The notes beneath the pieces were generated by a model. It saw only the letters and a program-made list of their open reading frames with translations, had not been told where the DNA came from and did not search any database. This document shows positions 1 through 64,000 of a DNA stretch of 64,000 nucleotides, one piece after another. The stretch lies in NCBI GenBank assembly GCA_016186325.1, contig JACPLW010000002.1, positions 66,290 through 130,289 on the forward strand, in the 5' to 3' direction. The position numbers and the translations under genes are program-made. Position 1 is the first letter of the stretch. Each line of letters begins with the position of its first letter. The DNA comes from Parcubacteria group bacterium. GTDB taxonomy: Bacteria > Patescibacteriota > Minisyncoccia > UBA10092.

Positions 1-13
1 ATCAAGCACAACG

Positions 14-748
14 ATGGTATTTTTTGAGAATATCAATAAAGCCGCTAAAAACGTAGAAAAATCACTGATGCCGAATAACATACCGTCCCAAAACAACGCA
101 ACTATAACTTCGGACGGAATTATCCTTTCGCTCACAAAGGAACAATTTGATTTTCTATACCCCGATTATTTTATTGCCGACTTAATTGATGCCCAAAATT
201 CCTTTGTTAAAGAGCAGGACTCCAGTTACGAACCCATACTAAAAATTGAAACTGATTCCCAAGTTAGATTTATTGAAGAGAAAATCGTGGCCACTTTACT
301 TATAGCCGACATGATAACCAGAGAAAGAGCGGAGCAATTGGTAACTACTATCCGCTTCACTCTCCCCCGGCTTCAAATTACAGGTTTACAAAATCAATAC
401 TCTTATGAATCAATGCCATTTTCAAAATTTTTTGAAACTGCTTTAGAGAGAAAAACGGAACTTCCGGAGACAGCGCCAAAGAGACAACTTTGGACCGGTT
501 TTATAGGGCAAATGGCAAATTCGTTTACTAACAAAGCCCAAGCCGCTTGCGGCGAGTGTGAATCTCGACCGGAATGCTACCAAGATTATCCTGATACTCC
601 GGGAAAAGAAGGATCCTCACTGATTTATCCTTCTTGTTACTGCACCGGCTGTCTTACTTCACTTGGATGCCTTTCCGCAAATGAAGGAGATGCGGCGATT
701 TATGACCAACAAACCGGAATTTGCGGCATCGGTCAGGGACAGCAGTGA
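14..748 (+). CDS. hypothetical protein with Cys-rich C-terminus (first ORF of the T4SS-like block; upstream context cut by window edge)
   Basis: 244-aa ORF with window-typical AT-rich codon usage; C-terminal cluster CGECESRPEC...CYCTGC...CGIG; no family recognised. Confidence 0.45.
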   Translation: MVFFENINKAAKNVEKSLMPNNIPSQNNATITSDGIILSLTKEQFDFLYPDYFIADLIDAQNSFVKEQDSSYEPILKIETDSQVRFIEEKIVATLLIADMITRERAEQLVTTIRFTLPRLQITGLQNQYSYESMPFSKFFETALERKTELPETAPKRQLWTGFIGQMANSFTNKAQAACGECESRPECYQDYPDTPGKEGSSLIYPSCYCTGCLTSLGCLSANEGDAAIYDQQTGICGIGQGQQ

Positions 749-790
749 AGACGGGTTTAAAAACATTTACACACTACCTTTAAACAAACA

Positions 791-1597
791 ATGATTAAAA
801 AACATTTTATAACTATATTTATAGTATCGGCTGGAATTATTTTCGGAGCACTTTTATTTGTTCCGGCTTCAAAAACTTTTTACGTAAAAAACAGCGCACC
901 GCGCCTTCAGGTAGCCAGTATCCATCAAAAGCTGTATCAAGCCGAAGATAGGGTCGGCGATATTTCCAACAATATTATTCCGGAAATAAAAATCCCGGAG
1001 AATTTAACCGAAAATTTCGCCGGGCTTTTAGCCAAATCAATTATTGATAAAAATAATAAGCCGAAAGATGCCAATTCGCCGGCCGAGCCGGGGCTTGATG
1101 TGCCGGACCCGAGTAAAATTGCCGAGGAATTTATAAAAAACGGTTTGGCGAAAGCTAATGAAAATATTTTGAACATTAAACCGCCGGAAATTAAAACATC
1201 GCCGGTAAACAGCAAAGAAGCAATTGAAATTTACCTAGCAGAGACCCAAAAAATATTAAAAGACGCCTTAAAAGGCGAACCGCTTTTATCAATTTTAGAA
1301 GAAATAAACAAAAACAATGGCCAAGGCCTTGAAAAACTTTTGCCCGTAATAAGCGCCCATGAAGCGGCGGCTAATCAAATTGAAGAAAATCCGGCGCCGA
1401 GCAATATAAAAGATTTAATTACGGAGGAAGTTCGCATGTTAAGAATTACGGCCAACATTTTAAGAGCGCTTACCAATGTTGAAACCGACCCCATAGCGAC
1501 TATTGTTGCCGCAAAACAGTTTGGCGCGGTAATTGACAGTTGGGAAGAGCTTCAGAAAAAATTCAATGTTTTTGTTGATAAACTAAATAAAACCTAA
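791..1597 (+). CDS. bitopic membrane protein (N-terminal TM anchor, Lys/Glu-rich extracytoplasmic domain); VirB8-like topology but no sequence-level assignment
   Basis: N-terminal hydrophobic segment IFIVSAGIIFGALLFV immediately after the start; co-directional with and tightly spaced to the VirB6/VirB4 genes. Confidence 0.45.
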   Translation: MIKKHFITIFIVSAGIIFGALLFVPASKTFYVKNSAPRLQVASIHQKLYQAEDRVGDISNNIIPEIKIPENLTENFAGLLAKSIIDKNNKPKDANSPAEPGLDVPDPSKIAEEFIKNGLAKANENILNIKPPEIKTSPVNSKEAIEIYLAETQKILKDALKGEPLLSILEEINKNNGQGLEKLLPVISAHEAAANQIEENPAPSNIKDLITEEVRMLRITANILRALTNVETDPIATIVAAKQFGAVIDSWEELQKKFNVFVDKLNKT

Positions 1598-1605
1598 TCC
1601 CCATA

Positions 1606-3072
1606 ATGAAATTTTTTAATAAAAAAATAGTCGTTTCAGTTTTTTTGTTTTTAATCGTGTTTTCAACCGCGCCAAACGCTGCTTTTGCCGCCGTGCCGAC
1701 TTTTGAAACAAATCCGAAGTTGCTATCCGATGAGTCAATTACGTCTATATTCCAAACAGCCACAAACCTTGAACAGATTTTCGAATGGGCGTTTAAAATA
1801 GCGGCCGAGGCCTTAAAGCGACAACTGCTTAATATGATTGTTGACCAGATAGTCACTTGGATCCAAGGGGGAGGAGAACCAAAATTTATCACCGATTGGC
1901 CGGGGTTCTTTCGGGACGCCGTTGACCAGGCGGGTGGAAGATTCTTACAGCAATTGGGGCTTGGATTGTTTTGTTCGCCATTCAACCTGACATTACGCGC
2001 TGCATTTATACCAATACCGCAATTTTCCGACCGCAGCGCCTGCACCTTAAGCCAGGTAGGAGTTAATCTTGATAACTTTTTAAAAGATTTCAGCAAAGGC
2101 GGCTGGGTGGCTTGGAACGAAATGGTGTTAAAACCCCAAAATAACATCTATGGAGCCTATCTCATGGCTTGGGATCAATATACCGTAGAAAGATCGGCGG
2201 CCCAAAAAGCGGCAGAATCGGAAGCCCAGGCCGGCCAGGGTTTTCTTAGCGTAAAAAAATGCATAAGACAGCACGAAGAAATAATAGGAGAAGAAAATGG
2301 ACAACCGATTACTACCACTGTTTGTGACCAGTATCAGGTGATTACTCCGGGAGCGGTTGTTGGCGACATTGCCGCAAAAGCCGTTGGTTCAGACATTGAC
2401 TATATAGTAAACGCTCAAGATTTTGCCGCTTATGTTTCGGCCATCACTAATGCGATATTAAATAGAATGTTTGCTGAAGGAGTGGGCCTTTTGCATGCCA
2501 GCTTATCCGGAAGAAGCGGTACCACTGGCGGCACTGCCCAACAACAGTGCGCTTCATTTCTTGGCACGCCGGCCTACGCCGAATGTCTAAGCGCGGTTCA
2601 AGCCGGAATAAATGTACGGGAATTTCAGAAAAATTATCTTATAAGATACATTGACCTTGACCTCGTATACCAAAATCAGCTTTTGGGCGCCAAACAGGCG
2701 ACACTGACAATTTTAAACCAATCGCTCAGCATTTTGCGCCAGCTTGAAACCTGCCAAGGATTTCCCAGCCCCGACACAGCCAGAGTTCAGAGCGACATTA
2801 GCACTGTCACCGGCCAAATAGCGGATATTCAATCCGACATTATCGCTCTTCAACTTTTGCAGCAACAGATTAGAAATCTTACCGATTTAAGCAGAATTGC
2901 TTCAATCTACGCCGAAGTGGTTGGAATGTTTAGTCCTGGAGTTACCCAGAGTTTAGCTTTAGCGGCTCAACAGGAAACCAATCAGAAACAGATAATTTTA
3001 AGGAATTATCAGAATCTATTGAATGCCTGCTTGGAGTCAAGAATAATACCGCCGCCGCCACCCGGCGAGTAA
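1606..3072 (+). CDS. secreted hypothetical protein (signal peptide), T4SS-associated
   Basis: N-terminal signal peptide VFLFLIVFSTAPNAAFA; 488 aa, helical, ends PPPPPGE; 9-nt gap to previous gene and 10-nt gap to next. Confidence 0.5.
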   Translation: MKFFNKKIVVSVFLFLIVFSTAPNAAFAAVPTFETNPKLLSDESITSIFQTATNLEQIFEWAFKIAAEALKRQLLNMIVDQIVTWIQGGGEPKFITDWPGFFRDAVDQAGGRFLQQLGLGLFCSPFNLTLRAAFIPIPQFSDRSACTLSQVGVNLDNFLKDFSKGGWVAWNEMVLKPQNNIYGAYLMAWDQYTVERSAAQKAAESEAQAGQGFLSVKKCIRQHEEIIGEENGQPITTTVCDQYQVITPGAVVGDIAAKAVGSDIDYIVNAQDFAAYVSAITNAILNRMFAEGVGLLHASLSGRSGTTGGTAQQQCASFLGTPAYAECLSAVQAGINVREFQKNYLIRYIDLDLVYQNQLLGAKQATLTILNQSLSILRQLETCQGFPSPDTARVQSDISTVTGQIADIQSDIIALQLLQQQIRNLTDLSRIASIYAEVVGMFSPGVTQSLALAAQQETNQKQIILRNYQNLLNACLESRIIPPPPPGE

Positions 3073-3082
3073 TTCGTAGTTT

Positions 3083-5065
3083 ATGAAAAAATTTCTAACA
3101 AAAAACAAAAAAATTGTCTGTTTGATGATTGCCAGCATTGTTATCTTTTCTTTACCATTTCCCGCCTCGGCCGTTTGGTACAATCCGACCTCTTGGTTAG
3201 GCAGCCTTGTCACTCTTAGCGCGGATGCTTTACTTTTTGTTTCAAGCGTTATCAGCGCCATGATAGGAATAGTTTTTGGCGTCATAATTTATCTCGAAGC
3301 CCAAATAATAGATTATCTGCTTAATCCAACAAATTTTCCCATGACTAACGCGCCAATTGTGACTCTCGGGTGGGGTATTACTCGCGACTTGGCCAACATG
3401 TTTTTCATTCTCATTCTCCTTATTATCGCGTTCGCGACGGTTTTAAGAATCCAATCCTACGCTTTAAAACAACTTTTGTGGAAAGTGGTCGTGGCCGCGC
3501 TCCTCATTAACTTCAGCTTGGTCATCGCCGGTTTTGTCATTGATTTTACTAATGTTATCACTACATTTTTCTTACGCCAAATTATAGGCAATAACGGAGT
3601 ATTTACATTTACCGGCAAATTAATGTCTGCAATGCAAATTCTTAATTTTTACAACCCCTCTCCACCAGAAGGAATAATTAGCGGAGCGACTCAATTCGGT
3701 GCTGCCGCTATAGCCGCTTTCGCGGGCATTGTTTTAACTTTAATCGCACTCATTGTAACTACATTTGTTTTCGGCGCGGCAATGATATTTTTAATAGTTA
3801 GAATCATTAACATTTGGATTTTATTGATTTTCGCGCCCATTGTCTGGACGCTTTGGATTCTGCCGGCTACAAGCGGCCAATTTTCAAAATGGTGGCATTC
3901 TTTTTTGCAGTGGGCTTTTTTCGCGCCGATTTTCGTTTTTATGATGTATCTTTCACTTTCCATTTTTGACGCCACTGGCAAATTAAAAGAGCATATCGGC
4001 CCGGTAGCGCTCCCGGCTAACTGGAATAAAGCGGAGGCCGGTCTTACAACAGCCGCGATGCCAGCGGCAATTTTCCAGTTTGCCTTAGCAATTGGTTTAA
4101 TGTTCGGTTCTTTAATCGTAGCCCAAAAATTCGGCACTTACGGCGCCGCCGCCAGCCAGAAGATGCTTGAAGGGTGGGGTAATAGCGCTAAAGGATTAGC
4201 CGCAAGGGAACTTAGAAAGAGAGGGGCGGGCTGGACCCAGCCGCTACCCGAAGGCGCTCCACCACCAACTGGTGTAAGAGGCATCATAAGAAGAGCTGGC
4301 GCAGGACTAGGCAGAGCCGCGGTGGCTGTGCCCGGTGCTAGAGGAGCATACTTGAATTTGCAGGCAAAAAATAAAAAAGATTATGAAGACGCACAAAATA
4401 AATACAAAGACGTTGATCCGGCAGTATTACAACAAATGTCGCAATCAACATTAATAGATTCAAGGGGAAAACTTGCGATTAAGCATTTACTTATGAGCAA
4501 AGGAAAGTTAAAACCGCAAGCGCCGGAACTTATGAAAATGCTTGACCAATCAAGACAATACGGCAAAGAAGGAGAAATGTTAAAATTGGTTTCTGAAAAA
4601 ATGAATAAAGATTTAACCGCCGCTAATGGCTATGGTAATGCTGAAAGAACAGAACTGCTGCAAAGAGCAAAAAAGTATGGTAATGAAAAAGATTATCTTA
4701 AATTCTTCCCGAACCTTGCTCCAGCAATAGGTAAGACAATTCAAGAAGCCGTTAAGGGAATAGAAAAAGCATCAGATATCTACGTTGATCAGATGACCGC
4801 CGATGTTGTAAGAGAATTAAGCATGCCTCAGCTCAAAGATATAGGCAAGAGCGGTTCCGATGCACAGAGAAGAGCTACAAAAATAGCCGTCATTCAAGAT
4901 TACAGAGGCCTTAGTCTAAGCGATAGGCAAAGCATCAGAATCGTATCTTTTGAAAAGAATCTTCAAAAACGAGAAGAGCTTAGAAAAACCTTACCGGAAA
5001 ACTTAAGAAAAATGTCCTACCAGCGAGAAATTACTACAACGCCCGCATGGGAACAAAACATTTAA
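3083..5065 (+). CDS. VirB6/TrbL-like polytopic inner-membrane channel protein with long hydrophilic C-terminal tail
   Basis: 660 aa; at least 6-7 long hydrophobic helices in the first ~350 aa, Gly/Arg-rich linker, Lys-rich soluble tail; sits in a VirB3-VirB4 neighbourhood as in Gram-positive/monoderm T4SS. Confidence 0.55.
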   Translation: MKKFLTKNKKIVCLMIASIVIFSLPFPASAVWYNPTSWLGSLVTLSADALLFVSSVISAMIGIVFGVIIYLEAQIIDYLLNPTNFPMTNAPIVTLGWGITRDLANMFFILILLIIAFATVLRIQSYALKQLLWKVVVAALLINFSLVIAGFVIDFTNVITTFFLRQIIGNNGVFTFTGKLMSAMQILNFYNPSPPEGIISGATQFGAAAIAAFAGIVLTLIALIVTTFVFGAAMIFLIVRIINIWILLIFAPIVWTLWILPATSGQFSKWWHSFLQWAFFAPIFVFMMYLSLSIFDATGKLKEHIGPVALPANWNKAEAGLTTAAMPAAIFQFALAIGLMFGSLIVAQKFGTYGAAASQKMLEGWGNSAKGLAARELRKRGAGWTQPLPEGAPPPTGVRGIIRRAGAGLGRAAVAVPGARGAYLNLQAKNKKDYEDAQNKYKDVDPAVLQQMSQSTLIDSRGKLAIKHLLMSKGKLKPQAPELMKMLDQSRQYGKEGEMLKLVSEKMNKDLTAANGYGNAERTELLQRAKKYGNEKDYLKFFPNLAPAIGKTIQEAVKGIEKASDIYVDQMTADVVRELSMPQLKDIGKSGSDAQRRATKIAVIQDYRGLSLSDRQSIRIVSFEKNLQKREELRKTLPENLRKMSYQREITTTPAWEQNI

Positions 5066-5074
5066 TTTCAATAT

Positions 5075-6031
5075 ATGCCAGAATTAACTCGAGAAGAAAA
5101 AATAAAATTATTTGAAAAGTTGCCGAAAGAACTTCAGGATTTGATGGAATCCGAAAATACCGGCGCGTTTTTATTGTATTTGGGAGAAAAATATAATTTA
5201 GATGAAGATAAAATTTCTTTACTTTCTAAAATCGTTGGCAACGTTATTTTAAAAATTACGCCGATAACAAGTTTAGCCCAAGAAATTGTAAATAAAGTAA
5301 TTCCCGACTCTCAAATAGCAATGGCGATTTCCCAAGAATTAAACAGCGGGCTTCTAACGCCTGTCTTAATGCAAGCCCCAACAGCGCCGCCAGCTATAAC
5401 GGCAACACCAAGACCTGTTTTACCAACTGCCCCCGCACTCCAACCCATTCCATCTCCTGCTGTCCCTTCAGCAAAAATTGTTTCGCCCGCCGTGCCGAAA
5501 ATTGACCAATATCGCGAACCAACAACAGCGGGGCCGGAAATTATTGACTTGAGAAAAGCCCCGCCATCGCCACTCCACAGCTTTCCTCGACCTTCCGAAG
5601 CCTTGCGCGAAGGAGGTAGCGAAGGAGAGCTACCGCCCGGGTTGCCTGTAGCCGCCGCGCCAATTCTACTTGAAGCAGATCCTCATTTACCCGAAAAAAT
5701 TTCACCTGCGCCGCCTGTCCAAATACCAAGTACCAAATACCAAATACCGTTAACCGACACTTACCGTGAATCCATTCCACCGGCAACCGCGCCTGCCGCT
5801 CCGTTGATGCCGGCAACAAATGCAGAGCCCAAAGAACCGCCTGTGGCAGGTAAAGTCGAACCACCTGTGGTGAGTAAAGTCGAACCACCACCTCAATATA
5901 TCATTAGGCCGCCCGGCTTACCGCCAATCCCGACGCCTCAGGTCGGGACTCCGACTTCGCCACAGGCGAACGTCGGAGCCGATAGTTATCGTGATGTTTT
6001 AGATTTAAGAAAAGACAAGGGAGAATTTTAA
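5075..6031 (+). CDS. proline-rich low-complexity protein (T4SS-associated, possible cell-wall spanning or adhesin-like)
   Basis: 318 aa; structured N-terminal ~90 aa then P/A/T-rich tract with a tandem 27-nt duplication (GKVEPPVV/SKVEPPP); contains a GC-rich palindromic insert at 5591-5616. Confidence 0.45.
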   Translation: MPELTREEKIKLFEKLPKELQDLMESENTGAFLLYLGEKYNLDEDKISLLSKIVGNVILKITPITSLAQEIVNKVIPDSQIAMAISQELNSGLLTPVLMQAPTAPPAITATPRPVLPTAPALQPIPSPAVPSAKIVSPAVPKIDQYREPTTAGPEIIDLRKAPPSPLHSFPRPSEALREGGSEGELPPGLPVAAAPILLEADPHLPEKISPAPPVQIPSTKYQIPLTDTYRESIPPATAPAAPLMPATNAEPKEPPVAGKVEPPVVSKVEPPPQYIIRPPGLPPIPTPQVGTPTSPQANVGADSYRDVLDLRKDKGEF

Positions 6032-6044
6032 ATCTTAGAAATTT

Positions 6045-6473
6045 ATGACTCAATACCAGGTCCCACAATTTGTAGATATAGAAGACAGGATCATCGGGCC
6101 GCTTACGCTTAAGCAATTTTTATATCTTGCTTTTGGCGGCGCCATTCTTTTTGTTACTTGGTTTATTTTCAAATTTTTCATCTGGATAATCATTGCCATT
6201 CCCGTGATCGCTGCCGCTTTGGCTTTTGCTTTTATAAAAATAAACGACCGGCCGTTTGTTTATTTTGCAATCGCCGCAGTATCGTATTTTATGAAACCAA
6301 GACTATATATTTTCAAGACTGCATCAAAAAAACCGGAACCTGTAATTTTGCCCGAAAAAACACCGGAATCCTCCTCCGCCCCGCAAAGCGGGGCTTCGGC
6401 GGACGAGAAAGTAACCAGATCAAAATTAAAAGAACTGGCGCTTAGTTTGGATACGGGCGCGCAGCGCCTTTAA
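6045..6473 (+). CDS. PrgI/VirB3-like small membrane protein
   Basis: 142 aa; N-terminus VPQFVDIEDRIIGPLTLKQFLYLAFGGAILF then a two-TM hairpin, resembling the PrgI family; directly upstream of the VirB4 ORFs. Confidence 0.6.
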   Translation: MTQYQVPQFVDIEDRIIGPLTLKQFLYLAFGGAILFVTWFIFKFFIWIIIAIPVIAAALAFAFIKINDRPFVYFAIAAVSYFMKPRLYIFKTASKKPEPVILPEKTPESSSAPQSGASADEKVTRSKLKELALSLDTGAQRL

Positions 6474-6478
6474 CAATC

Positions 6479-7144
6479 ATGCCGGAAACGCAAAAAACAA
6501 TTAAAGGGCCCGCAACACAGGAGTTTTTAGCCGTGGATGAAATCCGAGAAGATGTCGTTATTTTAAAAAACGGCGGGCTTCGGGCGGTTTTGATGACCGG
6601 TTCAAGAAACCTGGAGCTTGAATCAATCGATACTCAAAATGCCATCATCAAAAACTACGCCGATTTTCTAAATTCTTTTGACTGGCCGATTCAAATAATA
6701 ATCCATTCAAGAAAACTGGATATTAATCCCTATTTAAAATTACTTGAAGAAAAGTTAAAAACTCAAGAAAACGAGCTTCTAAAAATTCAGACAGCCGAAT
6801 ACATCGATTTTATAAGAAGTTTTGTTTCTCTTTCCGATGTGATGATTAAGAGGTTTTACATTTCCGTGGCCTTTGACCCAATTGAGTCAAAAACTGAAGG
6901 ACCGCTTGAAAAACTTGCCTCCATGATCGGCAAAGCGTCAAAAAAAGCCGCGCTTTCAGAAGAGATGTTCAAAGAATACAGAAGTCAAATGCTTCAACGG
7001 GTTGAACACACGGTCTTGACATTAGCCCACATCGGCATTAAGGCATCGCAGTTAAAGACAGACGAACTCATTGAACTGTTTTACAATCTTTATAATCCGG
7101 AAGATTTAGAGAAGAAAGACATTCAACTAACCGACAACTTGTAA
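6479..7144 (+). CDS. virB4: VirB4/TraC-family ATPase, N-terminal domain (separate ORF)
   Basis: Start motif TQEFLAVDEIREDVVILKNGGLRAVLMTGSRNLEL matches the VirB4/CagE N-terminal region; ends at TAA at 7145; next ORF in a different frame continues the family. Confidence 0.6.
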   Translation: MPETQKTIKGPATQEFLAVDEIREDVVILKNGGLRAVLMTGSRNLELESIDTQNAIIKNYADFLNSFDWPIQIIIHSRKLDINPYLKLLEEKLKTQENELLKIQTAEYIDFIRSFVSLSDVMIKRFYISVAFDPIESKTEGPLEKLASMIGKASKKAALSEEMFKEYRSQMLQRVEHTVLTLAHIGIKASQLKTDELIELFYNLYNPEDLEKKDIQLTDNL

Positions 7145-7161
7145 CAAAATAAGCAACCAAA

Positions 7162-9015
7162 ATGGCATTGTCTTTTTTCGGAAAAAAATCCGCCCAAAAC
7201 GAGACCTCGCCCCTTCGGGGCGGGGAAGGAATTCAGGGCGTTGTTACGCCGGAACAGGCCTATCAAAAAGGGCTGGCGTCTTTGCACGATATCTTGGCAC
7301 CATCGGCTCTAGAGGTTAATACTAATTACTTGCGCCTTGGTAAAAAGTTCGTTCAGAACTTTTTCATATTCAACTACCCTCGTTTTCTCAACACTAATTG
7401 GTTTGCTTCGGTTATTAACTTGGACAAAACAATGGACATAAGTTTTTTTATACATCCGGTTGATACGGGAATTGCCCTAAAAAATCTAAGAAAAAAAGTG
7501 GCGCAAGTTGAATCGGAACTTTCAATACGCGATGATAAAGGGCTGGTACGCGACCCAATGCTTGAAACTGCTTACAACGATCTTGAAGATTTGAGAGATA
7601 AACTTCAGCAATCAAGAGAAAAACTTTTCAAGTTCGGGCTTTACATAACCGCTTATGCCGATTCGCTTGAAGAAATGGAAAAAGTTGAAAACGCGATTCG
7701 CTCAATTTTAGACGCCAAACTGGTTTACAGTAAGCCGGCTATTTATCAACAGCTTAAAGGCTTTAACTCCACCCTGCCTCTTTCAAATGATGAACTCCAA
7801 ATAAATACAACCATGAACTCGGGGTCGATATCCGCGACCTTTCCTTTTGTTTCTTCGGATTTAACTTCTGACAACGGCATACTTTACGGCCTAAACCGCC
7901 ACAATAATTCGCTTATTCTTTTCGACAGATTTTCCTTGGAAAACGCCAATACCGTTGTTTTCGGCAAATCGGGCGGCGGAAAATCTTATGCTTCAAAATT
8001 GGAAATTCTAAGGTCTTTAATGCTTGGAGCAGACATTATTGTTTTTGATCCCGAAAGTGAATACCAGTTTCTCGCGGAAACTATCGGCGGCGCTTTTTTT
8101 AAAATTTCATTAACTTCTCAAAATCATTTAAATCCTTTTGACCTGCCAAAACCGCAAGAAGGTGAAAATCCGGCGGACATTTTAAGATCAAACATTATTA
8201 ATCTTGTCGGCCTTATAAGAATAATGCTGGGCGGCTTGAGCCCCGAAGAAGACGCCATAATCGATTCTGCTATAACCCAGACTTATGCCAGCCGCGACAT
8301 CACTCCCGCAACCACAGACTTTTCAAAAAATATCATGCCCACAATGACAGACCTTAAAACGATTTTGGACAGCATGACCGGCGCCGAATCACTTTCAAGA
8401 CGGCTGGAAAAATACGTTACCGGTTCTTACGCCGGCTTTATTAACAACCCGAGCAACATTGAAATAAAAAGTAAATTTGTGGTTTTCAGCATCCGCGACA
8501 TGGAAGAAGAACTGCGGCCGATAGCAATGTATATGATGCTTCACTTTATCTGGAATATTGTCCGCTCGGAACTTAAGAAGAGAATCCTTATGGTTGACGA
8601 GGCTTGGTGGCTTTTAAAATCAGAGGACGGCGCTTCTTTTATGTTTGGAATTGCCAAGCGCGCCAGAAAATACTTTTTGGGAGTGACCACCATTACCCAG
8701 GACGTATCCGATTTCTTAAGCAGTTCTTATGGAAAACCAATTTTAACCAATTCTTCTTTGCAGTTTCTTTTTAAGCAGTCGCCGGCAAACATTGACGTTC
8801 TCCAAAAAACTTTTAACTTGACCGATGAGGAAAAATTCTTATTGCTTGAGTCGGAGGTCGGCGAGGGCCTGTTTTTTGCCGGATCAAAACACGTGGCCAT
8901 TAAAGTAATCGCTTCCTATACCGAAGACCAGATTATCACTTCCGACCCGGCTCAGCTCCTGCAAATAGAGGCCGCAAAAAAAGAATTGGAGCGTGCCGAA
9001 ACAATAACACCGTAA
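7162..9015 (+). CDS. virB4: VirB4/TraC-family ATPase, C-terminal NTPase domain
   Basis: Walker A VVFGKSGGGKSYASK, Walker B/DEAW box RILMVDEAWWLL, length and order typical of VirB4 C-half; carries an in-frame GC palindromic insert at 7201-7230. Confidence 0.8.
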   Translation: MALSFFGKKSAQNETSPLRGGEGIQGVVTPEQAYQKGLASLHDILAPSALEVNTNYLRLGKKFVQNFFIFNYPRFLNTNWFASVINLDKTMDISFFIHPVDTGIALKNLRKKVAQVESELSIRDDKGLVRDPMLETAYNDLEDLRDKLQQSREKLFKFGLYITAYADSLEEMEKVENAIRSILDAKLVYSKPAIYQQLKGFNSTLPLSNDELQINTTMNSGSISATFPFVSSDLTSDNGILYGLNRHNNSLILFDRFSLENANTVVFGKSGGGKSYASKLEILRSLMLGADIIVFDPESEYQFLAETIGGAFFKISLTSQNHLNPFDLPKPQEGENPADILRSNIINLVGLIRIMLGGLSPEEDAIIDSAITQTYASRDITPATTDFSKNIMPTMTDLKTILDSMTGAESLSRRLEKYVTGSYAGFINNPSNIEIKSKFVVFSIRDMEEELRPIAMYMMLHFIWNIVRSELKKRILMVDEAWWLLKSEDGASFMFGIAKRARKYFLGVTTITQDVSDFLSSSYGKPILTNSSLQFLFKQSPANIDVLQKTFNLTDEEKFLLLESEVGEGLFFAGSKHVAIKVIASYTEDQIITSDPAQLLQIEAAKKELERAETITP

Positions 9016-9059
9016 ATTAGAGATTAGATATTAGGATTTAGAAATTATATAATGTATAT

Positions 9060-9521
9060 ATGGCACTAGCGGAAAAATTAGAAAAAAGAGAAGCTTCTTT
9101 AAAAGAAAAACTAACCAAAAAATCCCAGGAAGCCGAAAGAAGCAAAACAGTGAAAATTGATTCAATGGAATGGCTCATATTATTTATGGGCGCCGGCTAC
9201 ATTGATCTGCTTTTTGTAATTTTAACCGTTATAGGATTAATACCAGTAGTGGGACAGGTTATTTATGCCATTGCAGATCCGGCCATGAACATTATCGCTA
9301 CGGGCATATTTTGGTTTTACTTGCAGTATAAAGGACTCGGAGGTTATTGGTGGCTGGCCTTTGGAGGCGGCGTGGCGAATCTGATCCCTGTCGTTAATTG
9401 GATTGGCTGGATAATGGCGGTTTTAATTCTTTACTTCTTAATCAAGGCGGAAAAAATTCCTTTGGCCGGTGAAGCGATTGAAAAAGCCGCCAAAGCAGCG
9501 TCAAAAGTTCCGATTAAATAA
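9060..9521 (+). CDS. small polytopic membrane protein (3-4 TM), T4SS-associated
   Basis: 153 aa; charged N-terminus then hydrophobic stretches LILFMGAGYIDLLFVILTVIGLIPVV and WIGWIMAVLILYFLI. Confidence 0.45.
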   Translation: MALAEKLEKREASLKEKLTKKSQEAERSKTVKIDSMEWLILFMGAGYIDLLFVILTVIGLIPVVGQVIYAIADPAMNIIATGIFWFYLQYKGLGGYWWLAFGGGVANLIPVVNWIGWIMAVLILYFLIKAEKIPLAGEAIEKAAKAASKVPIK

Positions 9522-9524
9522 ATA

Positions 9525-10598
9525 ATGAAACACGCAACAAACAACATGCAACATAAAACATATAATTTAAAGCAATCGATTATGGCCGTATTTTTATTGT
9601 TTGTTTCATGTTTCATGTTTCGTGTTTCATGGGCATCGGCGCAATTTGAATTGCCAACAATAGGAAGCATTAAACCGGCTATTTCCTTGAGCTCCGACCC
9701 GTTAACACCTCTGCCTAATTCAACAATTACCATCGCCGCAAACCTTTCGGGAGTAACCGGCAGCGGAAGTTCAAACTACACATGGTTTTTAAATGGCGTG
9801 AGGCAAACCGAGCATTCCGGATTAAATAAGAGCAAATTTACTTTCAAAGCTAGCGCCATCGGCATTGTCTATAGAATAAATGTCAATGTTACAATGCCAG
9901 GCGGCGGAGTTCTTTCAGATGCTGCGGTTTTTACCGTCAGCGACGTTGACCTAAGCTGGAATGCATCCAGCGAAGCGCCGGCCGGCTATCGCGGTAAGAC
10001 TCTTCCAACCAAAAAGTCGGCAGTTTTGATATCGGCCCTGCCAACCATATACCAACCGGGAACGAAAGCCTTGATAAGTTCCGGCGGTTTAGTCTTTAAC
10101 TGGTTTATAAATGGTAAACTCCAAGCCGACAAGTCGGGAATCGGGCGATCTGACCTAAATTTTTATGTTGGCAGTTTCTCCGGAGGCAGCGAAGAAATCC
10201 GCTTAGAAGTAAAAACGGGAGATAGCACCGTTTCTCTAAACAAATTCGTTACCGTCCCAATAATGCGGCCTCAAACTTTTATATATGTTGCCGATAATAA
10301 AACGTCCTTGCCTTACGGCAAAGCGTTGAGAGATTTTTTTATAGAGTCAGCCACAGTTAAAGCAATCGACTTCGTGGCAGAAAATTATTTTTTCAACTTT
10401 CCTAAAAACCGGTTAAAATGGAGTTGGCTGGTTGACAGTAGAGAAATAATGGGAGGAGGGGATAAGCCGTGGTCTGCTGTTTTAAATGTTCCGGAGAACA
10501 TCGCCCGACCATTTTCTTTTCAAGTCAGGGCAGTTGCCCAAAATCCGCAGGAAGACTTGGAAATAGCCGAATCAACGGCAAACTTGAAAGTAAGATAG
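9525..10598 (+). CDS. secreted protein with three internal sequence repeats
   Basis: Signal peptide ending WASAQ; three repeats of the type NYTWFLNGVRQ / FNWFINGKLQ / LKWSWLVDSRE; its leader is paralogous to the leader of the next gene. Confidence 0.5.
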   Translation: MKHATNNMQHKTYNLKQSIMAVFLLFVSCFMFRVSWASAQFELPTIGSIKPAISLSSDPLTPLPNSTITIAANLSGVTGSGSSNYTWFLNGVRQTEHSGLNKSKFTFKASAIGIVYRINVNVTMPGGGVLSDAAVFTVSDVDLSWNASSEAPAGYRGKTLPTKKSAVLISALPTIYQPGTKALISSGGLVFNWFINGKLQADKSGIGRSDLNFYVGSFSGGSEEIRLEVKTGDSTVSLNKFVTVPIMRPQTFIYVADNKTSLPYGKALRDFFIESATVKAIDFVAENYFFNFPKNRLKWSWLVDSREIMGGGDKPWSAVLNVPENIARPFSFQVRAVAQNPQEDLEIAESTANLKVR

Positions 10599-10630
10599 GA
10601 TGACGAATCATAAAACGCATAACCTGAAAC

Positions 10631-11059
10631 ATGAACAACAAAACCCACAACCTAAAGTTACCTGCCACGGCTGTATTTTTATTATTTGTTTTATTTTTTG
10701 CGCTTTACACTTCACCGGTTTTGGCCCAATACCGGCTTGAGACCGGGCTTCCCGGCGTACCCGGCGGGAAGTTACCGGCAGGAACCGAACTCCCTTCTTA
10801 TCTTAGATACCTTTTTATCTTTGGGTTGGGGTTTATTACTGTTTTGGCTCTTAGCGTAATGATGTTTGGTGGCATCCAATACATTCTGGCGGCTGGAAAC
10901 GCGGCTAAAACGGAAGAAGCTAAAGCTTGGATTCAACAAGCGCTCTTCGGCCTTGGCCTGCTTTTGGTTTCTTATCTCCTTCTAAGAACCATTAATCCAG
11001 ATTTGGTTAATTTGAGAAACCCTAATCTCGCCCCAACCCAACTTCAAAGTTCACCATAA
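10631..11059 (+). CDS. VirB2/TrbC-like pilin candidate (signal peptide plus two hydrophobic helices)
   Basis: 142 aa; leader VFLLFVLFFALYTSPVLAQ then hydrophobic helix, short loop, second hydrophobic helix, as in T-pilin/TrbC subunits. Confidence 0.45.
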   Translation: MNNKTHNLKLPATAVFLLFVLFFALYTSPVLAQYRLETGLPGVPGGKLPAGTELPSYLRYLFIFGLGFITVLALSVMMFGGIQYILAAGNAAKTEEAKAWIQQALFGLGLLLVSYLLLRTINPDLVNLRNPNLAPTQLQSSP

Positions 11060-11061
11060 AT

Positions 11062-12159
11062 ATGTCCAAAAAAACTCTCTATATAATTTTAATAGTCATT
11101 GGCAGCCTCATTTTAATTGGAGGTTTAATTTGGTACTTTCTATTAAGGCAAACGGAAACATTGCCGCCGGGAACGGACTTTACGGTAAACGGCCAGCCCG
11201 TCACCGGCGAAAGCAAGCTCAAAGCCATAAGCAACGGCCCGGCTGTTGCCGCTAAGTTGAGTGGTGAAATGCTTTTGTTTTATGATTTTTCCGGCCAGCT
11301 GTGGCAGTTGCCAATCGGAACAACTGCGCCGGTCGCCGCCCCGCAGGCGACCATTGGCAATCCGGCAGATGTTGTCTGGTCGCCAGACCTTAAAAACATA
11401 GTTAAATCAGGAATTTGGCAAGCCGATATTAAATACGTTTTTTCCGACTTCACCAAAAAGACCTTGATTAATTTAAAAAGCGGGATTAAATCGCTCTCGT
11501 TTTCGCCCGACGGAGGAAAAATAACTTATTATGTTTTTGAAAACCTTAAAAGCAACAGTTTATTTACTAGCGACCCTGATGGTAAAAATCAAAGAGCGCT
11601 ACTGGTCTCTCTAAAGTTGCGAGACATAGTTTTAGCATGGCCTAAAATCAACCAAATAAGCCTGACCTCAAAACCAAGTGGTTTGATTCCAGGCGGAGTC
11701 TGGACCATTGACACTAGAAATCTCGTGTTTGCCAAAATTATTGGAGATTTTAACGGTTTGGAAATATTGTGGGCGCCAGACGGAAATAGTTTCGTTTATT
11801 CTTTTACCGACCAAAACGGGCGAAATCCCCAGTTGGCGGTACACAGCAAAAAAGGCGAGGAAAAAAACCTAAGCGGCATTTCAACTGTAATTGACAAATG
11901 CGCTTGGGCAAGTGATTCGATAAATGTGTTTTGCGCAGTACCGGAAAACTGGCCGGAAGGAATGGTTTTGCCTGACGATTACTATAAGAGAGTTGATTTA
12001 ACAGTTGATAACATTTGGAAAATTAACACCGAAACCGAAGAAAAAAGGTTGCTGGCTTCGGGTCTGGGAGACATTAAAAACCTCATAATCGATAAGAATG
12101 AAGACAATATGTTCTTCATTCTAAGAAACGACCAGGTTTTATATGAATTAAACTTTTAG
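11062..12159 (+). CDS. membrane-anchored TolB-like (PD40) beta-propeller protein
   Basis: N-terminal TM LYIILIVIGSLILIGGLIWYFLL; repeated SPDG/APDG blades (WSPDLKN, SFSPDGGKITYY, WAPDGNSFVYSF). Confidence 0.55.
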   Translation: MSKKTLYIILIVIGSLILIGGLIWYFLLRQTETLPPGTDFTVNGQPVTGESKLKAISNGPAVAAKLSGEMLLFYDFSGQLWQLPIGTTAPVAAPQATIGNPADVVWSPDLKNIVKSGIWQADIKYVFSDFTKKTLINLKSGIKSLSFSPDGGKITYYVFENLKSNSLFTSDPDGKNQRALLVSLKLRDIVLAWPKINQISLTSKPSGLIPGGVWTIDTRNLVFAKIIGDFNGLEILWAPDGNSFVYSFTDQNGRNPQLAVHSKKGEEKNLSGISTVIDKCAWASDSINVFCAVPENWPEGMVLPDDYYKRVDLTVDNIWKINTETEEKRLLASGLGDIKNLIIDKNEDNMFFILRNDQVLYELNF

Positions 12160-12617
12160 TTAATGTATTTAATCACAACCCGCCTTTCTTCACCTTCTCC
12201 GGCACTCTCCGTTTTTATATCCGGATGTGCAGAGAGTTCGATGTGAATGATTCTTCTGTCATAAGCCGTCATTGGCTCTAAAACCACTTCACGCTTGTAA
12301 AACCTGGCTTTATGAGCAGCTTTTTTAGCCAGCTCTTTAAGCGATCCGTCTCTTAAACTCCGGTAATTATTTACATCAAGGTGAAAGAACGGCGCTCCGT
12401 TTAACTTCTTTTTCAATATAAGCCGTAAAACCGTTTCAAACACACTAATGTTGCGTCCCCGCTCGCCTATATACGAACTTGGATCATCGGTCAAAAAGCA
12501 AATGTTAAGCGATTCTTCACTTCCGGTTTCAATGATTTTTATCTCAAAATTTGAAGCCCCCGTTTTTGCGAAAAACTCATTTGTTACATCTTTAATTTTT
12601 TCCAAGTTTTCGGTCAT
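12156..12617 (-). CDS. jag: Jag/KhpB RNA-binding protein (KH plus R3H domains)
   Basis: R3H signature YDRRIIH near the C-terminus; conserved position downstream of yidC in the rpmH-rnpA-yidC-jag cluster. Confidence 0.8.
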   Translation of the reverse strand: MTENLEKIKDVTNEFFAKTGASNFEIKIIETGSEESLNICFLTDDPSSYIGERGRNISVFETVLRLILKKKLNGAPFFHLDVNNYRSLRDGSLKELAKKAAHKARFYKREVVLEPMTAYDRRIIHIELSAHPDIKTESAGEGEERRVVIKYIN

Positions 12618-13305
12618 TTTTTTGAATGGTATATTGCTGAAGTAAAGTCATAAGGGTAACAACAACCCAATAAAGAGGCAGAGCAGAGGGCAGATTCCAG
12701 AAAATTATTACGCTCAAAATAGGCCCAAAATAAAGCATCTGTTGAGACATCATTCTGCTGAAATCCGCGGTTCCAGCAGACTTGGCGAAGGACGGCATGA
12801 TCATTTTTGTCTGAAAGTACTGCAATGCTCCAGCTATGATTGCTAATAACACGTTTCGCTTTGTTAAATCAAATATTCCGAGAAAGATCGGGCGGATTTC
12901 TTCGGGCGCTCTAATGAAAGAGTACAGTAAGTCTTGGTCTATTCCCGTGCCGTTTAAAAACACTCTCCATAAGGCAATTATGATGGGAATTTGTATTAAT
13001 AGCGGCAAAAAACCGCTAAGAGGATTAATTTTGTTTTCCGAATAAAGAGCCATCAGCGCTCTAGCTTTTGCCTCTTTGTCGTTTTTGAACTTTTTATTGA
13101 CTTCCTCTATCTTGGGTTTCAGTTTTTCTAAAGCTTTTTGGCTCCTGATGCCCTTACCGGTAAGAGGCCAGAGCGCCAACCGAATTAAAACCGTTAAAGC
13201 AACAATAGAAAGACCAAAATCATGATTGGGAATGATATTGTATAAAAAAACTAAAGCATTAAATAACGGCTGATAGAATGTTAAGTTAAAAAGATAGGAT
13301 ATCAT
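12592..13305 (-). CDS. yidC: YidC/Oxa1-family membrane protein insertase (short form)
   Basis: 237 aa polytopic protein with conserved YidC core helices (LIRLALWPLT, GFLPLLIQIPIIIALW); synteny with rnpA. Confidence 0.85.
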   Translation of the reverse strand: MISYLFNLTFYQPLFNALVFLYNIIPNHDFGLSIVALTVLIRLALWPLTGKGIRSQKALEKLKPKIEEVNKKFKNDKEAKARALMALYSENKINPLSGFLPLLIQIPIIIALWRVFLNGTGIDQDLLYSFIRAPEEIRPIFLGIFDLTKRNVLLAIIAGALQYFQTKMIMPSFAKSAGTADFSRMMSQQMLYFGPILSVIIFWNLPSALPLYWVVVTLMTLLQQYTIQKNDRKLGKN

Positions 13306-13630
13306 TTTTTGTGAGTAATTCTCTTAAATTATCTTTAATGCTCCTGTAATCTTTGTTTTTAGCGGGCTCTCTCGGCCATATGATAATATCATATCCTGGT
13401 TTTACCTTTTTAAACAAAAAAAGCGCTGCCGCTCTTAGCTGCCTTTTAATTTGGTTCCTTTTTGACGCTTTTTTATAAAACTTGGTGCTGACAATAAAAC
13501 CGAACCTGCTGAAATTTTTGTAATTTTTCACGAATTTCATCTTTACAAGGCCATTCTCACAAGTTTTTCCTTTAGTAAAAGCGTTTTTGAAGTCGCCGGT
13601 TGCCGTTAGGCGGTTAATTCTAGGAAGCAT
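13286..13630 (-). CDS. rnpA: ribonuclease P protein component
   Basis: 114 aa basic protein starting MLPRINRLTATGDFK; overlaps yidC start; directly downstream of rpmH. Confidence 0.8.
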   Translation of the reverse strand: MLPRINRLTATGDFKNAFTKGKTCENGLVKMKFVKNYKNFSRFGFIVSTKFYKKASKRNQIKRQLRAAALFLFKKVKPGYDIIIWPREPAKNKDYRSIKDNLRELLTKNDILSF

Positions 13631-13658
13631 ATGCTTGCATTTGCAAATGATAATAAAG

Positions 13659-13793
13659 TTAAACAGTTAGCTTATAACGGCCTTTTCGCCTTCTCCTCGA
13701 AATGACCGCGCCTCCGCCTTTACTACCCGCCCTTTTTAAAAATCCGTGCTTGCGTTGTCTTTTTATTTTTTTTGGATTATAGGTTTTACTCAT
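13659..13793 (-). CDS. rpmH: 50S ribosomal protein L34
   Basis: Hand translation of the minus strand gives MSKTYNPKKIKRQRKHGFLKRAGSKGGGAVISRRRRKGRYKLTV; not in the supplied ORF track because it is under 60 aa. Confidence 0.85.
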   Translation of the reverse strand: MSKTYNPKKIKRQRKHGFLKRAGSKGGGAVISRRRRKGRYKLTV

Positions 13794-13889
13794 CCCGTTA
13801 GAAATTTAATTCTAAATAATAATTTTCACTATATCTTAAAACTATAAACAATATATCCTGTTAAATAACTAGTATAGATTTCTAACAGG
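13794..13889. repeat. long-range inverted-repeat pair CCCGTTAGAAAT ... 72 bp AT-rich spacer ... ATTTCTAACAGG (copy a); left arm abuts the rpmH start codon
   Basis: Left arm 13794-13805 lies immediately 5' of the rpmH ATG on the minus strand; right arm 13878-13889 has one substitution that is a G-U wobble only on the minus-strand transcript. Confidence 0.7.
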
Positions 13890-14060
13890 ACTCATACTTT
13901 TATATTTTTATAACACGAAAATTGATATTGCGTCAAACATTTAAATTAATTTATACTTTTCAACAGAGTACTCACAGGTTATTAACTTTTTTACGAATGA
14001 AAGTTTTCTTAAAACCCTTTTACTTAATGATATACTGGAAATGTAGAATTTATAATCAAC

Positions 14061-15440
14061 ATGGATTTCAATGAATTGTGGAAAGCGGTTCTAGGAGATA
14101 TAGAACTGCAAATTTCAAAAGCAAATTTTAAAACTTGGCTACAAAATACCGCTATTGTAGATAAAAAAGACGGTGTTGTTACTATTGCCGTACCTAATGG
14201 CTTTACTAAAGAATGGTTGGAAAACAAGTACAATAAGTCTATCCTAAGGTCTTTGAGAAACATTCAGTCGGACATTAAAGAAGTAACTTATCAAATCAGC
14301 CAAAAACAAACAAAAAACATTGACAATAATCAGAAGCTCTCTAAAGAGGAGGGTGCAATTTCAAAAAAACAGCTCGATTTTGTCGAACTTAACGCGGATA
14401 CAGAGACAAATTTAAATCCCCGATATGCCTTTGAAAATTTCATTGTAGGCCCATCGAATGAGCTGGCTCATGCCGCCGCTATTGCTGTAACTAAAAATTT
14501 AGGGAAAAAATACAATCCACTCTTTATTTACGGAGGAGTGGGCCTGGGTAAAACCCATTTAATTCAATCAATAGGCCAAGCCGTTAAAAAAGAGCACCCA
14601 AATAAGAAGGTGAAATATGTCACTTCCGAAAGGTTCACTTCAGAAGTGGTTTCTACTTTAAGATCCGGAGCATTAAGATCAAACGATATTGATAACTTTA
14701 AAAAAAGATGGCGCGAAATCGATTTGTTAATAATTGATGACATCCAGTTTTTAGCCGGTAAAGAAAGAACTCAAGAAGAATTCTTCCATATTTTTAACGC
14801 TCTCTACGATGTCGGAAAGCAAATAGTACTTTCGTCAGACCGGCCGCCAAAATCAATCCAAAACATGGAAGAGAGGTTGAGATCTCGCTTTGAAGGAGGC
14901 ATGCTTGCCGACATATCATATCCCGACCTCGAAACCAGAATCGCTATTCTAAAAACCAAGGCTCATGAGAAAGGATTTCAAGCTTCGGACGAAGCTTATG
15001 AATTTATAGCTTCTAACATAAAAAAGAATGTAAGAGAACTTGAAGGAGCTTTAAACCGGCTAATAATAAATCGCCGCGACGACCAAAAGGAATTAACAAT
15101 AGTGGAAGTAAAGAAAAGTTTAAATTCAATTATAAATACCCCTAAAAAAATCACTACATTAAAAAACATTATTAAGGCCGTCGCGGAATTTTACGATATT
15201 AGTGAAAAAGACCTTTTAGAACGCTCCAGAAAAAAAGAAATAGTCAAACCTAGACAAATAATAATGTACCTTTTAAGAGAAGAATTAAAAAGTTCTTTCC
15301 CTTTTATCGGGATGAAAATTGGAGGACGGGATCATACTACTGCCATTCATGCGTGTGAAAAAATAAAAAAAGAACTCGATTCTAATCCGACTTTATGTGA
15401 TGAAATTAATGTAATAAGAGAAAAACTTTACCTTGTTTAA
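14061..15440 (+). CDS. dnaA: chromosomal replication initiator DnaA
   Basis: AAA+ Walker A GGVGLGKTHL, box VII and sensor motifs, C-terminal DNA-binding domain; dnaA-dnaN synteny. Confidence 0.95.
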   Translation: MDFNELWKAVLGDIELQISKANFKTWLQNTAIVDKKDGVVTIAVPNGFTKEWLENKYNKSILRSLRNIQSDIKEVTYQISQKQTKNIDNNQKLSKEEGAISKKQLDFVELNADTETNLNPRYAFENFIVGPSNELAHAAAIAVTKNLGKKYNPLFIYGGVGLGKTHLIQSIGQAVKKEHPNKKVKYVTSERFTSEVVSTLRSGALRSNDIDNFKKRWREIDLLIIDDIQFLAGKERTQEEFFHIFNALYDVGKQIVLSSDRPPKSIQNMEERLRSRFEGGMLADISYPDLETRIAILKTKAHEKGFQASDEAYEFIASNIKKNVRELEGALNRLIINRRDDQKELTIVEVKKSLNSIINTPKKITTLKNIIKAVAEFYDISEKDLLERSRKKEIVKPRQIIMYLLREELKSSFPFIGMKIGGRDHTTAIHACEKIKKELDSNPTLCDEINVIREKLYLV

Positions 15441-15696
15441 AATTTTGTGGAAAAACTGGTTACAAACCAATAAATAACTGTGGGTTAATAAGTGATTAAA
15501 AAGTTTATAAATTTAATTTTTAATTTAATACTAAAAACTAGAAACAGAGTATTACCAAGTTATTCACAAAATTATTAACATGATAATAAGAGAAAAAGGG
15601 CTTAAATAACAAATAAATAAAACTTATACACTTAAAAATCACTGTTTAATAATAATAAGTTATAAAAAATAAATAATAGTTAATGATAATATAAAA
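15441..15696. promoter_or_regulatory. putative oriC: AT-rich dnaA-dnaN spacer with DnaA-box-like 9-mers
   Basis: TGTGGAAAA (1 mismatch to TGTGGATAA), TTATTCACA (1 mismatch to TTATCCACA), TGTGGGTTA, TTATACACT, plus a long AT-only tract as a candidate unwinding element. Confidence 0.5.
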
Positions 15697-16824
15697 ATGA
15701 TTGTCACTTGTTTAAGAGAAAATTTAAAAGAAAGTTTGGATAATGCTTTAAGAATTATTAAATATAATTCTACTTTACCGATATTAAATAATATTTTAAT
15801 TACTACTGACAAAGGAAGATTAAGAATCTCTTCAACTGATTTGGAAATAGGTTTTTCTTCTTTAATATCTTCAAAAATTGAAAAAGATGGCAGTATAACA
15901 GTGCCGGCCCAATTATTAAGCCAATTTGTTAATAATTTACCAAATAAACAAATAACTCTTGAGGAAAAAAATTTAAAACTACACTTGAATTGCGATAATA
16001 TTAAAGCGTCTATAAATGGCCTAAATGCCGGTGATTTTCCAATTATTCCAAAATTGAAAAGTTCTTCGGTTTTGAATATAAACTCAAAAATTCTTAAAGA
16101 CGCTTTATCAAGCGTAATTAATTCATCTGCTTTGTCTGATAGCCGTCCGGAAATCTCAAGTATTTATATAAGGATTGAGCCGGATCAAATTAAGTTTATC
16201 GCTACAGATAGTTTCCGTTTGGCGCATAAAACTTTATTTCTGTCGGAAGAAATGAAAAAAAAGGTGAAAATAGACATTTCTAGATTACAGAACATTATTT
16301 TACCTTTACGAACCGCAAGTGAAGTAGTGAGAATATTAGGAGATAATGATAGCGATGTTGAAATTATAATTGATCAGAATCAAATTAAATTTTCTTTTAA
16401 TGACACATTTCTCGTTTCACGATTGGTTGAAGGAAGTTACCCTGATTATGAAGCTATTATTCCAAAATCGTTTGAAACTAAATGTTATTTTTCAAAGAAA
16501 GACTTGGAAGAAGTTGTAAAACTGGCTGGATGTTTTTCTACCCGCCTTAATGATATGATTTTAAAAACAAGTTCCAGTAAATCATATCTTGAGGTTTCTT
16601 CAAACCATGCCGAGTTCGGAAATCATGAAGCGAGAATAAACTCGGAAGTTGAGGGTAAGGATGTTAATATTGTTTTCAACTGGCGTTATGTTTTAGATGG
16701 TTTAAAAAACATGAGCGAAGATGATATTATTTTTGAATTTAATGGCGATCAAAAGCCGGCAATGATTAAGCCTGTAAAAGAAACGGATTTTTTTTACATT
16801 TTAATGCCGATAAAAAACTCATAA
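15697..16824 (+). CDS. dnaN: DNA polymerase III beta sliding clamp
   Basis: 375 aa; typical DnaN N-terminus (LDNALRIIKYNSTLPILNNILI) and three-domain length; follows dnaA. Confidence 0.9.
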   Translation: MIVTCLRENLKESLDNALRIIKYNSTLPILNNILITTDKGRLRISSTDLEIGFSSLISSKIEKDGSITVPAQLLSQFVNNLPNKQITLEEKNLKLHLNCDNIKASINGLNAGDFPIIPKLKSSSVLNINSKILKDALSSVINSSALSDSRPEISSIYIRIEPDQIKFIATDSFRLAHKTLFLSEEMKKKVKIDISRLQNIILPLRTASEVVRILGDNDSDVEIIIDQNQIKFSFNDTFLVSRLVEGSYPDYEAIIPKSFETKCYFSKKDLEEVVKLAGCFSTRLNDMILKTSSSKSYLEVSSNHAEFGNHEARINSEVEGKDVNIVFNWRYVLDGLKNMSEDDIIFEFNGDQKPAMIKPVKETDFFYILMPIKNS

Positions 16825-19083
16825 ATCAGCAGAGCTGTTGTCGTAATCCTTTGGAAGTTGGTTATAAATGCTAGCGTAGTTGTTTTTCAGCCAATTTTGC
16901 AAAGAGTTTTCCCAGTTTTTATATTGAGAATCGTTTTCTATATTAGGATACGTGTTGCCTTGCGGGTCGTTTTTATTCACCCAGTACAAAATTTCATGGA
17001 TTTCGGTAAAACTTCTTTCTTCAATTAAGTTGGCCGGAGTTTTTTCAGTTGCCAAAAGCCCGCTGGTTTTATTCACTTTCAGTTTTGTTGATATTTGGTA
17101 TTGGCCATTTAAGATCGGTTTTTCTGTGATAATAGGATTAGGCTTTGTAAAACTTTCCATTGGCGTGTCTTTTAATGCTTGAACCATAAATTCATTCCAT
17201 ATAGGCCCGGCAGCCATAACACCCGCGCCGCCTTTTTCAATCGGAGTATTATTATTGTTGCCGGCCCAAACTCCGACTGCGAGCGATGGTGTGTATCCTA
17301 CAATCCAAGCGTCTCTTGCTTTTGTTTCTTCCGTGGGATCTTGAGTAGTGCCGGTTTTTGCCGCTACCTTTCGCTCACCGAGCGACAGCGGGCTGTACAA
17401 CCCGAACATCGGTGCCCGGGCGTTATTATCAGAAAGAATATCGTTAATCGTTCTCGCAACCTGTTCATTCATAACTTTTTGGCCATCATTTTTATATTCT
17501 TCGAGTATCCGGCCATTCCCGTCTTCAACCTTGATAATCCCTGTTGGGTTGTGCTTTACGCCTTCTTGACTGAAAACCCCAAAAGCCGAAACCATTTCCA
17601 AGAGCTTGACTTCTGCACTCCCTAAGACCAGAGAGAGGCCGTAGCGAGAGCGGTCTTTCAGAGTGGTTATTCCCATGCTTTCCGCGGTACTTATTGAGTC
17701 ATTCATGCCGGCAAGATAAAGAACTTTAACGGAGGGGAGATTTAAGGAATTGGATAGAGCCTGTTTTAAAGTGACCGGCCCCCTGAATCTACCGTCATAA
17801 TTTTTCGGGTGATAACAGGTTTGCTGATCAATGCCAGGTTCTGCGATTCCATTCCATGAACACAACGGGTTAAACTCGGTGGGAACATCCCAAATCACCG
17901 TATCCGGCGTAAAACCATTATTAATGGCCGTAGCGTAAACAAAAGGCTTGAAAGATGATCCCGGCTGGCGCAAACTTGTTGCTAGATTGACGTTTGGTTC
18001 GAATTGGCAGCTTTTTCCCGGCTCGCAATTTTTTGGTTCCGGCTCTCCCCAGTAGTTTTTTGATCCGACCATTGCAAGAATCTGGCCGGTTTTTGGATCA
18101 ATGGCTACTAGGGCGGCGTTTTTGGTGTTGTAAACTTCATTGCGCTTGGCGCCTTCTTCGACTGCTTTTTCGGCGATTTCTTGAAAACTAAGGTTCAGAG
18201 TGGTGGTTACCTTCAGACCCCCTTTTTCCACGAAGTCTTCGCCGTACTTGTCATTCAAGTATTCTCTTATGAACATTACAAAATGCGGAGCGACAATACT
18301 GGTTTTTTGGGCAACAAAGTTAACGGTCGTCTTTTTTGCTTTTTCGAAATCTTCATCGGAAACGTGTTTCAAATCTTGCATCCGGCTTAAAATGTAGTTT
18401 GCCCGCGACTTCAGTTCGTTGGCATGTGTTCCATATGGCGAATAATAAGATGGAGCTTTGGGAAGGGCGGTTAAGTAAGCGGCCTCCGCCAAGTTGAGTT
18501 CTTTGGCCGGTTTATTAAAGTAAGTCAATGAAGCAGCTTCAATACCATAAGCGTTTGAACCATAAGGAATTTGATTCAAATAAAAATCAAGTATTTCATT
18601 TTTAGAATATTTTCTTTCCAATGCTACCGCTAAAATGATTTCCTTTATTTTTCGACTGAAGGTGCGCTCGGAAGTAAGGTAAGTGTTTTTGATAAGTTGT
18701 TGAGTAATGCTCGAACCGCCTTCGGTTATTTTATTGCCTTTTATGTCGGCGAGCACCGCTCGAAAAATGCCGCGAAAATTGATGCCTGAATGCTTGTAAA
18801 AATCAGTGTCTTCGGCCGCTATGGTGGCATCTTTTACAATTTGCGGAATTTGATCAAAAGGAATGACGGTACGCTTCTCTTCTCCGTGAATCTCATAAAG
18901 AAGAACCTTATTTTCGTGATCGTATATTTTAGTTGATTGAACAATTCTTCTATTCTGCCAAGCATTGGGATCGGGAAGAAAGCGGCTGTAATAGAAAAAA
19001 ACTGAAATAAACAAAACAATCGCTACGAAAAGCGAGATGATGCTCCAAAAGACAATGTGAGAGAGTATTTTTCGCTTACCCAT
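16819..19083 (-). CDS. mrcA: class A penicillin-binding protein 1A (glycosyltransferase plus transpeptidase)
   Basis: GT51 motifs EDTDFYKHSGINFRG and GGSSITQQLIKN; transpeptidase SSFKPF; N-terminal TM anchor. Confidence 0.9.
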   Translation of the reverse strand: MGKRKILSHIVFWSIISLFVAIVLFISVFFYYSRFLPDPNAWQNRRIVQSTKIYDHENKVLLYEIHGEEKRTVIPFDQIPQIVKDATIAAEDTDFYKHSGINFRGIFRAVLADIKGNKITEGGSSITQQLIKNTYLTSERTFSRKIKEIILAVALERKYSKNEILDFYLNQIPYGSNAYGIEAASLTYFNKPAKELNLAEAAYLTALPKAPSYYSPYGTHANELKSRANYILSRMQDLKHVSDEDFEKAKKTTVNFVAQKTSIVAPHFVMFIREYLNDKYGEDFVEKGGLKVTTTLNLSFQEIAEKAVEEGAKRNEVYNTKNAALVAIDPKTGQILAMVGSKNYWGEPEPKNCEPGKSCQFEPNVNLATSLRQPGSSFKPFVYATAINNGFTPDTVIWDVPTEFNPLCSWNGIAEPGIDQQTCYHPKNYDGRFRGPVTLKQALSNSLNLPSVKVLYLAGMNDSISTAESMGITTLKDRSRYGLSLVLGSAEVKLLEMVSAFGVFSQEGVKHNPTGIIKVEDGNGRILEEYKNDGQKVMNEQVARTINDILSDNNARAPMFGLYSPLSLGERKVAAKTGTTQDPTEETKARDAWIVGYTPSLAVGVWAGNNNNTPIEKGGAGVMAAGPIWNEFMVQALKDTPMESFTKPNPIITEKPILNGQYQISTKLKVNKTSGLLATEKTPANLIEERSFTEIHEILYWVNKNDPQGNTYPNIENDSQYKNWENSLQNWLKNNYASIYNQLPKDYDNSSADL

Positions 19084-19202
19084 TTATTTTAATATTTATA
19101 CAACACAAACCTCAAAAAATCAACCTCGATTTAGCCTTACCTCATATTTATGTATAAGTATGGGGTTCACAAATTAGCCATCATCTGATATGTTAAATTG
19201 AT

Positions 19203-20408
19203 ATGGCAGTAATTAATAAAAAAGAAAAAATCAAAACCCTCTTAACAAGAGCTGTTTCCAACGTTCTGGTCTCAGAACATTTGGAAAAAAGACTGATTTT
19301 GAGCGAAAAATTAAGAATAAAATTTGGCATAGACCCCACTGCTCCGGACATTCATTTAGGACATACCGTGCCCCTTATTAAATTAAAGCAATTTCAGGAA
19401 CTAGGACACCAAGCCGTTTTGATAATAGGCGATTTTACAGCTAGAATTGGCGACCCCTCCGGTCGCGATGAGGCAAGAAAAGCGCTGTCTGTTGCCGAGG
19501 TGAAAAGAAACATGAAAAATTATCTTATCCAGGCCGGGAAAATAATAGACATTGAAAAAACAGAAATTCATTATAACAGCGAATGGTTTTCTAAAATGAA
19601 AGCGGTAAATTTTTATGAATTAGCCGGTAAGGTGACGGTTCAGCAGATTCTAAAAAGGGAAGACTTTAGGAAAAGAATTGAAAACGACAGAGATATTACC
19701 GCTAACGAAATGATGTATCCAATTTTTCAGGGTTACGATTCTGTCATGATAAGGGCTGACGTTGAAATAGGCGGCGAGGATCAATTAGTAAACCTTTTAA
19801 TGGGCAGAAGAATTCAGCGCGCTTACGGAATGCCGGAGCAGGATGTCTTAGCAACGTGGCTTATTGAAGGTACAGACGGCGAAAGGAAAATGAGTAAAAG
19901 TTTCGGTAATTACATCGCCATATCCGAAAAGCCGGACAATATGTTTGGAAAAATAATGTCTATTCCTGACTCGCTGATCATTAGATATTTTAAGGCCTTG
20001 ACTCAAATTGCTGATGATAAAATAAATAAAATTGAATCGGACATGGAAGCTAAAAAGTTAAATCCCAAAGATTCAAAAACTCGATTGGCTTACGAAATTG
20101 TCAGAATTTATCATGGAGAAGAAAGGGCAAAAGAAGCGGAGTCTGAATTCGATCGAATATTCAAAAAACGGGAAATACCAGGGCAGGTTTCAGAAATGGT
20201 TTTAGATAAGAGCACTTATAACATTATTGATTTACTCGTGAAATTAAGTTTAGTGCCGTCTAAAAGCCAGGCACGCCGTTTAGTTTTAGAGCATGCGGTA
20301 AAAATAGGCGGGAAAACTATTAACGACCCGAAAGCTAGTATTAATATTACCTTAGATTTAGTGGTCCAGGTGGGAAAGAGGCATTTTAAGAGGGTCAAAG
20401 TAAAATAA
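19203..20408 (+). CDS. tyrS: tyrosyl-tRNA synthetase
   Basis: Class I HIGH (DIHLGHTVPL) and KMSKS (KMSKSFGN) motifs; C-terminal S4-like domain; 401 aa. Confidence 0.85.
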   Translation: MAVINKKEKIKTLLTRAVSNVLVSEHLEKRLILSEKLRIKFGIDPTAPDIHLGHTVPLIKLKQFQELGHQAVLIIGDFTARIGDPSGRDEARKALSVAEVKRNMKNYLIQAGKIIDIEKTEIHYNSEWFSKMKAVNFYELAGKVTVQQILKREDFRKRIENDRDITANEMMYPIFQGYDSVMIRADVEIGGEDQLVNLLMGRRIQRAYGMPEQDVLATWLIEGTDGERKMSKSFGNYIAISEKPDNMFGKIMSIPDSLIIRYFKALTQIADDKINKIESDMEAKKLNPKDSKTRLAYEIVRIYHGEERAKEAESEFDRIFKKREIPGQVSEMVLDKSTYNIIDLLVKLSLVPSKSQARRLVLEHAVKIGGKTINDPKASINITLDLVVQVGKRHFKRVKVK

Positions 20409-20426
20409 TAAAAGACGCGGATTAAA

Positions 20427-20462
20427 ACAAATCTCGCCCTGCAGTTGCGGGGCGAGATTTGT
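20427..20462. terminator. bidirectional rho-independent terminator (family CCCCGCAGTTGCGGGG)
   Basis: ACAAATCTCGCCCTGC-AGTT-GCGGGGCGAGATTTGT, a 16-bp stem flanked by T/A runs between convergent tyrS and the ruvC operon. Confidence 0.7.
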
Positions 20463-20463
20463 T

Positions 20464-20649
20464 TTACAATTCCTCGGCATCGGGTTCTTCGGATTCATCA
20501 AGCTCTTCGAGCTCGTCAAAACCAGTCTCTTTTACTCCAGGGTTTTTTGACTTTTCCTCGTCTTCGCCCAGCTCTTTAACCAATCCATCTTCGAGTTCCG
20601 TGTCTAAGTCAGCATCTTCACTTTGACTGTATGGATGTTTTTTGTCCAT
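20464..20649 (-). CDS. small highly acidic hypothetical protein (61 aa)
   Basis: D/E-rich ORF downstream of ruvC and ending 2 nt before the terminator; weak RBS; could be spurious. Confidence 0.3.
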   Translation of the reverse strand: MDKKHPYSQSEDADLDTELEDGLVKELGEDEEKSKNPGVKETGFDELEELDESEEPDAEEL

Positions 20650-20680
20650 ATTAAGATAATTTATTTTATTAATTTTAAGG

Positions 20681-21160
20681 CTAATTTTTTAGTTTAGGAT
20701 TAGTATAGCAAGCGGCAAGGGCGATGGCAATAGCGTCGGCGGCATCATCGGGTTTTGGTATTTTTTCAAGTTTTAAGATGTTTGCGACCATTTTTTGAAC
20801 TTGGCGTTTTTCAGCCTTTCCGTATCCGGTAACGGCGGTTTTTACCTCAAGAGGAGTGAATTCGCAAACATTAAGATTTAAAGAATTTGCGCAATTGATG
20901 ATTACGCCGCGCGCTTCGGAAACCGAGAGTGCTGTTTTAACATTTTTGGTAAAAAAAAGCTTTTCAATTGCCAAAGTTTGAGGATTATATCTTGAAATCA
21001 ATTCAGAAATTAATTCGGAAATCGTTTTCAACCGTTCTATTTGGCTGTGATTTTTTAATTCTAAACAGCCGTATGTTATCAGTTCAGCCTCGCTGTTGCT
21101 TTTCTTTATTACAGAGTAGCCGATTCGCGCCGTTCCAGGGTCAATTCCCAGTATTATCAT
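20681..21160 (-). CDS. ruvC: Holliday junction resolvase RuvC
   Basis: MIILGIDPGTARIGY start and RNase H-like fold motifs; 159 aa. Confidence 0.9.
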   Translation of the reverse strand: MIILGIDPGTARIGYSVIKKSNSEAELITYGCLELKNHSQIERLKTISELISELISRYNPQTLAIEKLFFTKNVKTALSVSEARGVIINCANSLNLNVCEFTPLEVKTAVTGYGKAEKRQVQKMVANILKLEKIPKPDDAADAIAIALAACYTNPKLKN

Positions 21161-21680
21161 AGATTTCGTTTACATCTTGTTGTTCGTCTAAAGCTTCATA
21201 AAGCGCCGATAGTTCTTTTTTAACATCTTCGTTTTCTATTTTTACAGGCGCGTTAGGAATCCAATCAGCTCCTTCTCGCCTAAACATCCACTGGAGAGAA
21301 CCAATTTCGGCAAACTTGGCATTGTGTTCCGAGAGTATTTTCTTGATTTCTCCTAGAGTGCGATTTTTGTTGTCGGTTATCGCCGTAATCAAAATTGCCA
21401 CTCCGCCGGGGCCGAAAGCACCGTAGGTTACTTCAGTAAGCTCTGCGCCGGCGATCTCTCCAGTACCTCTTTTGACGGCTCTTTCAATGTTTTCTTTTGG
21501 CAGATTGACTTCTCGAGCCTTTTCAATCACAGCTCTAAGCGACGGGTTTTTGTCGGGATCGCCGCCTTTTCTGGCGGCAATGGTAATAAGAGAGGAAATT
21601 TTAGAAAAAACCTTGGATTTTTTAGCATCCGTCAGCGCTTTCTTATGTTTAATTGTAGACCACTTAGAGTGTCCGCTCAT
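21141..21680 (-). CDS. yebC: YebC/PmpR-family DNA-binding regulator
   Basis: Canonical start MSGHSKWSTIKHKK at 21680 (ORF-track start at 21797 is an upstream extension); conserved yebC-ruvC pairing. Confidence 0.85.
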   Translation of the reverse strand: MSGHSKWSTIKHKKALTDAKKSKVFSKISSLITIAARKGGDPDKNPSLRAVIEKAREVNLPKENIERAVKRGTGEIAGAELTEVTYGAFGPGGVAILITAITDNKNRTLGEIKKILSEHNAKFAEIGSLQWMFRREGADWIPNAPVKIENEDVKKELSALYEALDEQQDVNEIYDNTGN

Positions 21681-21795
21681 GATATTAATTATTCTCAGTA
21701 AGTTTAATTGTTGTGTCAATGTTTGACATATTAATAAATAAGAGCTACTAGTTAGACAATTCTTGATTCCGATAGTTCTTAATGGAGAAAAAAAC

Positions 21796-22215
21796 ATGAA
21801 GCCAATCCTGCAATTTCTAAAGATAAATATACTTCTGTTTTTAATATTGAATGCGTTGAGTTATATTGTAGCGGCGACGTTTTCGGGATCGTTTTTTATT
21901 CCCCTACAAAATTTCTTCTTCCCTTACATTTTCTGCGTATTCGGATTTGTACCAGTATCCTTGTTCGGGCTTATCTTTGGATATTTATGGCTCTACTTCT
22001 GTTTTTGGGCAGATGGAGAAATAACAGATGAGATGGGAGCAGCGTTTTTTGAATTTTTTATTTTTGTAGTATCAGTAGTTTCTACGATCGCGGTATTTAG
22101 ATACTCTGACGGGCTCAGTATCGTTTGGTTCTTGCGTGATATCTGGATTGGGTTTTTTTTGGCCTCACTCATAAACGCCGAAAAAGGCGAGAGATATTAT
22201 AAGAGTATAAGTTAA
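21796..22215 (+). CDS. small polytopic membrane protein, hypothetical
   Basis: 4 hydrophobic helices; start taken at MKPILQF; followed by a clean terminator. Confidence 0.4.
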   Translation: MKPILQFLKINILLFLILNALSYIVAATFSGSFFIPLQNFFFPYIFCVFGFVPVSLFGLIFGYLWLYFCFWADGEITDEMGAAFFEFFIFVVSVVSTIAVFRYSDGLSIVWFLRDIWIGFFLASLINAEKGERYYKSIS

Positions 22216-22227
22216 AATTAAATCTGT

Positions 22228-22262
22228 AATCAGCATTACTTACCACGAATGCTGATTTTTTT
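22228..22262 (+). terminator. rho-independent terminator
   Basis: AATCAGCATT-loop-AATGCTGATT followed by TTTTTTT. Confidence 0.65.
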
Positions 22263-22273
22263 ACTTTCAATTA

Positions 22274-23293
22274 TTATAATAAATTAGGATTTTCCGGCGG
22301 AAGCCGGAGTCCTAAATGTTCGTAAGCGAATTTGGTTGCGATGCGGCCGCGGGAGGTTCTCTGTAAAAATCCTATTTGTAAAAGATATGGTTCGTAAATG
22401 TCTTCAATGGTATCAAGCTCTTCGGAAGTGGCGGCCGCGAGTGCCTGAAGGCCGACCGGCCCACCGTTAAATTTTTTAATAATTGCATCAATTAAACGCC
22501 GATCGGTTGATTCAAGCCCTATTGCATCAACTTCCATTAAGTGAAGCGCTTTTTTGGCGATTTCCTCGTTGACTATCCCATCTCCTTCCACTTCGGCATA
22601 ATCGCGCACTCTTTTTAAAAGCCGATTAGCCACCCGCGGGGTAAATCTTGATGACTGGGCAATTAATTTTAAAGCTTCGGGTTCGGCTTGAAGATTCATA
22701 AGGTTGGCCGATCTTTTTAAAATATTTTGAATATCTTCAATCCCGTAAAAATCTAATCTAAAGGTGGCGCCGAAGCGGGAGCGCAGGGGATTTGATAATA
22801 ATCCGGCGCGGGTAGTGGCCGCGATAAGTGAAAATGCCGGTAAGTCCAATTGAAGAGTTCTGGCCGACGGTCCTTTGCCGATGATAATGTGGAGCATCCG
22901 GTTTTCCATTGCCGGATAAAGAATTTCTTCAACCGTTTTGTTCAAGCGGTGAGCTTCGTCAATAAACAAAATGTCGCCGGAATTAAGGTTGGTCAAAATT
23001 GAAGCCAGATCCCCAACTTTTTCAATAGCCGGACCGGAGGTAATTTTAATATTGGCGCTCATTTCCCTCGCTATAATGTAGGCCAAAGTGGTTTTTCCCA
23101 AGCCGGCCGGCCCATACAAAAGCAGGTGATCTATGGATTCAGACCGTTTTTTTGCCGCTTCAATCAGGATTTTTAAACCCGTTTTAACCTTCTCTTGGCC
23201 GATGTATTCGCTCCAATCGCGAGGCCTTAACGACTGGTCTAAAGTGCGGTCTTCGGGCTTTAGTTTTTGACTTGTAGTACTGTTAAGTTCCAT
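22274..23293 (-). CDS. ruvB: Holliday junction branch migration ATPase RuvB
   Basis: AAA+ Walker [12 protein letters not shown], sensor motifs, RuvB C-terminal winged helix; 339 aa. Confidence 0.95.
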
Positions 23294-23298
23294 TTGAT

Positions 23299-23397
23299 CC
23301 CGTTAGAAATCTAATTTAATTATATTAAATTTGCATTTTTATAAACTCATGAGTTGATTATCCGCCTCGCTTTGACTAAACATAAATTTCTAACGGG
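23299..23397. repeat. inverted-repeat pair CCCGTTAGAAAT ... 75 bp spacer ... ATTTCTAACGGG (copy b), 5 nt upstream of the ruvB start codon
   Basis: Perfect 12-bp arms at 23299-23310 and 23386-23397. Confidence 0.75.
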
Positions 23398-23639
23398 ATT
23401 GACAATCTCACTTAATTTAAGTATAATATAAAAATATGGCATCAGTTGTTCCTAATAACCTCGAGGCAATAAAGACTCTATTTTAAACCATAAGGTCTTT
23501 CTGGGGGCTTTTCCATGTCGGGTGATCTGGTTCCGATTGGATCATTGCACAACTTAGTCCTATCCCTTCAAGCTGGCTTGAAGGACCATTGCCTCGAGAT
23601 TATTAGGCGCAAGTCTACTCCGATTATTTATGAGATTTT

Positions 23640-25301
23640 TCAAAAATCGCCCAAGATCCTGGCTGCTTCTTCAACCGTGGTAATACCGCGGATTATTTTT
23701 ATTACCGCGTCCTGCACCATGGTAACCATTCCGGTTTTTTTGGCCACTTCTTTCAGTTGCGATTCGGTTGGCGAATTTAATATTAATTTTTCAACATCGC
23801 CTGTAACTTCAAAAAGCTCCATAACGGCTACGCGGCCAAGGTACCCGCCATGGCACTCCTTGCACCCTTTTGCTTCCGGAATCAAAACCTTATTGTTTAC
23901 TTCTATACTGCCTACTCTTGACGGCAAATCCTTCAAGATCTCACCGAATTTTGAAAGTTCGTCTTTGGTAATAGGTCGTTTCTCGGCGCATTTAGGACAG
24001 ATTCGGCGCAATAAACGCTGGGCCATTAATAAGTTTACGGCCGGAGCGATAATGGGCGGTTTAACGCCTAAATCAATCAGTCGCGGGATAGCGCCGATGG
24101 CGTCATTAGTGTGAATCGTTGAAAAAACCAAGTGGCCGGTTAGCGCGGCGTGCATCGCGATTTCGGCAGTTTCAAAGTCTCTTATTTCTCCAACCAGGAT
24201 GACGTCAGGGTCCTGTCTGACAATTGAGCGCAGGCCGTTCTCAAAAGTGTAGCCTTTATCCGGTTCAACTTGCGTTTGAGAAATGCCTTCAATATGGTAT
24301 TCAATCGGATCTTCTATAGTGATTATTTTAATGCCCGGCGAGAGAATTTCATTGATGAACGCGTAGAGAGTTGTGGTTTTCCCGGAACCGGTCGGACCGG
24401 TAGTGAGAATCATTCCGGTCGGAACGCTCAATTGTTTTTCAAGAACTTTTATATCGTCTTCTCTGATTCCGAGGTATTTCAAATCAAGCTTAACTGCGCT
24501 GGGGTCAAGGATTCTCATTACAATGTTTTCACCGTAAGCGCCCGGCAAAATTGAAGTTCTGATTTCTATCTCATCCCCGCCGCTTACAATCGTGAAGCGG
24601 CCGTCCTGGGCTTTTTCATGAATATTCAGTTTAAGCCCGGAGAGAAGTTTGATGCGGTTTAAAACAGGCGGGTAAACTGACGCCGGCATGAAGATAACAT
24701 CTTCCAAAACGCCGTCGCGGCGAAATCTTAAGCGGACGGTATCTTTTTCCGGCTCAAAGTGGATGTCGGATGATTTAAGAATTAAAGCGCTAGCCAGTGC
24801 CGCTTCTACTATTTCTGTAGCTTTTGACTCAAAAAGTTTCTCGGCGATTTTTTTAAAACTCTCCAAATCAACAATTTCTTTCTGGTATCTCACAAGACCT
24901 TCTTTTGAAATTTCAACCTGTCCGGTTATTTCTTTGGCTTCGCGGAGCTCGGGGTAACGTGAAAGCGCTTTTTTAAAGCTAGTTTGCGAAATGACAAAAA
25001 CTTTTACCTCATATCCTTCTTTTTGAAGCTCGGCAATGAGTGCTTGTGTTTCCTTGTCATTTGGATTTAAAACAGCAAGGTGAAGGATTTTGACCTTGCG
25101 GTTAATGACAGCCGCCTTGGCTTTTTCGGTTTTTTCTTTTTGTATTAATTTTAAGGAGTCTCCCTCAATTGGGATGAAAGACAAGTTAAGGTAGGGAAAA
25201 TTGGTTTTTTCCGCAAGCTGTTTAGCGCGATCCTCTTCTTCCCCGCGATGGACTTTTTCTAAAAATTCTTCTTGTTTTTTTTCCTTGCTTAAAATCATCA
25301 T
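23640..25301 (-). CDS. pilB: GspE/PilB-family type IV pilus/secretion assembly ATPase
   Basis: Walker A GPTGSGKTTTLYA, Asp box, His box and C-terminal tetracysteine motif (CPKC...CKEC). Confidence 0.85.
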   Translation of the reverse strand: MMILSKEKKQEEFLEKVHRGEEEDRAKQLAEKTNFPYLNLSFIPIEGDSLKLIQKEKTEKAKAAVINRKVKILHLAVLNPNDKETQALIAELQKEGYEVKVFVISQTSFKKALSRYPELREAKEITGQVEISKEGLVRYQKEIVDLESFKKIAEKLFESKATEIVEAALASALILKSSDIHFEPEKDTVRLRFRRDGVLEDVIFMPASVYPPVLNRIKLLSGLKLNIHEKAQDGRFTIVSGGDEIEIRTSILPGAYGENIVMRILDPSAVKLDLKYLGIREDDIKVLEKQLSVPTGMILTTGPTGSGKTTTLYAFINEILSPGIKIITIEDPIEYHIEGISQTQVEPDKGYTFENGLRSIVRQDPDVILVGEIRDFETAEIAMHAALTGHLVFSTIHTNDAIGAIPRLIDLGVKPPIIAPAVNLLMAQRLLRRICPKCAEKRPITKDELSKFGEILKDLPSRVGSIEVNNKVLIPEAKGCKECHGGYLGRVAVMELFEVTGDVEKLILNSPTESQLKEVAKKTGMVTMVQDAVIKIIRGITTVEEAARILGDF

Positions 25302-25533
25302 GTTTTAATCCTAAAATCCGTATTCTGTTTTAATTCTCTAATTTTGAGCTTTAATTTACAAGTATTATTGTCCCCAAGCTTTTTATATTATAGATGAACA
25401 TAACGCTGTTAAAATCTTCGGTCAAATAAAACTGTGGATAAGTTGAGCGCCATAAAGAATGCATTTTATAAGTGTTGCTTTAGCAGCACTTTTTTCTTTT
25501 CCGTTTATTTGCTACCATTTTCACATTAAAGTT

Positions 25534-25983
25534 ATGATTGAAGCAATCTCCAAATCGGCAAACGAGACAAAAAAGATTGCGGTCTCGCTAGCGGAAAAGA
25601 TAAAAAAGCGGCCGCTTTCAAAAGTAGCGCTTATTATTGCTTTGGAAGGCGATTTGGGCTCCGGTAAAACCACCTTTATCCAAGGGTTGGCTCAAGAACT
25701 GGGAGTTGAGGAAAACATTTTAAGCCCGACTTTCGTGATTCAAAAAGATTTTCCGCTTTCTTTAAAAAATTTTAAAAACCTTTATCACATTGACGCTTAC
25801 CGGTTGAAGAATCCGCTGGAACTTCTGGAACTTGGATTTGAAGACTTAATCAAAAATCCGGAAAATCTCATTGTTATCGAATGGGCTGATAAAGTTAGAA
25901 AGATTTTGCCAGAAAACATTTTAAAAATAAAACTTGTTAATTTAAAAGGCAGTAAAAGAAAGATTCAAATTTTCAATTTCTAA
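25534..25983 (+). CDS. tsaE: tRNA t6A37 biosynthesis protein TsaE
   Basis: P-loop LEGDLGSGKTTFIQGLA; start chosen at MIEAIS (ORF-track start at 25459 is probably an extension). Confidence 0.75.
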   Translation: MIEAISKSANETKKIAVSLAEKIKKRPLSKVALIIALEGDLGSGKTTFIQGLAQELGVEENILSPTFVIQKDFPLSLKNFKNLYHIDAYRLKNPLELLELGFEDLIKNPENLIVIEWADKVRKILPENILKIKLVNLKGSKRKIQIFNF

Positions 25984-26099
25984 TTTTCAATTTTCAATCA
26001 ATGATACAATTTAACAATTTTCAATTAATTCTTTATTGTTTGAAAATTAAATCATTGAAAATTCAATGAAAATTGCAAATTGAGAATTAAAAATTATTT
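25984..26099. repeat. AT-rich intergenic repeat (TTTTCAATTTTCAATCAATGA ... TCATTGAAAATTCAATGAAAATTGCAAATTGAGAATT), copy 1
   Basis: About 110 bp, nearly identical in order and sequence to 31031-31150; partly palindromic; upstream of polA. Confidence 0.7.
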
Positions 26100-28604
26100 A
26101 TGAAACGTCTTATTTTAATAGATTCTCACGCTTTAATCCACCGCGCTTATCACGCCTTGCCGCCGCTTACTACCAAAAGCGGCGAATTGGTAAACGCGGT
26201 TTATGGCTTTACTTCAATTTTAATAAAAACCATTTCCGGTTTTAAACCGGACTATATTGTTGCCGCTTTTGACGCTCCCGGCGCCACTTTCAGGCATGAG
26301 GAATACAAAGAATATAAAGCGACTCGCGTTAAAGCGCCGGATGAGCTATACATCCAAATACCGCGCGTCAAAGAAATCTTAAACGCTTTCAAAATTCCAA
26401 TTTTTGAAAAGTCTGGGTTTGAAGCCGACGATATTATCGGCACAATTTCCAAAAATTTAAGGGGAAAAAACGTCGAGGTTCTGATTTTAACCGGAGACAT
26501 GGACAATTTTCAGCTTGTCGGAAAAAACGTTAAGGTTTTATATTCTCCTCCCAGCGCGGCCAAAGAGCAGATCGTTTATGATTCTAAAAAAGTTGAGGAA
26601 CGTTTCGGCGGCCTTAAGCCGGAACAACTTATTGATTTTAAAGGTCTCAAGGGCGACCCCTCGGACAATATTCCGGGGGTCAAAGGTATCGGAGAAAAAA
26701 CCGCGATTGCTTTGATTGATCGGTTTGAGAATATAGAAAATTTGTATAAAACTATTAAAAAAGGAAAAATTAAAGAAATTAGCGCCGCTGTTTTTGAGAA
26801 ACTAAAGACCGGAAAAGAAGCCGCTTTTTTTTCAAAAAAACTAGCGACTATAAAACAAAACGTCCCGATAAAGTTCAACTTAAAAGAAAGCGAATTCGGT
26901 AAATTTGATAAAGAAAAACTCTTTAAATTATTGGGAGAGTTAGGATTTGTAAGTTTGGTAAATCGTATGGGCGGGGCTATGGCGGGCAAGCCCCGCGGAA
27001 GCGAAGCGACTTTGCGGGGCAGTCCCTCCTCCGCTAAAGCTATGGCGGGCAGGCAGGGGACTTTGGCGATGCCTCCAAGTGCCGATATCAAGGGCCAAAT
27101 CGGTTATGATTTCAAATCTTTTATTAAAACTCCAAAAGGGAAAAAAATAGTTATCGGCGGCGGCGATTTTGACGTTATGATTGCCGCCTACATTCTTAAT
27201 CCGGGCGAGCGCGATTATAGTTTAGAAAAATTGAGTTTGGGGGAATTTGGCGCGGTTTTACCGAAAACCGAAGCTGTTTTAAAACTGGCGCCAATTTTAA
27301 AAAACCGGCTGATTGAAACCGAAACCGAAAAAGTTTTTAAAGAAATTGAAATGCCTCTTATACCGGTTTTGGCGAAAATGGAAATCGCCGGAATAAAAAT
27401 GGATGTTAAAAAGATAAATAAATTAGATGATTACCTCGGGAAAGAATTGAAAAAACTTGAAAATGAAATTTATAAGTTAGCCGGCGGAGAATTTAACATA
27501 AATTCGCCTCAGCAATTATCAGAAATTCTTTTTTTTAAATTGAAAATTCCTGGGGCTTTGGCCGGGGGTCGCATTAGAAAGACACCCGGCGGCGCGCTTT
27601 CAACCGGAGCGGCGGAACTGGAAAAACTAAGGTCGGGGCATAAAATCATTGATTTTATTTTAAAATATCGAGAGCTGGCAAAGTTAAAATCGACCTATAC
27701 CGATACGCTGCCGAAATTAGTCGATAAAAACAAGCGGATTCACACCACTTTTAATCAAGCGGGGACGGCAAGCGGGCGGCTGTCAAGCCAGGACCCGAAC
27801 TTGCAAAATATTCCGGCCCGCGGCGCTTGGGGCGATAAAGTGCGCAAAGCTTTTATTGCCGAAAAAGGATACAAATTTCTATCCGTTGATTATTCCCAGA
27901 TTCATTTAAGAATTATCGCGGCGCTAGCTGATGATAAAAAGATGATTGAGGCGTTTAAAAACGGATTAGATATTCATAAATTTACCGCTTCCGAAATAAA
28001 CAATGTGCCAATTGAGAAAGTTACCGGCGAGATGCGTTTTGCCGCTAAGGCGCTTAATTTTGGAATAATTTACGGTATGGGAGCCTTAAGCTTTGCCGAA
28101 TCGGCCGGCGTCAGCCGCGAAAAAGCCAGAGAATTTATTACTGAATATTTGAAGGATTTTTCCGGCATCGCCCGTTATATGGAAATTCTAAAAAACAAAG
28201 CCAAAGAATTGGGATTTACCGAAACGCTTTTTGGCCGCCGGCGCTATCTTCCGGAAATTGATTCGCCAAACCCGATGCTTCGCGCTCAAGCCGAGCGGAT
28301 AGCCGTTAATATGCCGATACAAGGCCTTGAAGCCGACATTATTAAAAAGGCGATGATTGAAATTGATAAATGGCTGCGCGGAAATGACAATATTAGAATG
28401 ATTTTGCAAGTCCATGACGAACTACTGTTTGAAGTCAAAACGGGTTTTGTAAAAGAAGCGGCTAAAAAAATTGTAGAACTTATGGAAAGCGTAATAAAAT
28501 TAAAAGTGCCGATTATCGCAGAAGCCAAGGTGGGTGATAATTGGGGGGAAATGGAACCATACAAAAAATATGCCGGAATTGCCCGAAGTACAAACAATCG
28601 TTGA
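26100..28604 (+). CDS. polA: DNA polymerase I (5'-3' exonuclease plus polymerase domains)
   Basis: N-terminal FEN-like domain, polymerase motifs A/B/C (e.g. RRYLPEI, QVHDELLFE); carries a GC-rich in-frame insertion. Confidence 0.9.
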   Translation: MKRLILIDSHALIHRAYHALPPLTTKSGELVNAVYGFTSILIKTISGFKPDYIVAAFDAPGATFRHEEYKEYKATRVKAPDELYIQIPRVKEILNAFKIPIFEKSGFEADDIIGTISKNLRGKNVEVLILTGDMDNFQLVGKNVKVLYSPPSAAKEQIVYDSKKVEERFGGLKPEQLIDFKGLKGDPSDNIPGVKGIGEKTAIALIDRFENIENLYKTIKKGKIKEISAAVFEKLKTGKEAAFFSKKLATIKQNVPIKFNLKESEFGKFDKEKLFKLLGELGFVSLVNRMGGAMAGKPRGSEATLRGSPSSAKAMAGRQGTLAMPPSADIKGQIGYDFKSFIKTPKGKKIVIGGGDFDVMIAAYILNPGERDYSLEKLSLGEFGAVLPKTEAVLKLAPILKNRLIETETEKVFKEIEMPLIPVLAKMEIAGIKMDVKKINKLDDYLGKELKKLENEIYKLAGGEFNINSPQQLSEILFFKLKIPGALAGGRIRKTPGGALSTGAAELEKLRSGHKIIDFILKYRELAKLKSTYTDTLPKLVDKNKRIHTTFNQAGTASGRLSSQDPNLQNIPARGAWGDKVRKAFIAEKGYKFLSVDYSQIHLRIIAALADDKKMIEAFKNGLDIHKFTASEINNVPIEKVTGEMRFAAKALNFGIIYGMGALSFAESAGVSREKAREFITEYLKDFSGIARYMEILKNKAKELGFTETLFGRRRYLPEIDSPNPMLRAQAERIAVNMPIQGLEADIIKKAMIEIDKWLRGNDNIRMILQVHDELLFEVKTGFVKEAAKKIVELMESVIKLKVPIIAEAKVGDNWGEMEPYKKYAGIARSTNNR
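26966..27090. repeat. GC-rich palindromic element inserted in-frame in polA, flanked by a 13-bp direct repeat GCTATGGCGGGCA
   Basis: Direct repeats at 26975-26987 and 27047-27059 flank the hairpin CCCCGC-GGAAGCGAAGCGACTTT-GCGGGG; encodes GAMAGKPRGSEATLRGSPSSAKAMAGRQG in the linker between the nuclease and polymerase domains. Confidence 0.7.
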
Positions 28605-29451
28605 TGATTTAAATAAAAAAGTTAAAGGTTTAACCATAACCGATGTTTGGACCGATTGGCCCAAATATTTTAAGCGTTCAAGCGGGGGTTTTGACGGCTT
28701 TAAAAAAGAAATAAAAAATAAAAAAATAGAAAAAGTTTGGCGAGTCGGAAAAAACATTATTTTCGGTCTGTACGGCAATACGGATATGCTTATTCATCAG
28801 AAAATGACCGGGCATATTCTTATAGGTAAATGGAAATTTAAAGATAAAAATTGGCTTTCCCTCGAAAAGGGGCATTTAACAGAAAAAGTTAATGGCTATA
28901 TTCACGCGATGTTTCATTTTTCCAATGGCAAAATGATGGCTCTTTCGGACTTGAGAAAATTTGCCAAGATTTTGCTTTTTAACGATAAAGATTTAAAAAG
29001 TTTGGAAGACGTAAAAAACATCGGGCCAGATCCGCTTCAGGCGGGTTTCGGGTTTAACCAATTTAAAAGTTTGATAACCAAAAAAAGAGGGCCTATAAAA
29101 AAAAGTTTAATGGATCAAAATATTGTTTCCGGTATTGGCAATATTTATGCCGATGAGATTTTATTTACATCCAAAATCCATCCTCTCAAAAAGATTGAGA
29201 AGTTAACCGATAAAGAATTAAAGACGATTTTTGAAGCGGCTAAAAAAATTCTTAAAAAAGCCGTTCGCTTTCGCGGTACTTCCACTTCTGACTTTCGCGA
29301 CACTTCGGGAAAAAAGGGGCGTTACGGCGACGTGCTTCTTGTTTATCGGCGCGAAGGCGAAAAATGCCTTCGTGGCTGCGGGACGACAATTAAGCGAATT
29401 AAAATCGGCGGTCGCTCGGCTCATTTTTGCCAGAGTTGTCAAAAGTTATAA
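28570..29451 (+). CDS. mutM: formamidopyrimidine-DNA glycosylase
   Basis: Start MPELPEV (catalytic Pro2), H2TH region and C-terminal zinc finger CQSCQ; overlaps the polA 3' end. Confidence 0.85.
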   Translation: MPELPEVQTIVDDLNKKVKGLTITDVWTDWPKYFKRSSGGFDGFKKEIKNKKIEKVWRVGKNIIFGLYGNTDMLIHQKMTGHILIGKWKFKDKNWLSLEKGHLTEKVNGYIHAMFHFSNGKMMALSDLRKFAKILLFNDKDLKSLEDVKNIGPDPLQAGFGFNQFKSLITKKRGPIKKSLMDQNIVSGIGNIYADEILFTSKIHPLKKIEKLTDKELKTIFEAAKKILKKAVRFRGTSTSDFRDTSGKKGRYGDVLLVYRREGEKCLRGCGTTIKRIKIGGRSAHFCQSCQKL

Positions 29452-29460
29452 TTTTAAACC

Positions 29461-30417
29461 ATGGTTATCTTTCTTTACGGAGAGGATTCTTATAGGATTG
29501 CGCAGAAACTAAAAGAGTTGGTTTCCGCCTATAAAGCCAAAAATCCAAGCGGCTTGAATTTTATTTCCCTTGATTTTTTCGAAAATAGTCCCGATGACTT
29601 AATGAGAAATATAATTTCCAACTCTTTTATTCCGGAAAAAAAACTTATTGTTGTCAAAAACATTTTTTCCGCCAAAGGCGAGACATCGCCCCTTCAGGGC
29701 GGGAAGGCAGACTCCGCGCTTTTAACGGATTTTCTAAAAAATAGCGATATCATTTCAGACCAGAATACCATTTTAATCGCATTAAGTTTTGGAAAGTCCG
29801 ATAGCAAAAACGAACTTTTCAAATATTTAACAAAAAAGCCAAATTTATCAGAGCGTTTTGAAAATTTAAAGCCCTATGAAACTAAAAATTGGGTGAGGAA
29901 CTCTTTAAGGCGGTCGGGGATTGAGATTGCCGGCGAAGCGCTGGATTTTCTTGTTTTAAGTTGCGGATATGACTCTTGGCGGCTTGGCGGCGAAATTAAA
30001 AAACTGACGGATTATAAAAATAAAGGCGTTATTCTTAAATCCGAGATTGAAAAATTAGTCGCGACCTCCGCTAATTACAACGTTTTTGAATTGACCGACG
30101 CTTTGGCAAGCAAAAATAAAAAAAGGGCTCTTTTGGCGCTTCACAAGGCTCTTGATAATGGTGAAAAATCAAATGAATTATTGGGGCTTTTGGCCTGGCA
30201 AATAAGGAATCTTTTGCGTTTTAAATTAGGCTCCGGGGAATCTGCCGGAACAAAACTTCATCCATTTGTTTTAGGAAAGCTTAAAGAATCGGCAAAGCTT
30301 TTTTCTCTTGAAGAACTGAACCGAATTATGTTTGGGATAATAAGTCTTGATTTGGCTTTCAAAACCAGCGATGTCAATGAAAAAACCGCGCTTTCCATTT
30401 TGGTAGCGGAGTTATAG
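29461..30417 (+). CDS. holA: DNA polymerase III delta subunit
   Basis: N-terminus MVIFLYGEDSYRIAQK typical of HolA; 318 aa; contains an in-frame GC palindromic insert at 29680-29708. Confidence 0.7.
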   Translation: MVIFLYGEDSYRIAQKLKELVSAYKAKNPSGLNFISLDFFENSPDDLMRNIISNSFIPEKKLIVVKNIFSAKGETSPLQGGKADSALLTDFLKNSDIISDQNTILIALSFGKSDSKNELFKYLTKKPNLSERFENLKPYETKNWVRNSLRRSGIEIAGEALDFLVLSCGYDSWRLGGEIKKLTDYKNKGVILKSEIEKLVATSANYNVFELTDALASKNKKRALLALHKALDNGEKSNELLGLLAWQIRNLLRFKLGSGESAGTKLHPFVLGKLKESAKLFSLEELNRIMFGIISLDLAFKTSDVNEKTALSILVAEL

Positions 30418-30427
30418 TACCTCAATA

Positions 30428-30574
30428 AAATGTGCCCATTACTCTTCTTCGCGCATTCGCCCCGCCAGCGCGGGGCTCATTGTCCGCCTCAGGCACTTTA
30501 TTCACCCCGCAGTTGCGGGGTGAAACCATGCTAAAGTGCCTTCGGAAGCTTCAGAAAAGCAATGGGCACATTTT
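30428..30574. repeat. nested-palindrome element (MITE-like or structured RNA): 13-bp terminal inverted repeats AAATGTGCCCATT/AATGGGCACATTT enclosing two GC hairpins
   Basis: Inner hairpins GCCCCGC-CAG-GCGGGGC and GGCACTTTA[TTCACCCCGCAGTTGCGGGGTGAA]...TAAAGTGCC; lies between convergent holA and rpsT. Confidence 0.55.
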
Positions 30575-30600
30575 AATTAACCAAATTTATTTTTTATAAA

Positions 30601-30738
30601 CAATTTTCTATTTGTTCTCAAAGCGGGTTATGAGTGCGAGCGGGCATGGTCTGTCGCCATAGGCGACAGGAGCGAGCGCGAATCCCTGAGCGAGCACGCT
30701 GAGCGAGCGAGGAAAGCGTGAGAATAAGTAGAAAATTG
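30601..30738. repeat. second nested-palindrome element with 20-bp terminal inverted repeats CAATTTTCTATTTGTTCTCA / TGAGAATAAGTAGAAAATTG
   Basis: About 100-nt GC-rich interior with four GAGCGAGCG repeats and the hairpin GTCTGTCGCC-ATAG-GCGACAG. Confidence 0.55.
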
Positions 30739-30751
30739 TTTAAAACAAAAT

Positions 30752-31030
30752 TTACAATTTATTGACGATTTTGGTTAGACGGGATTTCATTCGACTGGCG
30801 GTGTTCTTTTTAAGAAGATTATTTTTTACTGACTTGTCCAGAGCCTTGTAAACTTTTGGCAAGAACTCGATCGCGCCCTTTTTAGCTTTGGCTGTTATTA
30901 GTTTTTTTAGCGCCGCAAGCTCGCCTTTAAGAAGGCGTGATTTATTTAGATTATTCTTTCGTTGCCTTTTGTTTTTTCTTAAGGCCTTTTTAGCCGCTTT
31001 TGTTATTGGCATGTTTTTAATAATTTTCAA
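30752..31030 (-). CDS. rpsT: 30S ribosomal protein S20
   Basis: Basic helical protein MPITKAAKKALRKNKRQRKNN; true start may be the internal Met at 31012. Confidence 0.8.
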   Translation of the reverse strand: MKIIKNMPITKAAKKALRKNKRQRKNNLNKSRLLKGELAALKKLITAKAKKGAIEFLPKVYKALDKSVKNNLLKKNTASRMKSRLTKIVNKL

Positions 31031-31150
31031 TTTCTAATTTTCAATTTTCAATCAATGATTTAATTTTTAATTTTCAAACGTTTGAAAACTGGGCTATTGA
31101 AAATTCAATGAAAATTGTAAATTGAGAATTGTAAATTGATTATATATACA
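31031..31150. repeat. AT-rich intergenic repeat, copy 2 (same family as 25984-26099)
   Basis: TAATTTTCAATTTCTAATTTTCAATTTTCAATCAATGAT ... ATTGAAAATTCAATGAAAATTGTAAATTGAGAATT in the rpsT/ruvA divergent promoter region. Confidence 0.7.
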
Positions 31151-31211
31151 TATACGCTCTATTTCTAATTTTGGCAAGTTTCGGGTACACTTAAATTGAA
31201 AGAAAAATTAT

Positions 31212-31790
31212 ATGATCTCTTATCTTGAAGGGAAAATTTTAGAAAAAGATGGCAAGTTTTTCACGGTCAACGTAAATGGCGTTGGCTATAAGGTTTTTTC
31301 TCATGACGGCGTTCTCCTAAAAATCCCGGAAGCCGGACACGATGTTAAGATCTGGGCCCATCTTTATGTTCGGGAAGATGCCCTTGATTTGTATGGGTTT
31401 TTAGACAGAGAAGAATTGGAATTTTTTGAAACTTTAATTTCTATTTCCGGCATCGGACCAAAATCGGCGCTGGGAATTTTGGAAGTGGCGCCGGTTATGA
31501 GCTTGAAGCAAGCAATTGTTTCCGAAGACGAGACTTTCTTTACCAAAGTGTCAGGCGTGGGTAAAAAAACGGCCCAGCGCCTAATTTTGGAGCTTAAAAA
31601 CAAACTATCCAAGACGGTGGCATCGGTGAAGGGCAGCGACTCGGAACAAATGGGTGAAGCGCTTGAGGCGTTAGTAAGCCTAGGTTATAATCAGCGGGAT
31701 GCCAGAAGGTCGCTTCAAGAAATTCCGAGGGACATTACGGGCGTTGAGGCCAAAGTTAAAGCGGCGCTTAAACTTTTGGGTAAAAAATAA
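31212..31790 (+). CDS. ruvA: Holliday junction DNA helicase RuvA
   Basis: MISYLEGKILEK start, OB fold plus tandem HhH motifs (GIGPKSA, GVGKKTA), C-terminal domain III. Confidence 0.9.
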   Translation: MISYLEGKILEKDGKFFTVNVNGVGYKVFSHDGVLLKIPEAGHDVKIWAHLYVREDALDLYGFLDREELEFFETLISISGIGPKSALGILEVAPVMSLKQAIVSEDETFFTKVSGVGKKTAQRLILELKNKLSKTVASVKGSDSEQMGEALEALVSLGYNQRDARRSLQEIPRDITGVEAKVKAALKLLGKK

Positions 31791-31887
31791 TTATCAATCC
31801 CGACGTAAAAGTCGGGACTCCGACCGAAACTCCGACGGTACCGTCGGAGAATGCGTCGGAGTTAAAAAAAGCAAGGATAATAGTAGT

Positions 31888-32091
31888 ATGAAAGACCATA
31901 ATCACGATTTAATTCATCATTTGTCGGAAACAATTGATAGCATTTGGCGGTATGATGAATACATAAAAAACGCGCAAGGTTGCGAGCATTGTACAAACTT
32001 GTGGGCGAAGCTGAAAGAAACAGATCAGGAAGCTGAAAAGATGCTTTTGGAAGAAATAAAACGGCACAGCGATGAAAAAAGATTCGACTAG
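31888..32091 (+). CDS. small hypothetical protein (67 aa) bracketed by palindromic hairpin clusters
   Basis: ORF MKDHNHDLIHHLSE...CEHC with an AAGGA RBS 12 nt upstream; strong terminator directly downstream. Confidence 0.35.
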   Translation: MKDHNHDLIHHLSETIDSIWRYDEYIKNAQGCEHCTNLWAKLKETDQEAEKMLLEEIKRHSDEKRFD

Positions 32092-32096
32092 ACAAA

Positions 32097-32173
32097 AACA
32101 ACCCCGCAGCCCCGACGTTATAGTCGGGGCTCCGACCCCTTAAAGGCGTCGGAGCTGCGGGGTTGTTTTTTTT
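32097..32173 (+). terminator. compound terminator: 14-bp outer stem AACAACCCCGCAGC/GCTGCGGGGTTGTT with two inner hairpins, followed by a T tract
   Basis: Inner hairpins CCCCGAC-GTTATA-GTCGGGG and CTCCGAC-loop-GTCGGAG, then TTTTTTTT. Confidence 0.65.
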
Positions 32174-32459
32174 AATTTGTGCTCTATTCTTAAAATAGTT
32201 CGAACGCATTTTGCCGCCTGCGGTGGCGACGGCCAGCCCCCAAAAATTTGAGCGGCTTCGCCGCAATCTTTGACAATTTCAAGTTTTTGAATGATTTAAG
32301 TGTAAATCATTCCAGTAAATTTTTCAATGGAAAATGATTGAAAAATTTACTGCTTTGGCGGCAGATTCTTTAGCACTTTTACAAAATGAAAAGCCTCTCA
32401 CAGGGATTCGTCTTTAGCGAATATGTAAGAGGCCGGGTTAATAGGAGGTGATGTTGAAG

Positions 32460-33221
32460 TTACGTCACCGCGTAGATTCGCTCGACCTCTTCGCCGAGCC
32501 ATATGTTGATGACCAACTTGGACTTCTCGACGACTTCACGCAACTGCGGCATGAGTTCCGCCTCGAGTTCCTGCTCCAGTTCGCGTTGCTCATCCTCATC
32601 GCCTTCGGCGACCATGTCGAGCATCGGTTGGACGATAATCCTCTTGAGCACGTCGGCGTCCATGAACTTGTTCATCGCCTTCTTAGAGAGGGCGACGAAC
32701 TGCTTCTTGGTGAGCATCCGCCGCGTGATCTCGTCGGTCGCGTTCTCGAGCGCGAGAAGTTCGGTCGGTAGGATGCCACGTTCGGCCGCGAGGTCGAGCA
32801 CTGTCGTGACCCACCGCCAGTATTCCTCGTAGGGATTCTTGCGGGGCGGGACCATCGCATGCACCATCTCGAAGATGTTCTCGAACATCAACTTCTCGAG
32901 CATCTTGCGCTCCTCGGCTTCGAGTTCGACGCCCTCGGTCCTCGCGATCTCGTTGATCATTGAAGGGACGAATCGGACGAAATCCCGAGACGAAAGCAAA
33001 GGCGTTGTGCGCCGGTTCTGCTTGAGGCGACGAGCGAGCACGTCGGAGATCCAGTCCGCGAACTTGTTTTTGATCGCGATGGCCTCCGGCTTCTCCTCCT
33101 GGACCTCGTTGCCGAGTTCCTGTTGGAGGCGTACTTGAAACTTCATCTGCTTGCTTTGCTCCGCGTTGAAACGCGCGAGGAGCAACGACTTAAGTTCCGC
33201 CACGGTCATGGTTTTTTTCAT
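32460..33221 (-). CDS. hypothetical protein encoded by a compositionally foreign (~57% GC) gene
   Basis: 253-aa helical charged protein; GC3-rich codons (CTC, GAG, GCG, CGC) contrast sharply with the AT-rich flanks; strong AAGGAGGAAAG RBS and host-like AT-rich upstream; lack of stops produces many antisense ORFs. Confidence 0.6.
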   Translation of the reverse strand: MKKTMTVAELKSLLLARFNAEQSKQMKFQVRLQQELGNEVQEEKPEAIAIKNKFADWISDVLARRLKQNRRTTPLLSSRDFVRFVPSMINEIARTEGVELEAEERKMLEKLMFENIFEMVHAMVPPRKNPYEEYWRWVTTVLDLAAERGILPTELLALENATDEITRRMLTKKQFVALSKKAMNKFMDADVLKRIIVQPMLDMVAEGDEDEQRELEQELEAELMPQLREVVEKSKLVINIWLGEEVERIYAVT

Positions 33222-33471
33222 CTAACTTTCCTCCTTTTTAAGGTTCAAATTTCCACTTATCTTAACATAATTACTTGCTTATATCAAGTCCACAAGATCG
33301 GGAATCACTAAACTAAAAAACAGAAATTCTCTAGAATTTCTGCAACAAATAGTGTGAAAAAATTTTCTTTTACTAATTCAAAACCGCCAATTGATTTTTT
33401 CGCCCAAAATTCCCTATGATTTGGTCGCCGAGCGAAGCGAGGCGAACCAAAACTCCTTGAAATTTCCTACG

Positions 33472-33557
33472 TGGTGCCGCGGGAGAGAGTCGAACTCTCA
33501 TGAGGTTGCCCTCAATGGATTTTGAGTCCATCGTGTCTGCCATTCCACCACCGCGGC
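33472..33557 (-). tRNA. tRNA-Leu (anticodon CAA), type II with long variable arm, CCA encoded
   Basis: Hand-folded: acceptor GCCGCGG/CCGCGGC, D-loop AATGGCAGA, anticodon stem ATGGA/TCCAT with loop CTCAAAA, variable arm GAGGGCAACCTC, T-arm GAGAG-TTCGACT-CTCTC, terminal ACCA. Confidence 0.85.
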
Positions 33558-33644
33558 AATATTATGATACACTACCTTTTTTTAATCCCATTTTCAAGCA
33601 TTTTTAGCTGTTTTAATAAAGTAAAGTGTGGTAAAATTTAACTA

Positions 33645-34530
33645 ATGCGCATTGCGTGGAATAAAGGAGTAACTAAATATAAATCGAAACTCTGTGCTTG
33701 CGGTTGTGGTGAATTAGTTAAATTACATAAGTATCCTAAAATGATGGGAGCGGTTTCACATACTCAGTTAACCAGTTCGTTAAAGGGCACGAGAGAAAGG
33801 GGGTTGGAGGTTTTAATCCAGAGATTAATTCTCCGCGATTATGTCTTTGCGGTTGCGGTCAATATACTAATAAATGTGGTAGCAGATATCGTCGTTTTAT
33901 AAAAGGACATGAAAATATCGGCAGAACTGCTTGGAATAAAGGAAAACCTTTTTCTGCGGAGGTTAGGTATAAAATGAGAAGGGCTCGATTAGGAATAGAA
34001 CCGGCGAATAAAGTTTTTATTGATACCGACCAGTTACGTCGTCTTTACGTTAAAAATAAAAATAATGCCAGACAAGTAGCTCAAGAATTAGGTGTTTCGT
34101 ATAACTCAGTTAAGAATAGACTTCAAAAATTGGGGTGGGCGCGCTCAACAAAAGAATCCTGTTCAAATCCAAAGTTTAAGGAACAGATGCGCCAAATAAG
34201 AATTAAAACCTTAATCTCAAAACCAGTATTAGAGTCGCCGAATAGGCTTGAACAGGCAGTTTATAATACATTAGATGAACTTGGCGTTTTTTACCAAAAA
34301 CAAGTTCCTCTTTTCAATAAATTTGTAGTCGACATTCTATTTCCTCAAAATAATTTAGTCTTAGAAATATTCGGGAGATATTAGCATGAATTACCGGTAA
34401 ACAGGAAAAAGGATTTTTCAAAAAAGAAATATCTGCTTAAATGTGGTTATAAAGTCGATGAAGTTTGGGACGATGAAATTAAAAAAGTTGGAATTGCGCG
34501 GGCTCTTCAGTCGGTTTTAAATAAATATAG
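33645..34530 (+). pseudogene. frameshifted homing-endonuclease-like gene (zinc-ribbon/NUMOD-like repeats, HTH, C-terminal Vsr/DUF559-type PD-(D/E)xK nuclease)
   Basis: Three consecutive reading frames carry related modules: repeated CxCGCG zinc ribbons and AWNKG motifs; HTH QVAQELGVSYNSVKNRLQKLG; C-terminal VVDILFPQNNLVLEIFGRY then, in a shifted frame, HELPVNRKKDFSKKKYLLKCGYKVDEVWDDEI. Confidence 0.5.
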
Positions 34531-34533
34531 TCT

Positions 34534-35304
34534 ATGGCCAAAGCAATAACAATTTGTAACGCCAAAGGCGGAGTCGGAAAGAGTACTACCGCCGTTAATC
34601 TTGGCGCCTATCTCGCAGCTTTGGGAAAATATGTTTTACTTGTTGATTTAGACCCTCAAGCCAATGCTACGGTCGGCCTGGGAGTAGATTGGCGCAAGCT
34701 TGAAAAACACATTTACCATTCGCTTATTGATTTTGAGAGTCCGGAGGGGATTATAAGAAAAACCGGCCTTTTCGGATACGACGTTCTCCCGGCCAATCCG
34801 GCTTTGGCCGGCGCCAATGTTGAACTTGTGAATTTGGAAAGGCGAGAATGGAGGCTTTATGATATTTTAAGGAAAATAAGAACCAATTATGATTACATTA
34901 TTGTTGATTCGCCGCCGTCACTAGGTCTTTTAACCTTGAACGGTCTGGTGGCAGCTGAAGAAGTCATTATTCCAGTTCAATGCGAGTATTATTCCTTGGA
35001 AGGCTTGGGCCAGCTTCTTGAAACAATTGAATTAATACGTAATAATTTAGGGCGGGATTTGAAAATCAAGGGCGCGCTTCTTACGATGCACGACAAAAGG
35101 CAAAAGTTAAGCCGGGAAGTGGTTAAGGAAATAAGAAGGAATTTCCCGGGTTATGTTTTTTCGGCAGTTATTCCCCGGTCGGTGCCGCTCGCCGAGGCGC
35201 CCAGTTTTGGCAGGACTATTCTCCAGCACGCGCCATTTTCTTTAGGAGGCCATTCTTATCGGGAACTGGCCCAAGAAATTATCAACTTAGATAAATCCCG
35301 TTAG
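34534..35304 (+). CDS. parA: chromosome partitioning ATPase ParA/Soj
   Basis: Deviant Walker A KGGVGKSTTAVNLGAYLA; 256 aa; followed by parB. Confidence 0.9.
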   Translation: MAKAITICNAKGGVGKSTTAVNLGAYLAALGKYVLLVDLDPQANATVGLGVDWRKLEKHIYHSLIDFESPEGIIRKTGLFGYDVLPANPALAGANVELVNLERREWRLYDILRKIRTNYDYIIVDSPPSLGLLTLNGLVAAEEVIIPVQCEYYSLEGLGQLLETIELIRNNLGRDLKIKGALLTMHDKRQKLSREVVKEIRRNFPGYVFSAVIPRSVPLAEAPSFGRTILQHAPFSLGGHSYRELAQEIINLDKSR

Positions 35305-35393
35305 AAACTTTACATTATCAGACAAACTTAGTGTAAAATAGCAACTATTAATATAATTATAATTAAGAAAAATCTAGTTAGGTTTCTAACGGG
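35298..35393. repeat. inverted-repeat pair CCCGTTAGAAAC ... 72 bp spacer ... GTTTCTAACGGG (copy c) filling the parA-parB spacer
   Basis: Left arm contains the parA TAG stop; right arm ends 19 nt before the parB ATG; the arm variant (AAAC/GTTT) is compensatory, so complementarity is preserved. Confidence 0.75.
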
Positions 35394-35412
35394 ATAAACA
35401 AAACAATCACAT

Positions 35413-36309
35413 ATGAGAAGTCTTGGCAGGGGTTTAGAATCATTAATCCCGAAAAATGATTCACAAAGTTCCGTACCACAGGGTTTATCAGATGAAAATC
35501 TTAAACAAAAAGAAAGCGTGTTTTTGATTGAGATTGATAAGATAAAAGAAAATCCCCAACAGCCGCGCCGCGGTTTTAATGAAGAAGAATTAAAATTACT
35601 TGCCGATTCCATCCGCGAGCACGGTATTTTACAGCCGCTTATCGTTACCAAACTCGAAGAAGAAAATCCGGCAGGTATAAAAGTTTTTTATGAACTTATA
35701 GCCGGCGAAAGGCGCCTTAGGGCGGCTAAAATAGCCGGACTTAACTTTATTCCGGCTTTGATCAGGAAAAAAACCGAAGAACGGAACAAACTGGAGCTGG
35801 CTTTGATAGAGAACATACAAAGGGCGGATTTAAACGCTATTGAAAAAGCGAGAGGATACGAGCGGCTGGCAAAAGAATTCAATTTGGCTCAGCGGGAGAT
35901 CGCCGACAGGGTGGGGCAATCCCGTGAAGCGGTTGCCAACGCCATTAGACTGCTTCAACTGCCGGTTGAAATTCAAAGAGCAATTGAAACCGGAAAAATT
36001 TCAGAAGGTCACGGCAAAGCGATTTTAGCTCTTGACGATAATCAGCAATCGGCTTTTTTAAATGAAATTATTTCCAAAAACTTGTCGGTTAGGGCGGCCG
36101 AAAGTTTGGGCCGCCAAGTTAAGGGCGTTTCAAGAAAAATAAGGAAAAATATTGGCGATCCGGAAACAAAAGCCTTGGAATCGCGACTCGAAGAGTTCTT
36201 GGGAACTCGCGTTAAACTGGCCAAATCCGGCGGCCGCGGCAACATCTTAATAGAGTTTTATTCTCCCGAAGAACTCAACGCCATTTTAAACAAGATTTTA
36301 AAATATTGA
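35413..36309 (+). CDS. parB: chromosome partitioning protein ParB/Spo0J
   Basis: ParB box GERRLRAAKIAGL, HTH, C-terminal dimerisation domain. Confidence 0.9.
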   Translation: MRSLGRGLESLIPKNDSQSSVPQGLSDENLKQKESVFLIEIDKIKENPQQPRRGFNEEELKLLADSIREHGILQPLIVTKLEEENPAGIKVFYELIAGERRLRAAKIAGLNFIPALIRKKTEERNKLELALIENIQRADLNAIEKARGYERLAKEFNLAQREIADRVGQSREAVANAIRLLQLPVEIQRAIETGKISEGHGKAILALDDNQQSAFLNEIISKNLSVRAAESLGRQVKGVSRKIRKNIGDPETKALESRLEEFLGTRVKLAKSGGRGNILIEFYSPEELNAILNKILKY

Positions 36310-36328
36310 TAAATTTAAAATTGACATC

Positions 36329-38026
36329 TTAAATTTTATAACCCACTTCTTTCACGCTTTTAATCTTTTTTATCGCGAAGATAAGCTCTTCAAGTTTTTG
36401 TTTGTTTCTTGATTCAAGTGAAAAATTTAAGTAGTGATACGGATCTTTTCCTCCCTCGCTTTTTACCGAAAGAATATTTATCTTGTGAAAAGAAATCGCG
36501 TTAGTCACATCTTTCAAAATGCCGATGCGGTCGCGCACAACCACTCGCAATTTAATCGCGGGGATTATTTTCACGTTTTTATTTTCTCCGCCTATAGCGG
36601 AATTTTTTGATTTTATGGCGCTTTTTATTCTTTCTTTGGCTAAGTTTGTTTTCACAAAGCCAAGCCAATCTTCTGACGGCCTTTTATTTTTCTGAACTAA
36701 AATTTCCACTGCGTCTCCCGACTGGAGTTCGGTGTTTAGCGGTACTATTTTTCCATTTATTTTGGCGCCGGAGCATTCGTGGCCGATAGTGGTATGAACC
36801 TGATAGGCAAAATCAACCGGGGTCGCCCCTTCGGGGAGATCTAAAACGTCTCCTTTGGGAGTTAAAACAAAAATCCGGTCTTTGAAAAAATCGATTTTTA
36901 GCGATTCGAAGAATTCGTCCGTGCCACGGACGGCGTGTTGCCACTCCCGCAACTGTTCAATCCATAATAATTCTTTTTTCAATATTTCGGGGTTGCGATT
37001 GTTATATTGCTGTTCCTTATAAGCCCAATGGGCGGCAATTCCATTTTCGGCTTTGGCATGCATTTCCGGCGTTCGGATTTGGATTTCGGTTATTTTCCCC
37101 TCCGGCCCGAAGACAGAAGTATGCAAACTTTGATAGCCGTTTGGTTTCGGCATAGAAATGTAATCTTTAATAAGTCCCGGCACCGGTTTCCAGGTCTGGT
37201 GGATGGCGCCAAGGGTAAGATAACAGTCTTCAATATCTTTTACGATTATGCGGGCGGCGACAAGATCGTGGATTTTATCGAAATTCATCTGGTGGCGGAG
37301 CAATTTTTTATATAAGCTGTAAAAATATTTTGTCCGCGCGTTAATTTCTAACGGGGTTACGTTTTCCTTTTTTAAGATTTCATAAATAACTGGCGTGAGT
37401 TTTTTTATATAATTTTTACGCGTCTCGTACTTTTCTGACACTTCATTTTCCAAGTGGCCATACTCTTCCGGATACAGGTGCTTGAATGCCAAGTCCTCAA
37501 GTTGCCCTTTTAAGTCCCCCATTCCTAAACGATTGGCCAAGGGCGCGTAAATTTCCAAGGTTTCCAAAGCGATCTTTTTTTGATTCGTCTCTTCTAAAGC
37601 GTCCAAAGTCTGCATATTATGGTAGCGATCGGAAAGTTTTATTAGAATTACTCTAATGTCTTGTGCCATTGCCAAAAGCATTTTTCGTAAGTTTTCTGCT
37701 TTGCCTTCGACACCAATGTATTGGATTTTGTTAAGCTTAGTTACTCCGTTAACAAGGAAGGCAACGGCCTTCCCAAACTGCGCCTCAATGTCGCTAATGG
37801 TGTATTCGCTATCTTCAACCACGTCGTGAAGCAGGGCGGCAGCTATAGTTTCGGTGTCAAGATTCATTTTCGTAAGCGCCAGCGCTACACTTAGAGGGTG
37901 TTGAATATATGGTTCGCCACTCTCTCGTTTTTGTCCTTGATGGGCTTTCCACGCCAGTTCGTAAGCTCTCTTGATAAGAGCTCTTTCTTCCGAATTTTGA
38001 AAATAAGTAAGAATTTTTTCTAGCAT
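36329..38026 (-). CDS. rel: bifunctional (p)ppGpp synthetase/hydrolase, RelA/SpoT family (compact, 565 aa)
   Basis: HD hydrolase motif HPLSVALAL...LLHDVVEDS, synthetase motif QIRTPEMHAKAENGIAAHWAYKE, TGS and C-terminal ACT-like region. Confidence 0.85.
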   Translation of the reverse strand: MLEKILTYFQNSEERALIKRAYELAWKAHQGQKRESGEPYIQHPLSVALALTKMNLDTETIAAALLHDVVEDSEYTISDIEAQFGKAVAFLVNGVTKLNKIQYIGVEGKAENLRKMLLAMAQDIRVILIKLSDRYHNMQTLDALEETNQKKIALETLEIYAPLANRLGMGDLKGQLEDLAFKHLYPEEYGHLENEVSEKYETRKNYIKKLTPVIYEILKKENVTPLEINARTKYFYSLYKKLLRHQMNFDKIHDLVAARIIVKDIEDCYLTLGAIHQTWKPVPGLIKDYISMPKPNGYQSLHTSVFGPEGKITEIQIRTPEMHAKAENGIAAHWAYKEQQYNNRNPEILKKELLWIEQLREWQHAVRGTDEFFESLKIDFFKDRIFVLTPKGDVLDLPEGATPVDFAYQVHTTIGHECSGAKINGKIVPLNTELQSGDAVEILVQKNKRPSEDWLGFVKTNLAKERIKSAIKSKNSAIGGENKNVKIIPAIKLRVVVRDRIGILKDVTNAISFHKINILSVKSEGGKDPYHYLNFSLESRNKQKLEELIFAIKKIKSVKEVGYKI

Positions 38027-38031
38027 TATAA

Positions 38032-40137
38032 CTAAATTTCAGTTTCTTTATCTTTATTTTCTTTGTCCTCCGACTCGTCTGCCAAAGCCTTGGCGTCGGT
38101 GGAATCTTTTGGCGAAGGAGGATTAGGGTTCTGCCAAGTGGCCCAGTCGCATTGCGGATAGCTCGAACAGCCCCAGAAAGTTTTTCCTTTTCTGGTCCGG
38201 CGCTTCACAATTTGGCCGGTGTCACATTTTTTGCAAGCCCCCAAATCTTCCTTGCCTTCCGTAGCTTCAGCGGAGGAGGGTTTTTCTAGGTTAGCGGTGT
38301 ATTTACAAGCCGGAAATCCGGTACAGGCGTAAAACTTTCCGTATCGTCCCATTCTGATAATCACCGGCTTTCCGCACTCGGGGCATTTAAGCTCTGTTGC
38401 TTCGGTTGCGAGTTCGCTTTTAGAAAGTTCGGTGCTTTTTTTATCGAGATTTTCTTTAAATGGTTCCCAAAATTCTTTGATAACAGGCTGCCACTTCTTT
38501 TTTCCATCGGCGATATCGTCAAGGTCTTCTTCCATCTTGGCAGTGAATTTAATGTCAACGACCTTGGGGAAATGAAGAACCAAGATGTCGCTTACCAAAA
38601 TACCAATATCAGTCGGCTTTAATCTTTTTTGTTCGTCTTTAATAACATAGCGGCGCGCCTGTATGGTCGCTAAAGTCGGGGCGTATGTTGAAGGCCGGCC
38701 GATGCCGTGCTCCTCAAGCGCTTTGATTAAACTAGCTTCGTTATATCGGGCCGGCGGTTCTGTAAAGTGTTGTTCCGATTTTAGTTCTTTTAGTTTCAAT
38801 TCCTCGTTTTCCAGAAGGTTTGGCAAGTTTGTTTCGGCAGTTTTCATCGGATAAACTTTAAGAAAACCGTCAAATTTTAAAACATTGCCGGTAGCTCGGA
38901 AAACATAATTTTCTTTGGATTTTCTTTCCGCGGAAATATCGGCCGATGTCGCTTCAAAAACTGCTGTCGGCATTTGAGTGGCTAAAAACCTTCTCCAAAT
39001 CAAGTCATAAAGCTTAAACTGTTGGGGTGTTAGTTTGTCTTTCAAAGAATCCGGGTTTGTAGAGGATTGAGTCGGTCGGACGGCTTCGTGCGCTTCTTGG
39101 GCCGATTTCGATTTAGTCTTAAAAATCCGCGGTTCCGGCAACAAATAATTTTTGCCGAACAACTTTTCTATTTCTTTAAAAGCAGCTGTGACGGATTCTT
39201 TGGAAAGGTTAACTGAATCTGTTCTCATATAGGTTATGAAACCGGTTTCATATAATTGTTGGGCGACTACCATTGTTTGTCTGGCACCAAAACCGAATTT
39301 TGAAAAAGCTGTCTGCTGAAGGGTGGAAGTGGTGAAAGGCGGAAGCGGCTGTCTTTTCATTTCTTTTTTTGTTATTTTTTCTACCGAATAATCGGCGCCG
39401 TCTAAGTCGGATATGATTTTTTTTGCATCATCCGCGGTTTTGATTCCAAACTTTTCCAATCTCTTTTCCCCGATTTTTATAAGATTAGCTAAAAATTCAC
39501 CTTCCTTTGAATTGGAAATTGGAAATTGAAAATTGGAAATTCTCGATTTACGCAGTACTGCGTAAATCGAGTGATATTCTTCCGGTTTGAAATTCAAAAC
39601 TTCTTTTTCTCGCTCAACCACGAGACGGACGGCTACCGATTGGACGCGGCCGGCCGATAATCCGCGGGCAACTTTTTTCCATAAGAAAGGGGAAAGCTTG
39701 TAGCCGACTAAGCGGTCAAGAATCCGCCGCGCCTGCTGGGCGTCTACCAGCCGCATATCAATTCCCCGAGGATTTTTCAGCGCTTCTTCTATCGCGGATT
39801 TGGTAATTTCATGAAAAACAATTCTCTCATGCGGTTTTTTTTCTAGGCCGAGAGCGCTCACAAGATGCCAGGAAATGGCTTCGCCTTCGCGGTCTTCATC
39901 TGTCGCTAAAATTACCTTTTCCGATTTTTTTGCCTCACTTTTGAGGTCGGCGACTCTCTTTTTGGCTTTCGGTAAAATTACGTATTGGGGTTCAAAGTTT
40001 TTTATAATATCAATTCCGAGTTTTTTTTCCGGTAAATCCCGAACATGGCCGTATGAGGATTCAACTTTAAAATCGCTCCCAAGGAATTGTGAGATGGTTC
40101 GGGCTTTAGTTGGCGATTCAACTATTACTAATTTCAT
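38032..40137 (-). CDS. topA: DNA topoisomerase I
   Basis: Toprim start MKLVIVESPTKART, catalytic region, multiple C-terminal Cx2C zinc ribbons; contains two in-frame repeat-element insertions (38070-38124 and 39487-39566). Confidence 0.9.
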   Translation of the reverse strand: MKLVIVESPTKARTISQFLGSDFKVESSYGHVRDLPEKKLGIDIIKNFEPQYVILPKAKKRVADLKSEAKKSEKVILATDEDREGEAISWHLVSALGLEKKPHERIVFHEITKSAIEEALKNPRGIDMRLVDAQQARRILDRLVGYKLSPFLWKKVARGLSAGRVQSVAVRLVVEREKEVLNFKPEEYHSIYAVLRKSRISNFQFPISNSKEGEFLANLIKIGEKRLEKFGIKTADDAKKIISDLDGADYSVEKITKKEMKRQPLPPFTTSTLQQTAFSKFGFGARQTMVVAQQLYETGFITYMRTDSVNLSKESVTAAFKEIEKLFGKNYLLPEPRIFKTKSKSAQEAHEAVRPTQSSTNPDSLKDKLTPQQFKLYDLIWRRFLATQMPTAVFEATSADISAERKSKENYVFRATGNVLKFDGFLKVYPMKTAETNLPNLLENEELKLKELKSEQHFTEPPARYNEASLIKALEEHGIGRPSTYAPTLATIQARRYVIKDEQKRLKPTDIGILVSDILVLHFPKVVDIKFTAKMEEDLDDIADGKKKWQPVIKEFWEPFKENLDKKSTELSKSELATEATELKCPECGKPVIIRMGRYGKFYACTGFPACKYTANLEKPSSAEATEGKEDLGACKKCDTGQIVKRRTRKGKTFWGCSSYPQCDWATWQNPNPPSPKDSTDAKALADESEDKENKDKETEI

Positions 40138-40244
40138 ATAAATTCAGATAAAAATAAAATTTAAAAATTGCTTAGCCCCATTCGCCTTCGGCGAACGGCT
40201 CGCCCCCACCTACAATTTTAAAATTTTATTTTTATCTTCATTCT

Positions 40245-41213
40245 TTATATCTTTACAAATTTTCCGCCGATGTTTTTTATTATACCCCGTATTTCCAACA
40301 TTGAAATTGTTGATAATGTCCGACTCATTGGCATTTTGGCAATTTCTGAAATTTTATCAACGTGGAGCGGCTCTATTTCAATTGTTTTTAAAATTAACGC
40401 CTCTTCTTTGCTAATGTCGTTTTCAGGCATTTTTGTTGCCTTGGGTTTTAAATCCGTTAAGTTCAGTTCTTCCAGAATGTCATCAATAGAAGAAACCAAC
40501 TTAGCGCCCTTTTTTATTAAACTATTGGTGCCTAAAGAATTTTTTGAAAATAACGATCCGGGAATGGCAAAAACTTCCCGGTTTTGCTCTAAAGCCAGGC
40601 GCGCGGTAATTAATGCCCCGGATTTTTCCGGCGCTTCAACAACCAGTACGCCGCGGGAGAGTCCGGCAATTATTCTGTTTCGTTCGGGGAAAAACCAAAT
40701 TTCCGATTTGGTCCCAGGCGCGTATTCGCTTATAACCGCTCCGCCGGAACTTACTATTTTATCAACCAATTTTAAGTTTTCGGAGGGATAAATGGACTCG
40801 TCATCCATGGCTGAGCCCAAAACTGCGATAGTTTTGCCTGCCCGCCCACTAGCGTGGCCGCTTCCGGCAAGCGCCCCTAAGTGAGCCCTGGTGTCTATGC
40901 CCAGCGCCAGTCCGCTCACAATGTTAAGGCCTAACTCCGATAATTCTTTAGCAATTTTAAAGGCTAAAGTTTTGCCATAGTCCGATGCCGCCCTAGTTCC
41001 GACGATAGCGAAATTCAAATCGCAACTCTTTGGCAGAATGCCCCTTACATGCAATTGTTTTGGAGCGTTGTGAATTTCTTTAAGAAGCTTAGGGTAATCT
41101 TGCGAAGATTTTTTTATGATTTTGATTTTATCTTCGGCGCTGGTCATAATGGTTAAAAACCATATCAGAATTTTTTTGATTTGACAAATCGAGGCAGGGT
41201 ATTGACATCGCAA
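40245..41213 (-). CDS. dprA: DNA processing protein DprA/Smf (natural transformation)
   Basis: Rossmann-like core motifs GTRAASDYGKTLA, VVSGLALGIDTRAH and C-terminal winged helix. Confidence 0.8.
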   Translation of the reverse strand: MRCQYPASICQIKKILIWFLTIMTSAEDKIKIIKKSSQDYPKLLKEIHNAPKQLHVRGILPKSCDLNFAIVGTRAASDYGKTLAFKIAKELSELGLNIVSGLALGIDTRAHLGALAGSGHASGRAGKTIAVLGSAMDDESIYPSENLKLVDKIVSSGGAVISEYAPGTKSEIWFFPERNRIIAGLSRGVLVVEAPEKSGALITARLALEQNREVFAIPGSLFSKNSLGTNSLIKKGAKLVSSIDDILEELNLTDLKPKATKMPENDISKEEALILKTIEIEPLHVDKISEIAKMPMSRTLSTISMLEIRGIIKNIGGKFVKI

Positions 41214-41258
41214 TTGTCGATGCGATATGCTTTACACAATTAAAAACGCACACTCTTT

Positions 41259-41406
41259 CAAGAATCCCAGAAAGGAAAGGGCAAATCCCGCAGTCGCGGG
41301 ATGTTCGACTCTATCCCTAAGGACAGGGTTTGGCGCGTTCTCTAAAGTCCCGCCCAGCGAGACGAAGGAGGAACGCCCCCTTGACTTTTTCTGGGATTTT
41401 TTGTTA
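41259..41406 (+). ncRNA. candidate structured RNA or cis-regulatory element: GC-rich core closed by AATCCCAGAAAG/CTTTTTCTGGGATT and followed by a U tract
   Basis: Closing helix 41259-41270 with 41386-41399, then TTTTTTGTT; internal hairpin ATCCCGC-AGTC-GCGGGAT; 55 nt upstream of the secreted-protease operon and on the 5' side of dprA; no match to tRNA, RNase P or tmRNA signatures by eye. Confidence 0.3.
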
Positions 41407-41460
41407 GGGTGGGCGAAAGTCCTTTTACATATATGCTAAAAAAACAGAGAGGGAAAGATA

Positions 41461-43221
41461 ATGAGACGACTGCTGTCAGCGTTTTTAACTGTTGCTACTC
41501 TTATTGTTGTTTCTAACGCATTTGCTTCTCCGGATATAGTTAAGCTCTCAAAAGAGCTTCCTGCCGATATTCTAAAAGATGCCTCGAGGATTCCGGATAA
41601 GCCTTACTTTCTTTTAGGGATTGAGTCCAAAGCCGGAAAGAGTCAGTGGGAACAATACCTGGAAATTCGAAAAATGATGCATTCACAAATTGTACAATTT
41701 ACCAAAGCTGGGAATTCTCTTATTGATCGCGCTCAACCAGAATACCGCGCTGATGACACTTTGCAGAGCACGGTGGAAATTGCCGGCCGCAAAGTTCAAG
41801 TATTGTACATCGGACATCGATTTACTGAAGATGGCATGTATGCGTTAAAAACGCGTTTTGGCGAGAAAAACTTGGCGGAATTTTCACCGCTTTACGAAAA
41901 ATACAAGACTCGTTGGGCGGTAGGAGATAAGGCCAGTTGGGGCATTTCTGATAAAAAGTGGCTGACTATTCGCCAGTTGCTAAGCCATCAGCAGTTTGAA
42001 AGGGTAAAGCAGTTTGTGCATGAAGAAGTTATTCGGAGCGCTGCTAACGAAAATACGAAGTATTTCAAAGCAATGAAGTTTTTTGAGAAAACCATGGCCA
42101 AACGGGCTGCAGTATTAGATGATCCTGATTATATTAAGCGGGCCTCCGAGCCAATCAAAAATACCTTATTGAATACCGAAGACATTTTGCCGGTACCCCA
42201 TGTTCGTACGGAAGATTTTTTGCCTGACTTATTTCTTTTCGGTCCCGGAAGTATGTTTGGTGGGATGACTTTGATAGGTCTCCCGCAATCAGAAAGAGTC
42301 GTGTTTTTGGATATGCGAGCCGCCATGGCTGATTACATCCGCGGCGGTCAAAGCACTGCTGCTCATGAGTTTGTTCATGTAAATAAGTATTTGCAGAATT
42401 TTGCCATGGGAGCGTATTTTGATGTTGAAATTTTCGCTGAAATGGCGACAGGCGTTTGGCAAGCGGATCTGTTTAGTTACTTTTGGCATCCGTATTACGC
42501 GCACTGGAGAGATTTGGCTAACATATATTTTGGTTATGACACGCGCGAAGTTCAGCAGCGTCTTTTCCCGGGCGAAGTAATAGAAGATTTTAGTGTCGTT
42601 GATATAAACCGGAAGGAATTTGAAGAGAACGCTATGCGGGTAGAGGCCATTGCCGGTGAATTTAAAGGTTTTATTGAGAAGTTGTATGTAGAATTTTATT
42701 CTGATCCGTTATTTTGGAGTGCAGTTAATACGAAGTTCTGCGATAAAGCGGCAACGTTGCGCATAATGTTTGCGCTATACTACGAGCCGGCCGGGTTGTT
42801 TGATCCCAAGAAAACCGATGTTAACGGCAATGTAATTTCGGCCGCGGTTCAAACCAAAGAATGGCTTATGAAAGAGGAAGAATCTGGCCGCATTACCCGC
42901 CTTGCCAAATTAGCCATGGATAAAACCGGGACATTACGGGAAAAAGACAAGAAAGAAGCCGAGGAAAGTGAAAAAGAATTGCCAAAACTATTTAATCAAT
43001 TCAAGTGTCCGGTCCAAAGTAATGCATATTTGGCTTCTCGCGGGGAGCAGATTGAATTAGCGTCTGCGCTTGGGCGCATGATTGAGCGCGCAAAAGCAGG
43101 CGATGGTCTTGCGCGAGCCATGCTTATACGGGCAACCGGCAATGCATTTAAGGAAAAACAGTCGTTTGCAGACTTGATTCCTAGAGTGGTTGAATTTCTG
43201 AAAAAGGGGGTGTGGCGATGA
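41461..43221 (+). CDS. secreted protein with HExxH zinc-metallopeptidase motif
   Basis: Signal peptide LIVVSNAFA-SP; HEFVH with a downstream Glu (EIFAEMATG), gluzincin-like arrangement; 586 aa. Confidence 0.5.
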   Translation: MRRLLSAFLTVATLIVVSNAFASPDIVKLSKELPADILKDASRIPDKPYFLLGIESKAGKSQWEQYLEIRKMMHSQIVQFTKAGNSLIDRAQPEYRADDTLQSTVEIAGRKVQVLYIGHRFTEDGMYALKTRFGEKNLAEFSPLYEKYKTRWAVGDKASWGISDKKWLTIRQLLSHQQFERVKQFVHEEVIRSAANENTKYFKAMKFFEKTMAKRAAVLDDPDYIKRASEPIKNTLLNTEDILPVPHVRTEDFLPDLFLFGPGSMFGGMTLIGLPQSERVVFLDMRAAMADYIRGGQSTAAHEFVHVNKYLQNFAMGAYFDVEIFAEMATGVWQADLFSYFWHPYYAHWRDLANIYFGYDTREVQQRLFPGEVIEDFSVVDINRKEFEENAMRVEAIAGEFKGFIEKLYVEFYSDPLFWSAVNTKFCDKAATLRIMFALYYEPAGLFDPKKTDVNGNVISAAVQTKEWLMKEEESGRITRLAKLAMDKTGTLREKDKKEAEESEKELPKLFNQFKCPVQSNAYLASRGEQIELASALGRMIERAKAGDGLARAMLIRATGNAFKEKQSFADLIPRVVEFLKKGVWR

Positions 43222-44798
43222 AAGCCGTAAAGGCAGTTTTTGTTCTCGGGCTGTTATTATTCGTTTCTGCTTGTGCTCGTCCGACCTTTGTGGTCGCACG
43301 AGACGAAGCTATTGATCCGAGTGGCGAATTTAAATACAACCGCAAACAGGCAGAAATTGCCGCTGAACGCGCGGTTCTTATGCTCGCCGCGACTTATAAA
43401 GATGGTAAATGGGAGTTAAAGCGCGATATTGTAAAAGTTGAAGAGATGAAAAAACTTTTGACGGATAGAGCCAAATCGCTGGACTTGCTCTTGCGATATG
43501 ATGATAAGTGGTCCGCACGTTTTATTGATTGGCTAAAGGGCATGCGTCCGGCCATTGAACAAGAGGAGCGGGCGACTCTTTGGGCTCTTCAGCAAATTCA
43601 ACTAGTTCATACTTATAACGAATTTGTAGATCTGGTTGGTCATTTGCCCAAAGAACTTATTGGTAGCGACACAGAGTATTTTTTTGAGCATAGCCCAAAA
43701 AACTATTCTATTAGGATGTTATATCCAGCGAAGGATATCGCCCAGATTCCATTTACGGCCAGTTATTTAGAGGAAGCCAAGAAACAAAACAAGCTTAAGT
43801 TGGTGGACAGCTTTACTGTTTTGGATTCACAGAACTATAGCGAAAAAATTCCTGATTTTGAAGATGCCAATAAATTCTCGTGGGATAAGCGCGAACGTGG
43901 CTGGACTATTTTGTCTTATAAAATCACCGCGACGAGCGATCGTCCCAATGACAATGTCGTTCAGTACATTGAAGTTTTCCGAGTAGACGCTAATACGCTG
44001 AAAATAGAAGAACTTCCGGCTTTACGTGGATTCCTCGCCGCAGGCGCGAGCAATACTACTGTTTTTATTCTTGATTATGATAAGGCCGGAGAAAACGGCT
44101 TTGGTAGCCCTGATGCGGTGAAAAAAATTTTACAGAATATCATCACCGGCCGAGATCTTTACGATAACGAAAGTTTGCGTAAAGATTTATTGGTTGAGCT
44201 TTACGAGCGGCCAAGAAATAACAAGGATCGGCCGGAACGCAGACGCCCGCCGGATCCGCCGGTATATGTTGAGATTGTCCCCATGGGCAAGAAACTTAAA
44301 GTTGACATTTGGGAAATGAAGAAAGAAGGATGGAACGTTCCGATTTCTTTCAAGGACCTCTTCAAAAATCTTGAGGTAGTATATGGTAAGCCCGACAAAG
44401 ACGATCTGGAGAAAATCAAGTCAGGTCAAATTACCGGTGATCTGAAAAAGATCTCTTTGTTAATTCGTGAGTTTAAGATGTCCGGGGAAACGGTTGTCGT
44501 TGAATATTGGAAGCCGAAGGCTGAATATTTGAAGATGAACGTGCGTTCAATTACCGGAGGCATCGGAGCGAGCGCCACGTACACTTTGCAGAGAAAAGGA
44601 TTTCCGAAAGAAGAGGCCGAAATAGAATATTTTGGAGATAAAATCACTCAGGTTGATTACTTCTACGGCGGTTTGTGGTTTCGTATAGTTGATGAAGACG
44701 GCGATGGTACTTTTGAAAAAAGACGCCAAATCGCCGATCCGACTAAATCATATAAAAACACGCAAGCTGTTCACAGTAATTATGGCGATTTTAATTAA
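43212..44798 (+). CDS. lipoprotein, hypothetical (co-transcribed with the HExxH protein)
   Basis: Lipobox LFVSAC after the signal peptide; 10-nt overlap with the upstream gene; 528 aa. Confidence 0.5.
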   Translation: MAMKAVKAVFVLGLLLFVSACARPTFVVARDEAIDPSGEFKYNRKQAEIAAERAVLMLAATYKDGKWELKRDIVKVEEMKKLLTDRAKSLDLLLRYDDKWSARFIDWLKGMRPAIEQEERATLWALQQIQLVHTYNEFVDLVGHLPKELIGSDTEYFFEHSPKNYSIRMLYPAKDIAQIPFTASYLEEAKKQNKLKLVDSFTVLDSQNYSEKIPDFEDANKFSWDKRERGWTILSYKITATSDRPNDNVVQYIEVFRVDANTLKIEELPALRGFLAAGASNTTVFILDYDKAGENGFGSPDAVKKILQNIITGRDLYDNESLRKDLLVELYERPRNNKDRPERRRPPDPPVYVEIVPMGKKLKVDIWEMKKEGWNVPISFKDLFKNLEVVYGKPDKDDLEKIKSGQITGDLKKISLLIREFKMSGETVVVEYWKPKAEYLKMNVRSITGGIGASATYTLQRKGFPKEEAEIEYFGDKITQVDYFYGGLWFRIVDEDGDGTFEKRRQIADPTKSYKNTQAVHSNYGDFN

Positions 44799-44883
44799 TA
44801 AAACTCAAAAGCGTCTCGTTATTAAACGAGACGCTATTTTTTTGGTGTCATCTATTCTATTTTGGGTTTTAACCTTAATAGGT

Positions 44884-45456
44884 TTATTGAGAGCCGCTCG
44901 TCAGCCCCGACGGTACCGTCGGGGCCAGTTGGCGGATGGCTTTTTTTATGGTCTTATCAAGTTCTTTTAATTCTTCGGGCGTGAATTTTTTTAATATTAT
45001 CTTATCCGCTTTTACTCTTGTATTTTGCTTGCCCGCCGACTTGTCCGCCAAAGCTTTGGCGTCGGCGGAAGCTTTAGCGAAGGCGGGTTGGATGCCGATT
45101 CTCAAGCGCCAGAAGTTTTTTGTTTTAAGATTTTTTATTATGGATTCAACACCCTTGTGGCCCGCCGAAGAACGACCGAAAGAAAGTTTGAAATTGCCCC
45201 ACAAGATATCAATGTCGTCATGAGCAATTAAAACATTTTCCGGCTTTATCTTAAATTTTTTCATCAAAGCCAAAACCGCCGCTCCGGATTTATTCATAAA
45301 AATCCCAGTTTTAGCTGAAACAACTTTTTTGTTTTTATAATTATTTTCTAAAGCATCAATAAATAAAAAGCCTGCGTTGTGCCTGGTGAGCTCATATTCT
45401 TTTCCGGGATTGCCAAGCCCGATGATTAATTTGACCCCGTTAGAAATTTTATTCAT
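44884..45456 (-). CDS. pth: peptidyl-tRNA hydrolase
   Basis: LIIGLGNPGKEYELTRHNAGF catalytic motif (His-Asn); C-terminal region contains in-frame repeat elements (45031-45088) and a palindromic tail CCCCGACGGTACCGTCGGGG. Confidence 0.85.
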   Translation of the reverse strand: MNKISNGVKLIIGLGNPGKEYELTRHNAGFLFIDALENNYKNKKVVSAKTGIFMNKSGAAVLALMKKFKIKPENVLIAHDDIDILWGNFKLSFGRSSAGHKGVESIIKNLKTKNFWRLRIGIQPAFAKASADAKALADKSAGKQNTRVKADKIILKKFTPEELKELDKTIKKAIRQLAPTVPSGLTSGSQ

Positions 45457-45531
45457 AAAAATTCTTTAAGTTAAAATTAACAATTTGTATTGTATGCTTC
45501 ATTAGTTTAGATAAATAGATTTCTAACGGGG
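45435..45531. repeat. inverted-repeat pair CCCCGTTAGAAAT ... 71 bp spacer ... ATTTCTAACGGGG (copy d, 13-bp arms) in the pth/lepB divergent region
   Basis: Left arm lies inside the first codons of pth (MNKISNGV is encoded by ATGAATAAAATTTCTAACGGGGTC); the extra C/G is co-varied on both arms. Confidence 0.75.
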
Positions 45532-45628
45532 TTGATTTTATCCATTTTTAGTATATAATTATCTGGTATTTTGTATATTGTATCTGGTATCTAGTATACC
45601 AAATACAAAATACCAAATACAAAATACA

Positions 45629-46183
45629 ATGATAAAATCATTTTTTAAGTTTAGCTGGGATTTAATCAAAGTAGCTTTAATAGCTCTCATTTTGGCCGGT
45701 ACGGTACGTTACTTTTTAGTCCAGCCGTTTTTTGTTGAGGGCGCTTCAATGGAGCCGAATTTTGAAACCGGCGAATATCTTTTGATTGATGAATTAAGCT
45801 ATTACTTCAGGGATATTAAAAGAGGGGAAGTTGTCGTCTTTCATTATCCGCTGGACACTTCCAAGTACTATATAAAAAGAGTTATCGGGCTTCCCAACGA
45901 AACTATAGAAATTAAAGACGGGAAAATTACTATTTACAATAGCAATAATCAAGAAGGATTTTTAATATCCGAGGATTATATTCCGTCAAACTTTGTAACA
46001 GAGGGCAATATCAAAAAAAAATTAAGTAAAGACGAATATTTTGTCTTGGGCGACAATCGTCCGTCTTCTTCCGATTCAAGACGCTGGGGAGTTTTGCCAA
46101 AGATTGATGTTGTGGGCCGTGTTTTTTTGAGAGCCTGGCCGTTTGACCGCGCAAGTATTTTTGAAACACCAAATTATCAATAA
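45629..46183 (+). CDS. lepB: signal peptidase I
   Basis: Catalytic Ser box GASMEPNF and Lys box, GDNRPSSSDSRRWG; start chosen at MIKSFF because the ORF-track start at 45578 lies inside a 25-nt palindrome. Confidence 0.85.
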   Translation: MIKSFFKFSWDLIKVALIALILAGTVRYFLVQPFFVEGASMEPNFETGEYLLIDELSYYFRDIKRGEVVVFHYPLDTSKYYIKRVIGLPNETIEIKDGKITIYNSNNQEGFLISEDYIPSNFVTEGNIKKKLSKDEYFVLGDNRPSSSDSRRWGVLPKIDVVGRVFLRAWPFDRASIFETPNYQ

Positions 46184-46193
46184 TCATAAGAAA

Positions 46194-47552
46194 ATGTCAC
46201 GAAAAGCTAAAATAAAAACATTTCAAGCCCCGAAAGGGATGCACGACATTCTTCCAAATGTCCATAAGTATTGGGACAAATTTTTCAAAATTACCAGGGA
46301 ATTGGCCGTTTTTTATGGTTTTGAAACAATTGAAACTCCTGTAGTGGAATACGCCGATTTATTTAACAAAGGGCTTGGCCTTAACACCGATGTCGTTGAA
46401 CATGAAATGTATACTTTAAAAACCAAAGGCGGCGACTTTTTGGCTTTGCGGCCCGAACTTACCGCCGGGGTTGTAAGGGCGTATCTTGAAAACGGATTTC
46501 CCAATCAGCCTCAACCGATTAAATTTTTTCATTTTGGTCCGGTATTTAGGCATGAATCGCCGCAAGCCGGGCGTTATCGCGCCTTCCACCAGGCTGATTT
46601 TGACGTTTTCGGCGAAGAGGACGCCGTAGTTGACGCGCAGGTCATTCAGCTTATTTATGCGATTCTTTCGGAGCTCGGGTTAAAAAATCTTTCTATTCAA
46701 ATAAACAGCATCGGTGACAAAAACTGCTGGTTAAAATTCCGCGAGGAGTTAAAAATGTATTACCGGAACAAAATTTTGAGGCTTTGCAATAATTGTAAAA
46801 AGAGGGTGAAGGAAAATCCATTGAGGATGCTTGACTGCAAAGAAGAAGAATGTGCGGCCTTGAAATCTTCGGCACCGAACTCTGTTGATTACCTTGATAA
46901 GACCTGTCATGATCATTTTAAGTTGGTTTTAGAGTTTTTAGACGAGATCGGCCTTCCTTACAGTTTGAATCCTTACCTTGTTCGCGGTCTTGATTATTAT
47001 ACCCGAACGGTTTTTGAAATAGTTTCGGAAAACGCAAACGGATCGCCGGTGGCTTTAGCCGGAGGCGGCCGTTATGATTATTTAGTATCCCAGTTGGGTG
47101 GCAAACTGACGCCGGCAATGGGCGGTTCTATCGGCATTGAAAGGGCTATTATTGAAATGCAGCGGCAGGAAGTGAAAGTAAGTGCGGCAAGGCCGAAAAC
47201 TCGGATATTTTTGGCACAACTTGGCGATTTGGCGAAGAAGAAAAGCTTGAGGCTTTTTGAAGAATTCCGGAGAAACAATATCAATGTTTCAGAGTCGTTC
47301 GGGCGCGACTCCGTTAAGGCCCAATTGCGGGTTGCCGACCGGCTCGGCGCCGACGTAGCGCTTATAATCGGCCAAAAAGAAGCGCTTGACGGCACTATAA
47401 TGTTAAGGGAAATGCAATCCGGCGTTCAGGAAATAATCCCCTCGGATAAAATTATTGATGAAGTTAAAAAGCATCTTAAAAGAATAGTGCCGAGGATGCC
47501 GTTGACTAATAATGAAATTGATGATAAAGATGGTAAAAAAACAGAGTTCTAA
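46194..47552 (+). CDS. hisS: histidyl-tRNA synthetase
   Basis: Class II motifs, HisRS-specific MHDILP, C-terminal anticodon-binding domain; start at MSRKAKI. Confidence 0.85.
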   Translation: MSRKAKIKTFQAPKGMHDILPNVHKYWDKFFKITRELAVFYGFETIETPVVEYADLFNKGLGLNTDVVEHEMYTLKTKGGDFLALRPELTAGVVRAYLENGFPNQPQPIKFFHFGPVFRHESPQAGRYRAFHQADFDVFGEEDAVVDAQVIQLIYAILSELGLKNLSIQINSIGDKNCWLKFREELKMYYRNKILRLCNNCKKRVKENPLRMLDCKEEECAALKSSAPNSVDYLDKTCHDHFKLVLEFLDEIGLPYSLNPYLVRGLDYYTRTVFEIVSENANGSPVALAGGGRYDYLVSQLGGKLTPAMGGSIGIERAIIEMQRQEVKVSAARPKTRIFLAQLGDLAKKKSLRLFEEFRRNNINVSESFGRDSVKAQLRVADRLGADVALIIGQKEALDGTIMLREMQSGVQEIIPSDKIIDEVKKHLKRIVPRMPLTNNEIDDKDGKKTEF

Positions 47553-47553
47553 A

Positions 47554-47886
47554 ATGGATTGTATCTTTTGTAAAATTGTAAAAAAAGAAATTCCGGCGGA
47601 CATAGTTTTGGAAGACAATGAAATGATGGCTTTTAAAGACATTCGGCCAAAAGCTCCGGTTCACTTGCTGATTATTCCGAAAAAGCACATCGGCCCGATA
47701 AACGAGCTTGATTCAGAAAACAGCGCAATTATAGGCCAGTTAACTTTAAAAGCAAAAGAGGCGGCGGAAAAAATGGGAGTTTCGGAAAATGGTTATCGCC
47801 TGGTGTTTAATGTCGGCAAGGATGCCGGTATGGAAGTTGACCATTTGCATATGCATCTTCTTGCCGGAAAATTGTTACCATTTTAG
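47554..47886 (+). CDS. HIT-family (histidine triad) nucleotide hydrolase
   Basis: Zinc-ribbon CIFCKI and histidine triad HLHMHLL; start at MDCIFC. Confidence 0.8.
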   Translation: MDCIFCKIVKKEIPADIVLEDNEMMAFKDIRPKAPVHLLIIPKKHIGPINELDSENSAIIGQLTLKAKEAAEKMGVSENGYRLVFNVGKDAGMEVDHLHMHLLAGKLLPF

Positions 47887-47944
47887 AAATTAGAATTTAT
47901 CTGGCTTCGCCAGATCTCGCGAAGCGAGAGAAATTTACAACTAC

Positions 47945-48184
47945 ATGCCTATTGAAGTGAAAAAAAAAGAAGGAGAAAGCGCATCAAGCCTTTTAAGGCG
48001 TTTCTCAAAACGCGTCCAGCAAAGCGGTGTTCTGATAAGGGCTCGCAAGGGCCGTTTTTACCTGTCAGAGCCGACTAAACGTCAAAAGAGGTTAGGCGCT
48101 TTGCGGCGGCTTAAAAACCAAAAAGAAAGAGAAAAACTCTATAAATTGGGCAAATTGCCTCCGGAAAAGAAATTTAGGCGTTAA
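47945..48184 (+). CDS. rpsU: 30S ribosomal protein S21
   Basis: 79-aa basic protein MPIEVKKKEGESASSLLRRFSKRVQQSGVL with S21-like pattern. Confidence 0.75.
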   Translation: MPIEVKKKEGESASSLLRRFSKRVQQSGVLIRARKGRFYLSEPTKRQKRLGALRRLKNQKEREKLYKLGKLPPEKKFRR

Positions 48185-48185
48185 T

Positions 48186-48283
48186 CCCGTTAGAAATCTA
48201 AGTTGGTGGACTAATGGGGGAATATAAAAATTTCGTAGTTATTATAGAAATCGAATCATTATTTAACATAAATTTCTAACGGG
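48186..48283. repeat. inverted-repeat pair CCCGTTAGAAAT ... 74 bp spacer ... ATTTCTAACGGG (copy e) filling the rpsU-yqeY spacer
   Basis: Left arm starts 2 nt after the rpsU stop; right arm ends at the base immediately before the yqeY ATG. Confidence 0.75.
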
Positions 48284-48775
48284 ATGACTCTGAAAGAAAG
48301 AATAAACGAAGATCTGAAAACCGCTTTTAAAAGCGGTTCTAGTGATGTTGTTTCAACTCTGCGATTTTTATCGAGCGTAATTAAAAACAAAGAACTTGAA
48401 AAAAGAACCAAGATGTCAAAAGAAGGAGGACTCGCGAAAGAACTCGAAAAGCTGTCGGAACTTACTGAAGAAGAATTGATCGGTGTGATTTTGGGAGAAA
48501 TAAAAAAAAGAAAAGAATCGGTTGTCCAATATGAAAAAGGCGGCCGCGCCGATCTGGCAGAAAAAGAAACCAAAGAACTTGAAATTATTAAAAAATATGC
48601 ACCGGAAGAAATGCCCGAAGACGAGTTAAGAGCGATAATTAAAGGAAAGATCGGCGAGATAGGCGGCGCAACGATGAAGGATTTCGGCCGGCTGATGAGT
48701 TTAATAATGGCTGAAGTCAAAGGCCGAGCCGGCGGCGATATCGTTAAAAAAATAATAGAAGAAGAGTTAAAATAA
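48284..48775 (+). CDS. yqeY: GatB/YqeY-domain protein
   Basis: MTLKERINEDLKTAFKSG N-terminus and overall helical pattern of the YqeY family; rpsU-yqeY synteny. Confidence 0.75.
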   Translation: MTLKERINEDLKTAFKSGSSDVVSTLRFLSSVIKNKELEKRTKMSKEGGLAKELEKLSELTEEELIGVILGEIKKRKESVVQYEKGGRADLAEKETKELEIIKKYAPEEMPEDELRAIIKGKIGEIGGATMKDFGRLMSLIMAEVKGRAGGDIVKKIIEEELK

Positions 48776-48780
48776 CTTTA

Positions 48781-49206
48781 ATGAAAAATGAGATTCTTGT
48801 TTATAATAAAACAAAGCGCCGGGTTCCGGAAAAATTAATAAAATTGATTATATCTGGAGCTCTCAAGTTTTTAAAACTAAAACAGCCGGTGGAAATGGCT
48901 GTTTTAGTTTTAAGTGGGGTGGAAATTAAAAGATTAAATAAAGTCTGGCGCGGTAAAAACAATATCCCGGATGAACTTTCTTTTGGCTTAAATAGCCGTC
49001 AAACGGTAAAATTTGCTAAAGATAATAACGGCATGTTAGAATTAGGAGAAATAGCGGTTAATGTTGATAAAATCTACGATAGAAAGCGTTTGTCAAAAAT
49101 TTTGGTTCACGCCCTGCTTCATCTTCTGGGACATCATCATGAAAAATCGGCTGCCCAAGCCAAGAAAATGGAGCAGTTGGAGAAAAAGATTTTAAGTAAT
49201 TTATAA
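48781..49206 (+). CDS. ybeY: rRNA maturation endoribonuclease YbeY
   Basis: Zinc-binding HALLHLLGHHH (H-x3-H-x5-H); 141 aa. Confidence 0.85.
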   Translation: MKNEILVYNKTKRRVPEKLIKLIISGALKFLKLKQPVEMAVLVLSGVEIKRLNKVWRGKNNIPDELSFGLNSRQTVKFAKDNNGMLELGEIAVNVDKIYDRKRLSKILVHALLHLLGHHHEKSAAQAKKMEQLEKKILSNL

Positions 49207-49248
49207 AAATTTAGAAATTAGAAATTAGAAATTAGAAATTTTCGTTGC

Positions 49249-50463
49249 ATGTCTCGAGAAGATATTATTATAGGCCTTGATGTGGGTACCACTTCTATTC
49301 AGGCGGTAGTGGCCACAAAAAAGAAGACGCAGGAAATTCCTCAAGTTATTGGCTGGGGCGAGTCAGTGGCGAAAGGAGTGCGCTGTGGTATTGTCGTTGA
49401 CATTGAGGAGGCATCGTCGGCCATAAGAGAGGCTTTTCAAAAGGCGATAAATCACGCCGGTATCAAACATAACGAAGCGGTTGTAAGCGTTGGCGGCAAC
49501 CACATTTTTGTAAGACCTTCAAAAGGCGTTGTTATCGTTTCTCGCGCCGACAGAGAAATCTCAAGAGAGGACATTCAAAGAGCGCTGGTTCAAGCCGAAG
49601 CTATACCGGCCAGTCCGAACCGAGAAATTTTGCATAATTTAGCGCGGGAATGGACGGTTGACGGCGAGGAAGGCGTCAAGGACCCGTTAGGAATGACCGG
49701 AATCAAACTCGAAGTTGACACGCTAATAATTGAAGGCGGGTTTCCGGCTTTAAAAAATCTTAGAAAAGCAGTAAATTTGGCCGGAATAAAAATTAAAGAA
49801 CTGGTTTTAGCGCCGCTTGCGGCCAGTTATGCGGTATTAAGTCCTCGCCAAAAGGAGTTGGGAACACTGGTTTTAGATATCGGCGGGGGCACCACCGGTT
49901 TAGTTGTTTTTGAAGAAGGCGATATTTTTCACGCAGCTATTTTAAAATTTGGCTCGGCTCACGCTACTCACGATTTGGTTTACGGTCTTCAGGTTGATAT
50001 AGATACGGCCGAAAAAATTAAAAGATTACATGGCTCGGCCTTGGCGGAAAGTACCAGTTCCAAGGATATTGTTGATTTGAAAAAATTAGGAGGCGATAGT
50101 TCCATTTTAAGAAAGGAAATAGCGACAATTTGCGAAGCGAGATTTTTGGATGTATTTGAGGCGGCTCAAAAAGAACTTAAAAAAGTCGGTAGAGCCGCTA
50201 TGCTGCCAGGCGGAGCAGTTCTGACCGGCGGCGGTTCCAAAATCTCGCGGCTTGATAAACTAGCAAAAAAAGAGTTAAGCCTGCCTTGCTTTAGAGGGGT
50301 GGCTCAAGGAATTTTAGGGCCGGAAGAGATTACTCAAGATCCCGTTTTTGCCACGGCTTTGGGGCTTGTAATTTGGGCTTTTAACGGACACATGTCCGAA
50401 AGGGAACCGATAGAATCCCAATGGAGTTTTATTAAATGGCTTGGGAACATTTTTATTCCTTAA
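49249..50463 (+). CDS. ftsA: cell division protein FtsA
   Basis: Actin-like ATPase motifs IIGLDVGTTSIQAVVA and DIGGGTTGLVVF; precedes ftsZ; upstream spacer holds (AGAAATT)x4. Confidence 0.9.
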   Translation: MSREDIIIGLDVGTTSIQAVVATKKKTQEIPQVIGWGESVAKGVRCGIVVDIEEASSAIREAFQKAINHAGIKHNEAVVSVGGNHIFVRPSKGVVIVSRADREISREDIQRALVQAEAIPASPNREILHNLAREWTVDGEEGVKDPLGMTGIKLEVDTLIIEGGFPALKNLRKAVNLAGIKIKELVLAPLAASYAVLSPRQKELGTLVLDIGGGTTGLVVFEEGDIFHAAILKFGSAHATHDLVYGLQVDIDTAEKIKRLHGSALAESTSSKDIVDLKKLGGDSSILRKEIATICEARFLDVFEAAQKELKKVGRAAMLPGGAVLTGGGSKISRLDKLAKKELSLPCFRGVAQGILGPEEITQDPVFATALGLVIWAFNGHMSEREPIESQWSFIKWLGNIFIP

Positions 50464-50548
50464 ATTCTTATTTATAACTCCCAATTCACGACAAACCGGT
50501 TGCCAATTAATATAGGCGGTGATATATTAGTTTAAAATTACAAATTAC

Positions 50549-51673
50549 ATGGCTCGCATCAAAACCGATATTGAAACTTTTGCGCGCATCAAAGTGGTGG
50601 GCGTTGGCGGCGGCGGCGGTAATGCCGTAACCAGAATGTTTAATTCCCAGATAAAGGGCGTTGATTTTATTTTAATAAATACCGATGCTCAAGATCTCCA
50701 TAATGCCAAAGCTAATACGAAAATTCATATTGGAAAAAACCTTACAAGAGGGCTCGGCGCCGGCATGAACCCCGACGTCGGAAAACAAGCGGCCGAAGAA
50801 AACCGCGATGAAATTGCCAATGCCTTAAAGGGAGCTGATTTAGTTTTTATAACCTGCGGTTTGGGAGGAGGTACGGGTAGCGGCGCCTCTCCGATTATCG
50901 CCGACGCGGCTCATGATATTGGGGCTCTCGCAGTGGCAGTAGTTACCAAACCGTTTGCTTTTGAAGGTAAAAAAAGAACGCTTATTGCCGAAGAGGCGAT
51001 TTTAGCGCTCCGCGAGCGGGTGGACACTTTGATTACAATTCCAAATGATAAGGTTTTAAATCTTATAGATAAAAATACTTCTCTCGTTGAGGCATTCAAC
51101 ATTATTGATGATATTTTACGGCAGGGCGTTGCCGGTATTGCCGATTTAATAACTTACCCCGGCATAGTAAATGTTGATTTTGCCGACATTAAAGCAATTA
51201 TGTCTGAATCCGGCCCGGCGTTGATGGGAATTGGAAAAGGTAAGGGGGAAGACAGGGCGATTTCGGCGGCTAAATCAGCAATCAACTCGCCATTGCTTGA
51301 TATTTCAATAGATGGGGCACATGGCGTCTTGTTTAACGTTTCCGGAGGAGCCGATTTGGGGATGAGCGATGTAAACGATGCGGCAAAAGTTATAACAGAA
51401 TCAATTGACTCTGAAGCTAAAGTTATTTTCGGCGCGACGTTTGATCAGCGCCTTAAAAAAGGAGAGGTAAAAGTAACAGTAATCGCCACCGGTTTTGGCA
51501 TGAATAAGCGTAGTAATGGAAATGGTAATGGAAATGGCAGTTCGGCGGTTTTTAAACCGGACATTAATCAAGTTTTGGCGACAAGGCCGGTTATTGAAAT
51601 TATCGACGACGAAGAAGAATGGGACGCGCCGGCCTATTTAAGGCGTAAAAAAGAAAAGGATGACAAAAAGTAG
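50549..51673 (+). CDS. ftsZ: cell division GTPase FtsZ
   Basis: Tubulin signature GGGTGSGASPIIA, T7 loop, C-terminal NGNGNGNG linker and conserved tail. Confidence 0.95.
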   Translation: MARIKTDIETFARIKVVGVGGGGGNAVTRMFNSQIKGVDFILINTDAQDLHNAKANTKIHIGKNLTRGLGAGMNPDVGKQAAEENRDEIANALKGADLVFITCGLGGGTGSGASPIIADAAHDIGALAVAVVTKPFAFEGKKRTLIAEEAILALRERVDTLITIPNDKVLNLIDKNTSLVEAFNIIDDILRQGVAGIADLITYPGIVNVDFADIKAIMSESGPALMGIGKGKGEDRAISAAKSAINSPLLDISIDGAHGVLFNVSGGADLGMSDVNDAAKVITESIDSEAKVIFGATFDQRLKKGEVKVTVIATGFGMNKRSNGNGNGNGSSAVFKPDINQVLATRPVIEIIDDEEEWDAPAYLRRKKEKDDKK

Positions 51674-53039
51674 GGTCCTGCTCTTGATTCTACTTAGTTT
51701 TATCGGAGGAATATTTTGGTATTCATTTATATCTTCCGCCCCGCAGTTGCGGGGCGGAAGTTTTGTTTTAGGAATTTTTGTTTTGATTTGGAATTGTTAT
51801 AAATGGCGGCAAGGAAAATTAAAAGTCACGGGTTTAGTTCTGGCGTTTTGCATTTTATCTTTTGGAGTCGGTCTTTGGCGCGCCTCAAATGTTTTTGATA
51901 ATGGTTCAACTTCGTTCACCATAAATAAGGAAAAGATAATTTTAACCGGAAAAGTAGCGGCCGAGCCCGACATCCGGATTGATTTTTCCCAATATGCTTT
52001 GGACATTATGGAGTCAACGGCTCCGGAACTGAAAAATAGCGGTAGAATTCTCATTAAAACAGGTCTTTATCCGAAATACAATTACGGGGACACCATAGAA
52101 ATCAGCGGAAAGGTTGAAACTCCAGAGAACTTTTCTGATTTTGATTATCGGAGTTATCTGGCTAAAGATGGAATTTTTTGGATAAGCAGGTATCCTGAAA
52201 TCGACTTGCTCGGTAAATCAAAAAACTATGAGTTATACGGCATTCTATTTGCCATAAAAAATTCTTTTATTAATCAAATAAATGAGATTTTACCCGAACC
52301 GCAGTCGTCTTTTTTAGCCGCACTTCTTGTCGGGGCTAGGCGATCATTACCGGCGAATTTGGTTGAATCTTTTAAAAAAACCGGAACCAGCCATATTGTA
52401 GCGATTTCCGGTTATAATATTTCCATCATCGGGATAATGCTTTTTAACGTTTTAAGCTTTTTGCTTTTGCCGAGGCGATTTATTTTTTGGTTCACCGGCG
52501 CGATCATTTTTCTGTTCGTTATTATCGCCGGAGCCGAATCTTCGGTGGTTAGAGCGGCTATTATGGGAACCATTTTACTTATCAGTAAACGCGAGGGCCG
52601 GTTTTATAATGTGGCAAATGCTATTATACTTGCCGGAGCCGCTATGCTGTTTTTCAACCCTTTTTTACTTCGTTATGATGCCGGATTCCAGCTTTCTTTT
52701 TTGGCAACCCTAGGATTGGCCTACTTTTCGCCTTATTTTGAAGTTTTACTTATAAAGTTGCCGAATGTTTTTTCATTCAGAAGTAATTTAGCCGCAACTT
52801 TATCGGCTCAACTAGCCACTCTTCCCGTCGTAGTCTTCAGCTTCGGCCAGTTTTCAACACTTAGTGTCCCGGCCAACATACTGATTCTGCCGGCTATCCC
52901 TCCGACAATGTTTTTTGGGTTTTTGGCGGCAACCGTAAGTTTTATTTCCATTAAATTAGGCAGCTTTTTGGGACTAATTGCCTGGTTTTTGCTTTCTTAC
53001 CAGATTTGGGTAGTTAGGTTTTTGGGTTTTTTATCCTGA
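51660..53039 (+). CDS. comEC: ComEC/Rec2 DNA-uptake channel, competence (membrane) domain
   Basis: Polytopic protein; competence-domain signature GTSHIVAISGYNISIIG; start is uncertain because the G/C hairpin CTTCCGCCCCGCAGTTGCGGGGCGGAAG sits inside the predicted N-terminus. Confidence 0.7.
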   Translation: MTKSRVLLLILLSFIGGIFWYSFISSAPQLRGGSFVLGIFVLIWNCYKWRQGKLKVTGLVLAFCILSFGVGLWRASNVFDNGSTSFTINKEKIILTGKVAAEPDIRIDFSQYALDIMESTAPELKNSGRILIKTGLYPKYNYGDTIEISGKVETPENFSDFDYRSYLAKDGIFWISRYPEIDLLGKSKNYELYGILFAIKNSFINQINEILPEPQSSFLAALLVGARRSLPANLVESFKKTGTSHIVAISGYNISIIGIMLFNVLSFLLLPRRFIFWFTGAIIFLFVIIAGAESSVVRAAIMGTILLISKREGRFYNVANAIILAGAAMLFFNPFLLRYDAGFQLSFLATLGLAYFSPYFEVLLIKLPNVFSFRSNLAATLSAQLATLPVVVFSFGQFSTLSVPANILILPAIPPTMFFGFLAATVSFISIKLGSFLGLIAWFLLSYQIWVVRFLGFLS

Positions 53040-53040
53040 T

Positions 53041-53916
53041 ATGAAAAAGTTTATTTTGATAATTTTTACTATCGCAGTTATGGTCTGGTTTTTTGTTTTG
53101 ATTCCCGACACGAAAGATCTGGAGATGATTTTTTTGGATGTCGGGCAGGGAGACGCTATTCTGGTTAAAACTCCAAAAAATCAGACGTTGGTCATTGACG
53201 GCGGGCCGAACAGTAAAGTTCTGGAGAAGTTGGGGAAATACCTTTCGCCGCTTCAAAAACGGGTGGATATCGTAGTTTTAACCCACCCCCATGCCGATCA
53301 TGTTACGGGTCTTATTGAGGTTTTGAAAAGATATGATGTCGGCCTTCTTATTTTGGGCGGAGCGAATTTAAAAACCGATGTCTACAATGAATTTATAAAA
53401 ACCACTTTGGACAAAAAAGTCCTCGTTCTTATTGCCGAAAGAGGGCAGGCGATTCATTTTAGTGAAGATTTGGAATTTGACATCTTGTCGCCTTTGAGCG
53501 CAAACCAGGGCATTTTTAATAAAAAAAGCGAAGGGTTTGGAACAGCCGGCAATGAAGTTAACGACGCTTCAATTGTCGGCAAACTGATATTTAATAATTT
53601 TTCCGTCTTGCTTACCGGTGATGCCACCTCAAAAATTGAAAACCAGCTTTTGTCTTACGGAAATGCCTTAAAATCCGACATTTTAAAGGTAGGACATCAT
53701 GGCTCAAAGTATTCTTCGTCTTTTAACTTTCTTAACGCCGTTTCTCCTAAGGCCGCCATTATTGAAGTTGGGGCTAAAAATCGCTACGGCCATCCGTCGC
53801 CGGCGGCTTTAAGCCGTCTTGAAATGTTCGATATTGGCATTTTCCGCACCGATCTAAACGGCGATGTTAAAGTCGTAAGTGATGGTTTTACAACTAATAT
53901 CTACAAAGAAAAATAA
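53041..53916 (+). CDS. comEC: ComEC C-terminal metallo-beta-lactamase domain as a separate ORF
   Basis: TM helix then IFLDVGQGDAILVKTP and HPHADHVTG (H-x-H-x-D-H); starts 1 nt after the stop of the competence-domain ORF. Confidence 0.7.
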   Translation: MKKFILIIFTIAVMVWFFVLIPDTKDLEMIFLDVGQGDAILVKTPKNQTLVIDGGPNSKVLEKLGKYLSPLQKRVDIVVLTHPHADHVTGLIEVLKRYDVGLLILGGANLKTDVYNEFIKTTLDKKVLVLIAERGQAIHFSEDLEFDILSPLSANQGIFNKKSEGFGTAGNEVNDASIVGKLIFNNFSVLLTGDATSKIENQLLSYGNALKSDILKVGHHGSKYSSSFNFLNAVSPKAAIIEVGAKNRYGHPSPAALSRLEMFDIGIFRTDLNGDVKVVSDGFTTNIYKEK

Positions 53917-54059
53917 GTTCGTCTTTATTTGCCAGCGATCGCTGGCAAATGAAGACGATGAAGAATAAGAAATAAAAATAACCTCCCCTAAGTCAATAAA
54001 AGTTTGTTGTCAATTAAGTTTTTATATGTTAATTTGTTTCTATAAAATTATAAAAATTT

Positions 54060-54641
54060 ATGGCACAAGAACGGACCGTTGTTTTAATAAAGCCCGATGG
54101 CGTGAAACGCGGGCTCATTGGCGAAGTAATTTCACGTGTTGAAAAACGCGGTCTTAAAATTATAGCGCTTTCAATGATAAGCCCGACCCGAAAGCAAATT
54201 GACGCGCATTATCCCAAGGATTTAGCTTGGGTAAAACGCCTTGGTGAAAAATCTTTGGCAACTTACGCAAAATACGGTTGGGACGCGAAAAAAGAAATGG
54301 GCACTGACGATCCGATGAAAATCGGCAAATCTATTCGCAATTGGATTTTGGATTTTATGACTTCCGGCCCTCTAATAAAAATAGTGGTTGAAGGAATCCA
54401 TGCTGTTGATATGGTTAGAAAACTGGTCGGCAACTCTATTCCGGCGCTAGCCGAAATGGGAACAATCCGCGGTGATTTTTCGGTCGATTCGGCGGCGCTG
54501 GCCAATAAAAACAAAAGGGCGGTTCATAATTTAATCCACGCCTCGGAAACTCCCGAAGAATCAAAACATGAATTGGAATTTTGGTTTTCGCCCGAAGAAG
54601 TTTTTGATTACAAGCGGGCAGAGGAAGATATAATGTTTTGA
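54060..54641 (+). CDS. ndk: nucleoside diphosphate kinase (with insertion)
   Basis: ERTVVLIKPDGVKRG N-terminus and NLIHASE active-site His region. Confidence 0.75.
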   Translation: MAQERTVVLIKPDGVKRGLIGEVISRVEKRGLKIIALSMISPTRKQIDAHYPKDLAWVKRLGEKSLATYAKYGWDAKKEMGTDDPMKIGKSIRNWILDFMTSGPLIKIVVEGIHAVDMVRKLVGNSIPALAEMGTIRGDFSVDSAALANKNKRAVHNLIHASETPEESKHELEFWFSPEEVFDYKRAEEDIMF

Positions 54642-54645
54642 ATCC

Positions 54646-55107
54646 ATGGAAGATCCGCGCCTACACATCATTGCGGTAACCGGTATCGTTGTTCGCGACA
54701 GCCGGTTTTTAATTATGAAACGTTCAGAAAAAGAAAAAGCTTATCCGGGTTACTGGACCGTGCCGGGCGGTAAAATTGTCCGCCACGAATATGAAAAAAT
54801 GCCGATAACGCCCAATACAGAGGGCTGGTATGACATTGTCGCCAAGACGCTTAAAAAAGAGATTGACGAAGAAGCGGGCATTCAGATTCATGACGTGAAA
54901 TATCTGACCGATATGACTTTTATTAGGCCGGATGACATTCCGGTATTAGTTTTAAGTTATTGGTGCCGCTATAAAAGCGGTGAGGTGCGGCTGGGCAAGG
55001 ACATGACTGATTATGCTTGGGTTACGCCAAAAGAAGCCAAAAAATATAATTTAATTCCCGGAATTTTGGATGAGATTGAGTCGGTTGATAAACTTTTAGA
55101 AATTTAG
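54646..55107 (+). CDS. NUDIX hydrolase
   Basis: Nudix box region GGKIVRHE...EIDEEAGI; 153 aa. Confidence 0.7.
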   Translation: MEDPRLHIIAVTGIVVRDSRFLIMKRSEKEKAYPGYWTVPGGKIVRHEYEKMPITPNTEGWYDIVAKTLKKEIDEEAGIQIHDVKYLTDMTFIRPDDIPVLVLSYWCRYKSGEVRLGKDMTDYAWVTPKEAKKYNLIPGILDEIESVDKLLEI

Positions 55108-55260
55108 TGGTACGATTAAATCGGCTGGGGAGAGTTGTTTTATAAGATTTTGGCCTAATTAATTACATTAGGGAGTCTCATATCGTCCCGGCCCGTGGGT
55201 CGCGGACTGCGGACACCCACTTGGCGAAATGCCAAATTTATCTTAGAGATGACTTTCCAA

Positions 55261-55305
55261 GCCACTTAAAACCCCGCAATTGCGGGGTTTTAAGTGGCTT
55301 TTTTT
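55261..55305. terminator. bidirectional terminator, perfect 17-bp stem GCCACTTAAAACCCCGC-AATT-GCGGGGTTTTAAGTGGC plus a T tract
   Basis: Same CCCCGCA(A/G)TTGCGGGG family as 20427 and 30501; between convergent genes. Confidence 0.8.
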
Positions 55306-55310
55306 AAGTA

Positions 55311-56144
55311 TTATTTTTCCAATATCATTTTTGCTTCTTCAATCAGTCTTTTTGTAACATCCGGCGGCAGTTTCAGAGATTTTTGCAGTTCTTCCGGCGA
55401 TATTTTAACCAAGTCGCGCAAAAGCATAATGTTGGCTTCGCTAAAAGATTTGAGTATTGATGGGCCAATGCTCTTTAAGATTGTTACAGGATATAAACTA
55501 ACATCGTCAATCCATGTTGGAAGAGGCCTTTCTTTTGGATGGTCCCAAGAAAGCATAACCATGTTCTTGCAATGGCCATATTTAATTGAATCGTGTGAAA
55601 AGCGGCTGTTTGTAATCAGCCAGCATTCATCAAGATGGGGCACTTTGCCGATTTTTGCCGAATCAACAAGATCCAAAAATCTCGCCCAAGTCGACATTGT
55701 GTCTTTTATGGTAATGAAAATTCCAAGCTCTTGCCTTAGCTTGGCTTCAATCATAGCGGTGCGGCCTTCTTTAGCTGCAAGAACGTCAACTTCGTGGGTA
55801 ACGCAAGCGCCCTCAAGGATTGGCGGTAACTCTGTCTTGTAGCCGTAGGCCGCCAAAAGTTCGGCAATGTATTTCTCAAAATCAAAACCGGCGGGCCCGA
55901 GGCGTAAAATCGCGCTTCGCAAGTCATAGCGGCGGGAAGCAGCCGGCGCTTTTTTATCAAGCAAGGCGAGAATCATGCTATAAATTTCTTTGGTTTTCAT
56001 TCCTTCGCGAACCCTATTTTCAATTTCACCAGCAATCCGATTAGCCGTTTCTTCACTTGCTCCTGAACGCAAAATCGTCCGCTTGATCTTTAGGGCATCA
56101 AACGGCTGCGACTGTCCATTGGATTTAATTACGTTTATCGCCAT
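55311..56144 (-). CDS. ATP-cone domain fused to a restriction-endonuclease-like (PD-(D/E)xK, Mrr-cat-like) domain, with a C-terminal HhH-like tail
   Basis: N-terminus MAINVIKSNGQSQPFDALKIKRTILRSGASEETANRIAGEIENRV (ATP-cone pattern); core EVDVLAAKEGRTAMIEAKLRQ (D...E-x-K); start set at 56144 because the ORF-track extension to 56207 overlaps tRNA-Pro. Confidence 0.55.
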   Translation of the reverse strand: MAINVIKSNGQSQPFDALKIKRTILRSGASEETANRIAGEIENRVREGMKTKEIYSMILALLDKKAPAASRRYDLRSAILRLGPAGFDFEKYIAELLAAYGYKTELPPILEGACVTHEVDVLAAKEGRTAMIEAKLRQELGIFITIKDTMSTWARFLDLVDSAKIGKVPHLDECWLITNSRFSHDSIKYGHCKNMVMLSWDHPKERPLPTWIDDVSLYPVTILKSIGPSILKSFSEANIMLLRDLVKISPEELQKSLKLPPDVTKRLIEEAKMILEK

Positions 56145-56150
56145 ATGTTT

Positions 56151-56221
56151 TCGGGGTGCCGAGAATCGAACTCGGGCTGCAAGACCCCCAGCCTCGCGTA
56201 CTGCCATTATACTACACCCCG
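56151..56221 (-). tRNA. tRNA-Pro (anticodon GGG), no encoded CCA
   Basis: Hand-folded: C1-G72 pair typical of bacterial tRNA-Pro, U8, D-loop AATGGCAG, anticodon stem CGAGG/TCTTG (with G-U pairs), loop CUGGGGG, T-arm CCGAG-TTCGATT-CTCGG, discriminator A. Confidence 0.7.
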
Positions 56222-56263
56222 CCCTTGCCCGCCGAAGCTTTAGCGAAGGCGGGTTTCATTTAC

Positions 56264-56488
56264 TTATTTCTTTTTGGGCTTTGAAAGAGTTTTAATACAC
56301 TGAACACAAGCCCTGACTCTTTTTTCAGATGACCCGCTTTCGCCAAGGCTTCGGCGGGCAAGCAAAAACACCCGTTGAATATTGGGATATTTCCTTTTTT
56401 TATCTGAGGGGTTATACTTACCGCGTAGTTTATTTCTCGGCGTTAAAAGCATTGAACCTTTACCGCAAATTTCACATATCTTAGCCAT
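56264..56488 (-). CDS. rpmB: 50S ribosomal protein L28
   Basis: MAKICEICGKG zinc-ribbon start and ...VRACVQCIK tail; contains an in-frame G/C hairpin insert (56331-56363) encoding RRSLGESGS. Confidence 0.75.
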   Translation of the reverse strand: MAKICEICGKGSMLLTPRNKLRGKYNPSDKKRKYPNIQRVFLLARRSLGESGSSEKRVRACVQCIKTLSKPKKK

Positions 56489-56531
56489 ATCGCTTATTTT
56501 AATGTAATTCAATACTTTTAACACAAAAACG

Positions 56532-57179
56532 ATGCCTAATCAAGTTATATTTTTTTTATATCCCCTGATTGTTTTATTATTCTCCGTTATTCTACACGAA
56601 GTGAGCCATGGTTTCTCGGCAAAACTTCAAGGTGATAATACCGCCGAAACGGCCGGCCGGCTTACTTTAAACCCCTTGCCGCATCTTGATCCTTTCGGTT
56701 CTATAATCCTGCCCCTTCTTTTGGCAATTCCGGCGTTTTTCGGGGCGCCGTCTTTTATTATCGGTTGGGCAAAGCCGGTGCCTTTTAACCCGAATAATTT
56801 AAAAAATAAAAGATGGGGGCCGGCGTTGGTGGCTTTGGCCGGCCCGTTGACCAATATAATTCTCGCGATGATCTTTGGAATTCTTATCAGATTCTCTTAT
56901 CTTATTCCGGCTTTACCGCCTTCGTTTGATATGTTCTTATCGTATATTGTTTTGATTAATTTGCTTTTGGCCATTTTTAATTTAATGCCGATTCCGCCGC
57001 TTGACGGTTCAAAAATTTTGTTTTCGGCCTTGCCGCGTCGCTGGCATAATTTTGAGACACTACTTGAACGCCAGGGATTTATTCTAATTTTGATTTTTAT
57101 CTTTTTTGGCTTTAGTCTGATTCTGCCGGTCATTTTTTCTCTTTTTAATCTAATTGCCGGCCGCCAATTCGGGTTTTAG
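56532..57179 (+). CDS. site-2 protease (peptidase M50) family membrane metalloprotease
   Basis: HEVSHG (HExxH) in the first TM helix; polytopic; 215 aa. Confidence 0.7.
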   Translation: MPNQVIFFLYPLIVLLFSVILHEVSHGFSAKLQGDNTAETAGRLTLNPLPHLDPFGSIILPLLLAIPAFFGAPSFIIGWAKPVPFNPNNLKNKRWGPALVALAGPLTNIILAMIFGILIRFSYLIPALPPSFDMFLSYIVLINLLLAIFNLMPIPPLDGSKILFSALPRRWHNFETLLERQGFILILIFIFFGFSLILPVIFSLFNLIAGRQFGF

Positions 57180-57336
57180 GGGCCTTTTGAAAAACTTGAC
57201 TTTTTGGCCTAGATCGACTAACATATAAGGACAACACGGAATCTCTGCTAAAGCGGGGATTTTTTGTTTGCCTGAAAGGTCTATTTTAAGCCAAAATTGG
57301 TTGAATATTGGCACAGTTAAGCCAAAAGTTTAAAGC

Positions 57337-57861
57337 ATGAATTCAAAAATTATGAACAAAACATTAAAATTAAGCCGCTTTTGCTTCATTAGAGCCAAAG
57401 TGCTAGCGATTATTCTGGTTTTAGCTGTGAACATTCCTGCTCATAGCGTTTCCGCGGCTTGGGATTTTAAAGGCGTAATGGCGACTATTAGCGGTAAAAA
57501 TGGTGATTATTTCAGTTCTCTTGTGGCTACCGGTGATTCGGTTATGGCGGTAAATATGTCTAAGGTGCCTAATACGATAAGAACGACTTTAACCGCCTAT
57601 TCTTCCACGCCTGACCAGACCGACGATACGCCTTTTACCACCGCTTCAAATACCATGGTTCGCGACGGCGTTATTGCTTCCAACTTTTTGGCGTTTGGCA
57701 CTAAAGTGCAGATTCCGGAAATTTTCGGCGACAAGGTGTTTACTGTTGAAGATCGGATGGCGCGCAAGCATCCCGATAAAATAGATATTTGGTTTCTTGA
57801 AAGACATTCGGCAACAAAGTTCGGCATAGTAAAAGATGCCGAAGTAATCATCTTGGATTAA
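57337..57861 (+). CDS. secreted 3D-domain protein (MltA/YocH-type cell-wall binding domain)
   Basis: Signal peptide; TLTAYSSTPDQTDDTPFTTAS...DRMARKHPDKIDIWF matches the conserved Asp pattern of the 3D domain. Confidence 0.6.
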   Translation: MNSKIMNKTLKLSRFCFIRAKVLAIILVLAVNIPAHSVSAAWDFKGVMATISGKNGDYFSSLVATGDSVMAVNMSKVPNTIRTTLTAYSSTPDQTDDTPFTTASNTMVRDGVIASNFLAFGTKVQIPEIFGDKVFTVEDRMARKHPDKIDIWFLERHSATKFGIVKDAEVIILD

Positions 57862-57932
57862 CAAAACAAAAATACTCCCATTAGGGGGTGTTTTTGTTTA
57901 TGCTGCGCACTTCGTAGCTTTAGCGAAGAAGT

Positions 57933-57952
57933 GGGCGAGGAGAGAGTCGAAA
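57933..57952 (-). other. 20-nt duplicate of the tRNA-Leu(TAA) 3' end (att-like direct repeat marking the far edge of an integrated islet)
   Basis: GGGCGAGGAGAGAGTCGAAA is identical to the plus-strand image of the tRNA-Leu(TAA) 3' acceptor/T-stem at 60778-60797; adjacent hairpin CACTTCG-TAGCTTTAG-CGAAGAAGTG. Confidence 0.6.
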
Positions 57953-58022
57953 AACTTGACACTTCGGTAGATATATTATTTAATTAAGCTAGTAACTTTA
58001 GTTCTTTTGTGGAAGGAGAATA

Positions 58023-58955
58023 ATGGTTTCGATGGGAGAACTTAGAGATCTTGCGAATCTTTCGAAACTTATTTGGAAGATGAATAGAAAACAAGAATTC
58101 GGGTTCAGCTTTAATGTAGCCGATCGTTGCCCAATAGGATGTGACTGCTATTGGCGAGCTCAGCGAAGAGTTAAGGAACTATCAGACGATCAAGTTATTA
58201 AATTCTTTAACGAAAAGAAAGAGAAGGGGTATCTCATTGTAACATTGGTGGGCGGTGAGCCATATGTTAGGCCAGAGCTTCTTGAAAAAATAACACCTAT
58301 CATACCGGCAAATTGGCTTGTCACATCTGGGACAACTCCTCTTAGAAAATTTCCCTGTACCACTCATTTCGTATCTGTTGATGGAGTAAATGCTGAAACA
58401 CACGATGCTGTGCGAAAAAGTTCGGGTCTTTATAACAGAATTATTAAGAACATCAGTAGAGCTCGCGCCGCGTGGCAAATTTTCCCAATATATATACATA
58501 CAGTTCTTAATACTAAAAACCAAAATCAGGTCAGAGAGATTCTTCGGACTTGGCTTAGTAATGGACTTGCAGATGGTGTTGTGTTTAGCACTCATACGCC
58601 CATAAAAGGAGCGGGAGACAGTACATTGCGCCTCTCAAGATTTGAGCGTATTAATATTGTTAAAGAACTTCAGAGGTGTAAAGATGAATTTGGCGATTTT
58701 CTAGTTAATACTAAGGCAATGATTCGGTTTTTACATCCTGATTTTACCGATAGTCAAAATCCAACTAAGTGTGGCACGGCACATTTTGTTCCTTCTTTTG
58801 ATGCATCTGGTGGGCGGATGAAACAGTGCATTCTTTCAGAAAAGGCTGATTGTACTCAATGCGGTTGTGTAATAACAACAATGATAGAAACCGTTAGGCA
58901 TTTCCCTCCAGATTTAAGCAGCCTTCGGAGTCTTGCAAAACTCAGGACAAATTAA
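58023..58955 (+). CDS. radical-SAM/SPASM-like Fe-S protein with a non-canonical Cys motif
   Basis: N-terminal CPIGCDCYW (Cx3CxC, not the canonical Cx3Cx2C) and C-terminal Cys cluster C...CTQCGC; codon usage slightly atypical; lies inside the tRNA-bounded islet. Confidence 0.4.
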   Translation: MVSMGELRDLANLSKLIWKMNRKQEFGFSFNVADRCPIGCDCYWRAQRRVKELSDDQVIKFFNEKKEKGYLIVTLVGGEPYVRPELLEKITPIIPANWLVTSGTTPLRKFPCTTHFVSVDGVNAETHDAVRKSSGLYNRIIKNISRARAAWQIFPIYIHTVLNTKNQNQVREILRTWLSNGLADGVVFSTHTPIKGAGDSTLRLSRFERINIVKELQRCKDEFGDFLVNTKAMIRFLHPDFTDSQNPTKCGTAHFVPSFDASGGRMKQCILSEKADCTQCGCVITTMIETVRHFPPDLSSLRSLAKLRTN

Positions 58956-59129
58956 TCAAATAAGATTTATCTATTTTGATTATGAAAAACCGTCCAGCAT
59001 TTTGGCGGTTTTATTTTATCATTGAACATTTTTTTTGTTGGCGAACCTGCCTTCGCTAAAACTCCGGTGGAATTATACAACTCCGCTCGAACATTTTTTG
59101 AAGGGAGGCCAGAATTTTTTCGCCGCCAA

Positions 59130-59756
59130 TTACTTTACCTTAAAGTAATCCGCAACGGCAGTCAAAAGGTCGTCCAGATTTTCAACAAGACGAAATGGTT
59201 TTCCGCGGAGCAAGGTTTCTGGTGTGTGAAATCCCCAAGTAATACCGATTGCTCCAACACTCATTTTTTCGGCTTCGTGCATATCGCCTAAAGTGTCAGT
59301 GATAAAAACGCAGTTTTTTGGTTCGACGTTGTATCTCTCAAAAACCATTTTCATTTTCTCAACTTTGCTTGTATGTACATCATTGCCCATGATTTGAGCA
59401 AAATGATTGGCCAAATCGTGTCTTTCCAAAAATTCTTGAATCGGGCTTGTAATCGTGGAAGAAATGACAATGAGTGTATAATTCTTTTCTAGCTCAATAA
59501 TAACGTCTTTAATTCCGGGCACGATTTGGACTTCTTTTTTCATTCTTGGAATGTATTCCGTAAAGAAATCAATATCGTGCCGACATTCTTCCGTGTGAAC
59601 ATTTATTGGTTCTTCCCAATCGTTGATGTTTCCTTCAAAACGTTTCCGATACGTATCTTCGGTTATATGAGGACAAATCATTTTCTGAATTTCAAAAGCT
59701 GGCTGGAATGAATCGGCCATGACACCGTCAAAATCAAAAAGAATGAATTTTTTCAT
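59130..59756 (-). CDS. HAD-superfamily hydrolase (phosphatase/phosphomutase-like)
   Basis: Motif I FDFDGVMADS at the N-terminus, motif III K and motif IV DT/D pattern; 208 aa. Confidence 0.75.
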   Translation of the reverse strand: MKKFILFDFDGVMADSFQPAFEIQKMICPHITEDTYRKRFEGNINDWEEPINVHTEECRHDIDFFTEYIPRMKKEVQIVPGIKDVIIELEKNYTLIVISSTITSPIQEFLERHDLANHFAQIMGNDVHTSKVEKMKMVFERYNVEPKNCVFITDTLGDMHEAEKMSVGAIGITWGFHTPETLLRGKPFRLVENLDDLLTAVADYFKVK

Positions 59757-59759
59757 AAA

Positions 59760-59978
59760 TTATTTGTCTTCATCAGCCGACACGCCAAGCGCGATTTCTT
59801 TTTTAGCCAGCCGATTTTCAAAAAATTGATAGATCTCCTCTTTAATTTTGTCCGAGATTTCCTTGATACTTTCTTCTGCTTGCTTTATCAATTTTTTGTA
59901 GTCGTCAGCAAGACGCGGATACCAGTCGTCGTGTTTTAATGTCTCATTCCATTTTTGTTCGTCAAAATATTTAGTCAT
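59760..59978 (-). CDS. small hypothetical protein (72 aa)
   Basis: ORF immediately downstream of the M15 peptidase gene with a 2-nt gap; helical and charged. Confidence 0.35.
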   Translation of the reverse strand: MTKYFDEQKWNETLKHDDWYPRLADDYKKLIKQAEESIKEISDKIKEEIYQFFENRLAKKEIALGVSADEDK

Positions 59979-59980
59979 AA

Positions 59981-60679
59981 CTATTTTCTAAATTGCCAAT
60001 GCCAAGGCTCAAACATAGCGCCTAATTTATTATTCCGCGGATATGATTGGTAAAATCCAAATTTATCGGCATTTTTCAAAAGCCAGTTGTATTCAATAGT
60101 TTTTGCAAAATCTAGCGGCTTTTCATCGTTTGGGACTCCATCAGTAGTGATAAAATCAACTGCTTGCCCTTTTGGAAAACCGTGTTCACTGTAGCCCGGT
60201 ATGGCTACGCGTTTGATAGTTTTAGAAAAGTTGAATTTGTGAAAGTTTAAATACCATAAAAAAGTTATAACTTGGTATGCTGGCGAACGATAACCAGAAT
60301 CTACTAAAAGTTTCTTTTTTATGTCTTTGAAAAGCACGCTGTTTAATTTTTTGTATGCCTCGAAAACAGGCTTCGGGAGATACTGAGTTTCGATTTTTTC
60401 TATCTTATCTTTTGACTTATATTTCTGGCCGCGTATTGCTACAAGATTTTTTGGAACACCCTGTATTCTAAGATAGCGACCCTTGAACCCAAAGATTAAA
60501 GGATTGATATCTCGAAATTTTTTTACCAAAATTTTCTCTTTATCACTGAGAAACTTAAAAAGATGCTCAAAGCCAATTATTCTTACTTCGCTATTTTTCT
60601 TTTTCTTTTCTATTTTTTCCAGAATAGAAACTATGAGTTTCTTATCTTCGGCTGATGTTGAAAATTTTGGTGTATTCAT
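59981..60679 (-). CDS. peptidase M15 (VanY-type D-alanyl-D-alanine carboxypeptidase) family protein
   Basis: Zinc-ligand motifs SEHGFPKGQAVD (SxHxxGxAxD) and EPWHWQF. Confidence 0.75.
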   Translation of the reverse strand: MNTPKFSTSAEDKKLIVSILEKIEKKKKNSEVRIIGFEHLFKFLSDKEKILVKKFRDINPLIFGFKGRYLRIQGVPKNLVAIRGQKYKSKDKIEKIETQYLPKPVFEAYKKLNSVLFKDIKKKLLVDSGYRSPAYQVITFLWYLNFHKFNFSKTIKRVAIPGYSEHGFPKGQAVDFITTDGVPNDEKPLDFAKTIEYNWLLKNADKFGFYQSYPRNNKLGAMFEPWHWQFRK

Positions 60680-60775
60680 AGTTATTTCAATAATTTATCA
60701 GCCGACACACCGAGTGCGTTAGATATTTTTTCTAGAGGTGATTTTTATGGGCGAGCCCACCTTCGCTAAAGCTTC

Positions 60776-60862
60776 GGTGGGCGAGGAGAGAGTCGAACTC
60801 TCACGAGGAATTACCCTCAAAGGATTTTAAGTCCTTCGTGTCTGCCATTCCACCACTCGCCC
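60776..60862 (-). tRNA. tRNA-Leu (anticodon TAA), type II
   Basis: Hand-folded: acceptor GGGCGAG/CTCGCCC, D-loop AATGGCAGA, anticodon stem AAGGA/TCCTT with loop CUUAAAA, variable arm GAGGGTAATTCCTC, T-arm GAGAG-TTCGACT-CTCTC, ACC after the acceptor. Confidence 0.8.
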
Positions 60863-60920
60863 GGAGTATCTTTACGACTTCGCTCGAACCTACTTTATCA
60901 GAAATTCCTGAACAAAGGAA

Positions 60921-61140
60921 GCCGCCCCGCCGCCGCTCGCTAACGCTCGCCGCCAAGCAAAATACTCTTTACGATTTCCAATTTGCGCGCGCCACCAAAA
61001 AAATTCTTCTAAAAGGAAAAGAGTATTTTGCTTGGCTCTGCTCTGAACGAGCAGGCGGCGGGGCTGGCCTCTATTTTCGCTCGGGCGCGGCGGAATTCCC
61101 CCCACACCCCCCTTCCGCCGCGCCCTCGCTTCGACGGCGA
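60921..61140. repeat. GC-rich compound palindrome (MITE-like or structured RNA) upstream of tRNA-Leu(TAA)
   Basis: Perfect 18-bp inverted repeat CCAAGCAAAATACTCTTT (60953-60970) / AAAGAGTATTTTGCTTGG (61018-61035) nested in GCCGCCCCGCCGCCGCTCG / CGAGCAGGCGGCGGGGC arms; second hairpin GGGCGCGGCGG...CCGCCGCGCCC with a C-rich loop. Confidence 0.55.
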
Positions 61141-61147
61141 AAAATTG

Positions 61148-61915
61148 CTATTGAGGAATTAACATTCCGGATTTCTCAACATGCTTTACGCCTCGATTGG
61201 TAATCATATATTTGTTATCTCTGCCCACTACAAAATCATTGTCGTGCTCAAGTTGAGTCAATGTCCTACGGACATTGGCGCGCTGATTTGGTCTTAGCCA
61301 TGAAGAAAGTTCATCAACGGTTGCCCCGCTTCTGCCTCTTTGATACAGCGTAGCTAATAATCTTTCTTTCGGTCCCCAAGACGGATTGAGTGTTTTCAAA
61401 AATCCGTCAAAGTCTTGCACAACAAGAGATTTTCTCTCAATTATGCTATCTACGATGTTTTGTGCTTCTTGCGGCGATACAGAGTGATACAATCTTACCA
61501 ATTCAGCCAAAACCCAATCGCACGCCGCAACAACAAAAGTCGCATCTTGCGGATTTGGATCAATCCCGTCTGCCAAATGAGCCGCGTCCCTTTTAGTTCT
61601 AATGTCATAAATCAAGCGTAGGGTACGCGGAATATGAAGACGGATTGATTCGGGCTGATTACCAAAAGGAATGTTTTGGAGGCGCGTGATTAGCTTTTCC
61701 GTATCCAATTGTTTACCGATTGGGGTTTGGCTTCCGAATGCGTGTATCTCTAATATCCGAAAAACCGCTTCAGCGAAGCGGCCTCCTTCAACCTCGTTGG
61801 GACGAAATTTGTTAAGATAATAGTTATTCTTGGTTTCGCCGTATGCCTCCAAAAGTTCCGAAACTATTTGTTTTGGTAATTTTTGTTCGAATCCTTGTTT
61901 GATAACTTCCAACAT
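61148..61915 (-). CDS. hypothetical protein, possible HEPN-like N-domain (R-x6-H) plus C-terminal winged-helix
   Basis: RTKRDAAHL motif in a helical N-domain; C-terminal segment GATVDELSSWL...FVVGRDNKYMITNRG looks wHTH-like; start set at the internal Met to avoid an 89-nt overlap. Confidence 0.3.
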   Translation of the reverse strand: MLEVIKQGFEQKLPKQIVSELLEAYGETKNNYYLNKFRPNEVEGGRFAEAVFRILEIHAFGSQTPIGKQLDTEKLITRLQNIPFGNQPESIRLHIPRTLRLIYDIRTKRDAAHLADGIDPNPQDATFVVAACDWVLAELVRLYHSVSPQEAQNIVDSIIERKSLVVQDFDGFLKTLNPSWGPKERLLATLYQRGRSGATVDELSSWLRPNQRANVRRTLTQLEHDNDFVVGRDNKYMITNRGVKHVEKSGMLIPQ

Positions 61916-61922
61916 ACATAAA

Positions 61923-62486
61923 TTATTTTTTCTCTTTTTTCTTCTTTCGCGGTTTCCTAGATTTAGCGCCTGCAATAAGTTTCTTAACTGACTCTTGGTC
62001 CGGCAAAGCATTTACAATATCTGCACCATGAGTGCTCAACTGATGGGTTGCTTTCCCAGTTCCTTTAGTCAAAAATTTATAACGATCCCTTGCCTTTGTA
62101 ACTACATCGGTGATATTTGAAATTTTTGGCTGCCGGGCTTCTTGGGTATTTGCCTGCGACATTTCGGCGTTTTTAAATTCTTTCCTATTTTGTTTGTATT
62201 CTCGGTAATAGGCAATCACCGCAACTCGCTGATATTCGTTCTTAGGGTTTTTGTTTTTAACAAAATCGGCCATACTCGTATCCAAGCCAGCGCTTTGGCT
62301 ACCCCCAGCGATACTTGAATCTGATTGTGGAGAATTGAGATTAGTTGGAGGGGTTAGTCCTACTTGTTTGAGTGCAAACGAAATAACATCCGGACGGTCG
62401 CTTTCGTCCAGTTTCTGGAGTTCCTTTACGATTACCTCAATCGCCTTGAGTTTCGCAGAGAGTTGTAAACTATCCTTTTTCGCCAT
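61923..62486 (-). CDS. hypothetical protein with Lys-rich C-terminal tail
   Basis: 187-aa ORF ending KSRKPRKKKKEKK; no family recognised. Confidence 0.35.
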   Translation of the reverse strand: MAKKDSLQLSAKLKAIEVIVKELQKLDESDRPDVISFALKQVGLTPPTNLNSPQSDSSIAGGSQSAGLDTSMADFVKNKNPKNEYQRVAVIAYYREYKQNRKEFKNAEMSQANTQEARQPKISNITDVVTKARDRYKFLTKGTGKATHQLSTHGADIVNALPDQESVKKLIAGAKSRKPRKKKKEKK

Positions 62487-62557
62487 ATAAGTATATCTAA
62501 TACCTATTAACCGAAAAAGTCAAACTTACCAACTATATTTTTTTTAGATAATTGTTA

Positions 62558-63724
62558 TTAGTAAGCAATTTTTTCAAAAAGTAAATCGTTGCCGTCAATA
62601 GAAAACTCAACAAACACAAGAGGACTAGACCGGCGATTGTTCGTTTGATTAAAGCGGTTGAAGCTATCAACTAATTTGCGGTAGTTATTTGTCGTTTTAT
62701 CTTCAATCTTTTTCGCTATCAATACCGGTTGAATATCGCTTTGGCGATTTGGAATATAATACTGCTCTATCCAATCCACATATCTTTGAATTTGAATAAC
62801 ATTTCTTTCGTCCGCTTCAACCGCTTTTAATTCAATCGGAATAACCACTCTTTGGTTATTTTTCATTACCGATGGCATAACATCAATTCTCTGCATACCG
62901 ACACCGCATGAAACTTCATTGCCAAGCCATTCTATTTCTGCACTATTTAGTATTGCCTCGTCCAAACTTCTGTTTTTACCCTCGCCTAGATTTTTTGTTA
63001 TATACCATTGTAAATGTGCCTCAAAAGAATTTCCGGCTTGATATTTTGCTGTCAATCGCGGCAACAAATTTATTTCTTCCTTTCGTCCAGCATACGAATT
63101 AGGCCGTCTATCGGCACAAATAATTTTTTGAGCATTTGAATCGAATGAAAGCATTTTATTCTCACAATTTAACTCCGTCCGATTATTCTTGTTTCTGATA
63201 AGCTGTGTTAGCCGTTCTGCTTCATAGATAGTAATCATTGTGTTGCCACGATTACCTTTGAGTTTTCGGTATATCAAGCTCCACAACATTTGATTTGGCG
63301 AGGTCATATTTTTAATTTCATCCAACGCTTCCCACTCCGTAACCCCCTCGGCATATACCTTGTACGGCTCAATAATGGTTCTGAAAGTTAAAGATTTTTC
63401 CAGTTCATTTTTGAGATATTGCTGTCTATCATTGTTATCCAAAAATGACCAGTTGTGTTTGGCTTTAAAAATTCCAAAAAACTTGCCTTCAAAAATTTTC
63501 TCGGAAAAATCTTGCTGTAAATAAAAAATTATCTGGTCCCCCTGCCTAACCCTACCGCCATCGGCAATCATGCCGACAAGCATATTTTCTGTAGTTGCAT
63601 GAAGCGAAGTGCTGGAATTATTGTTGAAATCAATTGTATTGTCTCTTGCTCCCGTACCAGCAAAAAGATACTCCAAGTGGAGTTTGAAGGTAGTTTTATC
63701 AACAATAAAAACATGGGTGGTCAT
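62558..63724 (-). CDS. putative restriction-endonuclease-like protein (PUA/EVE-like N-domain plus PD-(D/E)xK C-domain)
   Basis: C-terminal QRIDVM...VVIPIELK (D...E-x-K); N-terminal beta-rich domain with GDQIIFYLQ; ATGA start/stop overlap with the upstream methyltransferase-like gene. Confidence 0.4.
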   Translation of the reverse strand: MTTHVFIVDKTTFKLHLEYLFAGTGARDNTIDFNNNSSTSLHATTENMLVGMIADGGRVRQGDQIIFYLQQDFSEKIFEGKFFGIFKAKHNWSFLDNNDRQQYLKNELEKSLTFRTIIEPYKVYAEGVTEWEALDEIKNMTSPNQMLWSLIYRKLKGNRGNTMITIYEAERLTQLIRNKNNRTELNCENKMLSFDSNAQKIICADRRPNSYAGRKEEINLLPRLTAKYQAGNSFEAHLQWYITKNLGEGKNRSLDEAILNSAEIEWLGNEVSCGVGMQRIDVMPSVMKNNQRVVIPIELKAVEADERNVIQIQRYVDWIEQYYIPNRQSDIQPVLIAKKIEDKTTNNYRKLVDSFNRFNQTNNRRSSPLVFVEFSIDGNDLLFEKIAY

Positions 63725-64000
63725 ATTGTTTTTTTGAAAACCAAAATGTATTCGTGCTTAAAAATATAAAAACCGCCAACAAGCGCGCGGTATCTCCATA
63801 AATTTTCCTGATTCAATTTTGCGCGATTGTTCGCCATATTTTTTACTAAAATACTTTTTAATTTCAGTCCCTTTCCGCGCTTGAGCGTTTCTTGCATGAG
63901 ATAAAAACCGAGTGGCACCCATTCGCTATTTGTGTATTTATCCCCGATCACAATTCCCAAATAGCGATTTCTGTCTAACAGATCGGTAAAGTTTTCTATC
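63721..64000 (-). CDS. 3' end of a gene continuing beyond the window; C-terminal peptide resembles the N6/N4 DNA-methyltransferase motif hE-ilvf-K
   Basis: Frame is open to the window edge; ...NLWRYRALVGGFYIFKHEYILVFKKTI* resembles the post-DPPY segment of beta-class amino-methyltransferases, but it ends before any FxGSG motif, so it may be truncated or misassigned. Confidence 0.3.
   Translation of the reverse strand, partial: IENFTDLLDRNRYLGIVIGDKYTNSEWVPLGFYLMQETLKRGKGLKLKSILVKNMANNRAKLNQENLWRYRALVGGFYIFKHEYILVFKKTI

Follow-up and report, generated by a model that had tools for sequence, protein, structure and literature searches.

The question raised by this locus is what kind of event placed a GC-rich block, bounded by a short direct repeat, inside the polA gene of a Parcubacteria bacterium. 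A preliminary description had proposed that one hairpin unit of about 60 nt entered the gene by a transposition-like insertion rather than by slippage, the flanking 13-bp repeats resembling a target-site duplication. The gene, assigned from its open reading frame (ORF), translation and Pfam domains, lies in the window, i.e. the whole 64,000-nt stretch of DNA that was analysed:

26100..28604, forward strand: polA, DNA polymerase I, 834 amino acids

The product is 100% identical to P0001, 'DNA polymerase I [Parcubacteria group bacterium]'. Pfam domains correspond to the 5'-nuclease (residues 3-271) and the polymerase (pol A, residues 438-817); in this clade the 3'-5' exonuclease domain lacks its N-terminal part, and outgroup PolA sequences have about 70 additional residues. 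The block falls in the linker between the 5'-nuclease and polymerase domains, where it had been placed, and this linker is predicted to be disordered (pLDDT about 25). Around the block there is a GC island (26962-27084, 63-68% GC) in a window of about 40% GC. The sequence GCTATGGCGGGCA does occur twice, although at 26976-26988 and 27039-27051 rather than from 26975 and 27047 as first reported; the spacing is 63 nt, which is 21 codons in frame, and the repeat lengthens to 16 nt if one mismatch is allowed. As described, the bracketed DNA is 50 nt long (26989-27038) and holds the hairpin arms CCCCGC and GCGGGG (26991-96 and 27014-19), and translation of the 834-residue ORF confirmed that the insert is in frame, with AMAG(K/R) on both sides (AMAGK at residues 293-297 and AMAGR at residues 314-318). 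That the block is inserted DNA was also borne out, as outgroup PolA sequences do not have it. At least one exact local 13-mer repeat (14-100 nt apart) was found in 32% of Markov shuffles of the window, and in single-strand folding predictions the block does not outperform its shuffles (z = -0.9), the energy being unexceptional for its composition. Chance alone could yield the repeat, which becomes meaningful because both of its copies match a dispersed element family, here called E30.

E30 is 30 or 31 nt long, with the consensus CCCGCC-TYC-GCYRARGC-TWY-GGCGGG-CARG. It folds into a 6-bp GC stem (CCCNCC/GGNGGG), a 3x3 internal loop and a 3-bp inner stem (GCY/RGC) over two bases, followed at the 3' end by a CARG(C) tail. 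The stems are kept by compensatory changes: counted on an alignment fitted to the model, pairing held in 96.4% of cells and both-sided changes occurred in 6 of 9 pairs, a result reached by 0 of 500 shuffles, with slid controls at 67.5% or below. Of 155 copies, 153 have a Watson-Crick pair at positions 12 and 15, whether the host is AT-rich or GC-rich. No fixed motif was seen in the flanking DNA, which varies on the 5' side and begins with C on the 3' side in 70% of copies. Thirty nucleotides are exactly ten added codons, and stop codons are missing from most or all of the six frames of E30; for these reasons a copy in a surface loop or linker would add a harmless decapeptide rich in Ala, Gly, Ser, Lys and Arg, leaving the gene unbroken.

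A covariance model gave eight E30 matches in the window (27-53 bits), and a mismatch scan found six copies as compared to none in 15 Markov shuffles. Hosts are polA, topA (two copies), pth, a PrgI-like ORF and sites beside two tRNAs, so that 5 of the 8 matches are intragenic. Besides the polA copy, these are:

6369..6408, forward strand: E30-like unit whose loop holds an additional hairpin (CCCGCAAAGCGGGG), in the PrgI-like ORF (6045-6473), 27.7 bits

38062..38121, reverse strand: degenerate nested double unit of 60 nt in the C-terminal tail of topA, inner copy at 38073-38103, 28.6 bits

38250..38280, reverse strand: E30 in topA (ORF 38032-40137), between two zinc ribbons, encoding PSSAEATEGK, 42.4 bits

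45028..45087, reverse strand: nested double E30 of 60 nt in pth (ORF 44884-45456), encoding PAFAKASADAKALADKSAGK

56223..56253, reverse strand: intergenic E30 abutting tRNA-Pro (56151-56221), 53.1 bits

56333..56363, forward strand: intergenic E30, inverted with respect to the 56223 copy and 80 nt away from it, 51.4 bits

60756..60786, forward strand: E30 overlapping the 3' end of tRNA-Leu(taa), 44.5 bits

In pth, the inner copy (45040-45069) sits between positions 18 and 19 of the outer one, and the topA double unit has the same outer/inner arrangement. Nesting exactly between positions 12 and 13 of another copy was counted in 5 of 151 cases. E30 copies lie nested at the apex of other copies, and their loops can hold cargo. 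The copy beside tRNA-Leu has the compensatory stem variant CCCACC/GGTGGG. At the site of the 38250..38280 copy, TopA of the relative L081 reads KEKEPQ, so that this site is occupied in the window but empty in L081.

Compared with this family, the polA block is made up as follows:

26970..26975, forward strand: GGCGGG, Gly-Gly codons that belong to the linker itself (compared codon by codon with 10 relatives)

26976..26990, forward strand: proximal 'direct repeat', 15 nt that copy E30 positions 16-30 (its 3' half, GCTATGGCGGGCAAG) and encode AMAGK

26991..27023, forward strand: 33-nt hairpin unit (CCCCGC, 17-nt loop, GCGGGG, CAGT), encoding PRGSEATLRGS

27024..27054, forward strand: complete E30, CCCTCCTCCGCTAAAGCTATGGCGGGCAGG(C), encoding PSSAKAMAGR and including the distal 'direct repeat'

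27054..27071, forward strand: CAG GGG ACT TTG GCG ATG (QGTLAM), conserved PolA resuming 3' of the insert

The complete E30 has no mismatch to the degenerate consensus and scores 47.8 bits (E = 1e-7) with the covariance model. Relatives have the codons GGY GGR at 26970..26975, the lineage-specific DNA beginning directly 3' of GGCGGG, and past the insert residues Q319, G320 and L322 do not vary. Rather than one unit of about 60 nt, the insert is a composite of a half-copy, a 33-nt hairpin and a complete E30. The comparison with polA of relatives that had been suggested was run, and it divides the block: the complete E30 is common to several of them (L081, L082, L084 and L086 carry it as an orthologous 30-nt unit), and 26976-27023 is specific to this lineage. 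These 48 nt, known from one contig of a single assembly, replace the two codons CAG AAA, with a net gain of 14 codons. The empty form of the site is 30 nt shorter: L001 reads ...CAG AAG followed directly by CAG GGG, and in L082 the 30 nt stand between ...CAG AAA and CAG GGA.

An exact 13-nt direct repeat, 63 nt apart and flanking a hairpin, is what a single mobile hairpin of about 50-60 nt would leave if it had transposed into polA and duplicated a 13-bp host target (GCTATGGCGGGCA), and the presence of a rare variant in both repeats would fit a local duplication event of this kind. We nevertheless regard this origin as distinctly unlikely. What is repeated is the 3' half of E30, and the distal repeat lies within the E30 that relatives hold as an orthologue; the DNA between the repeats is not all new, since it holds the 5' half of that resident E30; upstream of the first repeat, where the 5' half of E30 would be expected, polA's own GGCGGG was found; and E30 insertions elsewhere show no duplication. 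The polA repeats are thus element sequence and not a host target, because the proximal one half-copies the E30 that holds the distal one. In fact, the rare A19/T20 variant is common to the proximal repeat and the resident polA E30 (T at position 20 occurs in only 5 of 79 copies elsewhere), and for this reason the proximal repeat is most likely a local duplication. Of the transposition-like insertion originally proposed, the mobile-element-like character stands, and the block is no simple slippage product; a transposon flanked by a target-site duplication does not.

The middle hairpin is built like E30, with a 6-bp GC stem and a CAG tail. No second copy of it was found in the window, in 208 loci or in IMG/VR, so that it is at most a putative mobile unit. 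It was rejected as a member of the E30 family, its similarity to reverse-complemented E30 being within the range of shuffles.

The polA site carries further units in relatives. L083 has a nested 63-nt form, and other hairpin units, of 42 nt (ARLPEPAAQAAGGQ) and 36 nt (GPARMTEVIQSG), were found nowhere but at the polA site in the data examined. An artefact of assembly or binning might be feared for 26976-27023, since only one contig of a single assembly yields this exact protein and repeats can mislead assemblers. This is very improbable: the frame is kept and the segment contains no stop codon, the 13-16-nt repeat is below usual assembly k-mers, and two independent assemblies (L083 and L084) have in-frame composites of equal complexity at the same site.

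Filled and empty sites were also found in other genes. In fpg of L081, the segment GTWKM(LARRSLGEGG)AHGTW contains E30 in reverse orientation, and in fpg of L085 and L088 the segment EKCP(RLRQGFGGQA)HRC contains it forward, in frame 2. The alignment shows neither insertion in the window, L086 or L087, and L081 and L085/L088 each lack the insertion of the other. At the fpg DNA junctions exactly 30 nt are gained with no duplication; for polA and fpg together, the filled and empty junctions show no duplication beyond 1-2 nt. Orthologues of pth have 0, 1 or 2 units at one site. E30 is present or absent as a clean block of 30 nt, or 10 codons, in polA and fpg, and slightly less cleanly in pth and topA. 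In-frame copies occur in relatives in fpg, holA and others; inserts are found in either orientation and in several reading frames, without target-site duplication. From these comparisons of orthologues, E30 appears to have been gained and lost as a 30-nt block in both orientations.

Several observations suggest that the polA block arose purely locally, with no mobile element, when replication slipped or switched templates in a linker that is GC-rich, low in complexity and prone to hairpins. The length of the PolA linker is hypervariable among relatives that are 75-80% identical, the half-copy resembles a local duplication, there are weak internal similarities (repeat families D2 and D13), and the 33-nt hairpin has no other copy. 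This origin is, however, unlikely, considering that the 30-nt unit recurs at unrelated loci with unrelated flanks, both in the window and in many other organisms, and that the same clean 30-nt gains are seen in fpg and pth. Tandem slippage in particular is at odds with the two 63-nt 'units', which share just 16 nt, the middle hairpin having no counterpart in the second.

We therefore prefer, with a probability of about 0.7, the reading in which small GC-rich hairpin insertion units, gathered in a disordered and insertion-tolerant linker, make up the polA block, and E30 is mobile. The clade ancestor would have gained E30 between GGQK and QGTLAM; in this genome, the 3' half of the resident E30 would then have been duplicated locally; and the unique 33-nt hairpin may have arrived between the two, giving rise to the 13-16-nt direct repeat.

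Metagenomic and IMG/VR contigs with E30 number more than 150 and span 32-70% GC. The search for breadth used a 24-nt pattern leaving out the 5' arm and returned more than 120 metagenome stretches and 31 IMG/VR contigs; the complementary CCCNCC arm is present in about 90% of the matches to this pattern. Of the 31 copies on contigs with less than 45% GC, 21 are within ORFs of at least 200 amino acids, including HsdR, a ClpB-like protein, CopA, GatB and leucyl aminopeptidase. In plasmids and phages of cultured bacteria, there were only partial matches, at chance level. No mobilising gene, RAYT included, was found among 20 ORFs of the window and 10 neighbours of intergenic copies elsewhere, the latter being ordinary genes unrelated to each other. 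Small GIY-YIG genes, which we took to be possible associates of E30, were rejected after a motif scan of 2 kb on each side of 82 copies revealed none. A CRISPR array was also rejected as an account of the polA repeats: there are only two partial ones, in a conserved ORF, and the dispersed E30 copies are single or nested.

E30 might be kept for a function and not be selfish, as a peptide linker module, as an RNA or DNA signal (a pause site, an mRNA stabiliser or a protein-binding site) or as a DNA-uptake signal, these bacteria being competence-dependent. The compensatory conservation of the hairpin is in keeping with this, and sense frame 0 (PAFAKASAGK) is the commonest coding arrangement in AT-rich hosts (15 of 31). 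Moreover, many hosts in the window are genome-maintenance genes (polA, topA), as is fpg in relatives, a bias that recalls uptake sequences and intragenic REPs (PMC3733652). With regard to uptake, the window encodes DprA and a T2SSE-type ATPase (type II/IV secretion family). We give a functional role little probability. Since E30 is found in every frame and either orientation, and outside coding sequence too, no single peptide is the conserved unit; E30 is also freely present or absent among close orthologues. A terminator role was rejected, as the copies are not terminator-like and the genome's real terminator-like sites look different; an Rfam scan of the window at the gathering threshold returned only three tRNAs, with no family matching E30. 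The window is also origin-proximal and already rich in DNA-metabolism genes.

As a mobile element, E30 may be compared with several known systems. REP/BIME elements comprise GTAG- and CGTC-tagged superfamilies (Di Nocera et al., 2013; PMC3733652), and many intragenic REPs lie in replication and repair genes, DNA polymerase I included (PMC3733652). Like E30, they are GC-rich imperfect palindromes, 20-40 nt in length and ending on one side in a short conserved tail, present in several copies per genome as singles, inverted pairs or arrays, some of them intragenic, and no target duplication is known for REP; the 26-nt hairpin of E30 is within the 20-40 nt stem-loop by which REP palindromes are defined. 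Unlike REP, E30 has neither tag and ends in CCCNCC (5') and CARG(C) (3'), GTAG being internal only and present in half of the copies (A at position 19). Nor is it mainly extragenic (5 of 8 copies in the window, and most on AT-rich contigs, are intragenic), and the same sequence is found in hosts of 32-70% GC, whereas REP families are usually species- or genus-specific. Rickettsia palindromic elements (RPE; Ogata et al., 2000; summary in PMC3733652) reportedly lie in frame within ORFs whose proteins are still functional and often essential. E30 is similarly found in frame in functional ORFs (polA, topA and pth in the window; fpg and holA in relatives), and the reduced, AT-rich genomes of RPE hosts are a further likeness. 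RPE are, however, about 100-150 bp long, CGTC-tagged and confined to Rickettsia, as compared to 30 nt, no CGTC and distant hosts for E30. Overall, E30 behaves like a REP/RPE-like mobile hairpin, without the tags by which REPs are defined.

In yeast mitochondria, the GC cluster GC42 duplicates an AG target (Wu and Hao, 2015; PMC4478555), and E30 junctions show no AG duplication. GC clusters and the 'byp' elements share with E30 short GC-rich hairpins scattered in AT-rich genomes, substitutions mostly in loops, copies that merge and shuffle into composites, and some positions within coding sequence, although they are organellar and E30 is bacterial. The byps, in Magnusiomyces mitochondria, disrupt the reading frame, and ribosomes bypass them; with E30 the frame stays open, so that no bypass is needed. 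Neither GC clusters and byps nor E30 are known to encode an enzyme. MITEs, known in frame in Coxiella (PMC5896051) and reviewed elsewhere (PMC10969869), are likewise non-autonomous, dispersed and at times in frame within genes. They are 70-300 bp long, with IS-derived terminal inverted repeats and target-site duplications, in contrast to the 26-nt hairpin and tail of E30 without duplication. The IS200/IS605 family, with its palindrome-associated derivatives, transposes as single-stranded DNA, by means of a DNA hairpin and a short adjacent cleavage motif, with no target duplication. This family is the nearest mechanistic analogy, in its hairpin signal and lack of target duplication, although it needs two different subterminal hairpins and inserts 3' of a fixed tetra- or pentanucleotide, and E30 has one hairpin. 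By analogy with REP/RAYT and IS200/IS605, E30 might be mobilised in trans as a single-stranded DNA hairpin, the stem and tail acting as recognition and cleavage signal. How a geneless 30-nt sequence is copied to new sites without target duplication becomes a testable problem.

Literature searches by DNA string, by encoded peptides and by REP/palindrome terms with CPR/Patescibacteria returned no description of E30. As a tentative proposal, which we consider possible but rather doubtful, E30 would be among the smallest prokaryotic mobile elements, a geneless 30-nt hairpin, open in nearly all six frames, that moves both inside and among widely differing uncultured bacteria (32-70% GC, with viral-classed contigs among them) and writes 10-residue indels into loops and linkers of essential proteins (PolA, TopA, Fpg, Pth, ClpB, CopA, GatB); with sister families of comparable size, it would be a major unrecognised source of protein length variation in Patescibacteria. 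Transfer might occur through symbiont-host DNA uptake. If E30 is indeed the mobile hairpin that it appears to be, many '10-residue insertions' that mark Patescibacteria proteins would be footprints of a selfish hairpin and not adaptations, a few hot spots in essential enzymes would accept such insertions and retain them, and the E30 motif could serve as a marker of recent DNA exchange between uncultured lineages. In annotations, units of this type give rise to spurious antisense ORFs and junk peptides, and in alignments they inflate apparent divergence.

The window has an overall GC content of about 40%, and polA holds an island that is much richer in GC. The 13-bp repeat GCTATGGCGGGCA has exactly two copies, which start at 26976 and 27039; the preliminary description, which proposed a hairpin of about 60 nt inserted in polA between two such repeats, was right about the two copies but placed them 1 and 8 nt off. 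The repeat can be extended to 16 nt with one mismatch and its copies are 63 nt (21 codons) apart.

26100-28604, + strand: polA, 834 aa
26962-27084: GC island in polA, 63-68% GC
27024-27053: 30-nt unit in polA orthologous to those of relatives, CCCTCCTCCGCTAAAGCTATGGCGGGCAGG

The block was said to lie in frame in the linker between the 5'-nuclease and polymerase domains. Both points hold: it is translated as GGAMAGKPRGSEATLRGSPSSAKAMAGRQGTLAM, and Pfam places the two domains at residues 3-271 and 438-817. Since residues 290-330 have a pLDDT of about 25 in the AlphaFold2 model, this linker is predicted to be disordered. Viewed alone, the repeat and hairpin are statistically unremarkable: 32% of Markov shuffles of the window hold at least one local 13-mer repeat somewhere, and the predicted fold energy of the block is inside the shuffle range (z = -0.9). 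An antisense 171-aa "ORF" (26576-27091, - strand) overlaps the block; it is probably an artefact of stop-free GC-rich units and illustrates how such elements can seed spurious gene calls.

The PolA of the window matches a "Parcubacteria group bacterium" PolA at 100% identity, and its closest relatives, Candidatus Azambacteria among them, are 75-80% identical. In 36 PolA relatives the stretch from LGFVSLINRL to QGTLAM is hypervariable, both in its length and in its sequence, between conserved flanks. The anatomy of the linker was resolved from the DNA of ten relatives. The shortest form, in locus L001, reads GGT GGA CAG AAG / CAG GGG ACT; with respect to this site, L082, L086, L081 and L084 contain exactly 30 additional nt, the unit of L081 being CCCGCCTCCGCTGAAGCTATGGCGGGTAAG. 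At the same spot L083 has a nested double unit of 63 nt, L002, L084 and L085 have a hairpin unit of 42 nt, and L084 and L087 have one of 36 nt. The DNA specific to the window amounts to 48 nt (26976-27023), which replace the two codons CAG AAA and consist of a 15-nt copy of the 3' half of the 30-nt unit itself, GCTATGGCGGGCAAG, and a 33-nt hairpin (CCCCGC, a 17-nt loop, GCGGGG and CAGT). The block is missing from outgroups having a complete 3'-5' exonuclease domain, in agreement with its proposed nature as an insertion. As a separate observation, about 70 residues are missing from the N-terminal part of that domain in the PolA of this clade (residues ~326-437 in the window); the next outgroups (proteins P0033, P0036, P0040 and P0042) retain them, and the hairpin hot spot coincides with this deletion scar. 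A 12-mer repeat (VSNKVSNK) lies closely downstream of the site in PolA relatives.

The 30-nt unit belongs to a family of 30/31-nt GC-rich hairpins, here called E30. A mismatch scan detected six copies in the window, as compared to none in 15 Markov shuffles, and a covariance model detected eight:

27024-27054: resident copy in polA
38250-38280: copy in topA, encoding PSSAEATEGK between two zinc ribbons
topA tail: degenerate nested pair
pth: nested pair, encoding PAFAKASADAKALADKSAGK
PrgI-like ORF (6045-6473): variant
beside tRNA-Pro: two copies
3' end of tRNA-Leu: one overlapping copy

The topA orthologue of L081 has KEKEPQ where that of the window carries E30. The metagenome search used a degenerate 24-nt pattern from which the 5' arm was omitted. 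At least 120 stretches matched, and in about 90% of the matches listed the complementary CCCNCC is found immediately upstream, with unrelated flanks further out; E30 was also present in 31 further IMG/VR contigs. Among the matches listed, host contigs span 32-70% GC, those with at least 55% GC hold 93 of the 155 copies, and every named genome belongs to the Patescibacteria (Azam-, Zambryski-, Moran-, Uhr- and Nomurabacteria). No real copy was found in plasmids or phages of cultured bacteria. BIME-like arrays of E30 variants in alternating orientation, with AT-rich hairpins in their loops, were seen in L138 (281-557), and on GC-rich contigs E30 is frequently found within short heptamer tandem repeats (such arrays and repeats occur in L138 281-557, L112 1250-2200, L101, L137, L153, L164, L166 and L225).

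Structure statistics were calculated on copies from loci not selected for containing E30. In an alignment fitted to the model, standard pairs occupy 96.4% of pair cells and six of the nine pairs show changes on both sides; no shuffle attained these values, and slid registers reached at most 67.5%. In 153 of 155 copies, positions 12 and 15 form a Watson-Crick pair, whether the host is AT-rich or GC-rich; variation at positions 8, 13, 19 and 29 is independent. Positions 12 and 15 have just two bases between them, which makes the loop closed by the inner stem unusually tight. Such a loop would be more readily imagined in DNA or in a protein-bound form than in free RNA.

The cleanest filled and empty sites were found in fpg. 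Fpg of L081 carries a reverse-orientation E30 (GTWKM[LARRSLGEGG]AHGTW), those of L085 and L088 a forward copy in a different frame within the zinc finger (EKCP[RLRQGFGGQA]HRC), and the remaining orthologues neither. The DNA junctions, AAAATG^...^GCACAT and TGTC^...^CTCACA, show a gain of exactly 30 nt and zero duplication. The zinc-finger copies (L085 3920-3990, L088 6801-6870) split the first CxxC-type cysteine pair, a surprising site for a tolerated 10-residue insertion. In pth, orthologues have 0, 1 or 2 (nested) units, or other small repeats, after RIGIQP. Some show IQNTKYKIQNT at this hot spot, which resembles a translated heptamer repeat; an AATACAA-like heptamer tandem repeat lies just upstream of pth in the window (45596-45615). 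A comparable hot spot follows DKTGTLT in a CopA-like ATPase of a GC-rich lineage, with E30 in frame 0 in one orthologue and frame 2 in another. Of 31 copies on AT-rich contigs, 21 fall within ORFs of 200 aa or longer. Both orientations and several frames are represented, and the genes concerned include HsdR, HsdM, ClpB-like, CopA, GatB, leucyl aminopeptidase and PEP-utilising enzymes. E30 survives in genes because it is 30 nt long and, in its common variants, stop-free in five or six of six frames. Five of 151 copies are nested exactly between positions 12 and 13 of another copy (11 and 12 in L083, 18 and 19 in pth), and the window holds two instances of the nested 60-nt form, one in pth and one in the topA tail. 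Nesting in the apex suggests that stem and tail define the unit, whereas the loop can carry cargo.

The polA block can be read in this light. The distal repeat is part of the resident, orthologous E30, and the proximal repeat is element sequence too. Both contain the rare GCTATGG variant (T at position 20, found in 5 of 79 copies elsewhere), which also characterises the polA copies of relatives; for this reason local duplication of the resident E30, rather than a second invasion, is the most likely source of the proximal half-copy. The 33-nt middle hairpin has the architecture of the family, with no second copy in the window, the compared loci or IMG/VR. The repeats had been taken for a target-site duplication, a reading that fails because they are not host target and E30 duplicates nothing; the broader intuition, insertion of mobile-like hairpin DNA rather than slippage, held. 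The feature is real and the observation confirmed, with its interpretation partly supported. We put at about 0.7 the probability that the block consists of copies of a propagating hairpin element; read support for the 48 lineage-specific bases is among the main uncertainties.

E30 shares size, palindromy, tail and arrangement with REPs, and DNA polymerase I is among the repair genes in which intragenic REPs have been reported (PMC3733652). Unlike REPs, it fails the defining GTAG/CGTC tag test, is mostly intragenic and is not species-specific. In-frame insertion is common to Rickettsia RPEs, although E30 is one fifth of their size. Composition contrast, loop-biased variation and unit merging recall yeast mitochondrial GC clusters, whose AG duplication is missing from E30 (PMC4478555). 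E30 is likely a variant of the REP/RPE kind that is unusual in its breadth and in its compatibility with coding sequence. Classification as a MITE was rejected. No description of E30 turned up in open-access full texts, whether looked for by its sequence, by its peptides or through REPs and palindromes in CPR/Patescibacteria. E30 copies are not terminator-like and match no Rfam family, and a search of 20 window ORFs and of the surroundings of 10 intergenic copies elsewhere revealed no transposase. In its features E30 comes closest to single-strand DNA hairpin systems of the REP/RAYT and IS200/IS605 type: it combines a hairpin with a short conserved tail, inserts in either orientation without target duplication, favours hairpin apices and tolerates loop cargo; that it is moved by such a mechanism is, by this analogy, conceivable, if rather unlikely.

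Other repeats were observed in the window. GC-rich hairpins of a second family (..CGAGACMTCGCCCCTTCRGGGCGGG..), likewise in frame, encode ETSPL[RQ]GG:

7189-7240: copy in VirB4/TraG-like ORF 7162-9015
29669-29719: copy in holA, ORF 29461-30417

The HolA copy is a 10-residue insertion that HolA of L085 and of L088 does not have; L081 HolA has a decayed version and a different 10-residue insert, QPKAGPPLAE. A third, palindromic family, CCCCGACGGTACCGTCGGGG, has three copies as compared to 0 expected (31830-31849, 32110-32129 and 44905-44924), one at the pth 3' end, and a long perfect palindrome spans 32099-32165. In dprA (40245-41213, - strand), a GC-rich island (40835-40881) encoding AGSGHASGRAGK lies within the conserved GxDxxAHxGAL...TIAVLG region and terminates in GGCGGGCAGGC, the E30 3' end; it may be a decayed unit. 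The ~253-aa ORF at 32460-33221 (- strand), with GC far above the genome and no Pfam match, adjoins tRNA-Leu (33472-33557) and may be foreign DNA. A probable replication origin lies at the cumulative GC skew minimum, in an AT-rich gap (~13630-14061) between a yidC-like gene (12592-13305, - strand) and ORF 14061-15440, dnaA by synteny with L086. The adjoining + strand cluster (1-12200) has the appearance of a type IV secretion or conjugation-like system, with the PrgI-like protein, the VirB4/TraG-like ATPase and, around them, large ORFs without Pfam match, several of them Pro-rich; one Pro-rich ORF (5075-6031) contains a 24-nt tandem repeat (5850-5890).

Follow-up and report, generated by a model that had tools for sequence, protein, structure and literature searches.

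Segments of Pth and TopA in a Patescibacteria genome as probable copies of a dispersed, RPE-like hairpin repeat

Introduction

Two unrelated essential genes, pth and topA, lie on the minus strand of the 64-kb stretch of DNA analyzed here (the window) and carry GC-rich, palindromic segments that encode the same short peptide. How did one peptide come to be part of both proteins? An initial annotation of this DNA described the segments as a single composite element, built of two palindromic modules, shared by the two genes and read in frame near both C-termini. To our knowledge, there is essentially one textbook case of palindromic selfish DNA that invades housekeeping genes in frame, the Rickettsia palindromic elements (RPEs), for which no transposase is known. 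The mode of spread of RPEs and their effects on proteins are still without explanation. The two loci were compared with each other, with orthologous sites in relatives, and with further genomes and metagenome contigs. The reading that we favor, at a probability of roughly 0.8, is that both segments are copies of a dispersed hairpin repeat, a kind of selfish DNA in Patescibacteria (CPR) that resembles the RPEs.

One DNA element in two host genes

Both strings described in the initial annotation are present in the window, and the two loci are homologous in their DNA, although the pth string starts at 45036 and not at 45031. The in-frame reading on the minus strand in two unrelated essential genes also holds, as judged from the ORFs and their Pfam domains (Table 1). 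Translation gives ..FAKASADAKALADKSAGKQ.. for the Pth copy and ..PPSPKDSTDAKALADESED.. for the TopA copy (..QPAFAKASADAKALADKSAGKQ.. and ..NPPSPKDSTDAKALADESEDK.., respectively, in wider context), so that ..(A/T)DAKALAD(K/E)S.. is common to both. The proposed location near the C-termini fits TopA, in which the copy makes up residues 672–691 of 701 and follows the zinc-ribbon region, but not Pth, in which it makes up residues 124–143 of 190 and sits in a loop between RIGIQP and ADKIILKKF. The Pth protein is 100% identical to a protein from a Parcubacteria MAG. The source MAG is close to Candidatus Azambacteria.

Table 1. Host genes, element copies and related hairpins in the window
Feature	Position	Strand	Remarks
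pth ORF	44884-45456	minus	190 aa; PF01195 Pept_tRNA_hydro, E=1.9e-41; host of first copy
topA ORF	38032-40137	minus	701 aa; Pfam Toprim, Topoisom_bac, two zinc ribbons (Zn_ribbon_Top1); host of second copy
Long-form (LF) element, pth	45027-45087	minus	nhmmer envelope, E=2.9e-20; encodes PAFAKASADAKALADKSAGK(Q)
Long-form element, topA C-terminal tail	38061-38122	minus	nhmmer envelope, E=8e-16; encodes PPSPKDSTDAKALADESED(K)
30 nt (10 codons) distinguishing long from short form, pth	45038-45067	minus	contains palindrome GCCAAAGCTTTGGC
Perfect 22-nt palindrome GCCCCGACGGTACCGTCGGGGC	44904-44925	minus	last pth codons; different hairpin family, CCCGAC/GTCGGG (D12)
Intergenic short-form hairpin CCCGCC TTCGCTAAAGCTTC GGCGGG CAAG	56224-56253	minus	beside tRNA-Pro; repeat family D8, 96%
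Second intergenic short-form copy CCCGCTTTCGCCAAGGCTTCGGCGGGCAAGC	56332-56363	plus	nhmmer E=0.008
Short-form copy CCCACC TTCGCTAAAGCTTC GGTGGG	60756-60783	plus	overlaps 3' end of tRNA-Leu
polA GC-rich in-frame block with short-form modules (..AMAGKP..SSAKAMAGRQ..)	26967-27063	plus	nhmmer partial match 27023-27068
Decayed short-form-like copy in topA (KPSSAEATEGK)	38242-38280	minus	pattern with 3 mismatches; nhmmer partial match, E=0.8

An explanation at the peptide level would hold that an Ala/Lys-rich, low-complexity linker arose by convergence or was inherited by both protein families, and that the DNA is alike through codon constraints. The shared peptide is indeed of low complexity and predicted, with low confidence, to be helical, and DNA-binding proteins commonly have Lys/Ala-rich tails. 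Pairwise alignment of the two loci, which the initial annotation had suggested as a check, places the homology in the DNA instead. The pth and topA copies are ~80% identical over 66 nt with one indel, and their best local alignment scores 38, against 12.3±1.3 (maximum 17, n=100) for controls in which the pth codons were shuffled. A degenerate 30-nt core pattern matches exactly these two sites in the window, with 0 matches expected in 100 shuffles. Of the 21 bases that encode DAKALAD, 19 are the same in both copies and the other two differ synonymously; synonymous sites are thus conserved, and the GC-rich codons are atypical for the genome (GC3 of 0.6–0.7 in the element vs 0.41 in the long ORFs of the window). 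The DNA homology also runs on through a stretch that the two genes read in different frames. The left arms, CCCGCCTTCGCTAAA-GCTTCC in pth and TCCTCCTTCGCCAAAAGATTCC in topA, are homologous in DNA and are read as PAFAKA and PPSPKD, respectively, because compensated 1-nt indels put topA one base out of register until an extra A restores its frame. The 3' tails, CGGGCAAGCAAAAT and AGGACAAAGAAAAT, are homologous as well. Together with orthologues that do not have the segments and with copies in four frames and in noncoding DNA (both described below), these observations do not support the peptide-level account, which the initial annotation had named as the finding that would overturn its proposal, and we consider it the least probable of the explanations discussed here.

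Presence and absence in relatives

Three syntenic relatives (L001, L003, and L004) share the gene order pth ... dprA-topA-relA with the window and have TopA proteins that are 75–80% identical. Comparison with these orthologues, as the initial annotation had proposed, indicates that the insertions in pth and topA are both lineage-specific. The pth site is empty in L003 (..CAACC|GGAAACC..), and in L001 and L004 it holds a 30-nt short form, CCCGCCTTCGCTAAAGCTACGGCGGGCAAGC, that encodes AFAKATAGKQ. By DNA alignment, the pth site of the window consists of this short form with 30 nt more inside it, for an insertion of +60 nt relative to L003. In topA, 19–20 codons (57–60 nt) between the conserved WQNP and K(E/N)NK..TEI are absent from all three relatives, and the protein has 701 aa in the window vs 664–672 aa in the relatives. 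When the pth and topA junctions are compared with the empty sites, they show no target-site duplication.

The loop of Pth that holds the element has a history of its own. Across an alignment of 34 Pth sequences, the stretch between RIGIQP and ADKIILKKF is empty in P0016, P0003, P0010, and P0022, and other relatives fill it variously with AFAKATAGKQ, IRQAQGKPAL, IQNTKYKIQNT, ASGEARQGR, or longer repeat-derived peptides. Because the loop is either empty or filled by different repeat peptides, we regard it as a clade-wide hot spot for insertion. Alignments to solved Pth structures cover both sides of it, and residues 124–153 of the Pth studied here are either unaligned to the solved chains or matched to the corresponding loop of Burkholderia Pth (3v2i), which is naturally longer there. 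The AlphaFold2 model of Pth built from the 34-sequence alignment has a mean pLDDT of 46, too poor to place the insert.

A dispersed family in unrelated genes

If pth and topA had simply exchanged sequence with each other, by ectopic recombination or gene conversion in either direction and without any repeat family, the element should be their private property. The two copies are 7 kb apart, on the same strand and in the same frame, which counts in favor of such an exchange. Instead, both turn out to belong to a family that is widespread. A 28-nt core pattern has matches in four species-representative genomes (MAGs) and a 30-nt core pattern has matches on 18 metagenome contigs that come from projects on groundwater and sediment, which puts the element on 22 contigs besides that of the window, both within unrelated genes and between genes. 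Outside the searched core, mean pairwise identity is 67% over the 31 free columns of the element vs 25% in the flanking DNA. Identity to the family consensus is 98% for the pth copy and 75% for the topA copy, yet the two are only about 74–80% identical to each other and have no private derived changes in common. A private exchange is therefore very improbable as the source of the likeness. The core pattern has 0 matches in viral contigs and blastn of the consensus against phage and plasmid collections gave no match, so nothing in these searches points to a phage or plasmid vector. A protein-database search with a 42-aa concatenation of the forward and reverse peptides found nothing.

The loci of family members range from 34 to 58% GC, and the genes that host the element are as varied as the loci. 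Pfam confirms in-frame copies in RecG, MurJ, GltX, MurC, LepA, AtpD, an M3 peptidase, and a P-type ATPase; an RluD-like synthase and apparently GyrB (with an intein), a CopA-type ATPase, and a histidine kinase were recognized by eye from the translation. The insert lies between helicase motifs in RecG, inside the GTPase domain in LepA, and just after VDVEFP in AtpD. Among the intragenic copies both orientations and four reading frames are in use. The forward reading ASADAKALADKS occurs in Pth, TopA, RecG, CopA, AtpD, and the RluD-like protein and the reverse reading DLSAKALASAEA in GltX, GyrB, MurC, LepA, and the M3 peptidase; these two commonest readings are both Ala/Lys/Asp-rich peptides. 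A second forward reading, FRRRQGFGGQVG, is found in MurJ and a second reverse reading, RRLVRQSLGVGGS, in the histidine kinase and the P-type ATPase. Two of the host contigs have LepA proteins that are 45% and MurJ proteins that are 33% identical, yet each contig carries the element, and in different genes. The repeated NYKL..NYKL around the LepA insert was considered as a target-site duplication and rejected, since it resembles a motif that presumably flanks the same position in E. coli LepA.

Two contigs from the same project, L017 and L022, share a 156-nt (52-codon) block that is 99.4% identical between them and comprises the long form together with other GC modules. MurC carries the block in reverse and the RluD-like gene in forward orientation, the flanks of the two are unrelated, and AATTTC is found at both junctions in both contigs. 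As judged from these sequences, the block provides evidence for recent copying, and AATTTC at its ends is consistent with either a 6-bp target duplication or a preferred target.

Further copies in the window and the terminal palindrome of pth

An nhmmer profile run over the whole 64-kb window recovers only two full-length copies and about five partial ones. The short-form copy beside tRNA-Pro is followed on the plus strand by a T-rich run, folds with z=-3.2, and is identical at 29 of 31 nt to the element in the pth gene of L004. In polA the block lies between the 5'-3' exonuclease and polymerase domains, and the decayed copy of topA lies just C-terminal to the zinc ribbon (Pfam 584–619), where four diverged residues are extra relative to the relatives.

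The palindrome in the last codons of pth belongs to a separate hairpin family. It is present as first described, at 44905–44924 within the longer perfect form listed in Table 1. The supposed second copy at 31836–31855 actually lies at 31830–31849 and differs by two bases (CTCCGACGGTACCGTCGGAG). The terminal palindrome is also found in L001 and is absent from L003 and L004. Related hairpins cluster in intergenic DNA at 31795–31865 and at 32094–32170, the latter followed by a T run.

Anatomy of the element

The consensus of the GC-rich, ~60-nt element is CCCGCCTTCGCTAAAGCTTCCGCCGACGCCAAGGCTTTGGCGGACAAGTCGGCGGGCAAGC. The short form equals the long form minus 30 nt between two TC dinucleotides, that is, CCCGCCTTCGCTAAAGCTTC[CGCC...AAGTC]GGCGGGCAAGC, and the pth copy without CGCC...AAGTC is one base away from the intergenic copy beside tRNA-Pro (final C vs G). 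The sequences of the two modules proposed in the initial annotation are present, but their folding as two independent hairpins is not borne out, and one long hairpin fits better. In this hairpin, TTCGCTAAAGCTT pairs with AAGCTTTGGCGGA, and the helix is closed by CCCGCC/GGCGGG. What had been called the second module (GCGAAGGCGGG...) corresponds to the left arm of the long hairpin and is part of the older 30-nt short form and not a hairpin of its own. The first module, GCCAAAGCTTTGGC within CCGAC/GTCGG, exists as described and falls within the 30 nt that separate the long from the short form.

How the pth site came by its long form can be approached from the distribution of the two forms. Insertion of a simple nested unit into the pth short form was dropped as an account of this copy, since the composite is present in full in topA and in every other member of the family. 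For the same reason the long form itself would be a propagating unit. The long form occupies the pth site in this genome alone, and the short form is widespread in the clade; the copy therefore most likely arose by a 30-nt (nested) gain or through conversion, with a long-form copy at another site as the donor.

The pth copy has a predicted fold of -31 kcal/mol, with z=-4.2 for the coding strand and z=-3.5 for the other strand. The topA copy folds weakly (z=-0.9), no better than shuffled sequences. In a structure test on 23 copies, 90% of the cells were paired. Three pairs of the outer stem are changed on both sides, as in CCCGCC/GGCGGG of pth vs TCCTCC/GGAGGA of topA, and where only one base of a pair in the long helix has changed, the change is always U.G<->C-G or A-U<->G.U and thus compatible with wobble pairing. 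The pattern used to collect the family fixes the central 30 nt, so that the conservation of this stretch follows from the search itself and the structure test can learn little from most pairs. The outer stem, 5–6 bp long, is the sole terminal inverted repeat, and one of its pairs (12/61) is unpaired in 11 of the 23 copies. Because the 3' arm is fixed by the pattern and the outer pair is broken in 11/23, we give the pairing evidence limited weight.

A stable fold raises the prospect that the element serves its host as a cis-acting DNA or RNA signal (a terminator, an RNA stabilizer, a binding or recombination site, or an uptake sequence) and is kept by selection for that role, the intragenic copies being tolerated or exapted instances of it. 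The element is strongly conserved across contigs whose LepA proteins are only 45% identical, some copies are intergenic, two of these (L008 and the copy beside tRNA-Pro) precede T-rich runs, short-form copies adjoin tRNA genes, and the one-sided changes keep the long helix intact. The last observation is what transitions alone would produce when the search pattern holds the partner base constant. Against a host signal, copies within genes run either with or against the direction of transcription, which makes a function at the RNA level in the host transcript unlikely. The coding strand continues with AAAATACAAG after the pth copy and with AAAATAAAGA after the topA copy, neither of which has the T run of an intrinsic terminator, and the topA copy has lost its fold. 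Searches of Rfam returned only three tRNAs and no match to the element over the whole window at the gathering threshold, and nothing in 44850–45250 at E<=10. We judge a host-beneficial signal unlikely as the explanation of the family as a whole. For part of it, namely terminator-like intergenic copies such as those of L008 and beside tRNA-Pro, a host function may apply.

A model for spread and persistence

Under the selfish-DNA reading, copies would land both in intergenic DNA and within genes, and an intragenic copy would persist only if it lengthens the gene by complete codons (about 20), brings no stop codon, and meets a tolerant site in the protein, for instance in a loop at the surface, in a linker between domains, or in a tail at one end. 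None of the six frames of the element in fact contains a stop codon. A persisting intragenic copy would then simply be translated, as the preservation of frame suggests, and the enzyme would tolerate the added peptide.

Translation has a rival in ribosomal bypassing or RNA removal, by which the segment would be skipped in the manner of the GC-rich 'byp' insertions of some yeast mitochondria. The element, too, is rich in GC and forms a hairpin within coding DNA, and the stop-free frames could come from base composition. However, all insertions whose size could be measured are near whole codons in length (+60 nt in pth, 57–60 nt in topA, and the 156-nt block), which speaks against skipping because a skipped segment would not need whole-codon sizes, and the frame of topA is kept by compensating indels. 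We think it highly improbable that the segments are removed before or during translation.

Applied to the two loci of the window, the selfish-repeat model would make the pth copy a young one, at 98% of the consensus, that extends an older 30-nt short form in a hot-spot loop. The topA copy would be older and decayed, in the C-terminal tail after the zinc-ribbon region. As to mobility, our preferred guess is that an enzyme acting in trans copies the single-stranded hairpin and that recombination between copies contributes. Neither a transposase nor convincing terminal inverted repeats nor a target-site duplication could be linked to the 60-nt element itself. A tblastn search with approximate IS200/IS608/RAYT HUH queries against a small DNA sample (the window and 26 loci) gave no hit better than E=0.87.

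Implications

A wider picture can be drawn, which we hold tentatively and at slightly less than even odds: Patescibacteria would harbor a clade-wide family of ~60-nt hairpins that colonize essential genes in frame, are organized hierarchically (30-nt, 60-nt, and 156-nt units), have moved recently, are perhaps mobilized as single-stranded DNA hairpins, and supply CPR proteins at large with lineage-specific loops. If true, this family would be the counterpart of RPEs in a radiation that holds a large share of bacterial diversity, and, as a second, unrelated, and much smaller family, it would show that the phenomenon is not confined to Rickettsia. The many natural pairs of filled and empty sites would offer material on how enzymes tolerate inserted peptides. 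Such repeats would also explain some of the lineage-specific insertions and 'low-complexity' stretches that hamper alignment, annotation, and structure prediction in CPR, and they are likely break points in metagenome assembly. We found no description of such elements in the Patescibacteria/CPR literature, of which our coverage is incomplete, and the element is probably, though not certainly, new to this group.

Comparison with known systems

Several known classes of palindromic or hairpin-forming DNA share features with the element. An intrinsic terminator, a hairpin with a T run downstream of a gene, describes only some intergenic relatives (L008 and the copy beside tRNA-Pro). PARCELs are coding DNA with dyad symmetry, patchily distributed among microbes and linked to mobility, and consist of 25-residue (amphipathic) motifs repeated in tandem in ORFs whose function is unknown and which are often membrane-targeted (PMC2996958). 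Like PARCELs, the present element encodes similar Ala-rich peptides on both strands; unlike them, it occurs as single copies per host, with no tandem arrays, and is inserted in conserved enzymes.

REPs are short GC-rich imperfect palindromes with many dispersed copies that are thought to act as single-stranded hairpins; they are extragenic, have a conserved 5' tetranucleotide of the GTAG type, and are accompanied by a RAYT (HUH Y1) gene. The present element is likewise a short, GC-rich, imperfect palindrome in multiple copies, but many of these are intragenic, the positions before the stem are variable with no GTAG, and an HUH gene was not seen in the window and the 26 loci searched. MITEs are small, nonautonomous, hairpin-capable repeats that can create in-frame fusions, a description that suits the element, and AATTTC at both junctions of the 156-nt block could represent the target-site duplication of such a unit. 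The likeness is limited by the outer stem of only 5–6 bp, mismatched in about half of the copies, and no parent insertion sequence was found in the same DNA.

The closest parallel is with RPEs, dispersed palindromic repeats of ~150 bp that form ten Rickettsia-specific families, each encoding a conserved peptide, and that are often found in frame in unrelated metabolic genes (PMC10969869). The element of Patescibacteria is not a member of the RPE family, since the description of RPEs sets it apart by size, host, the use of several frames, and probably sequence: it has ~60 nt, is GC-rich in loci of 34–58% GC, occurs in both orientations and four frames, and is modular (30, 60, and 156 nt). In what defines RPEs as a phenomenon the two agree. 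A palindromic hairpin recurs in dispersed copies (z=-4.2 for pth; 22 further contigs), and in-frame insertions into unrelated ORFs are absent from orthologues (pth and topA vs L001, L003, and L004). Like RPEs, then, these are palindromic dispersed repeats found both in intergenic DNA and in frame within unrelated housekeeping genes, absent from the orthologues, with the host gene kept.

Additional in-frame and intergenic repeats

Besides the GC-rich hairpin element, the window contains other small repeats. An AT-rich module that reads ISNFQF (ATTTCTAATTTTCAATTT) is found in intergenic copies and also in frame within topA (RISNFQFPISNSK), and 12 matches to it were obtained versus 1.2 expected. 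At the topA site, the syntenic relatives' loci L001 and L003 carry nothing, and the third such locus, L004, carries a different insert. A similar motif (AATTTCCAATTTCC) borders the 156-nt mobile block that contains the element in the MurC and RluD-like genes of contigs L017 and L022. The gene for DNA polymerase I, polA, contains a 97-nt GC-rich in-frame block (GGAMAGKPRGSEATLRGSPSSAKAMAGRQG) that lies between the regions for the 5′-3′ exonuclease and polymerase domains and is composed of modules resembling the 30-nt short form of the hairpin repeat. Separately, polA and two further ORFs are bracketed by direct repeats of ~120 nt that are 79-96% identical and 5.05 kb apart.

The window also has hairpins of another family, with the arms CCCGAC..GTCGGG and CTCCGAC..GTCGGAG. 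The last codons of pth consist of a 22-nt perfect palindrome (APTVPSGLTSGSQ), which is also present in L001 but absent from L003 and L004. Compound hairpin clusters flank a 67-aa ORF, and the second of these clusters is followed by a T run. At four loci, a 13-nt motif occurs as an inverted pair, (A/G)YCCCGTTAGAAAT ... ATTTCTAACGGGR, whose two copies stand ~65 nt apart with variable, AT-rich sequence between them. One such pair overlaps the start codon of pth, and the N-terminus MNKISNG is therefore encoded by the motif. These pairs could serve as paired operators or as promoter elements, or they could be a further small repeat.

Window coordinates of the additional repeats and associated features
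Feature	Window position	Location
AT-rich ISNFQF module	39509-39540	in topA
AT-rich ISNFQF module	25962-26094	
AT-rich ISNFQF module	31016-31136	
AT-rich ISNFQF module	49208-49239	
13-nt inverted motif pair	13789-13895	
13-nt inverted motif pair	23294-23399	
13-nt inverted motif pair	45431-45532	
13-nt inverted motif pair	48181-48285	
GC-rich block	26967-27063	polA (ORF 26100-28604)
Direct repeats	25968-26101 / 31022-31143	bracketing polA
22-nt palindrome	44904-44925	pth end
67-aa ORF	31889-32091	
Compound hairpin clusters	31795-31865, 32094-32170	flanking 67-aa ORF
Short-form hairpins	60756-60783, 56224-56253	adjoining tRNA genes
31-nt inverted repeat	45560-45627	between pth and signal-peptidase-like ORF

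Genomic surroundings and other hosts

Short-form hairpins adjoin tRNA genes at two sites. The first hairpin and the 3′ end of tRNA-Leu(taa) overlap, with the tRNA acceptor end forming one hairpin arm; the second hairpin is located immediately 5′ of tRNA-Pro(ggg). A 31-nt AT-rich inverted repeat (GTATTTTGTATATTGTATCTGGTATCTAGTA / TACCAAATACAAAATACCAAATACAAAATAC) sits in the intergenic stretch from which pth and a downstream signal-peptidase-like ORF diverge. In the closest relatives, L001 (6398-7813) and L002 (2287-3702), the interval between HIT and hisS holds a diversity-generating-retroelement-like pair, made up of a bAvd accessory protein and an RVT_1 reverse transcriptase, which is missing from this position in L003 and L004. 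Elsewhere, the GltX host on L012 has two copies, one of the long form (PADLSAKALASAEASAKAG) and, separate from it, one resembling the short form (SSFAKASADKKATAGQ). The GyrB ORF of L016, on the opposite strand, has the element at aa ~1054 and, judging from its translation, appears to contain an intein-like insertion as well.
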